A DNA stretch of 64,000 nucleotides, taken from assembly GCA_002269645.1 (NCBI GenBank), contig NIVC01000085.1, forward strand, positions 248,001 to 312,000, written 5' to 3'. The notes below the pieces were generated by a model that searched no databases, was not told the DNA's origin, and worked only from the letters and a program-made list of their open reading frames with translations. Both the position numbers and the translations under genes were made by a program. Below, in pieces: positions 1-64,000 of this stretch (within the stretch, counting starts at the first letter, position 1; each line of letters begins with the position of its first letter). The stretch is from Macrostomum lignano. Taxonomy: Eukaryota.

Positions 1-577
1 ATACATTTCTTGGCTGTGTACAGTGTGGTGTATGGCAACTGGCGTAGATATATATATAAAGATTTTTTTGTGCTTTTTCTGTGTTAAGTTATTTCAAAAA
101 CTATTTTCTCATTTACTAATCATTTTAATTACCGGAATTGTCACAACAATTGTCATGTTATCAATTTTTTGTAGTTTAAATTTGAATTTAAATATTCGTT
201 GATTTTTTTGACCATTTTTATTAAAAATGGCATACATTTAAAATCTGTTGGCATACCATTGAAAATTCAATAAAAATATGTCCGGCGTACACAGAAAACC
301 TTTTGCAATATGGGCCTTGATCAATATGAAGTAATATATTAAAAGTTAATATAAAATCTATTTTATATTCCTAAATATTTTTTTAATATTGAATATACTT
401 GAATTTTTTATAAAAGATATCAATTTCTTTATTATTTGTCTGATTTTATTATGTGTTAGTAAGACATATTTTTACTCAGGCAAATAATATTATTGAAATA
501 GAATTTAAATCTAAAAAATTAATATAAAATCTCAATAGAGTCCTAATTTCTTAATTTTTTTAGAGACAAGGGGGTTA

Positions 578-783
578 TATGCACCCTGGTGCACTTTAAG
601 CAACATAGGCACACAACCGGCGAGAGGCATTACTGCATATTCTGCCGACTAATTGCCATTAATTGCACAAGCAAAGCCAAGCCGAGATTCCAATTCAGCC
701 TCAAATTAATGACTGCACTTGGAATCAAGCCTGGGTTGCTGGCATACCAGAGCAGCTGCGTTACTGCTGGGCTACAGCCCTCC
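578..783 (-). mobile_element. tRNA-derived SINE remnant
   Basis: The minus strand reads GGGCTGTAGCCCAGCAGTAACGCAGC...CCCAGGCTTGATTCC, a degenerate A box and B box of a tRNA-like head. No intact cloverleaf. Confidence 0.45.
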
Positions 784-1012
784 TAATTGCCTGGTATTAA
801 AAAGCATAAGAACCAAAAGCATATATACCCTTTCCTCTAGCCTAGAAATAGAATAATAAATATCTGTGATACAAATATTTTAATAATATTTTTTTATTAA
901 TAATAGCATTACATTATAGTTCTTATTTATAGTCTATCAGTAGTATTAACATTTTTAATCTAAACAAATTTTGCACCTTAATCTTCAAATCTTAGGCCTA
1001 GTTTGAAATAAA

Positions 1013-1080
1013 ATGATAAATATTACTTGGAAACCTTATGACTATTAAAAAAACAGAATGTATTTTATTTGCTAATCTGA
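1013..1080 (+). ncRNA. Box C/D snoRNA class B, degenerate copy
   Basis: C-like ATGATAA, guide CTTGGAAACCT (1 mismatch to the class B guide), D' ATGA, D CTGA at 1077. Confidence 0.55.
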
Positions 1081-1275
1081 TTAATATAAAAGTTAGAAGT
1101 GGCTATTAAAGATATTGTTTTCACTTTGTATTTGTATCTTATTATATTGATAAAAACATTTTCCTATGCAGATATCTTGGCTATTTTTGTAGAAGACTAG
1201 TATAAAATTACCAAAAAGGTTTGTGCATTATTTAAAATATTGTTTTTTTCCATTTCCTAGGTTGAAAAGTAACAT

Positions 1276-1341
1276 ATGATGACAAAAATTGGGACACCTT
1301 TTGATTTAAATTGATACTAACAACAAGTTACCTTTATCTGA
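1276..1341 (+). ncRNA. Box C/D snoRNA class A2 (SNORD58-like guide; predicted 28S Um4227 equivalent)
   Basis: ATGATGA...TTGGGACACCTT-TTGA...GTTACCTTT-AT-CTGA. Confidence 0.8.
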
Positions 1342-1556
1342 ATACATCTATATCTTTTTTGAAGCTATTGCTTATTTCAATATTAAGTCAATAAACATTA
1401 TTAAATTTATTTTTTCGCATTTCCAGATAAATATCCAATGAAGAAAATCTTGTCATCAATGATGATTATAATAAAGTGGTAAGTTCAATGACTCCAATTA
1501 ATTATCATTGTTTAAAAAATTAACTTTTTGAATTAGTTATATAGATTTATTCTTAC

Positions 1557-1633
1557 ATGATGACAATATACTCTTGGGACACCTCTGAGTCTAAATTACC
1601 ATGACTTCACTTTAACCAGTTACCTTTTGCTGA
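1557..1633 (+). ncRNA. Box C/D snoRNA class A1 (SNORD58/U58-like; predicted 28S Gm4228 equivalent)
   Basis: ATGATGA...CTTGGGACACCT-CTGA...GTTACCTTTTG-CTGA. The guide closely resembles the human U58 guide TTAGGACACCT (recalled). Confidence 0.85.
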
Positions 1634-2202
1634 TTTTACATTTGTACATTAGTAGTTTAACTATATCTGTGTATGCTTAAATTACAAAAAGTTATTGCCT
1701 ACTTGTTTTAGAATCATCAATGAATATTGGTCCTGGAATATAGGCCATGTAAATTGATATTTGGTAAGCTATGCTGTTCTTTTTCAAAGACTTAAAGCAG
1801 TTAATTTGAAATTTATAATAGGGCTTTTTACAGTTCTAACATAGTTTGAAATATAGCAATGGGATTATGGGAAGTTACATTATGCATATGTTTTAGAAAA
1901 TATATCGATAATAGGTGCCGGAACAGAAACACACAAGTTTTTTTCCATGTGCATTATGCATCATATATACACAAAGTTGGAGATTACACTGGTTATTCTA
2001 CAATAAATAAATGAGACACTTGATGAGTGCCCAGTTAAACTATTGCTGTCACTCTTTAAATCCTCACTATATTATATTGAATGATACAGGAACTTTTGGC
2101 ATTGAATTTGACATCATTAAAAGATAGGAAAAAGTTCTTAAAACTTCATTAGCTATGGTATGGCAATATGCATGAATAGCTATAAAGGATTTTTAGTAAT
2201 GA

Positions 2203-2267
2203 ATGATTAAAAAATGCTTACGGCGATCCAACTGATCACTTTTTATGAATGTCACTTTCACCTATGA
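2203..2267 (+). ncRNA. Box C/D snoRNA class C (18S helix 23 region; variant C/D boxes)
   Basis: ATGATTA...CTTACGGCGATCCAA-CTGA...ATGAAT...TTTCACCT-ATGA. Confidence 0.8.
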
Positions 2268-2485
2268 CAGGCTATATTGTCTAATCTAAGCCTAATCTAG
2301 TCCAAGTTTCCAACATGATTGACATAACATGTGCATTGATTTTTTTAGGATGTGTCAGCAGATATCTGCATTTATATATTGGACCAATCAGTGCTTTTTG
2401 GTTTAAAAAAGGTAACTTTCTTCTGTGTACTTTGTTGTAGTTTTCCAATATATAGAAAAAATTATTTTATTTATAATTTATGAAT

Positions 2486-2560
2486 ATGATGATACAATCT
2501 TTGGAGACCTTATGATCATCTTGAATAAGACTTGAATGATTTTAGTTACCATTTTTCTGA
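2486..2560 (+). ncRNA. Box C/D snoRNA class B with class-A 3' element (chimeric)
   Basis: ATGATGA...TTGGAGACCTT-ATGA...TAGTTACC...CTGA. Confidence 0.8.
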
Positions 2561-2776
2561 GCCATATCCACTTGGAATTGAATTTTTAAAGAAATATTTG
2601 ATTGATATAATTATTTTATTGCAAGTGCATATGTTTTCAACCTTTTCAGATTTTAGATTTTTATAGTCACATTGAAAGCCTACAAGACCAGGTAAATAGC
2701 ATTATTTTTATTCTTGAATTGCTTAATAATTATGCAAGATTTTAGATTATTATATTATTCTGTGCAGCTGAAAACT

Positions 2777-2840
2777 ATGATTAAAAAATGCTTACGGCGA
2801 TCCAACAGATCCCAGTAATGAATGACATTTTCACCTATGA
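2777..2840 (+). ncRNA. Box C/D snoRNA class C
   Basis: ATGATTA...CTTACGGCGATCCAA-CAGA...TTTCACCT-ATGA. Confidence 0.8.
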
Positions 2841-3033
2841 GAGAGGCACTCAACCAAATTAATTACAGTGAACAAGTTTATTTATTTACGAAAAATTAAT
2901 GCTTTATTTTCACTTTTCACTTTTATTTTAGATATCCTGCAGATTGCAGAACTAATGGTCATGATTTACCTTATAGTAAGTTTCATTTGCATTATTTTTT
3001 GTTTTGCAAAAATCGTTAATAAACATAAATAAA

Positions 3034-3099
3034 ATGATGAAAAAACTTGGAGACCTTTTGACTTCGTTTGATTGTGTGAAAAGTTTTTTAAAACTCTGA
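3034..3099 (+). ncRNA. Box C/D snoRNA class B (28S AGGUCUCCAAG site)
   Basis: ATGATGA...CTTGGAGACCTT-TTGA...CTGA at 3096. Confidence 0.8.
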
Positions 3100-3295
3100 A
3101 TAGATTTTTTTGCATAAAGATTTGTTTTACCAAAAAGATCAAGTATTTGAAGTATTTTTATCTATTTTTTTCAGATTTTCACTGTGCTATGACAATTGAG
3201 GCAGCTGAGCTGAGCAAAGTCCAACTGAAACAGTTAGGTAATTTTTTGCTATTTTCAACTTCTATTTTTGTTTAACTATACAGTGTACATGGCAA

Positions 3296-3367
3296 ATGAT
3301 GACAAACATTTGGGACACCTTCTGATCAAATTGAAATGACCTGTGCTTCTAGTTACCTTTGTGCTGA
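3296..3367 (+). ncRNA. Box C/D snoRNA class A2
   Basis: ATGATGA...TTTGGGACACCTT-CTGA...GTTACCTTTGTG-CTGA. Confidence 0.85.
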
Positions 3368-3541
3368 TAAACATTTTTATGATAGTAACTACGCGTATGA
3401 ATCATTAAATTGTGTATGTTTTACTAAATTTTTAAAATCATTTTTACTTTTCAGAAGGCAAATTTAACCTTGAGATTAATCTAAGTAAGTTAATTATTGA
3501 CATGGTACAGTATTGTATTTATCATTAGCATATTAATTGTA

Positions 3542-3621
3542 ATGATGACAAATAACTCTTGGGACACCTCTGAGTCGAAACTTAAAGCAATGATTTCACA
3601 GTTCTAGTTACCTTTGTCTGA
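3542..3621 (+). ncRNA. Box C/D snoRNA class A1
   Basis: ATGATGA...CTCTTGGGACACCT-CTGA...GTTACCTTTGT-CTGA. Confidence 0.85.
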
Positions 3622-3882
3622 TTTTTTTGTTAGATTAAAATATTTCTTGGTCTCATCATTTAAATTGAATTTGTAGTAACCACAGCTTAATTTTTTAAAT
3701 AATACTTTAAATTTCAGAGTTTGCTAACAAAAGAAAATGCAAAGCGTTGGTCAATCAACTCCAGTGTAGTACTTTAGCAATGTAAGTATTGATTAAGCAT
3801 GTATTGAATATACATTGACACAGTTTATCTGTAGTCACTGATATGCTTGCAAAATGGGCAAATACTGTATATAGATGAACCT

Positions 3883-3948
3883 GTGATTAGAAATTGCTTA
3901 CGGCGATCCAACTGATGTTTTCCTTATGAATGACACTTTCACCTATGA
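3883..3948 (+). ncRNA. Box C/D snoRNA class C
   Basis: GTGATTA...CTTACGGCGATCCAA-CTGA...ATGAATGA...TTTCACCT-ATGA. Confidence 0.8.
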
Positions 3949-4157
3949 GGTTAAGTTATCATTGATCTTGATTATAATAAGAAATTTATACTTTAATTTA
4001 ATTACAATTATTAAATGTATTTTTTTCATTAATAATTGCAGAAAATATCGGTGTTTTTCTAGGCATACTACTTATGGTGAGTAAGCTTGTTGTGTTTTTT
4101 TGTTAATCTTAAAAATTAGACCCCTTATAGTAATTTTATTAAAGCATTTAGGCTCAA

Positions 4158-4225
4158 ATGATGACAAAAATTGGGACACCTTCTGATCAATTGATTTGAT
4201 TTTTAATTCTAAGTTACCTTTCTGA
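4158..4225 (+). ncRNA. Box C/D snoRNA class A2
   Basis: ATGATGA...TTGGGACACCTT-CTGA...GTTACCTTT-CTGA. Confidence 0.85.
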
Positions 4226-4422
4226 GTAATTATCTATGCCATTTGTATGGACTCAACTTTGATACAATTTACAACAAATTTGAAAATGGTTAAATCATAT
4301 TCAACTATTTCAGCTTACAAAAATTGGAATACTTTCTACTGCCAAATATTTGGTAAGTTATTTAACATGAAATTACATTTCAAACTCGTATGTTTGATGG
4401 ATAAAGCTAGTCATAGTTTTTA

Positions 4423-4488
4423 ATGATGAAAACTCTTGGGACACCTCTGAGTGACAGTGACTTCAATTTTCTAGTTACCTTTGTCTGA
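4423..4488 (+). ncRNA. Box C/D snoRNA class A1
   Basis: ATGATGA...CTCTTGGGACACCT-CTGA...GTTACCTTTGT-CTGA. Confidence 0.85.
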
Positions 4489-4710
4489 TCTTTGTTTATA
4501 TTTTAATAATTTTGTCTTTCATCATTTCACCTACTTCAGAGTGAATTAATTAGCGCAAACATAACTTCATTTTTCTATATATTTCAGCTCAAAGATCAGC
4601 GTCCAAGAGAAATGCAAAAATTGATTATACGTTATAATCTTCACCAGTGAAACTTGCAATGTAAGTAGCGATTTCAAGAATGCATTTTTTTAGTTACTGT
4701 AGCATACCTT

Positions 4711-6025
4711 GCCTCCCAGATCCTCAGTTGCTGGGCCAGCCTCCCAGATCCTCAGTTTATGGGCCAGCCTCCCAGAGTGTCAGTTGCTCGGCCAGCCTCC
4801 CAGATCCTCAGTTTATGGGCCAGCGTCCCAGAGTGTCAGTTGCTCGGCCAGCCTCTCAGATCCTCAGTTTATGGGCCAGCGTCCCAGAGTGTCAGTTGCT
4901 CGGCCAGCCTCCCAGATCCTCAGTTTATGGGCCAGCGTCCCAGAGTGTCAGTTGCTCGGCCAGCCTCCCAGATCCTCAGTTTATGGGCCAGCGTCCCAGA
5001 GTGTCAGTTGCTCGGCCAGCCTCCCAGATCCTCAGTTTATGGGCCAGCGTCCCAGAGTGTCAGTTGCTCGGCCAGCCTCTCAGATCCTCTGTTGCTGGGC
5101 CAGCCTCCCACATCCTCAGTTGCTGGGCCAGCTTCACATCCTCAGTTGCTGAGTAAGCCTCTCACATCCTCAGTTGCTGGGCCAGCCTCTCAGATCCTCT
5201 GTTGCTGGGCCAGCCTCCCACATCCTCAGTTGATGGGCCAGCTTCACATCCTCAGTTGCTGAGTCAGCCTCTCACATCCTCAGTTGCTGGGCCAGCCTCT
5301 CACATCCTTAGTTGCTGGGCCAGCCTCTCACATCCTCAGTTGCTGAGTCAGCCTCCCAGATCCTCAGTTGCTAAGCCAGCCTCCCAGATCCTCAGTTGCT
5401 GGGCCAGCCTCCCAGATCCTAAGTTACTAGGCCAGCCCCCCAGATCCTCAATTGCTGGGCCAGCCTCTCACATCGTCAGTTGCTGAGTCAGCCTCCCAGA
5501 TCCTCAGTTGCTAAGCCAGCCTCCCAGATCCTCAGTTTATGGGCCAGCCTCTCAGATCCTCTGTTGCTGGGCCAGCCTCCCAGATCCTCAGTTGATGGGC
5601 CAGCTTCACATCCTCAGTTGCTGAGTCAGCCTCTCACATCCTCAGTTGCTGGGCCAGCCTCTCAGATCCTCTGTTGCTGGGCCAGCCTCCCACATCCTCA
5701 GTTGATGGGCCAGCTTCACATCCTCAGTTGCTGAGTCAGCCTCTCACATCCTCAGTTGCTGGGCCAGCCTCTCACATCCTCAGTTGCTGGGCCAGCCTCT
5801 CACATCCTCAGTTGCTGAGTCAGCCTCCCAGATCCTCAGTTGCTAAGCCAGCCTCCCAGATCCTCAGTTGCTGGGCTAGCCTCCCAGATCCTCAGTTGCT
5901 GGGCCAGCCTCCCAGATCCTCAGTTGCTGGGCCAGCCTCCCAGATCCTCAGTTACTAGGCCAGCCCCCCAGATCCTCAATTGCTGGGCCAGCCTCTCACA
6001 TCCTCAGTTGCTGGGCCAGCCTCTA
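4711..6025. repeat. Intronic minisatellite, ~27-28 bp unit (CCTCAGTTGCTGGGCCAGCCTCCCAGAT)
   Basis: Tandem array upstream of the class C snoRNA within its intron. The same family occurs at 7153 and 20683. Confidence 0.95.
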
Positions 6026-6059
6026 CCTACGCCCCTAAGTGTTTCATATTGATCTACCT

Positions 6060-6127
6060 GTGATTAGAAGATGCTTACGGCGATCCAACAGAACTTTAAA
6101 GTTTATGAATGACACTATCACCTATGA
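6060..6127 (+). ncRNA. Box C/D snoRNA class C
   Basis: GTGATTA...CTTACGGCGATCCAA-CAGA...TATCACCT-ATGA. Confidence 0.75.
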
Positions 6128-6291
6128 GGTTAATAGAAATTTACAAATTTTCGTATTCAATCGAAAAAGTCAAGTGATTTAAAATATTTTTTCAACTTTT
6201 TTGCAGAAAAAATTGTGTATTTTCCGTGGTATACTACTCATGGTGAGTACCAAGTTTTATCACTACTTACTATACAGTCCCCACCTTATCA

Positions 6292-6366
6292 ATGATGAAA
6301 AAAACTTGGAGACCTTATTACTGCTTCAAATGAGGCAGTTTGATTTTTAATTATTTGCATTTCTGA
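6292..6366 (+). ncRNA. Box C/D snoRNA class B (degenerate D' ATTA)
   Basis: ATGATGA...CTTGGAGACCTT-ATTA, internal hairpin ACTGCTTCA/TGAGGCAGT, D CTGA at 6363. Confidence 0.7.
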
Positions 6367-6562
6367 AAACAGTGTAGAATTTATCTAACGAAATATATAT
6401 CCAAAGTTTCTTATCTGTAGCAACTTCATACTAATTTCAATAAATTGTCGTTACCCTAGCAATTTTCTTTTTTCAATTTCAGATGCCTTATTGCACCGGT
6501 TTTTCCCTAAGAAATTGTAAGTTTGTTTATCAGTATTGTGACACTTAGATCCTCCAATTGTT

Positions 6563-6635
6563 ATGATGACGTAACCTTTGGGACACCTTCTGATCTATCA
6601 AATTTGATTTTGACCCCAAGTTACCTTTTCTCTGA
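6563..6635 (+). ncRNA. Box C/D snoRNA class A2
   Basis: ATGATGA...TTTGGGACACCTT-CTGA...GTTACCTTTTCT-CTGA. Confidence 0.85.
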
Positions 6636-6825
6636 TTAATCAGCTGCGTTACTGTAATGTCATGCACTTTTACTGCTTTAGATTACAGTTTCAAAAATAA
6701 TTTCAACTATGAATTTCAGATTATCAAAGTTCTTGTCTGCAGATGTCACATCAGCTGGTGTTGATGGGGTAAGTAATGCACTATATGTTAGTTTGTTATG
6801 CCATTTCTTTTCTTTCTATATCTAA

Positions 6826-6904
6826 ATGATGACAAAACTCTTGGGACACCTCTGAGTTGAATTACTTTAACTGTGAATTGGTCTTACAAGTTACCTTTCT
6901 CTGA
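6826..6904 (+). ncRNA. Box C/D snoRNA class A1
   Basis: ATGATGA...CTCTTGGGACACCT-CTGA...GTTACCTTTCT-CTGA. Confidence 0.85.
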
Positions 6905-7152
6905 CTAGTTATGCGAATGCCTATTGAAATAGTATGTTTTTGTTCCTGGTTTTTGTTGCTAAATTTATTAATGAAATTCCTATTTTTTAGATTGATCATG
7001 ATTTCCTTGAGTTGTAGCGTGGATATATATATATAAATATATATATAAGCCCTGCCGTTTATGTGAGTTAGTAACCTAATCATTTTTTATACTATGCTAT
7101 AAATATGGTATTTATACTGGTTAGGCTGTGTGGGTTGTCATACGATTGAGCT

Positions 7153-7710
7153 CCTCAATTGCTGGGCCAGCCTCCCAGAGTTTCAGTTGCTGGGCCAGCC
7201 TCCCAGAGTTTCAGTTGCTGGGCCAGCCTCCCAGAGTTTCAGTTGCTGGGCCAGCCTCCCAGAGTTTCAGTTGCTGGGCCAGCCTCCCAGATCCTCAGTT
7301 GCTGGGCTAGCCTCCCAGATTTTCAGTTGCTGGGCCAGCCTCCCAGATCTTTAGTTGCTGGGCCAGCCTCCCAGAGTGTCAGTTGCTGGGCCAGCCTCCC
7401 TGTGTGTCAGTTGCTGGGCCAGCCTTCCTGGTGTCAGTTGCTGGGCCAGCCTCCCTGTGTGTCAGTTGCTGGGCCAGCCTTCCTGGTGTCAGTTGCTGGG
7501 CCAGCCTCCCAGATCTTCAGTTGCTGGGCCAGCCTCCCAGAGTGTCAGTTGCTGGGCCAGCCTCCCAGATCCTCAGTTGCTGGGCCAGCCTCCCAGAGTG
7601 TCAGTTGCTGGGCCAGCCTCCCAGAGTGTCAGTTGCTGGGCCAGCCTCTCAGATCCTCAGTTGCTGGGCCAGCCTCCCACATCCTCAGTTGCTGGGCCAG
7701 CCTCTCACAT
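7153..7710. repeat. Intronic minisatellite (same 28-bp family as 4711-6025)
   Basis: Tandem CAGTTGCTGGGCCAGCCTCCCAGA units. Confidence 0.95.
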
Positions 7711-7770
7711 CTCTAGAGCCTCTACCTACGCCCCTAAGTGTGTTTCGCACTCGCACATATTGATCTACCT

Positions 7771-7838
7771 GTGATTAGAAAATGCTTACGGCGACCCAAC
7801 AGAACTTTAAAGTTTATGAATGACACTTTCACCTATGA
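7771..7838 (+). ncRNA. Box C/D snoRNA class C (guide mismatch GACCCAA)
   Basis: GTGATTA...CTTACGGCGACCCAA-CAGA...TTTCACCT-ATGA. Confidence 0.7.
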
Positions 7839-7999
7839 GGTTAATAGAAATTTACAAATTTTCTTATTTTATTGACAAAGTCGTGATTTAAAAGATTTTT
7901 TAATACTTTTTGCAGAAAAATTGCGTATTTTCCGTGGTATACTACTCATGGTGAGTACCAAGTTTTATCACTACTTACTATACAGTCCCCACCTTATCA

Positions 8000-8074
8000 A
8001 TGATGAAAAAAACTTGGAGACCTTATTACTGCTTCAAATGAGGCAGTTTGATTTTTAATTATTTGCATTTCTGA
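8000..8074 (+). ncRNA. Box C/D snoRNA class B (duplicate of 6292)
   Basis: Essentially identical to 6292-6366. Confidence 0.7.
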
Positions 8075-8270
8075 AAACAGTGTAGGAGTTTTATAACTAA
8101 ATATATATCTGAAGTTTCATATCTGTAGCAACTTCATACTGATTTCAATAAATTGTCGTTACCCTAGCAATTTTCTTTTTTCAATTTCAGATGTCTTATT
8201 GCACCGGTTTTTCCCTAAGAAATTGTAAGTTTGTTTATCAGTATTGTGACACTTAGATCCTCCAATTGTT

Positions 8271-8343
8271 ATGATGACGTAACCTTTGGGACACCTTCTG
8301 ATCTATCAAATTTGATTTTGACCCCAAGTTACCTTTTCTCTGA
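8271..8343 (+). ncRNA. Box C/D snoRNA class A2 (duplicate of 6563)
   Basis: Essentially identical to 6563-6635. Confidence 0.85.
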
Positions 8344-8534
8344 TTAATCAGCTGCGTTACTGTAATGTCATGCACTTTTACTGCTTTAGATTACAGTTTC
8401 AAAAATAATTTTTAACTATAAATTTCAGATTATCAAAGTTCTTGTCTGCAGATGTCACATCAGCTGGTGTTGATGGGGTAAGTAATGCACTATATGTTAG
8501 TTTGTTATGCCATTTCTTTTCTTTCTATATCTAA

Positions 8535-8613
8535 ATGATGACAAAACTCTTGGGACACCTCTGAGTTGAATTACTTTAACTGTGAATTGGTCTTACAAGT
8601 TACCTTTCTCTGA
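8535..8613 (+). ncRNA. Box C/D snoRNA class A1 (duplicate of 6826)
   Basis: Essentially identical to 6826-6904. Confidence 0.85.
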
Positions 8614-8821
8614 CTAGTTATGCGAATGCCTATTGAAATAGTATGTTTTTGTTCCTGGTTTTTGTTGCTAAATTTATTAATGAAATTCCTATTTTTTAGA
8701 TTTTTCATGATTTCCTCGAGTTGTAGCGTGGATATATATAAGCCCTGCCGTTTATGTGAGTTAGTTACGTAATACTTTTTAATACTATATATACCCTGTG
8801 TAAGCGGACAATGTACGTTGT

Positions 8822-8892
8822 ATGATGAATTAATAAAGAATTCCTCGTTGTTGAGTTTGTCTCAGTGAAATGAGTAATTATTAATAATCTGA
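8822..8892 (+). ncRNA. Box C/D snoRNA class D (predicted 18S Gm1572 equivalent, yeast snR57 site)
   Basis: ATGATGA...GAATTCCTCGTTG-TTGA...CTGA. The guide is antisense to 18S CAACGAGGAAUUC. Confidence 0.8.
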
Positions 8893-9066
8893 CATTTTCT
8901 AGTTGTTTTAAAGCAGTGATAAAGATATGGCTTTAACAATAAATCTTGACTTGCTTTCAATTTTTTGCAGATCGTCTGAAATGTTATTGAAAATATCCAC
9001 GTAGTCAGGTAAGACATCTGATGTTGACTGTAATTTAAATTTCTTAATATAAAACTTTCAAACAAA

Positions 9067-9139
9067 ATGATTTAAGCCTTTTCGGCGATCCAACTGACTC
9101 AAAATATTGAGACCAAGTGATCGATAATTTCACCTATGA
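9067..9139 (+). ncRNA. Box C/D snoRNA class C
   Basis: ATGATTT...CGGCGATCCAA-CTGA...AATTTCACCT-ATGA. Confidence 0.75.
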
Positions 9140-9308
9140 TTGAGTTTTTATATAACCGTATGTAAACTTTTATTTTAGTAATATTTATTTTACAATTTAT
9201 TGCTCACTTTTTTTCAGTGCCTCAGCTGCGGAACCTGGCAATTTGTGAGTTGAATATTTTTTAAACCGAACATTAGAAGCATGTTGTGTCCTCATAGTAA
9301 CAAAAATT

Positions 9309-9381
9309 ATGATGAAATATTGAATTCCTCGTTGTTGATTTTGTTCACTCAGCTAAAATGAAATTATATTTTTCCTACTGA
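9309..9381 (+). ncRNA. Box C/D snoRNA class D
   Basis: ATGATGA...GAATTCCTCGTTG-TTGA...CTGA at 9378. Confidence 0.8.
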
Positions 9382-9584
9382 ATCCATTTTTATTACAAAT
9401 ATATAATATTTGTTAAAATAAGCCGAATTTATAATTGCGTTTATTCTTGCATGATGACAGATTTTAATATTGACCTTTAATGTAATCTTGTAGATCAAAA
9501 CGGACTAAGAGAACTTCATCAATTAATTTTAGGTAAATTTCCCAAGTTTATTACTTGCAGTAGCAGCTAGTTGATGATGCTGAT

Positions 9585-9649
9585 ATGATGAAGAATATTT
9601 CGAATTCCTCGTTGTTGAATTAATGTGAAATGAATATAATTGCACCTGA
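9585..9649 (+). ncRNA. Box C/D snoRNA class D
   Basis: ATGATGA...GAATTCCTCGTTG-TTGA...CTGA at 9646. Confidence 0.8.
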
Positions 9650-10114
9650 ATAAAATTTTTGTCTTCTTTAGAGTGGGTTGTTATGGTATTATTAGCTTTT
9701 ATCCCATTTATCAAAGGCCCCATTTTTTATTTTCAGATTTGCTTGAATATGGATATCTAGAAAATTTTAACTACTGTTGGTAAGTAGGATGAACACCGCT
9801 GAAATTAATTTTATCAGTTGCTTTTAGCTTTAAATCTTAACTATAATTTTTTAACCTGTAATTTTAGAGAATGACCAACTGTCTCTACTACAAGTAATTA
9901 TCAGCAGTCGAACCCTGCGTGAAAAGTACATTTTTACCTAGGAAAAGTGCAATGGTGCTCAGAGTCTGAAGAAACTGACATTTTGTTGTACTCGCGTCTT
10001 TCATACTCTTCCTAATTAATCTAGTTTGCGGAAACACTTAAATATACACAAATTTTACTTTACAGCTTTTTATTTCTAACAGTATTGTGTTATACTCTTT
10101 TATAGGGTCAGGTG

Positions 10115-10760
10115 TGAAATGGCCCATGATCACTATGACCACCATGACCCCCAGGTGTGCAATGGTTTATGATCATTATAACCACTATGGCCCCTAGGTG
10201 TACGTTGGTCTATGATCATTATGACCACCATGACCCCCAGGTGTGCAATGGTCCTTCAGGTATGCAATCATCCATAATCATTATGACCACTATGACCCCC
10301 ATGTGTGCAATGGTCCATTGGTCCATGATTACTGACCCCCTGGTGTACAATGGTCCATGACTGACTACTATGACCCCCAGGTGTCCAATGGTCCATGATC
10401 ATTATGACCCCCAGGTGTCCAATGGTCCATGATCATTATGACCCCCAGGTGTGCAATGGTCCATGATCATTATGACCCCCAGGTGTGCAATGGTCCATGA
10501 TCATTATGACCCCCAGGTGTGCAATGGTCCATGATCATCAATATGACCAATATGACCCCAGGTGTGCAATGGTCCATGATCATCAATATGACCAATATGA
10601 CCCCAGGTGTGCAATGGTCCATGATCATTATGACCACTATGACCCCAGGTGTGCAATGGTCCATGATCATTATGACCACTATGACCCCCAGGTGTGCAAT
10701 GGTCCATGATAATTATGCCCACTATGACCCCTAGGTGTGCAATGGTGCATGATCTCCATG
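10115..10760. repeat. Minisatellite (CATGATCATTATGACC...CCCCAGGTGTGCAATGGTC, ~33-45 bp)
   Basis: Tandem array between the snoRNA host and ARF. Confidence 0.9.
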
Positions 10761-10895
10761 GCTCCAGGTTTATATAGTAGAGGATTTAAAGTATGTATGT
10801 ACCGATATGTATCGTAGTAATAATATTTTGTCCTAAAAAACTCCTACCATTCCAGCTCGCAATTCGCACAGCAATTCAATCCAATTAATATTTGA

Positions 10896-15371
<4,476 letters not shown>

Positions 15372-15649
15372 ATCTCATTGATTTCTGATGAAGATAAATC
15401 AGTTCCGCCTAGCGAGGGACAGACTCTAAATTGATAATCTTACACGCCAAACGATTAGTAATAATTTGATGAAAACATTTTCAAAAAAAGACAAAAAACT
15501 AGCAATCTTCGCCCCCCGATGGGGGACATCTGGATAGAATCTCTGTTCTCTACAAGTAACAAAAAGACAGCCAAAAAATCCTTCACAAAGACAACAGACA
15601 AACTGCTCAAATGAAGTGAATTGCAATAAGAAATCTTCCCAAGACCACA

Positions 15650-16320
15650 AGCATCCCCCAGATAGCAAGCATTTTCCAGATAGCAAGCATCCCTCAAATA
15701 GCAAGCATCCCCCAGATAGCAAGCATCCCCCAGATAGCAAGCATCCCCCAGATAGCAAGCATCCCCCAGATAGCAAACATCCCCCAGATAGCAAGCATTC
15801 CCCAGATAGCAAGCATTCCCCAGATAGCAAGCATCCCTCAGATAGCAAGCATACCCCAGATAGCAAGCATCCCCAGATAGCAAGCATCCCCCAGATAGCA
15901 AGCATCCCCCAGATAGCAAACATCCCCCAGATAGCAAGCATTCCCCAGATAGCAAGCATTCCCCAGATAGCAAGCATCCCTCAGATAGCAAGCATACCCC
16001 AAATAGCAAGCATCCCTCAGATAGCAAGCATCCCTCAGATAGCAAGCATCCCCCAGATAGCAAGCATCACTCAGATAGCAAGCATCCCTCAGATAGCAAG
16101 CATCCACCAGATAGCAAGCATCCCCCAGATAGCAAGCATCACTCAGATAGCAAGCATCCCTCAGATAGCAAGCATCCACCAGATAGCAAGCATCCCTCAG
16201 ATAGCAAGCATCCCCCAAATTGCAAGCATCGCCCAGATAGCAAGCATCCCCCAGAAAGCAAGCATCCTCCAAATAGCAAGCATCCCCCAGATAGATAGCA
16301 TCCCCAAATAGCAACCATCC
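15650..16320. repeat. 18-bp minisatellite (CCCCAGATAGCAAGCATC)
   Basis: Tandem array that explains the repetitive ORFs at 15426-16329. Confidence 0.95.
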
Positions 16321-16424
16321 ACCAGACAATAAGTAGCTAGAGCGACAATTTCCTTAGCTTTATAGTGGTTCCTTTAAATTAGCATGGCGCTTTATACCTT
16401 TACATTTGAAATTGTATATCTTGA

Positions 16425-19245
16425 ATGTTTGATATGGTGGCTCTTTTATGTTTGACATAGTGGCTCTTCTATGTTTGACATGGTGGCTCTTCTATGTTTG
16501 ACATGGTGGCTCTTTTATGTTTGACATGGTGGCTCTTTTATGTTTGACATGGTGGCTCTTTTATGTTTGACATGGTGGCTCTTTTATGTTTGACATGGTG
16601 GCTCTTTTATGTTTGATATAGTGGCTCTTCTATGTTTGACATGGTGGCTTTTTTATGTTTGACATAGTGGCTCTTCTATGTTTGACATGGTGGCTTTTTT
16701 AGGTTTGACATGGTGGCTCTTTTATGTTTGACATGTTGGCTTTTTAATGTTCGACATGTTGGCTTTTTAATGTTCGACATGGTGGCTCTTTAATGTTCGA
16801 CATGGTGGCTTTTTAATGTTCGACATGGTGGCTCTTTTAGGTTTGAAATGGTGGCTCCTTAATTTTCGAAATGGTGGCTCTTTTATGTTCGACATGGTGG
16901 CTCTTTAATGTTCGACATGGTGGCTCTTTAATGTTCTTAATGGTGTCTGTTTTATGTTTGACATGGTGGCTCTTTATTGTTCGACATGGTGGCTCTTTAA
17001 TTTTTAACGTGGTAACTCTTTTATGTTTGATATGGTGGCACTTTAATGTTCGACATGGTGGCTCTTTAATGTTTGATAAGGTGGCTCTTTAATGTTCGAC
17101 ATGGTGGCTTTTTAATGTTTGACATGGTGGCTCTTTAATGTTCTTAATGGTGGCTCTTTAATGTTTGACATGGTGGCTCTTTAATTTTTGAAATGGTGGC
17201 TGTTTTATGTTCGACATGGTGGCTCTTTAATTTTTAACATGGTGACTCTTTTATGTTCGATATGGTGGCTCTTTTATGTTTGACATAGTGGCTCCTTTAG
17301 GTTTGAAATGGTGGCTCTTAAATGTTTAACATTGTGGCTCTTTAATTTTCGAAATGGTGGCTCCTTAATTTTCGAAATGGTGGCTCTTTTATGTTTGACA
17401 TGGTGGCTCTTTAATGTTCGACATGGTGGCTCTTTAATGTTCGACATGGTGGCTCTTTAATGTTCTTAATGGTGTCTGTTTTATGTTCGACATGGTGGCT
17501 CTTTTATGTTCGACATGGTGGCTCTTTAATGTTCGACATGGTGGCTCCTTTAGGTTTGAAATGGTGGCTCTTTAATGTTTGACATTGTGGCTCTTTAATA
17601 TTTGACAAGGTGGCTCTTTAATGTTCGACATGGTGGCTCCTTAATTTTCGAAATGGTGGCTCCTTAATTTTCGAAATGGTGGCTGTTTTATGTTTGACAT
17701 GGTGGCTCTTTAATGTTCGACATGGTGGCTCTTTAATGTTCGACATGGTGGCTCTTTAATGTTCTTAATGGTGTCTGTTTTATGTTCGACATGGTGGCTC
17801 TTTTATGTTTCACATGGTGGCTCTTTAATGTTCGACATGGTGGCTCCTTTAGGTTTGAAATTTTGGCTCTTTAATGTTTGACATTGTGGCTCTTTAATGT
17901 TTGACATGGTGGCTTTTTAATGTTCGACATGGTGGCTCTTTTAGGTTTGAAACGGTGGCTCTTTAATGTTTGACATGGTGACTCTTTAATGTTTGACATG
18001 GTGGCTCTTGTATGTTCGACATGGTGGCTCCTTTAGGTTTGAAATGGTGGCTCTTTAATGTTTGACATTGTGGCTTTTTAATGTTTGACATGGTGGCTTC
18101 TTAATGTTTGACATGGTGGCTCTTTTAGGTTTGAAATGGTGGCTCTTTAATATTTGACATGGTGGCTTTTTAATGTTTGACATGGTGGCTCTTTTAGATT
18201 TGAAATGGTGGGTGTTTAATGCTTGACAATGTGGCTCTTTAATGTTTGACATGGCTGCTCTTTAATGTTCGATATGGTGGCTCTTTAATGTTTGACATGG
18301 TATCTCTTGTATGTTTGATATGGTGGCTCTTTTATGTTCAACATGGTGGCTCTTTAATGTTTGACATGGTGGCTTTTGAATGTTCGACATGGTGGCTCTT
18401 TAATGTTTGACATGGTGGCTCTTTTAGGTTTGAAATGGTGGCTCTTTAATGTTCTACATGGTAACTCTTTTATGTTTGATACGGTGGCTTTTTAATGTCT
18501 GACATGTTGTCTCTTTTATGTTTGACATGGTGGCTCTTTAATGTTTGACATGGTAACTCTTTTATGTTTGATATGGTGGCTCTTTTATGTTCGACATGGT
18601 GGCTCTTTAATGTTCGACATGGTGGCTCCTTTAGGTTTGAAATGGTGGCTCTTTAATGTTTGACATTGTGGCTCTTTTATGTTCGACATGGTGGCTCTTA
18701 AATGTTTGACATGGTGGCTCTTTAATGTTTCACATGGTGGCTCTTTAATATTTGACATAAAGTCACATATATGTTTGACATGGTGGCTCCAAATGTTTGA
18801 CATGGTGGCTCTTTATGTTTGACATAGTGGCTCTTTTATGTTCGACATGGTGGATCTTTTTTGTTCTACATGGTAACTCTTTTATGTTTGATACGGTGGC
18901 TTTTTAATGTCTGACATGTTGGCTCTTTTATGTTTGACATGGTGGCTCTTTAATGTTCGACAAAGTGGCTCTTTTATGTTTGACATGGTGGCTCTTAATT
19001 GTTTGACATAGTGGCTCTTTAATGTTCAAAATGGTGGCTCTTTAATGTTTGAAATGGTGGCTCTTTAATGTTCGAAATGGTGGCTGTTTTATGTTTGACA
19101 TGGTGGCTCTTTTATGTTTGACATGGTGGCTCTTTAATGTTCGACATGGTAGCTCTTTAATGTTCGACATGGTGGCTCTTTTATGTTTGACATGGTAACT
19201 CTTTTATGTTCGATATGTTGGCTCTTCTATGTTTGACATTGCGCT
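16425..19245. repeat. 22-23-bp minisatellite (ATGTTTGACATGGTGGCTCTTTA), ~2.8 kb
   Basis: Long tandem array with variant units. Confidence 0.95.
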
Positions 19246-20682
19246 TCTTTGATGTTTAGCAGTTTTGTTGTGTTTTTAAGGTGTTTTAATAAAAAAAATC
19301 TTTTTGCACTACTGAGATTCGAACCCAGGTCGCTACATTATTAGCATTCCAGTCTGTTCGCATCAGGGCTATCTCTTTTCAATTGGAGAACATGAATTGT
19401 GGCCCTTATAATTCAATTCTTACAGCAAGTCAATTGGAGTAAAAAGTTATGACATAATCAATTTCTCAGTCAGCCAGTATCAGTCTCAATTTAAGTTAGC
19501 AATATGGTTACGCAATTTCAATCAAGTCGTGTGTGCATTTCTTCGGCACTGTTTTCAACTTGTTGTGATGCAATCTTTAGCACAATCGGAATTCAGTCAG
19601 TCAGTTTTTTCTCTAGCATTCTTACAATGCATTTCAAGTCGAAAATTTGGCTTGACCTTTGCAAAAAAGCATGTTTATCGAATATTTAATCCCTTTAACA
19701 TTGAGCAATTTCTTAGCCAGGATGCATGTACCGTGCCAGGAAAATTTCTGATCAAATGGTGCAAGTTTGAAGAAAATCGGTTGAGCCAATTTTTCTGAAA
19801 TCTATCGCATACCGACAGACAACTCATTTTTAGTATATAGGATGTGTTAATTTCTACTAGTGAATGGCTGAACAGTAGCTTAACAGGGACACGATTCTCT
19901 TTTTTGTGTTTTTTTATCATAAAATCTATTAATAGTAACAAGTGAGTTATTCAGATTTTTTTGATTTTCTCCCCTTACTAAGTTTCGTTGTTGTTGGCAA
20001 AGATTATAACAAAATCTTGTCTCTCTGATGCCGGCTTTTAAACTTTGTTTTAATTCTGTTGTGTTGCCCCACACCCTCGGATCTGTTTGTCACTCGCTTC
20101 CCCTTCCTTGTGTTTATTCTGTTCCCAACAGTTTTCCTTGTTTTAAATTTGTGATCCCGCTGCGTCAAACATTTGAAATTCCAACAAACAATTCACCGCT
20201 TTTATTCGTGAACAAAAAATAATAAATAACTACTATATAGTAGTACTAAAGAAATGTAGCCTTTTAATTTTTAATTTCCTTTATTCGTTTTTTATGCCAG
20301 ACTGATGTGATGTGATAAATATTTGATTACAATTTAATAATATTGACTAACAACAAATGTCCCTAATTAATACTACTGATGAGAGTAGCAGAGAGCGTTC
20401 TTGACTCCACTTTAATTTATCTGCTTTAATAAGCGAAATAAGTGACTTGTTTAAATGTTCACTCCTACTGAATAGTAGTATTTGCAGTGATCCGACTGCA
20501 GCTGTTTGGCTGTGGCTGAATTTAATAAATATAATCATAAATAATATCCGAATCAAAGTACCATTACTGACGTACAATATTTATTATCTATAACTGATGC
20601 ACTTAAAATGTGGTTATAAATGTGCCTCAAGTTTTCCTCTGCCACTTTCCGTGTCATTGTTTTTATTCAGTGAAATTCTGCA

Positions 20683-21390
20683 TCTCAGTTGCTGAGCAGC
20701 CTCCCAGATCCTCGGTTCCTGGGCCAGCCTCCCAGAGTGTCAGTTGCTGGGCCAGCCTCCCAGACCCTCAGTTGCTGGGCCAGCCTCCCAGATCCCCAGT
20801 TGCTGGGCCAGCCTCCCGGATCCTCAGTTGCTGGGTCAGCCTTTAAGATCCCCAGTTGCTGGGCCAGCCTCCCAGACCCTCAGTTGCTGGGCCAGCCTCC
20901 CAGAGTGTCAGTTGCTGGGCCAGCCTCCCAGACCCTCAGTTGCTGGGCCAGCCTCCCAGAGTGTCAGTTGCTGGGCCAGCCTCCCAGACCCTCAGTTGCC
21001 GGGGCAGCCTCCCAGATCCCCAGTTGCTGGGCCAGCTCCCAGATCCCCAGTTGCTGGGCCAGCCTCCCGGATCCTCAGTTGCTGGGTCAGCCTTTAAGAT
21101 CCCCAGTTGCTGGGCCAGCTCCCAGATCCCCAGTTGCTGGGCCAGCCTCCCGGATCCTCAGTTGCTGGGTCAGCCTTTAAGATCCCCAGTTGCTGGGCCA
21201 GCTCCCAGATCCCCAGTTGCTGGGCGAGCCTCCCAAAGTGTCAGTTGCTGGGCCGGACTGATCCTCGGTTCCTGGGTCAACCCCCAAAGTGTCAGTTGCT
21301 AAGCCAGCCTCCCAGATCCTCAGCTGCTGGGCCAGCCTCCCAGAGTGTCAGTTGCTGAGCCAGCCTCCCAGTTGCTGGGCCAGCCTCCCA
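20683..21390. repeat. Third, dispersed copy of the 28-bp CAGTTGCTGGGCCAGCCTCCC minisatellite
   Basis: Same unit as 4711 and 7153 but different flanks. Confidence 0.9.
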
Positions 21391-21784
21391 AATACTATTT
21401 ATATTTGTCTCCCACCCAGCTGCTAGATGAAGCAGGATTAAGAATTATTTTTTTTGTTTAGCTTTTGCAGAAGTCACCAAATGCACTTGACCCCCCGTGA
21501 TCGATGGCAAAGCATCAACTTGAGTCTTCCGGCCGAGTGTGACAAGAAAGCTAGCGGTTGGCAGTGCAGCTGCGTTACCTGCTATCACACGCTTTTTCGC
21601 ATGCCTTTTCTGTGTAGATCAAGACCAGGTTTCATTTGTTTCCCTCTATGCTCTCTCAATAGGCACATGTTCATATTGCCAGCCTGACTGAAACATTCCC
21701 AAAAGCAGGATTGAGTTGACTGCTTTTGAAACATTACGGTAGAAAAAGATTTCTAACTTTGTAGAGTACCGAATGACGGAAGAA

Positions 21785-21925
21785 ACCCTGAGGGTAGCTA
21801 CTGTGCTCACTGAAGGATCCCTGAGGGTATAGGGTAGCTAGCTGTGCTCACTGAAGAATCCCTGAGGGTAGCTAGCTGTGCTCACTGAAGAATCCCTGAG
21901 GGTAGCTAGCTGTGCTCACTGAAGG
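21785..21925. repeat. ~34-bp tandem repeat x4 (CCTGAGGGTAGCTAGCTGTGCTCACTGAAGAATC)
   Basis: Seen directly. Confidence 0.85.
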
Positions 21926-22321
21926 ACTTAAAACGACTTGTAAAAAGGTAACTGAGGTTCAAACAAGACAAAATTCGTTTTTAAGGGAACACTTACCCCA
22001 ATAGCCTCTTTCAGTCCAATTAATTCCACTAATAATTGAGAATTGAGGCCTGACCACTTTATTGCTTGCACGAGGATTGTTTTATTAAAAAATAGTCACT
22101 CAGCGGCTAACTATGGGATTTATTGGGATTTGGATCTTTTCTCTTCACGGGATCAACTATTTCAGCTCTGGGTGTGCCTTGCAGTTCTGATGAAGCTTCA
22201 TATTTGAGATTTTATGACCCCAATATGCAGGTTATCATGTGGGTGGTGCATGCGGGCTGCAGGGCTCTGGGTGCATGGCTGTTGCTGCGACTCATGCTGC
22301 ACATTTCGGATATGACCGTGA

Positions 22322-22479
22322 GCTGTCTGTCTGCCGGTCTGTCTGTCTGCCTGTCTGTCTGTCTGTCTGCCTGTCTGTCTGTCTGTCTGTCTGTCTGCCT
22401 GTCTGTCTGTCTGTCTGTCTGCCTGTCTGTCTGTCTGTCTGTCTGTCTGTCTGCCTGTCTGTCTGTCTGTCTGTCTGCC

Positions 22480-22516
<37 letters not shown>

Positions 22517-22523
22517 GCCTGCC

Positions 22524-22556
<33 letters not shown>

Positions 22557-22587
22557 GCCTGTCTGTCTGTCTGTCTGTCTGCCTGCC

Positions 22588-22624
<37 letters not shown>

Positions 22625-22641
22625 GCCTGTCTGTCTGTCTG

Positions 22642-22688
<47 letters not shown>

Positions 22689-22735
22689 GTCTGTCTGTCT
22701 GTTTGTCTGTCTGTGTCTGTCTGTCAGTCTGTCTG

Positions 22736-22808
<73 letters not shown>

Positions 22809-22810
22809 GC
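22322..22810. repeat. (TCTG)n microsatellite
   Basis: Seen directly. Confidence 0.95.
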
Positions 22811-23023
22811 ACATTTACATAATATTTCACCAGCAATGGATTAAAAAGATGAGGAACCGTTTCAGTCACTTCGGCATAAAACCCGAGTGGAATGACAAAA
22901 ATGCTGAATAAAAGTGCTTGTACATTAAAATGAAATTTTTCATGAAAATTATTAATATTCAGAGAATTTCTAGTGAAACAGAATTCAGATGAGCAGATAA
23001 ATTATTGCATATTGGCTGGGAAC

Positions 23024-26000
23024 TCAAAATAGGATGAAGTGTCCCCAATAGCAGACAAAGAATACTGCAAATGACAGAGGGAACAGAATCCGAGAGCCCT
23101 TGTCCACTTTGCGGGCCAGTTGACGAGAGTTTGGGGCCCAGGCCTTCCAGTCTCCGTAGGTGTACTCGTTGACTAGCTTCTTGGCCTGTGGTGGCGGGTG
23201 GCGGGCGGTTGGCTTGTTTAGATATGTACACAGGTAGCTCAGATATGCACAGGTAGCTTAGATATGTACACGGATAGCTTAGATATGTACACGGATAGCT
23301 TAGATATGTACACGGGTAGCTTAGATATGTGCATAGATAGCTTAGATATGTTAACAGGTAGCTTAGATATGTACACGGGTAGCTTAAATATGTACACAGG
23401 TAGCTCAAATATGTACACAGGTAGCTTGGATATGTACACGGTTAGCTTAACCCAGGTAGCTTAGATATGTACACGGGTAGCTTAGATATGTACACAGGTA
23501 GCTTAGATATGTACACGGGTAGCTTAGATATGTACACAGGTAGCCCAAATATGTACACAGGTAGCTTAGATATGTACACGGTTAGCTTAACCCAGGTAGC
23601 TTAGATATGTACACGGGTAGCTTAGATATGTACACAGGTAGCTTAGATATGTACACGGGTAGCTTAGATATGTTAACAGGTAGCTTAGATATGTACACAG
23701 GTAGCTCAAATATGTACACAGGTAGCTTAGATATGTACACGGTTAGCTTAACCCAGGTAGCTTAGATATGTACACGGGTAGCTTAGATATGTACACAGGT
23801 AGCTTAGATATGTGCACAGATAGCTTAGATATGTTAACAGGTAGCTTAGATATGTACACGGGTAGCTTAAATATGTACACAGGTAGCTCAAATATGTACA
23901 CAGGTAGCTTAGATATGTACACGGTTAGCTTAACCCAGGTAGCTTAGATATGTACACGGGTAGCTTAGATATGTACACACGTAGCTTAGATATGTACACG
24001 GGTAGCTTAGATATGTACACAGGTAGCTCAAATATGTACACAGGTAGCTTAGATATGTACACGGTTAGCTTAACCCAGGTAGCTTAGATATGTACACAGG
24101 TAGCTTAGATATGTATGCAGGTAGCTTAGATATGTACACGGGTGGCCTCAAGATTACACGGGTAGCTTAGATATGTACACAGGTAGCTTAGCTATGTTCA
24201 CAGGTAGCTTAGATATGTACACAGGTAGCTTAGATATGTACACAGGTAGCTTAGATATGTACCCAGGTGGCCTGAATATGTACACAGGTAGCTTAGATAT
24301 GTACACAGGTAGCTTAGATATGTACCCAGGTGGCCTGAATATGTACACAGGTAGCTTAGATATGTACACAGGTGGCCTCAAGATGTACACACAGGCAGCA
24401 CAGGTGACTCACCATCATCGGAGTAAACGCCGTCCCGCCGTCTGCACCAACCTCATCTCCATCCGGGTTCCCCGATCCATTGTTCGTCTTGGCTGCCGCC
24501 GCTGCCCTTCTCACCCGGGTTGTCACACGCCGGATCTCATTCCTGGCCATCGTGTTCACCATCGCGAACTCCACCATGGCCCCGAACACGTACATCACCG
24601 TGACGCCCATCCAGATGTCTATGGCCTTGATATAGGACGCCTTTGGCAGAGTCATCCACAGTCCCATTGACTGGGTGGTCATTGATAGGACGGTCATAAC
24701 GCCTGGGGATTGAGGCATGAGTGCTTCAGTGAGTGAGTCATCATGGAGTGTGAATGAGCTGGAAATTGATTATGAATTAGTGTTAGAGATGAACTTTTGG
24801 ATTATGAAGTATGAAGTATTATTGAGTTATGAATTATGAAATATGAATGGGTTATGAATTATTAAATATGAATGGGTTATGAATAATGAAATATGATCAG
24901 GTTATGAATTATGAGATATGAATGGGTTTTGAATTATGAAATATAATTGGATTATGACTTATGAAGTATGACTGGGTTTTGAATTATGAAGTATGGCTGG
25001 GTTATGAATTATGAAGTATGACTGGTTTATGAATTATGAAATATGAATGGGTTATGAATTATGAAATATGATTGGGTTATGAATTATAAAATATGAATGG
25101 GTTATGAATTATGAAATATGACTGGGTTATGAATTATGAAATATGACTGGGTTATGAATTATGAAATATGATTGGGTTATGAATTATAAAATATGAATGG
25201 GTTATGAATTATGAAATATGACTGGGTTATGAATTATAAAATATGATTGGGTTATGAATTATGAAACGTGATCAGGTTATGAATTATGAAGTATGACTGG
25301 GTTATGAATTATGAAATATGAATGGGTTATGAATTATGAAATATGACTGGGTTATGAATTATAAAATATGATTGGGTTATGAATTATGAAACGTGATCAG
25401 GTTATGAATTATGAAGTATGACTGGGTTATGAATTATGAAATATGATTGGATTATGAATTATGAAAACAAAGAACAGCTGCTTGAGTACTGCTCAGTCCT
25501 ACAGACTAGGAGCTGGTGAAAACGGCCAAGCAAATATTTGACTATAGGCAAAAGTAAAAGAGACGCTGTCAGAAATTCAAATACTACACGGCTACCTGTC
25601 TGTCTTGACTGACACTGTAAAGCGGAGGTCCTACAGAAGTCAGAGTAATCCAAGCCGCCAGCCCCGCACTGAGTCAATAACTCAAGTTTTTTATCTTGTT
25701 AAAGTTAAGCCTTCGCTGCTCGAAAATAGTAAGAACTTTGCCGACCAGATCTTAAGCTGTCAGACGTCTTGAACTGATTGGATTAATATGCACACACGGT
25801 CTCTGTGCCACTTTTCAGAAATGCTTTTTAAGCCTTTTAAAGTCCGGATGTGACAGACTGACCGCTCGAGTGATCCCCATTCGAGTTAAAACGATCAACT
25901 TTTCACTGACTTTTATCGGAGAAAATACGAAATAAGTTGGTGATAGTTTTTAAAGTGAAAAAGCCAGACTATTGGAACTACGGGGATTAAGAAATGCAGG

Positions 26001-29000
26001 GATTAGCTCGTACCTTTGAGTGCGAATTTCGTACAGTGAAAATGATAGAGAAATAATGGACTAGAGGGAGTGAGACGGAGGGAGGAGGGAGAGATGGGAG
26101 AGGGAGAGGGTGAGAAGCAGAAAGTGAGAGAGAGATAGTGAGAAGCAGAAGGTGAGAGAGAGGGAGAGGGTAGGAGACATAAGGTGAGAGGGAGAGGGAG
26201 AGAGGCATAAGGTGAGAGGGAGAGGGTAGGAGGCATAAGGTGAGAGGGAGAGGGAGAGAGGCATAAGGTGAGAGGGAGAGGGTAGGAGGCATAAGGTGAG
26301 AGGGAGAGGGTGAGAGGCAGAAAGTGAGAGAGAGGGAGAGGGTAGGAGGCATAAGGTGAGAGGGAGAGGGTAGGAGGCAGAAAGTGAGAGAGAGGGAGAG
26401 GGTAGGAGGCATAAGGTGAGAGGGAGAGGGTGAGAAGCAGAAGGTGAGAGGGAGAGGGAGAGGGTGAGAGGCAGAAGGTGAGAGGGAGAGGGTGAGAGGC
26501 AGAAAGTGAAAGAGAGGGAGAGGGTGAGAGGCAGAAGGTGAGAGGGAGAGGGAGAGAGGCAGAAGGTGAGAGGGAGAGAGTGAGAGGCATAAGGTGAGAG
26601 GGAGAGGGTAGGAGGCATAAGGTGAGAGGGAGAGGGAGAGAGGCATAAGGTGAGAGGGAGAGGGTAGGAGGCATAAGGTGAGAGGGAGAGGGTAGGAGGC
26701 AGAAGGTGAGAAGAAGAGGGAGAGGGTGAGAGGCAGAAGGTGAGAGGGAGAGGGAGAGAGGCATAAGGTGAGAGGGAGAGGGAGAGAGGCATAAGGTGAG
26801 AGGGAGAGGGTAGGAGGCAGAAGGTGAGAAGAAGAGGGAGAGGGTGAGAGGCAGAAGGTGAGAGGGAGAGGGAGAGAGGCAGAAGGTGAGAGGGAGAGAG
26901 TGAGAGGCAGAAAGTGAGAGAGAGGGAGAGAGGCAGAAGGTGAGAGGGAGAGGGAGAGAGGCAGAAGGTGAGAGGGAGAGGGTGAGAGGCAGAAAGTGAG
27001 AGGGAGAGGGAGAGGGTGAGAAGCAGAAGGTGAGAGGGAGAGGGTGAGAAGCAGAAGGTGAGAGGGAGAGGGTGAGAAGCAGAAGGTGAGAGGGAGAGGG
27101 TGAGAAGCAGAAGGTGAGAGGGAGAGGGTGAGAAGCAGAAGGTGAGAGGGAGAGGGTGAGAGGCAGAAAGTGAGAGGGAGAGGGAGAGGGTGAGAAGCAG
27201 AAGGTGAGAGGGAGAGGGTGAGAAGCAGAAGGTGAGAGGGAGAGGGTGAGAAGCAGAAGGTGAGAGGGAGAGGGTGAGATTAAGCAGAAGGTGAGAGGGA
27301 GAGGGTGAGAGGCAGAAAGTGAGAGAAGAGGGGAGAGCTGGAAGGTAACTAGTAGCGCACAGCACTATGCCTCAGAGGTGACTGTACAAGACGACACAGC
27401 TGTTCCATTCTCGCCAAAAAACCCAGCCACTCAGGCGGGCAGTCGGGGAGCTGCTCACCCAGCGAGATCCGTGCCGGCACCGCCTCGATGCTGATCCAGA
27501 AGGACACCCAGGACAGGATGACAATGAGAGTGCTGGGCACGTAGTACTGGATCAGGTACACCGCGAATACCCTGCGGAGCACGAACTGCACCCTCAGGCA
27601 GGGGTACTCGCCTGGGAGGGGAGAGCGAGCGAGTAATTGAGTACTTGAGACTCCCTTCTGCATCGCTCTTTCTCCATCTTCCTCTCCCTGTTTCTCTTCC
27701 TCTCCCTCTTTCTCTCACTCTCTCCCTCTCCCTCTCCTCTCCCTCTCCTCTCCCTCTCCCTCTTTCTCTCCCTCTTCCTCTCCCTCTCTCTCCCTCTCCC
27801 CCTTTTTTCCTCTCCCTCTTCCTACCATTCTTCCTCTTTCTTATATTTTATTACGAGCGCGTATTGACTAACCTTCTTCCACATCTTCTTTGCCGACTAA
27901 ATATTATTCAATTTCCTTTTTCTATTGTTCCCTATTATTCCCTATCTGACTTTCCTGACTTCCCTATCCCTATTATTCCACTGTCAGAACACTTTCCGCT
28001 TTTTAGCTCAATCAAATCTCGTTTCCATTTCAAATTCAGGAAATTGAATAAATATGATCAGATCAACACGCTTAACAATCGTAAAATACCTGTTTAACAG
28101 GATTAATTTCCTGTATAGATCATACATTTCCTGTTTCTTGTATAAGCAAGCCGACAATCGACCGACAACCAGAACGCACAACACACTCGAACTGATGTAC
28201 GCACGCGGGCAGGCGCTCTCATACAGTAGCCCAGACTCTCCTGCTTTACCTAATACTGGAGTCTCTTCTCCACTCTTAGAACAAACAATGATTTACTGTG
28301 CTATGAGTAGATGGCGGACATTACTGGTATATTAATACACTTTCCCTAGGGAATGTGTCCCGTGTAGAGGGCAAAAATCCATTATGCTGCAGACTTATCA
28401 AAACTAAAGTTGGTCGAGTTTCTGTTTTATGCTGTTTTTACACAATAATTATTTGTTCAAGTATGGCTTCTTTATGTCTACATGTAAATTTGATTTCCCC
28501 CAGAGGGGAGCGGGGTGTGCTAGTCTAGCTTAATAGGCAGATACATCTGAAGGCTACGTACGGCTGTTCAGTCCAAGGACTGGGGGGTCGCCATACACCC
28601 TCAATTGCCCCAGCTAATGCTGGCACCCATTTTACAGCTGGGTGAACTGAAGCATTGCAGAGTTAAGTATCTTGCTCAAGGACACAAATTGTCCCGAATG
28701 CGCCAGGAATCGAACCCTCGATCTTCCAGTAGTGAGTCCGGCGCTCCTACCACTAGGCTACAAGCCCCTTCTATCTGGATGCAGCCTTCAGTTTAACACG
28801 TAAATTAGTAGATAAAGTACAAGCCCCCCGAAGGGGGTCTTAACTGCTAGTCTAGTATACTAAAATAATGTGAGCATTTTGAAAGCAAAATCAGCTGACC
28901 AGAAATGTATTCGGTATCGCAGCTCGTCGTACTCCAATTAGTCAGCACAAATTGGGGCAGGTGGAAATTTTTGTTAATCTCGAAGGGTTTCTCCGGTCGC

Positions 29001-32000
29001 CAGCGCAGTCGCAGCTCTTGTCTGGTGAATCGATCTGAAATTTCGTGATCAGCAAATTTTGAACTGCTTGCTCTGAGTGGTTATCGAAGTCTTGCTAACT
29101 TTAACTTTCAAGGATGTTTCTTCGGGCTTCGTGGATGACCTGATAATATTTTGCTTTGACATTTATTGTGAATACATTTTTAAATTCTGTCAAGATGTCA
29201 GCCTAAAATTGGGTTTCTGTCTAGATCTGTTAATAAAGTTCTCCTTGTGAGTGTGCATAAGTATCTGAAATCGAGTGTGAGATGCAACTGGGGTATCGGG
29301 ACTGAGATGGGACTTGAGACTTAGATGAGACTTGAGACTGGGATGGGACTTGTGACTGAGATGGGACTTGAGACTTAGATGAGACTTGAGACTTAGATGA
29401 GACTTGAGACTGGGATGGGACTTGAGACTGAGATGGGACTTGAGACTTAGATGAGACTTGAGACTTAGATGGAACTTTGAGACTGGGATGGGACTTAAGA
29501 CTGAGATGGGACTTGAGACTGAGATGGGACTTGAGACTGAGATGGGACTTGAGACTGAGATGGGACTTGAGACTGAGATGGGACTTGAGACTGAGATGGG
29601 ACTTGAGACTGAGATGGGACTTGAGACTGAGATGGGAATTTAAGGCTGAGATGGGACTTGAGACTGAAATGGGACTTGAGACTGAGATAGGACTTGAGAC
29701 TGAGATGGGACTTGAGACTTAGATGAGACTTGAGACTGAAATGGGACTTGAGACTGAGATGGGACTTGAGACTGAGATGGGACTTGAGACTGGGATGGGA
29801 CTGAGACTGAGATGGAAGTTGGACTGAGATGGGACTTAAAACTGACATAGGAATGAGATATTAAGGCTGAGATATAACTTGAGATAGGACAGGGATCTTG
29901 AAATATTTTGCTAAAATCCCTGTATCTGTTATTCTCTCTTCTATAAAGCAATTCCCTATAGATGAAAGCAGCATCGCGCACAGCTCTCCATGATGATCTC
30001 GCAAGTCTGCGTGTCCAGCGGAAATCTGTAGAGCCCCATGTGGCAGCCAAGACGAAGGCTAATCCTGCAGATTAAGGGGTGTTTGATTGAATATTAGAAA
30101 TGTAAAAATAATCTATCTTTTTGCGACCTAGTTTGCTCAGAGCAAGCCAAGCACCAGAGACAGATATGAAAGGAGCGAGAATTGCCAACAACTGCCACTT
30201 CCTGCCGCCATATTCATCCTTTATCAACCCAGCTAAGCGAGCTAAGTGGAACCATACTCAAACGTACGTCCAGAGGTGTGTCAAGAGCTGGTCGAAAACT
30301 TTGACTGAATGACAGTCATCTTTGGGCAAACTATAGGTCGCAGTTGTAGCAAAATTGAATGCAGTTTCCTGAGATTAGTCTATGGCTCAAGCTGGGGTCA
30401 TAATGGGACATGGATATAGGCATGAGTTTCCGAGACCTGCTAGAGTAGTACACCTCGCCGTTAGGCTTGATCCTGAGCAGCTTGTTGGGGATGGTGATGT
30501 CGTGGTATTTGGCCTGCTTCTCGTTCATGAAGATGATATCCGGCAGCCAGATCTCGTCGATGAGGCGGGGATCAATGGTCAGGCCTGTGGTGTCGTTCAG
30601 AGCAGTCGGAGGCTGGGCGGTCTGGAACTGCGGCAGCGGCTGCGGGACGCCGTGACCCCGCATGTCGGTGACATTGTAGGACAGTCGCCTGTCGATCCAG
30701 GACAGCCTTAGGAAGATTTGGATGCTGTAGTCCTGTCGCGGAGGAAATTAGAGGGGCTCAAGTTTTACTCCAGGACGTGCTCCATATAGGCGCGCAAGGG
30801 GTCTCCCCTCATACGTCTTCCAATATATATTTAATATATAACTCATTGTGATTGATGGAGAAGAATTGAAACAGGTGAAGAAAGTTTAAGTATCTGGAGG
30901 CAACCATCATGGAGAATGGGACATCGGAGGAAGAGATCAGAATCCGAATTGGCGTCGCAACCAGCTCAATGATAGGGCTTGAAGAGCTTTCGCGGCTCAA
31001 AGGAGTCGGTTTGAATAATCGCCCCAAGATTACAAAGGCGGTCACATGGGGGACACTGCTCTATGGGTGGACTCTGGGGAAGAAGCTGGACTCTGGGGAA
31101 GAAAAGTATGGAGACACCCAAAGCGTTCGAAATGAAATGTTACAGAAGAATGCTAAGGATTTCATGAAAAGAGAAAAAGACGTCAAATGCCTGGGTTTGG
31201 AACCAGAATCTGCGGAGATTATTAAGCTGAGAAATCTAAAATATTTTGGACATCAGACGAGGAATGGAGCTATGACAAGGTTTTTGTATTCAAGGAGAGC
31301 AATGGAAGGTGAAAGAAGAATCAATAGACCGAAAAGGCAGTGAAGATGACCTGAAGGACTGGACCGGATGAACCAGGGGAAATGTAGCCAACATTTTAAC
31401 GGGTAATTAGAATGTAGTCCAGGTCCCCCAAGGGGGTCTTAATTGCTAGTCCTATATACTAAACATGGTTTGTGTTTATGTCCATACGTGATTGATTGAA
31501 AGATCAAGTTTAGAGTCTGAACTTTTAAGACTGAATATTTTAAAGCTGAAGAAAGCTGCTCAAGGTTTTTGCTTTTTTCACAAGTCGTTAATAGTTCTGA
31601 AAGCTTTAGAAGTACATGTGAGCAACCGTCACAAAAGTTCGGTTAGAAATTAGAAATCTCTAAGGACAAAAATACTTTTAAGAAAAGATTCGAGACTGAT
31701 TAAAAAAAATCGATTTTTCTTCCCTATAGTTGCTGCTTTTTTCGATTTAAATTTTATTGTATAAATACATTTTCTTACACAAATTAGCCTTATATATACG
31801 TTAACCAAACCGTTTATCTGGGAAGATTAGTATGAAAAACACAACACACACAAAACTACCATGCCGGGAGCTGCAGATTTGTGTGCATTTGAGCGTCTCA
31901 TCTGAGCGTAGGCCAAATTTAATAAAAATTTAATTAGCCTTGAGCAAGGGGCAGGATGGGGTGGACAGAGGCACCGCTCACTACATCCCTAGTCATGTGG

Positions 32001-34050
32001 CGGCAGCCGCGGGATGGGGGCACGGATTATAAATGGGAATAGCTAGGTTTATATTATGTCTCTCCATCTCTCTAGCGATTTATATGGCTGGTTTGAGCTT
32101 CTCTGCAGCCTGCCTGACCGCTCAGGACAGTCAAGTGGACCAGAGTGACGAATTCTCCAGCTTGCAGCTTATAGCAATCAAAGTCGCCACTTTCTATAAG
32201 ATGCCAGAAAGGTCGCGATACGAGGAGAGAGAGAGTGTGTGTGTAGCGGTTCTCTCCCCAACAGCGAGTCAATCAATAACTTCTACTCATATGAGTAGAG
32301 AGCTTTTCTTTCTTCCCAGCTGGAGATTACAGCTTCGTCGAGAGACGATCGCAGCAGCCTCGCCACCTAGGCATTTCCGCTGCTCATATATCCAGAATCA
32401 ATCAGATTTAGGATAGCTGTGAGCTCTGTGTACACCCTCCATTGGTAATCAATTCAAATGATGTCTCAGTCTCAGCGTATGACTTTTGGCAATATCTCTG
32501 ACTTCATAGCTTCATAAGTTTGTTCGTTTGCGCAACAGAGGCGCAATGCTAATGTTTGCATTAGCGCCGTGGTTGGTGTCTTTACTTAGTCTGATGGCTC
32601 ATTTCAGATAAAAATGATTGGATCCCTGGTCAGACTCACCATGGACTCCACATTAACAGAGTCGAACGTGTTGACATAGATGCCGATTTCAACTACAGTT
32701 GGCCGGCCTGGAATGTTAAAGCGTGTTTGTACTTTTACGTGCTGTGAGGCTTCAGTATAGAGACCTGCATGCAACCCGTGGAAAGTAAAGGCAAATGGGG
32801 TCCAATCAGTTGTCTGATGCCCCTTGGTGCTGGCGCCCCTTGGTGCTGGCGCCCCTTGGTGCTGGCGCCCCTTGGTGCTGGCGCCCCTTGGTGCTGGCGC
32901 CCCTTGGTGCTGGCGCCCCTTGGTGCTGGCGCCCCTTGGTGCTGGCGCCCCTTGGTGCTGGCGCCCCTTGGTGCTGGCGCCCCTTGGTGCTGGCGCCCCT
33001 TGGTGCTGGCGCCCCTTGGTGCTGGCGCCCCTTGGTGCTGGCGCCCCTTGGTGCTGGCGCCCCTTGGTGCTGGCGCCCCTTGGTGCTGGCGCCCCTTGGT
33101 GCTGGCGCCCCTTGGTGCTAAAGCCCCTTGGTGCTAAAGCCCCTTGGTGCTCGCGCCCCTTGGTGCTGGCGCCCCTTGGTGCTGGCGCCCCTTGGTGCTG
33201 GCGCCCCTTGGTGCTGGCGCCCCTTGGTGCTGGCGCCCCTTGGTGCTGGCGCCCCTTGGTGCTGGCGCCCCTTGGTGCTCGTGCCCCTTGGTGCTGGCGC
33301 CCCTTGGGCGTGGCCCCTAATGAAAAATCCTGGCTAAGTCAAATAATAAAACAAGCTGCAATAATCCGTAAACTCACCTGTGATGAGGTGTGGCGGGGCA
33401 ATAAAGTTGTTCATCATGCTAAACACGGGAGTCCTGGCGCTGTCGAGCCCGACTCTTCGGCTGCAAAGGCATTTTATTGATGGTGCAGTCAGGCCCACTC
33501 CACTGACCCCTGAGCAATAACGTACGCACACTTGTAAGATGCACACGAACTGCGCACTGCAGAGCCTTTCTGAGCACCCACAAAAGTTGCAGAAGTTTAT
33601 GTACTTCAAAATAATAATAATTGATTACACCTGCCCTAATAGGCAGTTGTGCAACCCCGCTCAGCCCCAGTCCAAGGACTGGGGGGGGGTCACCACACAC
33701 AGCCTCAATTACCCCACCACTAGGGCGGCTTACAATTCCACAATTAAAACTCCACCCAGTTGGAATAAATCGGGGGGGGGGGCGTCAAAATTCAGGTTTC
33801 CAAAATTAAATTTGATTTATCCTGACACACGCTCTCTGTCTCTCTCTCTCTTAGTTGACCTTGTTTGCACTAGCAAGAAAAATAATCGATTCCTCAGCAT
33901 ATACCTGTCACTGTCTCTGCACTGACAGCAGTTTCTGGAGACCGACTGCTTCATTTCGCCGCAGTTATTATTTGCTGAACTTGTAGCAGCCCGACTGCTC
34001 ACAAGCAGCCAGGCCAGGGACAGCAGGTAGAACAGGTGCTCGACCGGCAT
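23024..34050 (-). CDS. Cys-loop ligand-gated chloride channel subunit (GlyR/GluCl/GABA-receptor-like), ~485 aa; exons 34050-33905, ~33502-33378, 32707-32640, 30732-30437, 30064-29982, 29034-28900, 27611-27459, 24702-24413, 23185-23024
   Basis: Signal peptide [17 protein letters not shown]; [23 protein letters not shown]; [12 protein letters not shown]; [12 protein letters not shown]; Cys-loop [15 protein letters not shown]; loop-C Cys pair; M1 [22 protein letters not shown]; anion-selective PAR motif; M3 YIKAIDIW; M4 [21 protein letters not shown]. Splice phases are consistent throughout. The exon-1/2 junction is ambiguous and the ligand is unknown. Confidence 0.92.
23216..24395. repeat. 21-bp intronic minisatellite (GTAGCTTAGATATGTACACAG)
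   Basis: Fills the last intron of the channel gene. Confidence 0.95.
24790..25465. repeat. ~25-bp intronic minisatellite (GGGTTATGAATTATGAAATATGACT)
   Basis: Seen directly. Confidence 0.9.
26065..27340. repeat. GA-rich polypurine minisatellite (GGTGAGAGGGAGAGGG...GCAGAA); a CT-rich tract follows at ~27660-27830
   Basis: Seen directly; explains the Leu/Ser/Pro-rich ORFs. Confidence 0.9.
28530..28760 (-). mobile_element. tRNA-derived SINE (family with GTGTCCTTGAGCAAG central box)
   Basis: Homologous to 45443-45730; minus-strand head GCCTAGTGGTAGG...GGGTTCGATTCC. Confidence 0.8.
29290..29850. repeat. 18-bp intronic minisatellite (GAGACTGAGATGGGACTT)
   Basis: Seen directly. Confidence 0.9.
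30850..31375 (+). mobile_element. Decayed RTE-clade non-LTR retrotransposon 3' fragment
   Basis: [41 protein letters not shown]: typical C-terminal motifs of RTE reverse transcriptase ORFs, with frameshifts. Confidence 0.75.
32815..33310. repeat. 16-bp near-perfect minisatellite (GCCCCTTGGTGCTGGC)
   Basis: ~30 copies inside channel intron 2. Confidence 0.95.
33609..33726 (-). mobile_element. Internally deleted SINE copy (same family as 45443)
   Basis: (AAT)n tail, TTGATTACACCTGCCCTAAT, CACACACAGCCTCAATTACCCCA joined to CCACTAGG. Confidence 0.7.
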
Positions 34051-34609
34051 TTTAGAATGACACCCAAAAATCAACTCTCTCAGAATCAATGATCGGATTT
34101 AAGTGGCTTTAATGTTTTACGCGCTAGAAATGATGGAAGGCCAATGACAGACCTCAGCCAATCACAGACCTAACGACCAGAGTGTTTCTAGTCTGGCAAA
34201 GGGCGCAAAACTATAGGACATAAAATTGTGTGAAAAGTGGACACCTGCCCTCCCCAACCCTCTCCGAACAGACAATGAGAAAACCGGGAGGATGCTACGG
34301 GTTTGGTAGAGCAGCGAAAATCGACTATTTGCTCTCGTCTTTTTTAACTGAGCAACGGCCTGAGATATGATGAACTGCAATTGGGAGATACACGGATACA
34401 CGGATAAAACGGATACGCGGATGCCTGACTATTGGCTTGTTTTACGGAGAGGCCTGCAGGTGAAGGAGGAGAGAGATGATACGACCTTGGTTGCTATGTA
34501 ATTATTGTTTGTACGTTTTCACCCGAGCTAGTAAAAAAGGACACGCTGACGCTTCATTTTGAGTCTTATAAAGAACGAACAGAATTGTGACTGCCCCTGA
34601 TGCCAGACT

Positions 34610-37600
34610 GCTGTAGACTGTGTCAGTTCCAAGTCAGACTTTGCCAGTTCCCAGTGAGACTGTGTCAGTTCCCAAGTGAGACTGTGTCAGTTCCAATTTG
34701 AGACTGTGTCAGTTCCCAGTGAGACTGTGTCAGTTCCAAGTCAGACTTTGCCAGTTCCCAGTGAAACTGTGTCAGTTCCCAAGTGAGACTGTGTCAGTTC
34801 CAATTTGAGACTGTGTCAGTTCCCAGTGAGACTGTGTCAGTTCCAATTTGAGACTGTGTCAGTTCCCAGTGAGACTGTGTCAGTTCCAAGTGAGACTGTG
34901 TCAGTTCCAAGTGAGACTGTGTCAGTTCCAAGTGAGACTGTGTCAGTTCCAAGTCAGACTTTGCCAGTTCCAAGTGAAACTGTGTCAGTTCCAAGTGAGA
35001 CTGTGTCAGTTCCAAGTCAGACTTTGCCAGTTCCAAGTGAAACTGTGTCAGTTCCAAGTGAGACTGTGTCAGTTCCAATTTGAGACTGTGTCAGTTCCAA
35101 TTTGAGACTGTGTCAGTTCCCAGTGAGACTGTGTCAGTTCCCAAAGAGACTGTGTCAGTTCCCAGTGAGACTGTGTCAGTTCCCAGTGAGACTGTGTCAG
35201 TTCCAAGTGAGACTGTGTCAGTTCCAATTTGAGACTGTGTCATTTCCCAGTGAGACTGTGTCAGTTCCCAAGTGAGACTGTGTCAGTTCCCAGTGAGACT
35301 GTGTCAGTTCCCAAGTGAGACTGTGTCAGTTCCAAGTGAGACTGTGTCAGTTCCCAGTGAGACTGTGTCAGTTCCAAGTGAGACTGTGTCAGTTCCAATT
35401 TGAGACTGTGTCAGTTCCAAGTGAGACTGTGTCAGTTCCAATTTGAGACTGTGTCAGTTCCCAGTGAGACTGTGTCAGTTCCCAGTGAGACTGTGTCAGT
35501 TCCCAAGTGAGACTGTGTCAGTTCCCAGTGAGACTGTGTCAGTTCCCAAGTGAGACTGTGTCAGTTCCAAGTCAGACTGTGTCAGTTCCCAGTGAGACTG
35601 TGTCAGTTCCAAGCCAGACTTTGCCAGTTCCAAGTGAAACTGTGTCAGTTCCAAGTGAGACTGTGTCAGTTCCAATTTGAGACTGTGTCAGTTCCAATTT
35701 GAGACTGTGTCAGTTCCCAGTGAGACTGTGTCAGTTCCCAGTGAGACTGTGTCAGTTCCCAGTGAGACTGTGTCAGTTCCAAGTGAGACTGTGTCAGTTC
35801 CAAGTCAGACTTTGCCAGTTCCAAGTGAAACTGTGTCAGTTCCAAGTGAGACTGTGTCAGTTCCAAGTCAGACTTTGCCAGTTCCAAGTGAAACTGTGTC
35901 AGTTCCAAGTGAGACTGTGTCAGTTCCAATTTGAGACTGTGTCAGTTCCAATTTGAGACTGTGTCAGTTCCCAGTGAGACTGTGTCAGTTCCCAAAGAGA
36001 CTGTGTCAGTTCCCAGTGAGACTGTGTCAGTTCCCAGTGAGACTGTGTCAGTTCCAAGTGAGACTGTGTCAGTTCCAATTTGAGACTGTGTCATTTCCCA
36101 GTGAGACTGTGTCAGTTCCCAAGTGAGACTGTGTCAGTTCCCAGTGAGACTGTGTCAGTTCCCAAGTGAGACTGTGTCAGTTCCAAGTGAGACTGTGTCA
36201 GTTCCCAGTGAGACTGTGTCAGTTCCAAGTGAGACTGTGTCAGTTCCAATTTGAGACTGTGTCAGTTCCAAGTGAGACTGTGTCAGTTCCAATTTGAGAC
36301 TGTGTCAGTTCCCAGTGAGACTGTGTCAGTTCCCAGTGAGACTGTGTCAGTTCCCAAGTGAGACTGTGTCAGTTCCCAGTGAGACTGTGTCAGTTCCCAA
36401 GTGAGACTGTGTCAGTTCCAAGTGAGACTGTGTCAGTTCCCAGTGAGACTGTGTCAGTTCCAAGCCAGACTTTGCCAGTTCCAAGTGAAACTGTGTCAGT
36501 TCCAAGTGAGACTGTGTCAGTTCCAATTTGAGACTGTGTCAGTTCCAATTTGAGACTGTGTCAGTTCCCAGTGAGACTGTGTCAGTTCCCAGTGAGACTG
36601 TGTCAGTTCCCAGTGAGACTGTGTCAGTTCCCAGTGAGACTGTGTCAGTTCCAAGTGAGACTGTGTCAGTTCCAATTTGAGACTGTGTCAGTTCCCAGTG
36701 AGACTGTGTCAGTTCCCAAGTGAGACTGTGTCAGTTCCCAGTGAGACTGTGTCAGTTCCCAAGTGAGACTGTGTCAGTTCCAAGTGAGACTGTGTCAGTT
36801 CCCAGTGAGACTGTGTCAGTTCCAAGTAAGACTGTGTCAGTTCCAATTTGAGACTGTGTCAGTTCCCAGTGAGACTGTGTCAGTTCCCAGTGAGACTGTG
36901 TCAGTTCCCAAGTGAGACTGTGTCAGTTCCCAGTGAGACTGTGTCAGTTCCCAAGTGAGACTGTGTCAGTTCCAAGTGAGACTGTGTCAGTTCCCAGTGA
37001 GACTGTGTCAGTTCCAAGTGAGACTGTGTCAGTTCCAATTTGAGACTGTGTCAGTTCCAAGTGAGACTGTGACAGTCCCAAGCGAGACTGTGTCAGTCTT
37101 AAGTGAGACTGTGTCAGTCCCAAGTGAGACTGTGTCAGTCCCAATAAGACTGTGTCAGTTCCAAGCGAGACTGTGTCAGTCCCAAGTGAGACTGTGTCAG
37201 TCTTAAGTGAGACTGTGTCAGTCCCAAGAAGACTGTGTCAGTTCCAAGCGAGACTGTGTCAGTTCCAAGTGAGACTGTGTCAGTTCCAAGTGAGACTGTG
37301 TCAGTTCCAAGTGAAACTGTGTCAGTCCCAAGTGAGACTGTGCCAGTTCTAATTCAGACTGTGTCAGTCCCAAGTCAGACTGTGTCAGTTCCAAGTGAGA
37401 CTGTGTCAGTTCCAAGTGAGACTGTGTCAAATCCAAGTGAGACTGTGTCAGTTCCAAGTGAGACTGTGTCAGTTCCCAAGTGAGACTGTGTCAGTTCCCA
37501 AGTGAGACTGTGTCAGTTCCAATTTGAGACTGTGTCAGTTCCCAAGTGAGACTGTGTCAGTCCCAAGCGAGACTGTGTCAGTTCCAATTTGAGACTGTGT

Positions 37601-40600
37601 CAGTTCCAAGTGAGACTGTGTCAGTTCCAAGTAAGACTGTGTCAGTCCCAATTGAGACTGTGTCAGTCCCAATAAGACTGTGTCAGTTCCAAGTGAAACT
37701 GTGTCAGTCCCAAGTGAGACTGTGTCAGTCCCAAGCGAGACTGTGTCAGTTCTAATTCAGACTGTGTCAGTCCCAAGTCAGACTGTGTCAGTCCTAAGTC
37801 AGACTGTGTCAGTTCCAAGTGAGACTGTGTCAGTTCCAAGTGAGACTGTGTCAGTTCCAAGTGAGACTGTGTCAGTTCCCAAGTGAGACTGTGTCAGTTC
37901 CCAAGTGAGACTGTGTCAGTTCCAATTTGAGACTGTGTCAGTTCCCAAGTGAGACTGCGTCAGTCCCAAGCGAGACTGTGTCAGTCCCAAGAAGACTGTG
38001 TCAGTTCCAAGTGAGACTGTGTCAGTCCCAAGCGAGACTGTGTCAGTTCCAAGTGAGACTGTGTCAGTTCCAAGCGAGACTGTGTCAGTTCCAAGCGAGA
38101 CTGTGTCAGTCCCAAGCGAGACTGTGTCAGTCCCAAGCGAGACTGTGTCAGTTCTAATTCAGACTGTGTCAGTTCCAAGCGAGACTGTGTCAGTCCCAAG
38201 TCAGACTGTGTCATTCCCAAGCGAGACTGTGTCAGTCCCAAGTCAGACTGTGTCAGTCCCAAGCGAGACTGTGTCAGTCCCAAGTCAGACTGTGTCATTC
38301 CCAAGTGAGACTGTGTCAGTCTTAAGTGAGACTGTGTCAGTTCTAATTCAGACTGTGTCAGTCCTAAGTCAGACTGTGTCATTCCCAAGTGAGACTGTGT
38401 CAGTCTTAAGTGAAACTGTGTCAGTCCCAAGTGAGACTGTGTCAGTCCCAAGTGAGACTGTGTCAGTCCCAAGTCAGACTGTGTCAGTCCCAAGTGAGAC
38501 TGTGTCAGTTCCAAGTGAGATTGTGTCAGTTCCAAGTGAGACTGTCAGTTCCAAGTGAGACTGTGTCAGTTCCAAGTGAGACTGTGTCAGTTCCAATAAG
38601 ACTGTGTCAGTTCCAAGTGAGACTGTGTCAGTCCCAAGTGAAAATGTGTCAGTTCCAAGTGAGACTGTGTCAGTTCCAAATGAGACTGTGTCAGTCCCAA
38701 GTGAGACTGTGTCAGTCCCAAGTGAGACTTATAAGCTTCCTAGTTGGCCGCAAACTAAGAACCTTACATATGATTAATAGTGACTCAAACGAGGTAGAAT
38801 ATGCTTGGATGTTATTTACCGATCAACCATATAATTATATTTACTACTGCATTTTCAACGTTTGTATTAATAAGCAAATAAGCGAGCTACAAGCAGGGAG
38901 AACAAGTCTGAGACACTACGGTATAACTAAGCTACTCAAATACTCCTATTAATCTATTATATATATATATATAAATTACGCCTATCTACCTGGTCTGAGA
39001 CCGATACGCTAATATTCATAAATCTATAGTCATGTCAGTGCTCAGTCTTACCCTCCGGTCACAGGTGTCTGCAGAAGCGGTCGTCGTGATTTACAAACTA
39101 TTAAGCAATCCAAAAGTTAATACAAGGCGTTTAAAAGAGAGTGAAAAGAGAGTGAGAAAAGGGTAAAGTTTTTAGCATTTAACCCCTCGCTTATTTATAG
39201 TAAATTTCCCCGATGAAGTCCCTGTGAAACTGTCTGCGTTATCATTTCCCACGTCTTCCAGCCACCGCGCAATTCCGGCCGATTCTCACGGTTCCCCTTT
39301 CTCGTGCGATTCCTGAAATGCCTCTGTTAAAAAATGTAATTGAACCCCGCCCCACATAAAGGCATACAACCCCTCTAAAGTGGAAGCAGACTTTTACGGC
39401 GGCCTGCACTCGCCCTTTGCAATGCCGTCATCAAGCACTTGTGGCTTTTTGTAAGAGTGCAGCTGTCCACAACTGCTACACTCCACCACGCTCTGATAAC
39501 AATGCAATTCCCTAATTTCCTAAATCCTAAGTCATATTCCTAATAGTTCCTACGATAGTCCCTAAATAGTCCCTAAGGCCTACATGCATATGAAATTGAA
39601 TCCTTATAAGACTGTGTCAGTCCCAAGTGAGACTGTGTCAGTCCCAATAAGACTGTGTCAGTTCCAAGTGAGACTGTGTCAGTCCCAAGTGAGACTGTGT
39701 CAGTCCCAAGTGAGACTGTGTCAGTCCCAAGTGAGACTGTGTCAGTCCCCAGTGAGACTGTGTCAGTTCCCAAGTGAGATTGTGTCAGTCCCAAGTGAAA
39801 CTGTGTCAGTCCCCAGTGAGACTGTGTCAGTCCCAAGTGAGACTGTGTCAGTCCCAAGTGAGACTGTGTCAGTCCCAAGCGAGACTGTGTCAGTTCTAAT
39901 TCAGACTGTGTCATTTCCAAGCGAGACTGTGTCATTTCCAAGCGAGACTGTGTCAGTCCCAAGTCAGACTGTGTCATTCCCAAGAGAGACTGTGTCAGTC
40001 CCAAGTCAGACTGTGTCAGTCCCAAGTCAGACTGTGTCAGTCCCAATCGAGACTGTGTCAGTCCCAAGTGAGACTGTGTCAGTCCCAAGTGAAACTGTGT
40101 CAGTCCCAAGTGAGACTGTGTCAGTCCCAAGTGAGACTGTGTCAGTCCCAAGAAGACTGTGTCAGTTCCAAGTGAGACTGTGTCAGTCCCAAGTGAGACT
40201 GTGTCAGTCCCAAGAAGACTGTGTCAGTTCCAAGTGAGACTGTGTCAGTCCCAATAAGACTGTGTCAGTCCCAAGTGAGACTGTGTCAGTCCCAATAAGA
40301 CTGTGTCAGTTCCAAGTGAGACTGTGTCAGTCCCAAGTGAGACTGTGTCAGTCCCAAGTGAGACTGTGTCAGTCCCAAGTGAGACTGTGTCAGTCCCCAG
40401 TGAGACTGTGTCAGTTCCCAAGTGAGACTGTGTCAGTCCCAAGTGAAACTGTGTCAGTCCCCAGTGAGACTGTGTCAGTCCCCAGTGAGACTGTGTCAGT
40501 TCCCAAGTGAGACTGTGTCAGTCCCAAGTGAAACTGTGTCAGTCCCAAGTGAGACTGTGTCAGTCCCGAGTGAGACTGTGTCAGTCCCAAGTGAAACTGT

Positions 40601-40765
40601 GTCAGTCCCAAGTGAGACTGTGTCAGTCCCAAGTGAGACTGTGTCAGTCCCCAGTGAGACTGTGTCAGTTCCCAAGTGAAACTGTGTCAGTTCCCAAGTG
40701 AGACTGTGTCAGTTCCAAGTGAGACTGTGTCAGTTCCCAAGTGAAACTGTGTCAGTTCCCAAGTG
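34610..40765. repeat. ~6-kb 21-22-bp minisatellite (GAGACTGTGTCAGTTCCAAGT), interrupted at 38730-39608
   Basis: Seen directly; shows higher-order internal duplication and a TTCC-to-TCCC variant gradient. Confidence 0.95.
38730..39608. mobile_element. 879-bp solo-LTR-like insertion with 5-bp TSD (AGACT) and TATAAG...CTTATA ends
   Basis: AGACT at 38725-38729 and 39609-39613; 6-bp terminal inverted repeat; non-coding interior with a minus-strand TATAAATA near 39194-39201. Confidence 0.6.
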
Positions 40766-41664
40766 AGCAACTGTCGGCGATGAGAGTGCGAGACCGTCAT
40801 AAACCTCTACGGGCTCCTATTTTATTATTGAACTCTAACTTCAGCACGAAATATTGAAAAATTTTATGAGCCTGACTTCCTGGCTGAAAGGTGGCACAAG
40901 TGCCTCTGCAGGTGTGACGGATATCCTGAGATTTGCGGGCGGGCCGCAGAAAGTGCAATTACGAATAGGCCCAGGTGCCGTAAGTGTGTGAGCGCAATTC
41001 AGAAGCGCGCAGTCACCAATGCCACCGCTTCATATCCGATGCTATTGAAGTAGGCAGTCCCTTCGACAAAAGGTTATGTTTAAGACTTTGCAATATAGGT
41101 TGGGGAGGGGGGATGGCAGGCAACAAACTTGCATTGCCTTTTTCGCTTGGGTTAGAAATATTGGGGCCGCCATTTTGTTGCGGAAGAACAGAACCGGTCG
41201 CGTGTAGCATTCAGCCTTTTTTATCTGGCGTTTCGCCTCATCTTGTGCGAGGAAACGAAATAAGAGTCTCTTCTGGGGTGAAGTAGCAGTCCCCAAGTAG
41301 ACATGGAAATTCAAGGCCGATTTTTTGGGAGGAAGCACGCGACGAGAGGAAATATTGCTTCTGCAGTGCTGCTGGAGAGCTGGAATTTGTTTGTATTTTT
41401 TTGAGGGGGGGGGGCGATGGAAAATGCCAGCTGCGAAACCGACACATTGACAGCTGCATACTTATAATTTACAAAATGAAGCATCTTGGAGCAAATGGCA
41501 GCTTCGCTCAAAACGGACTCTCAGAATGCGAACTGATCTACACCATCATCAACACCAGAATAATATTTTAATGCAGTCTCCTAATTTATTAGATTAGTTT
41601 AATCAATTATAATTAATTGCAAGCTGCTTTCCAGGTGTTCTAAAGTAGTATAATCCTGTCGCAA

Positions 41665-42195
41665 TAAAACCCCAAACCCCAACAGCCCAGCCAGCCACTT
41701 CAAATCAGGCACGGCAATAAAACCCAAACCCCAACAGCCCAGCCAGCCACTTCAAATCAGGCACGGCAATAAAACCCAAACCCCCACAGCCCAGCTAGCC
41801 ACTTCAAATCAGGCACGGCAATAAAACCCAAACCCCCACAGCCCAGCCAGCTACTTCAAATCAGGCACGGCAATAAAACCCAAACCCCCACAGCCCAGCT
41901 AGCCACTTCAAATCAGGCACGGCAATAAAACCCAAACCCCCACAGCCCAGCCAGCTACTTCAAATCAGGCACGGCAATAAAACCCAAACCCCAACAGCCC
42001 AGCCCCAGCCACTTCAAATCAGGCACGGCAATAAAACCCCAAACCCCAACAGTCCAGCCAGCCACTTCAAATCAGGCACGGCAATAAAACCCCAAACCCC
42101 AACAGTCCAGCCAGCCACTTCAAATCAGGCACGGCAATAAAACCCCAAACCCCAACAGTCCAGCCAGCCACTTCAAATCAGGCCCGACAATAAAA
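41665..42195. repeat. ~52-bp tandem repeat x10 (GGCAATAAAACCCAAACCCCAACAGCCCAGCCAGCCACTTCAAATCAGGCAC)
   Basis: Seen directly. Confidence 0.9.
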
Positions 42196-43254
42196 CCCAT
42201 TTCAACACGTATTGTCTAAAGAATATACCAATAAAAATGCAAAACTGTAACAACAGCGCCAGACAAGTCAATTCTAGTTCAGGAAATTGCCCAACTTGTC
42301 AACAAATGGGCAGTACAGACGTATATTTGGCTAAAAAAATAAAATAGAAAAGCGAATGTCTTTTTTGTTTTAAAAAACTTTGTTAACTTGATAACAATAA
42401 ATCAGATAAATAAAAGATAATGAACAGTGGTTATCAGCTACAAGGTACATCGTACCCGAACACACATGCGGCCTGTGAGAGCACAGCTCAGTAACAAAAT
42501 ACAGATTTCATATTTTTAAGCAAGCACAAGTCAAAACAATGAACTTAAGAATGAGTTTTTTCCACAGCCAAATATAATTTAAAAAATGTAATGTAAAACA
42601 CATGACACTAAACCAACAGGCAGCATATATAACTGTTTGTACTCTGATATGGACGGATTTTCGCAATTACACGAACCAAAGGACAATTAACAGAGATATT
42701 AAAAACGCAAGTTAATGGAATGAATTCAGGTCATGAAGCACTGAAATTGCGTTAATTTTAACTAATAATAACCATAATTGGGGAAAACACTTACTGTACT
42801 ACTGATCGCAGCATTAGTGAGTAGTGCAACAAGTAGCCAATGACAGCAGATAACTACATAAAATCTGAAATTAAAAAAGACAAACCATGTTTTGTTTGAG
42901 TACATGGCTTAAACATTGTGGCAAAGTGAATTGATATCTATTAATTGGGAATCCAGCTCTAAAAAATGAATTCGGATAAACATGAAACAGACACGGTTAC
43001 AAGTACTATATACTCGTAAAATGTATGCACAGCATTTAGTTACAGTACCCGCGAAAACCTAGATCACATGTTGTAGAAAATATTCATTACGGTCTACGAG
43101 TATTCTATAATCTAGCAAACAATTAAACACGTAAGCAATGTATGGTTAATATTTTAAATAAACTTCGTTGTGCAAATTAGGGAAGATTTCCGAAAATGAG
43201 TGACAGATTAAGGTAGACAAATAAATAACTAAGACAGCTAGGAGAACGCAATAG

Positions 43255-43710
43255 ACGTGTCGGAGCACACTAGGGAGAGTGAGCAGTGAGCATACTGGAG
43301 TGTCTGAGTACATTAGGGAGTGCCTAAGCACACTGGGGAGTGCCTGAGCACACTAGGGAGTGTCTGAGCAGCCTGAAAAGTGCCTGAGCACACTGGAGAG
43401 TGTCTGAGCACACTGGAGAGTGCCTCAGCACACTGGGGAGTGCCTGAGCACACTAGGGAGTGTCTGAGCAGCCTGAAAAGTTCCTGAGCATTGGAGAGTG
43501 TCTGAGTACACTGGAGAGTGCCTCAGCACACTGGGGAGTGTCTGAGCACATTGGAGAGTGTCTGAGCACACTGGAAAGTGCCCCAGCACACTGGAGAGTG
43601 CCTCAGCACACTGGGGGAGTGTCTGAGCACACTGGGGAGTGCCTGAGCACACTGGGGAGTGCCGGAGCACACTGGGTAGTATCTGTGCACACTGGGGGAG
43701 TGCCGGAGCA
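43255..43710. repeat. ~20-bp minisatellite (GAGCACACTGGGGAGTGTCT)
   Basis: Begins ~20 bp beyond the stop codon of the ALMS-motif gene. Confidence 0.9.
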
Positions 43711-43727
43711 CACAAAAACAAAATTAA

Positions 43728-46700
43728 TCAGTCAATAGCCCTCCAGCCGCCATTCCGTTTGAGCACATTCCTGAGCAGCCTCTCGCCGTACACCTGCTGT
43801 CTCAGCCTGTTATTCCTCAGTCGAGCTGCCCGACGTTCGGCCTCCTCGCGTGCAACTGTCTCTGGCCAGCGTTTCACGCCGCCGCCATTGACAATCAGCA
43901 CAGGCTTGCGCTTCTGCTGTTTCCGCTGCTGCTGCCCAGCAGGAGCGGCAGAATTCCTGGTTGGCGACCGCACCTTGAGCCGATATGCCCAGGTCTTGGT
44001 CGGGGGCAGCTTCGCCGAAGTCGGTCGCTGCTGCTCAGCGGCCGGCGCAGCGGCCAGCCTTGGAGAGGCGAACAGCTGGAGCCGATCGCGTTCCAGGTCC
44101 GCCACCACCTGCCGCTCCTCGGCAGCCAGCCGAACTCGCCGCTGTCTGGCCCGGCTTCGACTAACAAAATCCGACATTCGCTGGTTGAAGGCGTCCTGCA
44201 GTTGTTTGGTCGGTTGGCTGGTTGACTGCTCCTCCTGCTGCTCATCCGGACGCTCCTCATCTTCCAGTTCAATAATCCTCCGTCGGGATTCTTGAGGCTC
44301 AGGCGGAGTCGGAGTCGATTGTGATGTCGCTTTCTGCCGCTCAACAGGCAGGAACCAGGCCAGGCCTCGGGGAGCGATTTTGGCCGACCGATTGGCTCGG
44401 AGAAAAATCTGATCGATCTCGTCCGGCCGCTCATGATGCGGCGGCGGGGGCGGCTGCTGCGGCTGTTGCTGCCTTCGCCGGCCTACGCTGCTCATGCTGT
44501 GCGGCAGAGTGGGCTCATCCAGAGTCTGAGTAGCATCGGTCCGATCTGTCGGCAGCGGAGTCACCGTGCCGCAGGACTCATCGTCCTCGTCTTCCAGATC
44601 TTCGCTGTCCTCCGCTGCCGCCGAGGCGCTGATTGTTGTCGGGTCAGCATTGGAGTTGAAGTCATGCCGGCCTCGGGTTGTTATCGTGACGGTTTTGCGC
44701 GGCTGCTGCTGCTGCTGCTGCTGACCGCCGCCGGCGAGAATCGGCTTCGGAGCTGCACCGACGCGACGTCGAACGACGCTGCCGTCGCCGACACCCGATC
44801 CGGAGCCGGAACCGGAGCCGCGCTCACACAGCAGGCGCTGTAGAATTCGAATCCGCTCCCGGCGCCTCCGCTCCGCCGCGCGCGCCTCCATCAGCTTCTC
44901 TTTCTGGCGAAGCAGCAGCGCCTGCAGGCGGAGCGTCTGCGCGTCCAGGTCACTCACGTCCGATGTCGGCGCGTCGAAATCGGCATCATCGACATCCACA
45001 TCGTCAATTTCGATCTCGTCGTCCTTTTTCAAGTCGTCTCGGCGATGCTGGTGACGATCGGCCGATGAGGAGTTGGAAGTCAGCGAGGTCGGGTCGACCC
45101 GGCCGAGAACGGCTGGCAGCGGGTCGGCCAGCAGCTGGCGAAGGCCGCGGGGTCGCCTGGCCCGCTGGAATTTCTCCCAGGCCTGCGGGCGCGAGATGTT
45201 TGAGATGGAGAGTGAGGAAAATACTGCAGCCAGCTCACACAGGATGTACAGGGGCCCTGACTTTCTATGGTGGCATCCAGGCCAAGAGGCGTCTCAATGA
45301 CTCTAGACGACTCTAGGAACGACGAGATGTCGCGGTACAAGTCGCTAAAGAGTCGCCTGGGTCAGTTTGACGCTTCTATAATGACTTTAGAAGCACTCGC
45401 GACTCAAACAGGCTCATTACAGTTGTTTGAGTCGTTATCAATTAATAATAATAATTGATTACACCTGCCCTAATGGCCAGATGTGCAACCGACAGCTCAG
45501 CCGCAGCTATTGCGCGGCGCATCTGAAGGCTGAGTACGAAGGACTTGGAGAGGGGGTCGCCACACACAGCCTCAATTACCCCAGCTAATGCTGGCACCCA
45601 TTTTACAGCTGGGTGAACTGAAGCAATGCAGAGTTTGAGTCTCTTGCTCAAGGACACAAATTGTTCCGAGTGAGTCAAGAATCGAACCCCCGACCTTCAA
45701 GTCGTGAGTCCGACGCTCGGACCACTAGGCTTTTGAGTCGTTAAAAAAGTCACAAGAGTCGCCCCCAGAGTCCTTAGAGTCACCAGTGAGCTGTTCGCAA
45801 TGACTCTCTATAGCGATTCTTGCAACTGAGCTCCCACATCTGACTCACCTGCTGCAGCTGGGCATCAGCAGACGAGCCGCCAGCAGTAGCCGCCGCCCGC
45901 GGAGTGTCGTCCAAGGAAGTGACGTCATCCTCCGTAGCTCCGCCGCCGCCTCCTCCCCCATTGCGGCCAACCCGAGACGAGCCGAAAGCTTCGCGAGGAA
46001 ACCTGGGCGGCACGGCATCATTTGAGCCTGGGTGAGTGGACTCTCGGGTCTCTTCTTCTTCTTCATCATCATCATCTTCAGGTACTGCAGGCTCAGCCTC
46101 CTCCTGCCGGCGCTCTCCAGCTTCATCATTGTCCTCGTCATAATAGTAGAATCCCTCAGGAGCGGTGGCTGAGCGCTGAACTCTGCCACTGCCATTTAGT
46201 CGCTGACGCAAGCCGCGATCTGCAGCCTCCGCCTCATCTAGCAGACGCTGATACTGGGCGGTGCCCTGATTAGCGTCACCAAACTGATGAAGCTGGTACT
46301 TCCGCCGGGCCTGGGGCCGATAATAGCGAGCATTTTCGGGATCTTCGGGATCCGGGCTGCTCAGAAATGTCGCCTCGTCGCCTAGGTAATAGCCTCTATG
46401 ATGAAGCTGAGGCTGCGAATGATGCTGCTGCTGCTGCTGCTGTTGTTGTTGTTGTTGATGCCGGCCCCGCTGGGTCACCTGGTCAATGGGCCTACGGGAA
46501 CGGTCTGACTGCAACATGGCACAGCCAGCCGTCAATGCCCCGCTCACCATAGGACAGGGGCCTTGCACCTGCTGCTGCTGTTGATGTTGAGGAGGCTGGG
46601 CAGCTGGAGGCTCAGATTGATGATGCGTCTCGTAGTAACGCTGCCGAGTTGATTCGTCAGCTACGGCGCTCCCACCGCCTCCGCCTCCATTTCCGCCATC

Positions 46701-47570
46701 TCCATCCGCCCCAATATCCGCCCCGTAGTCCCATTTCAGCCTGACTGGCGAACTGCCACTGCCTCCGCTGCCGCCGCCGCCGCCATTGAGAAAGCGCCGT
46801 TCGGCCAGTCGGCTTTGAATCTCGTCCAAGTCGCGTCGCAATGATTCGTAGTCGAATTCTGGCAGATCCGCAGCTGCGGCAGCTGGCGGCGGGGGCGGCG
46901 ACGGTGAGGCCGAGGCGGGCCGGCCGAGCATCGCGTAGATGCTGTTTTTGGCCGCCTCTAAGCGGATGGCCCGTTCGGCCGGACTCGGAGATCTCCGGCC
47001 ACTATAACCGGACATCTCCTCGTCGACTTCGGCGGCAGCAGCTGCTTCGCTGTCTTCGTAACGCTCCCGACGGGAGAGTCGGGCAGCTGAGGCTGCTGGA
47101 GCGCTGCTGGCTTCATCTGGCAGCGGAGACCAAGGATCTGTGAGGCGATGTTGGAAGCTGCCGCCGCCACCGCCACTGACCTCAGATGGCCGCTCCTGAG
47201 CTGCTGGAGGAGGCGGCGGAGGCGGTGGAGAAGGCGGCGAAGGAGATGGTTGCGGCTCTTTTGAACTGTCTTCTTCTATTTCTTCTTCTAGTTGTAGCTG
47301 CTGCTGCTGTACTTCTTCCGCTCGCGGTTCGCTTTCAGTTTGCCGGTCTTCTTCTTTGTTTGCATTTGTTGCAGTTTCTGTCGGAGTCTGGGCAGCAGAA
47401 GCAGCTTCATCAACTGATTCTGCAGCTGTTGGCAGCTCAGTTGGTTTCCCAACGCTGGTCTCGGCTGCTTCTGCTTCTGCTGTTGTTGCCGCTGCTGCTG
47501 CTGCAGAAGCAGAAACGCCTTCTTCTGGCGAGTCCTCTTGCGTCTGCTGCGGATCCATGAAATAATGCAT
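43728..47570 (-). CDS. ALMS-motif (ALMS1/CEP295/C10orf90 family) centriolar-type protein, ~1058 aa; exons 47570-45849 and 45182-43728
   Basis: Two long open exons joined in phase 0 (CAG|GTGAG...CCGCAG|GCC). The C-terminus LQDAFNQRMSDFVSRSRARQRRV...PETVAREEAERR...NNRLRQQVYGERLLRNVLKRNGGW matches the recalled ALMS1 C-terminal motif (LQEAL...DFISRS..R; PEV...EEKR....RLRAQLY.....LL....W). The rest is low complexity. The start could be the Met at 47570 or at 47558. Confidence 0.75.
45443..45730 (-). mobile_element. Full-length tRNA-derived SINE (CORE-like central box, (ATT)n tail) in the ALMS-gene intron
   Basis: Minus strand: GCCTAGTGGTCCGAG (A box), GGGGTTCGATTC (B box), GTGTCCTTGAGCAAG, TTCAGTTCACCCAGCTGTAAAATGGGTGCCAGC, tail GTGTAATCAATTATTATT. 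Confidence 0.85.
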
Positions 47571-47637
47571 TGAAACTTGAATAGATTTTTTTATAGTTAC
47601 TGGTACGGCTACAAATTAGTTACCCGATGGTAAATCA

Positions 47638-47689
47638 ACTAGTAGTAGTAGTAGTAGTAGTAGAAGTAGTAGTAGTAGAAGTAGTAGTA

Positions 47690-47742
<53 letters not shown>

Positions 47743-47755
47743 TGTTGTTGTAGAT
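47638..47755. repeat. (AGT)n microsatellite
   Basis: Seen directly. Confidence 0.95.
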
Positions 47756-48119
47756 GTAGTGAGTGTTAAGGATACTATTTAGCAATAAGTCTGTACGTAC
47801 TACTAATAGTAGTTAAATTAATAGTGCCACTAGCACGGCCCAAATACCTAAGCAAAAAAAAACATAAAAAAATCGAAGTCTTAAGTTGGCACACAAAAAA
47901 GTTTAACAAAACCTGCACTCTCGTGTACTTATTTATGCAAGTAGTATACAGTGCGCAAAAAAGAACTCTGAAAGTCAGGAGCACTGAATCAATAATAGAA
48001 AGTCACTAACAGTTATCAAGAATCTTCTACAACAAATTATGGGAAGCAATTTTTGTAACGCAAGTCCAATTAACTGGATATCATTGGGTTAGGCATTTTA
48101 GTTAGTGAGCGATGCAGTC

Positions 48120-48867
48120 AGCTAGTGAGTCAGTGAGTCAGTGAGTGAGTCAGTGAGTGAGTCAGTGAGTGAGTCAGTGAGTGAGTCAGTGAGTCAGCCA
48201 GTGAGTTAGTCAGTGAGTCAGTGAGTCAGTCAGTGAGTCAGTCAGTGATTCAGTGAGTCAGTCAGTGAGTCAGTCAGTGATTCAGTGAGTCAGTCAGTGA
48301 GTCAGTCAGTGAGTCAGTGAGTCAGTCAGTGAGTCAGTCAGTGAGTCAGTGAGTCAGTGAGTCAGTCAGTGAGTCAGTCAGTGAGTCAGTGAGTCAGTCA
48401 GTGAGTCAGTCAGTGAGTCAGTGAGTCAGTCAGTGAGTCAGTCAGTGATTCAGTGAGTCAGTCAGTGATTCAGTGAGTCAGTCAGTGAGTCAGTTAGTCA
48501 GTCAGTGAGTCAGTGAGTCAGTCAGTAAGTCAGTCAGTAAGTGAGTCAGTCAGTGAGTCAGTGAGTCAGTTTGTGAGTGAGTCAGTGAGTCAGTCAGTGA
48601 GTCAGTCAGTGAGTCAGTCAGTAAGTCAGTCAGTAAGTGAGTCAGTCAGTGAGTCAGTGAGTCAGTCAGTTTGTGAGTGAGTCAGTGAGTCAGTGAGTCA
48701 GTCAGTGAGTCAGTCAGTCAGTCAGTCAGTGAGTGAGTGAGTGGGTGAGTCAGTCAGTGAGTCAGTCAGTCCGTCAGTCAGTGAGTGAACCAGTGAGTCA
48801 GTGAGTCAGTCAGTGAGTCAGTCAGTCAGTGAGTCAGTCAGTTAGTCAGTCAGTGAGTCAGTCAGTC
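48120..48867. repeat. (AGTC/GTGA)n compound microsatellite overlapping the USP stop codon
   Basis: Seen directly. Confidence 0.95.
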
Positions 48868-51800
48868 ATCTCTAACATAGAGCAGTATGTAAGGAGTCTT
48901 GTAGTGACCACCGCCACTGCAGCCCCATTCACTAAGACTGGTCTTTGTCACACAATCATCATTAGCGTGGATCCAGCAGTCTTGAGCAGTAGTAGTAGCA
49001 GTAGCAGCACTTTCTCGGTTGCTATGCCGACAAACGGCAGTGTAGTGACCGCTGTGCAGGGACATTCCGTGATGCACCACGAACGCCTCCAGGCGATACG
49101 GCACTTGCTGGATGCTTGGTGATGGCGTAGCCTCATCCGCAGTCGGCTGCTCCAATGGTACATGGATCCTGGGCTCCAGCCTGACAGTGGACTGGGTGTC
49201 CTTGGAGGCCACACGAGCAGCGAAGTCGAAGTGGAACAGCTGCAGCACCAGCAGGAGACAGTTGGGCAGGCTCTGCAGACTCAGCTGCTTCTCAGCTTCA
49301 ACCTGCAGTGTTGCATTTATTGCTTCAGGTGATAAAATCCAAGCTTTAGGTGATAGGGAATCCAAGCTTCAGGTGATAAAATCCAAGCTTTAGGTGATGG
49401 GGAATCCAAGCTTCAGGTGATGGGGAATCCAAGCTTTAGGTGATAGGGAATCCAAGCTTCAGGGTGATAGGGAATCAAAGCTTCAGGGTGATGGGGAATC
49501 CAAGCTTCAGGGTGATGGGGAATCCAAGCTTCAGGTTATGGGGAACCCAAGCTTCAGGTGATAGGGAATCCAAGCTTCAGGTGATGGGGAATCCAACCTC
49601 TGAGGATGGGAAATCCAAGCTTCAGGTGATAAAATCCAAGCTTCAGGTGATGGGGAATCCAACCTCTGAGGATGGGGAATCCAACCTCTGAGGATGGGGA
49701 ATCCAAGCTTCAGGTGATGGGGAATCCAAGCTTCAGGTGATGGGGAATCCAAGCTTCAGGTGATGGGGAATCCAAGCTTCAGGTGATGGGGAATCCAAGC
49801 TTCAGGTGATGGGGAATCCAAGCTTCAGGTGATGGGGAATCCAAGCTTCAGGTGATAAAATCCAAGCTTCAGGTGATGGGGAATCCAAGCTTCAGGTGAT
49901 GGGGAATCCAACCTCTGAGGATGGGGAATCCAAGCTTCAGGTGATAAAATCCAAGCTTCAGGTGATAAAATCCAAGCTTCAGGTGATAAAACCCAAGCTT
50001 CAGGTGATAAAATCCAAGCTTCAGGTGATAAAATCCAAGCTTCAGGTGATAAAACCCAAGCTTCAGGTGATGGGGAATCCAACCTCTGAGGATGGGGAAT
50101 CCAACCTCTGATGAGGATGGGGAATCCAACTTCTGATGATGGGGAATCCAACTTCTGATGATGGGGAATCCAACTTAATGATGATGGGGAATCCAACCTC
50201 TGATGAGGATGGGGAATCCAACTTCTGATGATGGGGAATCCAACTTCTGATGATGGGGAATCCAACTTAATGATGATGGGGAATCCAACCTCTGATGAGG
50301 ATGGGGAATCCAACTTCTGATGATGGGGAATCCAACTTAATGATGATGGGGAATCCAACCTCTGATGAGGATGGGGAATCCAACCTCTGATGAGGAGGAT
50401 GGGGAATCCAATCTCTGATGAGGAGGATGGGGAATCCAACCTTTGATGAGGATGGGGAATCCAATCTCTGATGAGGAGGATGGGGAATCCAACCTTTGAT
50501 GAGGAGGATGGGGAGTCCAGCCTCTGATGAGGATGGGGAATCCAACATCTGATGAGGAGGATGGGGAATCCAATCTCTGATGAGGAGGATGGGGAATCCA
50601 ACCTTTGATGAGGAGGATGGGGAGTCCAGCCTCTGATGAGGATGGGGAATCCAATCTCTGATGAGGATTGTGAATCCAGCCTCTGATGAGGAGGATGGGG
50701 AATCCAACCTTAGATGAGGAGGATGGGGAATCCAACCTTTGATGAGGAGGATGGGGAGTCCAGCCTCTGATGAGGATGGGGAATCCAGCCTCTGATGAGG
50801 ATGGGGAATCCAATCTCTGATGAGGATTGGGAATCCAGCCTCTGATGAGGATGGGGAATCCAATCTCTGATGAGGATTGGGAATCCAACCTCTGATGAGG
50901 ATTGGGAATCCAACCTCTGATGAGGATGGGGAATCCAACCCCTGATGAGGATGGGAATCTAATCTCTGAGGATGGGAAATCCAACGTCTGATGAGGATGG
51001 GGAATCCAACCTCTGATGAGGAGGATGGGGAATCCAACCTCTGATGAGGAGGATGGGGAATCCAACCTCTGATGAGGATAAGGAATTCCATCCCCTCTAA
51101 GGATGGGAAATCACCACAGTAAAACAGTCACCTTATCATTGCACTCAGCGCACAGCAGCTTGTCGTCTCCAGCAAGCATCTCGGGCTGCAGATAGTCAGC
51201 CAGCATCTGGGACACGCTGTTCTCCAAATGCTTGCGCAACGCCAAATGCAGAGTGACAAATGGGGCTGTGGTTCGCACCGAGTGACCGGCAGCTTTACAT
51301 CGCAAATGCACGCCCAGACGGCCGCTGAAACAACGGGCAACAAACCGCTTGGATTCGTCCAGCTGTGGTCCAATCGATTTCTCCTCTTCTATCAGGCTGT
51401 CAATCACGTGTAGAAGATATTCGGCGGAGTCCTGCTGACTGCCGTGGCTCATGTACACCGGTCGGGAGCGGAGCAGGAAGGTGTGAGGATTCAAGGCGGG
51501 GGCCACGGAGTCAAGAGATGGAGACATGCGACGGAGCAGATTGACCAGGTGCTCGCTGACCTGAGGGGAGAATGTGGATTGAGAAAATTTTCAATGATTA
51601 GGTGGAATTAACTCTAAGTAATCACGTGAGTCGTGACTATAATGAAATAATTTGGAAAGTGATAATAGAGTGTGACAGTCAGATGTGATCGTAGGGTGTG
51701 ACAATAACCAGTAGGATGTGACCGTAAGATTTGACAGTAAGATGTGGTAGTAAAACGTGACTGTAGGGAGTGACAGTAAGATGTGACCGGTTGTGACAGT

Positions 51801-54800
51801 ATGATTTGACGTGTGTGACAATAGTATGTAACTGTAGGGTGTGACAGTAAGATGTGACCGTAGGATGTGACAGTAAGATGTGACCGTAGGGTGTGACAGT
51901 AAGATGTGACCGTAGGGTGTGACAGTAAGATGTGACCGTAGAGTGTGACAGTAAGATGTAACCGTAGAGCGTGACAATAAGATGTAACCGTAGAGTGTGA
52001 CAGTAAGATGTAACCGTAGAGCGTGACAGTAAGATGTAACCGTAGAGCGTGACAGTAAGATGTAACCGTAGGCTGTGACACTAAGATGAGACTGTGGGTT
52101 GTGACCGTAGTAAGTGACAGTAAGATGTGATCATAGGTTGTAACAGTGACAGTAGGATGCGACCGTAGGGTGTGACAGTAAGATTAGACCGTATGGTTTG
52201 ACAGTAATATGTGACAGTAGTATGTGACCGTAGGATGTGACCGTAAGATGTGATCATAGGTTGTGACAGTAACAGTAGTATGTGACCGTAGGGTGTGACA
52301 GTAAGATGTGACCGTATGGTTTGATAGTAAGATGTGATCGTAGGGTGTGACAGTAAGCTTCATAGCAACCTTCATTAAAAAGGCCCACTTACAGTAGGCC
52401 CACGGGCTCTATTATCAGAGCTACCAGAACTACCAGGGGCTCCGGCAGCGGTCGCAGACGATTCCGCAACCTGAGCCAGCGCTTCAGGCAGATCAACATA
52501 GAGTCGAGCACAGGCCGACAGTAGCTGGATGGCCGCGCCAGCGTAGCAGGTGTTGCCGAGGTTCAGCAGACCGAGGCGGCCCGGAACTCTGTCCAGCTTG
52601 ATGGGAGACTGCGGGTTCATGAGAGAAATTTAGGGGTGGCTGTCACTAGCCAATCAGCGATCAGAGAGAGGAATTTAGGGGTGGCTGTGACTGGCCAATC
52701 AGCGATCAGAGAGAGGAATTTGGGGGTGGCTGTCACTAGCCAATCAGCGATCAGAGAGGAATTTAGGGGTGGCTGTCACTGGCCAATCAGCGATCAGAGA
52801 GAGGAATTTAGGGGTGGCTGTGACTAGCCAATCAGCGATCAGAGAGAGGTATTTGGGGGTGGGTGCGACTGTCCAATCAGCGATCAGAGAGGGGAATCTG
52901 GGGGTGGGTGTCACTGGCCAATCAGCGATCAGAGAGGGGAATCTGGGGGTGGGTGTGACTGATTAATCAGCGATCAGAAAAGAATTTATGAAATCTGGCA
53001 GCCTAATAATGACACTTTCATTTTCACTGATGACAGACAAAATCAGCCTGAAAGCAGACAAGCACCCTCACCTGCCACAGAGAAGCTGGAACTGCAGAGC
53101 TAGATGCTGCCACAGCAGATGATGGAGAGGCCGCGGAAGCAATGGAAGCCGCAGCGGCCGCATTGGCCTCCGCTGTAGCGGCAGCAACCAGCTGGTTGAT
53201 GTTGTGATCATGCAGCCTCCGTCGCAGGATGCTCAGATCTGGCGAGGCAAAGTGCTCAGTCAGACAGCGCAGCGGGCTGCCAACTGGGCCGAAAAATTCT
53301 TCAGTGATTGACAGGTCGTCTGGCTCTGAGCTTGAGTCTGTCGAAGAAACAGGAATTAGCTTGGCGGCCGCTTGTTGAGGTCGCCCAGGGAGCAGACGGT
53401 TGGCCTGGGCAGTGATGGGAATGACGGGTAAATGACTAGTGAATGACCAATTTACTGACAATGACCATCAGTGAATGATCAATTTACTGACAATGACCAA
53501 CAGTGAATGATCAATTTACTGACAATGACCAACGGTGACCGATCAATTTAATGACACTGACCATCAGTGAATGATCAATTTACTGACAATGACCAACAGT
53601 GAATGATCAATTTACTGACACTGACCAACAGTGAATGACCAATTTACTGACAATGACCAGCAGTGAATGATCAATTTACTGACAATGACCAGCAGTGAAT
53701 GATCAATTTACTGACAATGACCAGCAGTGAATGATCAATTTACTGACAATGACCAGCAGTGAATGATCAATTTACTGACAATGACCAGCAGTGAATGATC
53801 AATTTACTGACAATGACCAGCAGTGAATGATCAATTTACTGACAATGACCAAACAGTGAATGATCAATTTACTGACAATGACCAGCAGTGAATGATCAAT
53901 TTACTGACAATGACCAGCAGTGAATGACCAATTTACTGACAATGACCAGCAGTGAATGACCAATTTACTGACAATGACCAGCAGTGAATAACCAATTTAC
54001 TGACAATGACCAGCAGTGAATGACCAATTTACTGACAATGACCAGCAGTGAATAACCAATTTACTGACAATGACCAGCAGTGAATAACCAATTTACTGAC
54101 AATGACCAGCAGTGAATAACCAATTTACTGACAATGACCAGCAGTGAATGATCAATTTACTGACAATGACCAACAGTGAATGACCAATTTACTGACAATG
54201 ACCAAACAGTGAATGATCAATTTACTGACAATGACCAAACAGTGAATGATCAATTTACTGACAATGACCAACGGTGACCGATCAATTTAATGACACTGAC
54301 CATCAGTGAATGATCAATTTACTGACAATGACCAACAGTGAATGATCAATTTACTGACAATGACCAACAGTGAATGATCAATTTACTGACAATGACCAAA
54401 CAGTGAATGATCAATTTACTGACAATGACCAACAGTGAATGATCAATTTACTGACAATGACCAACAGTGAATGATCAATTTACTGACAATGACCAAACAG
54501 TGAATGATCAATTTACTGACAATGACCAACACAGTGTACAATAAACCACAGTAATGAGCAACACAAACCGTAGTCCTACCTTGTTCTTCCTTTTACAGAT
54601 AAGTCGCATTGCCCAAGCTAGTTCAGCAAGATCTCGCAATGCCTCAGTGTCGGGCTCGCCTTCAGACAGAGCTGGCAACAGCCGGTCTCTTAAGCAGTTC
54701 CTGTTTTAAAGGTGCGCAAATATGAGATATTTGGCTGATACGAGTTTATGATGCCTGTTATATCAAATGCCAGTCTTTCAAGGGGTTATAAATGTACCCT

Positions 54801-57344
54801 AGTGGTTATTTACAGAACGCCAGACTCTCAACTGGAAGGTCGGGGGTTCGATTCTGGATCTAACTCAGGAACAATTTGTGTCCTTGAGCAAGACCCAGCA
54901 TTAACTGGGGTAATTGAGGATGTGTGGCGACACACAAACAACTCACCTTGCCAACTCCACACCGGGCCGATTAGTCAGGACAAAAAAGTCGAACACAGTC
55001 AACGCCGGGGACCTGCTTGGCTTAGAGATCAATAGATCAGCCACGGTGTCCAGTCTGGAGCGCATGTAGCTCAGGCACATCACCGTTTTGTTGTAGCGAA
55101 GCGCCGCTCTAAGCAGGTAAAGAAGCCAGCCGCTCTCGACCGCGCCGTGACCAGGATAGCGAAGGCTGTGCAGCACGAAGTCCAGGATGGCTTCATAGGC
55201 GGCCTTGTCTGCTGCGTATCTGCGTGTGTACGTAAGGCACAAGGTACTGAGATCACCTGTCAATCAATCAATGAGATTACCATCTCTATCACCTGTCAAT
55301 CAATCAATGGGATTACCATCTATCACCTGTCAATCAATCAGTGGGATTACAATCTCTATCACCTGTCAATCAATCAATGGGATTACCAACTCTATCGTGT
55401 GTCAATCAATCAGTGGGATTACAATCTCTATCACCTGTCAATCAATCAATGGGATTATTAACTCTATCGTGTGTCAATCAATCAGTGGGATTACAATCTT
55501 TATCACTTGTCAATCAATGCGAGTAAACTCTCTTTTTCACCTTTCCCATGGCAAAAAAATCATAAAAAGAAATAAATACACTGAGAATCAAAACAGACTC
55601 ACTTTTCAGCCACCTTATCGCAGCAGAGCGGCACAATGCCGATAGGAACATTTCTCAAGCTCAGCGCTATCAATTGGCCACGATAGATTGAATTTGGTTT
55701 CTCAGGTAGACAGGCAGCAAGTTTGGCAAACAGCATCTCCAATGACTGGTAAATAGCCCGATCATTACCAGCCCACAGTATGGTTAATAATCGATTAAAC
55801 TGATCTAAACAGGATATGGCTAGTTGCCATGGCAACCGATGGACCTCGCCGAGGCACTGGACTATCGCCACGCAGCAGGCGTCAGAATCGGTCAAATTTA
55901 AATTGTCAATTCGACTGGCTAAGTCGCACAGTTCGGCCGCCGATTTTAGCAGATTGATTTGACCTTCATTTGACCCCGGCTCGACATGGCTAATCTGTTG
56001 AGAATTTTCATTAGCATTGGCTGCGTCGCAGCAACGGCGAAGTAGATCCGTCAGATTCTTTCGTACGCATCTGGCAAATGCCATGTCCAATGGGGAGCTC
56101 GAGAAGCCGCCGCCACCTCCACCTCCGACCCCGCCGCCGTCGCTAAGGACGCCGTGAGCAACGCGAAGAAGCAGAATCACTCGGTCTGGCTGGGCGTCTC
56201 TGGAATGGCGATGAGATCAAAAAGGTTGAGCTCCAACGGATCTAGAGGGGAGATTACTGAGTATCTAGAGGGGAGATTACTGAGTATCTAGAGGGGAGAT
56301 TACTGAGTATCTAGAGGGGAGATTACTGAGTATATAGAGGGGAGATTACTGAGTATCTAGAGGGGAGATTTTCGGAGATCTAGAGGCGAGATTACTAGGG
56401 ATCTAGAGAGGAGATTACTGATCTAAAAAGGAAATTGCTGAGGATCTAAAGAGGAGATTAGTGATGATCTAGATAGAGAGATTACCGAGGATCTAGAAAG
56501 GAGAATAATGAGGATCTAGAGATATTACTGAGGATCTAGAGGGAAGATTAGTGATGATCTAGAGGGGAGATTACTGAGAATCTAGAGAGGAGATTAGTGA
56601 TGATCTAGAGGGGAGATTACCGAGGATCTAGAGAGGAGATTAGTGATGATCTAGAGGCGAGATTACTGAGGATCTAGATGGTTGCATTATGAATGATCTA
56701 GAGGGGAGATTACTGAGATCTAGAGGAGATTAGTGATGATCTAGAGAGGAGATTACTTAGGATCTAGAGAGGAGATTAGTGATGATCTAGAGGGAATTTT
56801 ACTGAGGATCTAGATGGTTGCATTATGAATGATCTAGAGGGGAGATTACTGAGGATCTAGAGGGGAGATTACTGAGGATCTAGATGGTTTCATTATGAAT
56901 GATCTAGAGGGGAGATTAATGAGGATCTAGATGGTTGCATTATAAATGATCTATAGGGCTGTCAAACGAATTATCTTAAAGCTTAATCACTTACCTGGCA
57001 TAGAACGGCACCTGGCTCGCTAAACTATGCACCATAGCTTCGCGATTTTTTCGAAACACCAGCCCAGCCAGTTGGCGACACTTTTCAATCCACTGGTCCG
57101 GCACCGCGGTGACCAGGCAGTCCATTGAGGCTTCAACCAGAGCAGCAGATGACTGATGTAGAGGAGACTGGTCTCGCAGACACTGTAAGGCCTCTTCTAG
57201 GAGATGGCCAATGTCTGTGGCTTCAGACTGGTCAGACTGACTAGATTGCAGCTGACTAAGCTGATGCAGCAATCGCTGCTCAATCTCATTGGCTGTGTCA
57301 GCCTCAGCAGAGGACAATGGTAGAGCTGGGTCCCCATCAGCCAT
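48862..57344 (-). CDS. Ubiquitin C-terminal hydrolase, USP38/USP35-like, ~928 aa; exons 57344-56995, 56199-55603, 55246-54947, 54700-54580, 53404-53072, 52608-52393, 51560-51132, 49302-48862
   Basis: Cys box GLLNLGNTCY, QQDSAEYL, His box FVVHHGMSLHSGHY, ANDDCV, TPYILLY. The helical N-terminus (LLTILW...SLEMLF; LRYP...WLLYLLRA) resembles the recalled USP38/35 N-terminal repeats. All splice phases are consistent. Confidence 0.88.
49322..51115. repeat. USP intron-7 minisatellite (GATGGGGAATCCAAGCTTCAGGT / GATGAGGATGGGGAATCCAACCTCT)
   Basis: Seen directly. Confidence 0.95.
51655..52355. repeat. USP intron-6 ~26-bp minisatellite (GTGACAGTAAGATGTGACCGTAGGGT)
   Basis: Seen directly. Confidence 0.9.
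52628..52980. repeat. USP intron-5 ~45-bp repeat (CCAATCAGCGATCAGAGAGAGGAATTTAGGGGTGGCTGTCACTGG)
   Basis: Seen directly; ~8 copies. Confidence 0.9.
53432..54535. repeat. USP intron-4 ~32-bp minisatellite (CAGTGAATGATCAATTTACTGACAATGACCAG)
   Basis: Seen directly. Confidence 0.95.
54797..54939 (+). mobile_element. Internally deleted SINE copy in USP intron 3
   Basis: CCTAGTGGTT...GGGGTTCGATTC...GTGTCCTTGAGCAAG...GGGGTAATTGAGG; same family as 45443. Confidence 0.75.
55250..55520. repeat. USP intron-2 minisatellite (CTATCACCTGTCAATCAATCAATGGGATTAC)
   Basis: Seen directly. Confidence 0.85.
56240..56955. repeat. USP intron-1 ~23-bp minisatellite (GATCTAGAGGGGAGATTACTGAG)
   Basis: Seen directly. 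Confidence 0.9.
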
Positions 57345-57779
57345 TGCTCCATTAGCCTTGGCTACCTGCAAATATTCAGCCACATAAATTTGTTAATAAT
57401 TTTAATGCTCAGGTATTTATTTACATACATATGCTATATATAGCATATAAATATAATAAAAATGACATGATATCAATTATCTATAACTAAATTAATAATT
57501 ACTAAGTTATTTTTAATGAGGCCCAAACTCCGTATTCAATGTATTTATTAACTGTTTGCTAAAATTATTGAAATCTTTGTGGGTACATGTCCATACATGC
57601 CCAACTTTGAAATTTTACCTGGCTATGTGATTTACTTTTTGACCAAAAATGTGACTTACCTATAAAAGAAACCCTAAAGCAAAATAACCAAGGACACATA
57701 GGGCACCCTTTCCAATCAAGCTTGAATTTTTATATTTTTATATAGATAATATACATATAATATATACTATGTTGTAGCC

Positions 57780-58810
57780 CTGTTTTCAAGGCTGAGAGAT
57801 CTCTTCAGACCTATTTGAGGACCCATGCCAAGCAGCATCTTAGCAATGAGATTCTGAAGTGCATTAATGCCTAGTGACAGCCAACCTGGCTAGCTGTATG
57901 GCCTTTGTAAGGTTCATAAACCTGACAAACCCCTGAGACTGATTGTGTCTGATTAATACTGCTGAGTATGAACTTGCCAGATCCCTGGATTGTCTGATCA
58001 AACCATGTGATGTAGTGCTCATTTTATAATAATACAGTACTTGTTTTATAGAATATTCTTTTTCTACAATTAAAACTTTTTCTTTCTTAGAAAGTAAACT
58101 GCATTCAACTTTCCACCTTTATTTTTTGTTTAACTACAGTGTTTCCAAATAATATTTGTTTATCAATTCCAATTGCCAGCTCCTTCAAGCCTTGAGTCAA
58201 ATCAGTCCAAAAAGTAAGGATTTTCTTTGCAGATTTGATGTGACTTTACTTTTTACCAATATACCTTTGAAGCTAGCTATTGATCTTGCCACTGATCATA
58301 TGTATAATCTAAATCTGCCTGGGTTACTAAAGATGGTATTTAAAAAGTTATTAGAGGCTTTGCTATCTCTGGCATCTTCTTGTTTGATGACAAATATTAT
58401 TGCCAGATAGATGGCTGTGCCACGGGAAGCCTTCTTGCTCCTACTCTGGCCAATGTTTGCATAGCATACTGGGAAACTAAGTGGATCTCTTGGGTGTGCC
58501 CCAACTTTCTTTAAGCATTATGTTGATTACATGTTTGTCATTTTTGATGACTAGGCTAAGCACCAAGAGTTTTTTTCTGGCTTTGAACTTAACCCACAGC
58601 AACATCCAATTCACCATTAAGATAGGAGGCAAAAACTTCCATTTCTTAATGTTGAGGTTAATCTAAGCAATGACCAAGTCTTTACATAGGTTTATCACAA
58701 GCCTACATTTACTAGTTTACTGCTAAATTTCAATGCCCTCAATCCAAGACAGTGGAATATTGGCCTAATCCAATATATGCTATATAGAGCTTACTCTCTG
58801 TGTAGTTCTT
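57780..58810 (+). mobile_element. Decayed Penelope-like retroelement reverse-transcriptase remnant
   Basis: Across frames and stops: LYGLCKVHKPDKPLRLIVS, FDVTLLFTNIPL, DGCATGSLLAPTLAN, YVDY, HSNIQFT, VYHKPTFT, characteristic of PLE RT. Confidence 0.75.
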
Positions 58811-58947
58811 AGGCCTTATGTGTAGTTCCTAGAGTTTTTACTTTTTACCATGGACAATATACAAAGAGGCTCTAAATATATGTATTTTTCCTATTTCTTT
58901 TAGATTTAATTGCTTGCTCATAAACCATAGGCTTAACTAGCATATAA

Positions 58948-60173
58948 ATGCTAGCACATCAGGGCTGTCCAGCACCTTGGGTGCGCATTGAGTCTGTATT
59001 GATGTCGTACCAATGTCTATTAGGCGCTGAAATTCCTCTTGCCGACCTCAAATGTAACAGCGTTGGGGAACTTATAGATCGGTATAGCCAGAGAATCGCC
59101 ACAGATGGTGTGTGGCTTTGGCTCACGGATCTTGTACCCAGATTCGGCATAAATAGACAACCCAATTTGCCAGGCAAGGCCAATCCTGGCGCCGCAGCCA
59201 ACAACAACCAACAGTGGCTGAAGTTGGCCAGTTGCTCATGCCAGATGCTAACATTGACACCATCCTGAAGCACTGGCAGTGGTACATAACATGTTTGCGT
59301 GAATTGCCACTGAAAAAGCCGCTGCATCGGTCGCCTGTCAACTTTGGACCAGAAAAATGCATCACTGCAAAGCCGTCAAAACACTTTGCTGTGCAATTGG
59401 CTGTTGAATACAATAGAAAAAAGACGGCAGCTTCCAGCCAGTGTGGCTGCAATGCCATCATCACTGTGCAGAAATGGCCCCTGCCAATGTTTTGCGACAT
59501 TATGGGTCTCCTCACAACCATCATAGAAAGCCTAATGAACACTTACATGGGCTTTCTGTGGCAGGACGAACAGGATGGAGAGGAGGACAGAGAGGAGGAT
59601 GGAGAGGATGACTCATGCAACATCAGCATGGCACCTGCTGCTATGCTGGAGTGGCTAGTTGTCATCCAAGTTGGCTTACAAGACGTGATTAGGCGTGACT
59701 ATGGCCTTAACTGCTGTTTCCACCTGCTCAGATCTTGGGCTCAGCAGCGGGGCATGGGCCTGCGTTTGCCACAAAAAGTAGGAATAGAAAAACCTGCCGT
59801 TATGGGCATGGAGCCTTTGGCTGACTGAGCCGACGCTCTGCTGGTGCTACTCAGTTAGGAGGCAGGCAGATTTGATGTGGCCTATCAATGCAGAAAAGGC
59901 CGGAAAGATCTCATCGGCTTCTTGCTACAAATGCTGTTAAAGGAGAGCATCCCCTGTGGCTATTGTACGACAGATAATGTCACCATGGCCATTGTGGGTG
60001 TAGAGGTAAGGTACTACAGCTTTGATGCACCAGTAGTGCTTTTGATCTGCCATGAGGTGGCACAATTAATGGTCTGCAACCCGGCACTACTGGCATTGCC
60101 TAGCTCAGGCCTTACCTTGCAAGGGCTCATTTTTGACCCTGATGAGCCAATGCCTGCCACTGCGCCATACTAG
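58948..60173 (+). pseudogene. Frameshifted gene remnant with an N-terminal LOTUS/OST-HTH-like segment
   Basis: WVRIESVLMSYQCLLGAEIPLADLKCNSVGELID fits the LOTUS pattern (Y...G..IP...L...S..E L). Downstream ORFs are broken and include a Cys/His cluster. Confidence 0.4.
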
Positions 60174-61599
60174 TTTCCAGCGCAGTTCCCCCAACAGCAG
60201 CCACTACTTCCGCCACTGCAGCCAGCATTGTAGACAACGAGTATTATATGCTCTCATTTCTATAGATACAGCCTGGGCATGTGCAACCAGCATAATAAAA
60301 TGTTAAAGCGAAGAAAGTTTTAACAGTGCTACTACTATCCTATTGCTAATGTCTAGTTCCTGACGAATTAATCTGGGTTGAATCTTATTGATGCTACTAG
60401 TTTTGTATGGGGTTAATTGGGCTTATGGGACTAATTAGTCTTACTAATCTTACTAATTAATTAAATCTTACGTGGGATTTGTGAATTTATTTGAATAGGG
60501 GAACACTGCGCAGGTAGGGATAGCGAAGGCAGAATGCCTTAATGAGGAACTGTAACTTAGTTTTATTTTTAGCAGAGGTGCTTAATAGATGCCAAGTACT
60601 CACTAACTCAACTTAATAGGTTCTTCCCATGCATTTTTCCTGTATTTATATGAGTCCAGACCCATTTATACCTAACTATATATAAGTCTTCCACCTATCT
60701 GATGCATTTACCTTTTTCATGTGTACCACTTTTGTTTGACTAATACTCTATTCATGCCCTATTCATGTCGTTCACGTCATGACATTGGCAAACTTTTTTA
60801 CCTCAAGGGCCAGATAAGGGATCTAGCTCATGACTGCCGGCCAGGTGAGAGAGACAGTAAGATGGAATAGAAAATGAAAAATGAGAGGGCAGAGGATAGA
60901 ATGAGAAAAGAGATGAGATAAGATAATAGGAAAATAGGGATAGAGGGACAAGAAGATGAGCAGAAAAGAGTAGGGAGTAAAGGAGGGGAGAGGATACAAG
61001 AGAGGAGACAAGAGAGCTGAGAAGACAAACCCTAAGCAGGTTGGATTGCAATAGTGAAGTGCCAACCCCTGGTTTAAATGACAATGGGTGACATTCTTTT
61101 GTGGTGTCCTAATCCTTTATTCATTGTGTGGTTCCACCTTTCTGGTGCATTTACTATTTTTGTCTTGTGTACCTCTTTTGCGTGATGTCAAATACACATA
61201 ACAACTCGCTACTTTATTTGGGGCAAAATTATGCCCCCCTTTTTCAGTAAATCTGTACTTTGTTGCTTTACAAAACCATGAGGAATGAGTTCTATGCCAT
61301 AGCTATCAACTTGTTGGTGGAGACATGCCAATATGTTTCCAATAGGTAGGATATATTAGGGAAGTGGAAACTTAGGTATTGTTAATTAGTACTGATCTTG
61401 AGTGCACAAAAAGGCCATATGTCAACTGTCTCCATTGCAGTTCATTTTATGGATATGAATAGAAATGATCCACATATTCAGGCTCAGTCGGATGAATGCT
61501 GGCTGTATATGTGAGAATACATGAAAGAATACCACAAAGGTGTTAAAAGAAAAGCTAGTGCACTATCTGTCATTGAGTAGGTTCAGTGACTGTGACTTT

Positions 61600-62850
61600 G
61601 CCATCTGTATGAGACTACTGCTGGAGATGGTGCCGGCAATACAGTTGTAGACAACCAAGGTGCTGCTGGAGATGGTGCTGGCGATGCGATTATAGATGAC
61701 CAAGATGCTGCTGGAGATGTTGCTGGCGATGTGGTTGTAGATGACCAAGGCGCTGCTAGAGATGGTGCTGCTGATGTAGGTGAAGAACCAGATTTTGGAT
61801 CCAATGATCGTGTAGGAGAATTGAGTGCTCAGGACTATTTAAATCTGCCATTCTTTAGTGGAAATGCTGTGTCCTTGAGATCTGCTATGTTGTCACTATA
61901 GTCACTTTTCCTACAAGCCAATTTGTCCACACCCATATGACGACAGGTGCTGAAGACCCTTCACGACATGCTTCCTGGCTACAGTATTCCGTGTTTGGAC
62001 TGTATTTTCAATCACATGGCAACTGAGATAAAAGACAAATCTGCATGTGGATCTTCCCAGTGCCATTATATTTGCCTATCATGTGGCCAAACAGCGCTGG
62101 GTCACAATCAACCATGCAGTCAGTGCGATTCAGTTAAAGGACTAGCACATTTCTGGGCCTTTGACATTGGTAAACAGCTGATGCAGAGAATAGATGCTAG
62201 TCTGCTTTAATCTATTGTCTGGCCTGAAGAGTGGAGAGAGGCTGATGACCAGAAGTTGTACTATGGTACCAGTGAACTATACAAACACTTCTTGTTAGGT
62301 ATCAATCCCAGTTTAGCGATGGCTTCAATCCACACACTACGGGTTTCACAGAGGTATGTCCTATATATCTCTATATCACGGAAATCCAGGTGCGACAGCA
62401 ATGGAAGTTTGTTATTCTATGTGGCCTTTGGGCAGGCAAAGCTAAAGTGCGTCCTGCATCATTTTTGATAATTGTTATCCAACAGCTCAACATTCTCTGC
62501 ATCTCAGGTCTCGACGCAACAAGACCAGATGGTTCAAGCATGCGCCTTCGACTGTATCCCCTATTTGCCATTTTTGATGCTCCAATAGAGCGGCAACAGA
62601 ATGTGGACCAGGTGAAGGCGCGATGAATCACTAGTGCTATTGCAAATGAGGGGCTAACTTCTGGAAACCAGAATTCGGGCAAAAGACAACATCAGCAAGA
62701 TGTAGCTCATCTTGGTGAACATGCACAAGAGCCAGTGCCTGGTATCTGGAGAAGTCCGGATCAGCCACAAATGTCTCTAGACAGCGAGCTACTAGAGGAA
62801 TGAAATGTGGGCGATGTCCAAGATTGAGTGCATAACACCACCACCACATT
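61600..62850 (+). mobile_element. Decayed CACTA/EnSpm (CMC) transposase
   Basis: Across stops and frameshifts: LKTLHDMLP, HYICLSC...CSQC...FDIGKQL, FSDGFNP...PIYLYITE, VILCGLWAGK, FAIFDAP: the Tnp2/Transposase_21 motif order. Confidence 0.7.
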
Positions 62851-63419
62851 TATTTGCATTTCATTTCTACATTTTTGTTATAGGCAATTTTGCTTGATTA
62901 TATTTCATTAGAAATGCTTGTTGAGACACTGGTTGCCAACATATATCAGCCTTGATGGGTCCTGGAAAAGGAAAGAATACTCCCTTTTTAATTGTTATGG
63001 AGATCTTAAGCAAGTGAATAGACAAGTCAGCTGACTTAAGTTAATTAATTAGCTATATGGCGAGTGACCCACCCAATAGATGCATTCAGAGGTAGTCAAT
63101 TGGGATCCCTGTAGAATATCTAATGTTGCGACAAGGTACCATTACAGTTATATGGAATCGAAGTGCAGTTTGTTCATTTGAGTGACATTCAGAAGATAAA
63201 CATTTTTATGTTTTGGAAAGTACATAGATGTACATAGAAATATACAATTTACAATTGTATTCAACTGTATTTAATATTTCTGTTCGAGGACGGCTAAATC
63301 AAATTTGATTCAATTCGTAGTTGTGGAAAATGTATAGACCAATCACCCATTCTTTATTTAATTTTCTACAACATTGATAAGCACAGGATTTGGCTGCAAA
63401 TACAGTGCAATCATCCAGA

Positions 63420-63645
63420 ATTCACCCAGAATTTTGTGCTAATCCAGTTCATTCACCCAGAATTGTGTGCTAATCCAGTTCATTCACCCAGAATTGTGTG
63501 CTGATCCAGTTCACTTGCCTAGAATTTAGCCCGGATTTGTATGCTAATCTGGTTCACTTGCCCAGAATTGTGTGCTGATCCAGTTCACTTGCCCAGAATT
63601 TAGCCCGGATTTGTGTGTTGATCTAGTTCACTTGCCCAGAATTCA
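63420..63645. repeat. ~30-bp tandem repeat (TGCTGATCCAGTTCACTTGCCCAGAATT)
   Basis: Seen directly. Confidence 0.8.
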
Positions 63646-64000
63646 CCTAAAACTCTCACCAGAATTTTTCTTTTTGATCTAGAAATTTTGCCTGGATTCT
63701 ATAAACTTTTGTTACAGATTCAGAATTTCCACCCAGATCTAATTGTATTAGGCCTACTAGAATAGGAAAAAATTCTGGGTGAATGCAAAAAATTCCGGGC
63801 AAAATTCTAAGTAAAAATTTCAATGGGTACCATAGACAATATTCAAAGAAGCTCTAAATTTATGCGTTTTTCCTATTTATTTTAGATTTAATTGCTTGCT
63901 TATAAGCCATAGGCTTAACTAGCATATAAATGCAATTTCTTATATTAAATTGATTCTTGTGAAGATACTTCTAAATTGGTTCTAAAGTAGTATAGAAAAA

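What the first reader, a model, noticed from the sequence alone, without database searches (positions are those of the whole stretch)
1013..9649. Modular array of 24 intronic C/D snoRNAs (5 classes) in a non-coding micro-exon host gene
Seen: 24 C/D units, one per intron, in the order B,A2,A1,C,B,C,B,A2,A1,C,A2,A1,C,B,A2,A1,C,B,A2,A1,D,C,D,D, i.e. repeated expansion of a C-B-A2-A1 module. Guides are conserved across copies while exons and the rest of each intron have diverged, the signature of selection on the RNAs. Known: GAS5/UHG-type hosts usually carry many different snoRNAs with few copies each. Inference: here a handful of guides is amplified 3-6-fold in one transcript, possibly for dosage of specific rRNA modifications in a lineage whose snoRNA repertoire is poorly described.
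Basis: partly seen in the sequence, partly recalled or inferred. Interest (0 to 1): 0.85.

Follow-up and report, generated by a model that had tools for sequence, protein, structure and literature searches.

The report
Flatworm host gene with 24 snoRNAs
This stretch of the flatworm Macrostomum lignano genome looks like a non-coding gene whose 24 short introns each carry one small guide RNA for ribosomal RNA methylation, a familiar gene design with unusually many copies of only four guide families.

Summary
There are 24 box C/D units, all on the + strand at 1013-9649, in the stated order. 17 have canonical RUGAUGA...CUGA boxes, against 0.3 expected by chance and none on the - strand. Each unit sits 75-116 nt upstream of a strong predicted 3' splice site. 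The predicted exons are 27-73 nt, and the spliced product has no ORF above 88 aa. Outside one recent 1.6-kb duplication, paralogous copies are similar only within the snoRNA (0.67-0.77 identity); their flanks are at background (0.51).

The guides match real eukaryotic rRNA fetched from metagenomes:
- A1/A2: the 28S U-G pair that is Um4227/Gm4228 in human (SNORD58 site), with a 1-nt register shift between the two classes.
- B: 28S AGGUCUCCAAG.
- C: 18S helix 23 region, through two adjacent elements, with unusual covarying boxes (UGAUUA/AUGA).
- D: the equivalent of yeast 18S Gm1572 (snR57 site).

The window comes from Macrostomum lignano.

No class reaches an Rfam threshold. Expression, splicing and methylation could not be tested, and neither could this species' own rRNA. 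The architecture resembles Drosophila Uhg genes and GAS5/UHG, so I class it as a new member of a known kind. The dosage idea remains an inference.

The parts
794..839 (+). Candidate core promoter: TATA-like TATTAAAA (about 795) and a pyrimidine-tract start CCCTTTCCTCT (829-839). This could be a TOP/TCT-type start of the host transcript. It follows a unique 270-bp GC-richer block (560-830).
   Evidence: Read from the sequence. Inference only; exon 1 and its donor could not be defined.
1013..1080 (+). Unit 1, class B, probably decayed. The C box is AUGAUAA and the guide is CUUGGAAACCUU (G>A next to the target position).
1276..1341 (+). Unit 2, class A2 (guide UUGGGACACCUU + UUGA; second element AGUUACCUU)
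   Evidence: weak SNORD58 match, 24 bits
1557..1633 (+). Unit 3, class A1 (guide CUCUUGGGACACCU + CUGA; second element AGUUACCUUUUG + CUGA)
2203..2267 (+). Unit 4, class C (C box AUGAUUA, D' guide GCUUACGGCGAUCCAA + CUGA, D guide UUUCACCU + AUGA)
2486..2560 (+). Unit 5, class B (guide CUUUGGAGACCUU, with one inserted U)
2777..2840 (+). Unit 6, class C (D' box CAGA)
3034..3099 (+). Unit 7, class B (guide AACUUGGAGACCUU + UUGA)
3296..3367 (+). Unit 8, class A2
3542..3621 (+). Unit 9, class A1
   Evidence: weak SNORD58 match
3883..3948 (+). Unit 10, class C (CC/GG terminal pairs, C box GUGAUUA, D box AUGA)
4158..4225 (+). Unit 11, class A2
4423..4488 (+). Unit 12, class A1
6060..6127 (+). Unit 13, class C (D-side element has one change, CACUAUCACCU)
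6292..6366 (+). Unit 14, class B (the D' position reads AUUA)
6563..6635 (+). Unit 15, class A2
6826..6904 (+). Unit 16, class A1
7771..7838 (+). Unit 17, class C, recent duplicate of unit 13. Its D' guide has U>C at the position that should pair with the target A.
8000..8074 (+). Unit 18, class B, recent duplicate of unit 14
8271..8343 (+). Unit 19, class A2, recent duplicate of unit 15
8535..8613 (+). Unit 20, class A1, recent duplicate of unit 16
8822..8892 (+). Unit 21, class D (guide GAAUUCCUCGUUG + UUGA)
9067..9139 (+). Unit 22, divergent class C (C box AUGAUUU; only CGGCGAUCCAA and UUUCACCU are shared with the other C copies)
9309..9381 (+). Unit 23, class D
9585..9649 (+). Unit 24, class D
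1172..9779 (+). 24 predicted micro-exons (27-73 nt): 1172-1218, 1427-1478, 1712-1763, 2349-2411, 2650-2691, 2932-2975, 3175-3237, 3455-3484, 3718-3781, 4042-4076, 4314-4352, 4588-4660, 6207-6242, 6483-6516, 6720-6768, 6991-7062, 7916-7950, 8191-8224, 8429-8477, 8700-8755, 8971-9008, 9218-9244, 9494-9532, 9737-9779. All are bounded by AG...GT.
   Evidence: splice-site table; D box to 3' splice site 75-116 nt; donor strand bias; no long ORF. Predicted from the sequence, with no RNA evidence.
9868..10060 (+). Predicted last exon, after a snoRNA-free 88-nt intron (9780-9867). The 3' end is undefined and no AATAAA was seen.
   Evidence: inference
4711..6023 (+). 28-bp minisatellite (47 copies) in the intron upstream of unit 13. 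The snoRNA still lies 79 nt from the 3' splice site.
7155..7704 (+). The same 28-bp minisatellite (20 copies) in the intron upstream of unit 17

Best explanation
The region is a non-coding multi-snoRNA host gene of the UHG/GAS5/Drosophila Uhg type in the flatworm Macrostomum lignano.

Proposed mechanism (inferred):
- RNA polymerase II transcribes the + strand, starting upstream of about 1000, possibly at the pyrimidine tract at 829.
- About 25 short introns are spliced out.
- In 23-24 of them a box C/D snoRNP assembles on the C/D kink-turn, about 75-115 nt upstream of the 3' splice site.
- After debranching, exonucleases trim the intron to a stable RNA of about 65-85 nt. The spliced micro-exon RNA is a by-product.

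Shown by sequence: the snoRNAs fall into four guide families whose antisense elements end at a D' or D box and match conserved rRNA.
- A1 and A2 pair with 28S AGGUGUCC(C/U)AAG. Their guides sit one nucleotide apart relative to the D' box. They should therefore methylate the adjacent G and U, which are human Gm4228 and Um4227.
- A second conserved element in class A (GUUACCUUU) pairs with AAAGGUAAC, 2 nt upstream on the rRNA. It is either an accessory helix or a second guide.
- B pairs with 28S AGGUCUCCAAG.
- C pairs with two adjacent 18S segments, AGGUGAAA and UUGGAUCGCCG(UAAG). It carries a compensated non-canonical kink-turn: C box UGAUUA with D box AUGA, so the usual G-C pair is replaced by U-A.
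- D pairs with 18S (C)AACGAGGAAUUC and points to the equivalent of yeast Gm1572.

The array grew by tandem duplication of a B-A2-A1-C module, most recently a 1.6-kb copy. Selection has kept the boxes and guides of most old copies while everything else drifted to background. This suggests, but does not prove, that copy number matters.
For: Boxes and strand: 17 canonical C...D pairs on + versus 0 on -, against 0.29 expected. All 24 units are co-oriented.

Splicing signals: every inter-unit interval has one AG...GT-bounded micro-exon. Strong donors number 17 on + and 2 on -, against 2.9 simulated.

Position in the intron: the distance from the D box to the 3' splice site is 75-116 nt in all 24 introns. 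This holds even where the intron is 853 or 1546 nt long, because the extra DNA lies upstream of the snoRNA. It matches the rule of about 70 nt described for vertebrates and for Drosophila DmSnR60 (PMC1821038).

No coding capacity: there are stops in all frames, the longest spliced ORF is 88 aa, it has no Pfam hit and no homologue.

Selective conservation: unit identity is 0.67-0.77 and flank identity 0.49-0.55, against a background of 0.51. BLAST hits between old copies end at the unit borders. Boxes and guides are the invariant columns.

rRNA complementarity against real eukaryotic rDNA from metagenomes:
- Perfect Watson-Crick runs of 13, 11, 11, 11 and 12 nt for the five D' guides. The fraction of shuffled guides that do as well is 0 to 0.007.
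- Of 21 antisense matches in the whole window to 11-mers conserved in four rDNA units, 14 fall inside the units. The sense-strand control gives 5 matches in all, 1 of them in a unit.
- The second elements of classes A and C map directly beside the first target.
- 21 of 120 18S loci carry GCCGUAAG, which extends the class C duplex to 15 bp. This stretch was not part of the search pattern.

Site identities:
- The class D target G lies 67 nt upstream of the decoding-centre C in 62 of 62 loci, equal to 1639-1572 in yeast (PMC4344503; PMC8583080).
- The only U-G step in the SNORD58-complementary segment is the A2/A1 pair. It corresponds to human Um4227 (guide listed as unknown) and Gm4228 (SNORD58), and to Arabidopsis Um2651/Gm2652.

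Organism.
Against: No RNA data of any kind were available, so expression, splicing, stable 65-85-nt products and the predicted methylations are all untested.

The species' own rRNA was not available. The targets were checked on other eukaryotes' rRNA.

Terminal stems next to the C and D boxes are no better than a mismatched control (2.2 versus 2.2 bp).

No unit reaches any Rfam gathering score.

The internal D' boxes of classes B and D are non-canonical (AUGA/UUGA/AUUA and UUGA). For B the exact target nucleotide is therefore ambiguous.

The predicted sites of class C, and the canonical-rule site of class B, are not known methylation sites in yeast, human, Arabidopsis or Drosophila. The class C sites are also absent from the planarian 18S map; the planarian map does not cover the 28S region that B targets.

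The 88-aa ORF is somewhat longer than in shuffles (2% of shuffles reach it).

Exon 1 and the poly(A) site are undefined.
Confidence: 0.85

Rival explanations
1. The units are real snoRNAs, but the high copy number is a neutral by-product of a genome prone to tandem duplication and is not selected for dosage. Several copies are redundant or already decaying.
For: The window is saturated with minisatellites (57 TRF rows). Two of them lie inside host introns. A 1.6-kb segment was duplicated recently. Unit 1 is degenerate. In the recent pair, unit 13 and unit 17 have each picked up a mutation in a different guide, as expected under relaxed constraint.
Against: Old copies have flanks at background identity yet keep their boxes and guides intact. 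Each has therefore been under purifying selection for a long time, which is not expected for surplus copies.
Confidence: 0.35
2. The snoRNAs are released from a long polycistronic precursor by endonucleases and exonucleases without splicing, as in plants or trypanosomes, or are transcribed one by one. In that case the 'micro-exons' are not real exons.
For: No RNA evidence for splicing is available. Terminal stems are weak. M. lignano is known to trans-splice (my own knowledge), so unusual processing is conceivable.
Against: Strong donor and acceptor consensus occurs in every interval, with a marked strand bias. The snoRNA keeps a fixed distance to the predicted 3' splice site whatever the intron length. 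No upstream promoter element is conserved: the 60 nt before each unit are at background identity.
Confidence: 0.07
3. The array is a silent relic: snoRNA pseudogenes or a dead host gene that is no longer transcribed.
For: There are no expression data. Unit 1 is degenerate, unit 17 is mutated at the key guide position, and no Rfam family is matched.
Against: Conservation is confined to boxes and guides while flanks are randomised. Splice signals are intact at 24 exons. A dead locus would have lost both.
Confidence: 0.05
4. The host gene is protein-coding or encodes a micropeptide, for example the 88-aa ORF spanning exons 8-13.
For: Only 2% of shuffled transcripts reach an ORF as long as 88 aa.
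Against: The ORF has no Pfam domain and no homologue among 5.8 billion proteins. Stops occur in all frames across the rest of the transcript. Exons are at background similarity between module copies, apart from exon 11 versus exons 14/18.
Confidence: 0.03

Closest known systems
Drosophila Uhg (dUHG) non-coding snoRNA host genes, and the DmSnR60a-d cluster in minifly (mfl)
   Same: There is one C/D snoRNA per intron, with several isoforms of the same guide produced by tandem duplication. The snoRNAs lie about 70 nt upstream of the 3' splice site. The guides target rRNA, some with bipartite complementarity. The host is non-coding, or the cluster sits in a UTR (PMC1821038; PMC11014333).
   Different: Drosophila families have at most about 4 copies, and each of the seven Uhg genes hosts a broader mix. 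Here only four guide families fill 24 introns, with 10, 5, 6 and 3 copies. There is no sequence homology of host or snoRNAs beyond the guides.
Vertebrate UHG (SNHG1) and GAS5
   Same: The host is non-coding with short, poorly conserved exons and snoRNAs in the introns. A TOP-type start is possible here (candidate CCCTTTCCTCT at 829). This comparison rests on established knowledge of these genes, not on a test made here.
   Different: Those hosts carry about 8-10 different snoRNAs, essentially one copy each. Here a module is repeated. A TOP start and NMD sensitivity were not tested.
Mammalian SNORD115/SNORD116 (and SNORD113/114) tandem arrays
   Same: Tens of C/D snoRNA copies lie one per intron in a long non-coding host and arose by tandem duplication (PMC3413130, PMC12429941).
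   Different: Those arrays are near-uniform repeats of a single orphan snoRNA without rRNA complementarity, and they are imprinted. This array mixes four rRNA-targeting families, and the non-snoRNA parts have diverged completely.
SNORD58 (human, 28S Gm4228) and AtsnoR10 (Arabidopsis, 25S Um2651)
   Same: The class A D' guide matches the SNORD58 guide region in the Rfam alignment and pairs with the same 28S segment. A1 points to the G and A2 to the neighbouring U, the two positions methylated in human and Arabidopsis.
   Different: The Rfam score is 24 bits against a 42-bit threshold, so this is not a demonstrable family member. In M. lignano the two activities are carried by sister paralogues that differ by a 1-nt register. 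The extra GUUACCUUU element is not part of the SNORD58 consensus.
Yeast snR57 (18S Gm1572)
   Same: Class D points to the same nucleotide. It lies 67 nt upstream of the decoding-centre C in 62 of 62 18S loci, equal to the Gm1572-Cm1639 spacing in yeast.
   Different: No Rfam snR57 match at E<=10. The site is not listed as methylated in human, Drosophila or Arabidopsis.
snoRNAs with additional pre-rRNA base-pairing (van Nues et al. 2011, PMC3116282; van Nues and Watkins 2017, PMC5389607)
   Same: Classes A and C each carry a second conserved antisense element. It pairs with the rRNA directly beside the main target, as in the accessory helices that stimulate methylation.
   Different: I saw only the titles and abstracts of these papers. 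Whether the second elements here are accessory helices or independent guides is undecided. In class A the distance from that element to the D box varies from 1 to 4 nt.

Membership tests
Box C/D snoRNA | C box RUGAUGA near the 5' end and D box CUGA near the 3' end, 60-100 nt apart | tested here: met
   17 of 24 units are canonical. Six class C units have UGAUU(A/U) with AUGA, where the usual G6-C1 pair of the kink-turn is replaced by U-A. Unit 1 is degenerate (AUGAUAA). Unit length is 64-80 nt.
Box C/D snoRNA | Antisense element of at least 10 nt ending at the D or D' box and complementary to rRNA or snRNA | tested here: met
   Watson-Crick runs of 11-13 nt to real eukaryotic 18S/28S for all five D' guides. 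Shuffled guides reach this in 0-0.7% of trials. Antisense matches are enriched inside the units. The rRNA of M. lignano itself was not available.
Box C/D snoRNA | Short terminal stem bringing the C and D boxes together | tested here: not met
   Mean 2.2 bp, the same as for mismatched flank pairs. Only class C has a consistent CC/GG pair. Many intronic metazoan C/D snoRNAs also lack this stem, so this is a weak negative.
Box C/D snoRNA | Internal D' and C' boxes | tested here: inconclusive
   D' is CUGA or CAGA in classes A and C, but AUGA/UUGA/AUUA in B and UUGA in D. C'-like UGA motifs are present but degenerate.
Box C/D snoRNA | Stable RNA of about 70-90 nt bound by fibrillarin, NOP56, NOP58 and SNU13 | not testable with these tools
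   No RNA or protein data.
Non-coding multi-snoRNA host gene (UHG/GAS5/Uhg type) | One snoRNA per intron, placed about 70-80 nt upstream of the 3' splice site | tested here: met
   24 units in 24 predicted introns. The D box to 3' splice site distance is 75-116 nt (median about 86) whatever the intron length, 199-1546 nt. The exon upstream of unit 1 is not defined.
Non-coding multi-snoRNA host gene (UHG/GAS5/Uhg type) | Spliced RNA without a conserved long ORF; exons less conserved than the snoRNAs | tested here: met
   Longest ORF 88 aa, with no Pfam hit and no homologue. Exons of old module copies are at background similarity, except exon 11 versus exons 14/18.
Non-coding multi-snoRNA host gene (UHG/GAS5/Uhg type) | 5' terminal oligopyrimidine (TOP) transcription start | tested here: inconclusive
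   A candidate CCCTTTCCTCT lies at 829-839, about 30 nt after a TATA-like motif. There are no transcription-start data.
Non-coding multi-snoRNA host gene (UHG/GAS5/Uhg type) | Transcribed, spliced, polyadenylated host RNA | not testable with these tools
   Look-ups of window ORFs in assembly collections returned nothing. The spliced 88-aa ORF has no database match, which says nothing either way.
SNORD58 (Rfam RF00151) | Covariance-model score at or above the gathering threshold (42 bits) | tested here: not met
   Best scores are 24.0 and 23.5 bits for units 2 and 9.
SNORD58 (Rfam RF00151) | D' guide complementary to 28S around Gm4228 | tested here: met
   The guide aligns with the consensus guide CUUAGGACACCU and pairs with AGGUGUCC(C/U)AAG in real 28S.
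snR57 / SNORD55 / SNORD34 / other Rfam families (classes B, C, D) | Covariance-model score at or above the gathering threshold | tested here: not met
   B: best match snR56, 25.7 versus 54 bits. C: best match SNORD73, 19.4 versus 42 bits. D: nothing relevant.
SNORD115/116-type imprinted arrays | Near-uniform tandem repeat of one orphan snoRNA without rRNA complementarity | tested here: not met
   There are four families with clear rRNA complementarity, and the repeat units are heterogeneous.

The most novel reading that the evidence does not exclude
The locus holds two things that are new in detail.

(1) Class C may be an undescribed C/D family. Its kink-turn carries a compensated U-A pair in place of the canonical G-C (C box UGAUUA, D box AUGA). 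Two adjacent antisense elements clamp the helix-23 region of 18S, at Rfam SSU model G913 in a hairpin loop and A924 in an internal loop. It would direct methylations specific to flatworms, or to this lineage, or act as a folding chaperone. No methylation is known at these positions in yeast, human, Arabidopsis, Drosophila or planarian.

(2) The A2/A1 pair shows how one ancestral guide can be duplicated and shifted by one nucleotide to produce the conserved neighbouring Um/Gm pair of 28S. The guide for the U is still listed as unknown in human.

In this reading, the retention of 5-6 intact copies per guide reflects selection for a high snoRNA dose.
Probability: 0.25. Interest if true: 0.55.

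Novelty: new member of a known kind. Interest (0 to 1): 0.4.

Why it matters
Flatworm snoRNAs are almost undescribed. Homology searches in schistosomes found only U3 (PMC2770079), and I found no snoRNA description for Macrostomum. This locus gives 23-24 concrete candidates with predicted targets in a regeneration model organism. In planarians, fibrillarin-dependent rRNA methylation has been linked to cell-lineage-specific translation (PMC11649923).

The locus also gives a clean within-gene example of selection acting only on boxes and guides. It offers a natural test of the one-nucleotide register rule through the A1/A2 pair, and a candidate non-canonical but compensated C/D kink-turn in class C. 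If copy number proves to be selected, it would be an rRNA-targeting counterpart to the orphan SNORD115/116 arrays.

The gene design itself is not new.

Tried and rejected
- Rfam at gathering thresholds over the whole window gave 0 hits. E-value mode on the array and on single units gave only sub-threshold, mostly generic C/D matches.
- The plasmodium_snoR28 match at 8978-9054 lacks both boxes. The mir-1277 match at 7001-7070 is a (TA)n palindrome. I reject both as spurious.
- The viral-contig scan for a 28S pattern found nothing.
- Six exact-protein look-ups, meant to find other assemblies or alleles of the locus, returned nothing.
- A search of 5.8 billion proteins with the spliced 88-aa ORF, in the hope of hitting a transcript-derived ORF that would prove five splice junctions, found nothing.
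- An RNAduplex-based significance test timed out. I replaced it with a longest-perfect-run test.
- Terminal-stem analysis gave no signal.
- I first placed the class B target, from memory, near yeast A2280/A2281 (the U15/snR13 region). The Rfam LSU alignment, together with the Arabidopsis table, shows that it lies about 420 nt further upstream. It is next to Arabidopsis Gm1855 and Cm1860 (human Cm2804), so I withdrew the earlier placement.
- I tested whether planarian-specific Gm866 or Gm936 could be the class C sites. The cross-species table gives offsets of 56-60 to human numbering, which puts the predicted sites at about 872-876 and 883-887, so there is no match.
- tRNA search found none. 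The upstream GC-richer block at 560-830 is not repeated elsewhere in the window.

Full report
**1. What is in the sequence**

Reading 1-10500 and searching for the conserved motifs gives:
- ten copies of TGGGACACCT followed, further on, by AGTTACCTT (class A);
- five copies of CTTGG(A/G)AGACCTT-like guides (class B);
- six copies of CGGCGA(T/C)CCAAC followed, further on, by TCACCTATGA (class C);
- three copies of GAATTCCTCGTTGTTGA (class D).

All are on the + strand and none lies elsewhere in the 64-kb window.

Seventeen units have RTGATGA followed 45-75 nt later by CTGA. The - strand of the same region has none. A first-order Markov model of the region gives 0.29 on average and at most 4. The other seven are the six class C units, which have variant boxes, and unit 1 (AUGAUAA).

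Class A splits cleanly into two forms that always occur as an A2-A1 pair. A1 reads ...CUCUUGGGACACCU|CUGA. A2 reads ...UUGGGACACCUU|CUGA.

**2. Gene structure**

Every interval between units contains one short segment preceded by a pyrimidine-rich tract plus AG and followed by GTAAGT, GTGAGT or a close variant. There are 24 such micro-exons of 27-73 nt.

Strong donors (GT[AG]AGT) number 17 on the + strand and 2 on the - strand, against 2.9 in simulations.

The most telling figure is the distance from the end of the D box to the predicted 3' splice site. It is 75-116 nt in all 24 cases (median about 86). The distance from the 5' splice site to the C box ranges from 46 to 1399 nt. In the two introns swollen by a 28-bp minisatellite (1546 and 853 nt), the extra DNA lies upstream of the snoRNA. 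This is the positional rule described for splicing-dependent assembly of intronic C/D snoRNPs in vertebrates and for the Drosophila DmSnR60 cluster (PMC1821038).

The concatenated exons, about 1.3 kb, have stops in all frames. The longest ATG ORF is 88 aa, a length reached by 2% of shuffles. That ORF has no Pfam domain and no homologue in a 5.8-billion-protein collection.

A last 88-nt intron (9780-9867) has no snoRNA. The first exon could not be defined. A TATA-like motif followed by CCCTTTCCTCT at 829 is a possible TOP-type start, but this is inference only.

**3. Selection on the RNAs**

Alignments by class show that the invariant columns are the boxes and the antisense elements. The spacer between D' and C' varies freely, as does the D-side region of classes B and D.

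Excluding the recent duplicates, mean pairwise identity is 0.67-0.77 inside units. In the 60 nt on either side it is 0.49-0.55, the same as for random 60-mers from the region (0.51 +/- 0.04). Self-BLAST hits between old copies begin and end at the unit borders, for example 2203-2267 versus 2777-2840.

The exception is a recent 1.6-kb duplication (5442-7031 versus 7149-8740). Its unique part is 95.6% identical, and it produced units 17-20 from units 13-16.

Residual exon similarity outside that duplication is limited to the exon after class C, exon 11 versus exons 14 and 18. This fits duplication of a B-A2-A1-C module. The A1/A2 split predates the module copies.

Signs of decay exist:
- unit 1 has a degenerate C box and a guide mutation;
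- unit 17 has a mismatch at the nucleotide that should pair with the target;
- unit 13 has a change in its D-side element.

Terminal stems are not detectable above a control.

**4. Targets**

No rRNA is in the window. I predicted the class C target from memory of 18S and scanned metagenome contigs for GGTGAAATTCTTGGATCGCCG. More than 120 contigs matched. Rfam shows that these are eukaryotic rDNA, and four contain complete 18S-5.8S-28S units.

Against these real rRNAs:
- the A1 guide pairs with 28S AGGTGTCCCAAGA (13 bp in L054; one or two G-U pairs in the others);
- the B guide pairs with 28S AGGTCTCCAAG (11 bp in all four units);
- the class C D' guide pairs with 18S TTGGATCGCCG, extended to 15 bp in the 21 loci that read GCCGTAAG, a stretch that was not in my search pattern;
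- the class D guide pairs with 18S AACGAGGAATTC (12 bp).

Shuffled guides reach these run lengths in 0-0.7% of 5000 trials each.

In an unbiased scan, I took the 11-mers shared by all four rDNA units and looked for their antisense matches on the + strand of the whole window. There are 21 such matches, and 14 of them fall inside the units, which cover under 3% of the window. The sense control gives 5 matches, 1 of them in a unit.

The second conserved elements are short: GTTACCTTT in class A (9 nt) and TTTCACCT in class C (8 nt). By length alone the class A element is only borderline (4.8% of shuffles do as well) and the class C element is not significant (38%). Their complements, however, lie immediately 5' of the first target on the rRNA: AAAGGTAAC-GC-AGGTGTCC in 28S, and AGGTGAAA-TTC-TTGGATCG in 18S. 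That placement is very unlikely by chance.

**5. Which nucleotides**

I used the rule that the nucleotide paired to the fifth guide position upstream of D or D' is methylated. This is established knowledge and is restated in PMC4344503.

*Class A.* A1 points to the G and A2 to the preceding U of AGGU-GUCC.
- The Rfam SNORD58 consensus guide aligns with the class A guide.
- SNORD58 guides human Gm4228. The adjacent Um4227 is also methylated, and its guide is listed as unknown (PMC11550049).
- The pair is conserved in mouse, Xenopus and zebrafish. In Arabidopsis it is Um2651 (AtsnoR10) and Gm2652, the latter with no guide found (PMC8583080).
- U-G occurs only once in the complementary segment, so the assignment is unambiguous.

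*Class D.* It points to the G of CAACG. That G lies exactly 67 nt upstream of the C of ACACCGC*CCGTC in 62 of 62 loci. This equals the spacing between yeast Gm1572 (snR57; PMC4344503) and Cm1639.

*Class B.*
- The duplex covers Rfam LSU model positions 1861-1871.
- With Arabidopsis = model - 7, six Arabidopsis methylated positions fall on the right nucleotide. The duplex therefore spans Arabidopsis Gm1855 and Cm1860, the latter being human Cm2804.
- With the NUGA motif as D', the target is the U three nucleotides before that C. This U is not listed as methylated in the yeast, human, mouse, Xenopus, zebrafish, Arabidopsis or Drosophila tables I saw.
- If the degenerate CUUA is the D' box instead, the target is the Cm2804 equivalent.
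- This remains open.

*Class C.* It points to Rfam SSU model G913, in a hairpin loop, and A924, in the adjacent internal loop. No methylation is listed there for yeast, human, Arabidopsis, Drosophila or planarian.

**6. Class C boxes**

All six class C copies combine a C box ending in UU(A/U) instead of UGA with a D box AUGA instead of CUGA. In the C/D kink-turn, C-box position 6 pairs with D-box position 1. This is established structural knowledge. The canonical G-C pair is therefore replaced by U-A, a compensated change consistent with a working kink-turn. I could not find a matching Rfam family: the best match is SNORD73 at 19.4 bits against a threshold of 42.

**7. Organism and context**

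A piggyBac-type transposase ORF at 13225-14556 (-) is 100% identical over 228 aa to a UniRef protein of Macrostomum lignano. That gene model also contains peptides from the Cys-loop channel exon at 24356-24718. The window is therefore this flatworm's genome (lineage).

The literature held here has no description of Macrostomum snoRNAs. For schistosomes, no homologue of any known snoRNA except U3 could be found (PMC2770079). The planarian RiboMeth-seq map covers 18S and only the 5' part of 28S (PMC11649923).

**8. Comparison and verdict**

The design has several known elements: a non-coding host, one C/D snoRNA per intron at a fixed distance from the 3' splice site, and paralogous isoforms from tandem duplication.
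- It is that of Drosophila Uhg genes. There, 42% of the non-intergenic C/D snoRNAs lie in seven Uhg lncRNA genes, and families have up to four copies (PMC11014333).
- It is also that of the DmSnR60 cluster and of vertebrate UHG/GAS5.
- Mammalian SNORD115/116 show that much larger one-per-intron arrays exist, though of orphan snoRNAs.

What is particular here:
- only four guide families fill 24 introns;
- the A1/A2 pair differs by a one-nucleotide register shift;
- classes A and C have bipartite complementarity;
- class C has unusual compensated boxes and an unreported target.

I therefore class the finding as real and as a new member of a known kind. Confidence is high (0.85) for the snoRNA host-gene reading. 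Confidence in the dosage explanation is only moderate. Expression, splicing and methylation remain untested.

Noticed in passing
window 10109-63643 (many places, e.g. 11235-12569, 16419-19257, 34615-40767, 53438-54531): Minisatellite density is extraordinary: TRF reports 57 rows, with periods mostly 12-52 bp, including a 6.1-kb array of a 21-bp unit. Much of the window outside genes is tandem repeat.
   Followed up: partly
window 4711-6023, 7155-7704 and 20684-21371: The same 28-bp minisatellite (GCCTCCCAGATCCTCAGTTGCTGGGCCA) occurs in two host-gene introns and again about 11 kb downstream of the array. It seems to be a dispersed, expanding repeat family.
   Followed up: partly
window 13225-14556 (-): A piggyBac-type transposase ORF (Pfam DDE_Tnp_1_7, E=4e-56). 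It is 100% identical over 228 aa to a Macrostomum lignano UniRef entry whose gene model fuses it with the neighbouring ion-channel exons, probably an annotation artefact.
   Followed up: yes
window 24356-24718 (-) and 30331-30663 (-): Exons of a Cys-loop ligand-gated ion channel: Neur_chan_memb (E=2e-12) and Neur_chan_LBD (E=9e-9).
   Followed up: partly
window 48862-49365 (-) and 51111-51527 (-): Exons of a ubiquitin-specific protease (Pfam UCH, E=2e-15 and 4e-4), separated by a 23-25-bp minisatellite at 49322-51112.
   Followed up: partly
window 43728-45032 (-) and 45780-47570 (-): Two long GC-rich (about 60%), low-complexity ORFs. The first ends in an ALMS motif (Pfam PF15309, E=5e-11). They are probably exons of an ALMS1-like centrosomal protein gene. 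The GC content contrasts sharply with the 28% GC of the snoRNA host gene.
   Followed up: partly
L054 8413-10670, L056 8181-9257, L067 8688-9838: In the metagenomic rDNA contigs fetched for the target test, the intergenic spacer after 28S carries U1, U2 and U5 snRNA genes, and in L054 also 5S rRNA genes. rDNA and snRNA genes are linked in these unidentified eukaryotes.
   Followed up: no
window 763-776, 6641-6654 and 8349-8362: The 14-mer CAGCTGCGTTACTG occurs in the putative promoter block and again just downstream of A2 units 15 and 19. A few such 14-mer repeats are expected by chance in 64 kb, so it is probably meaningless.
   Followed up: no
window 1764-2348: The intron holding unit 4 has 439 nt of unique sequence upstream of the snoRNA and no minisatellite. 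It may hide a further micro-exon (e.g. around 1897-1914) or an unrecognised RNA. Rfam found nothing there.
   Followed up: no
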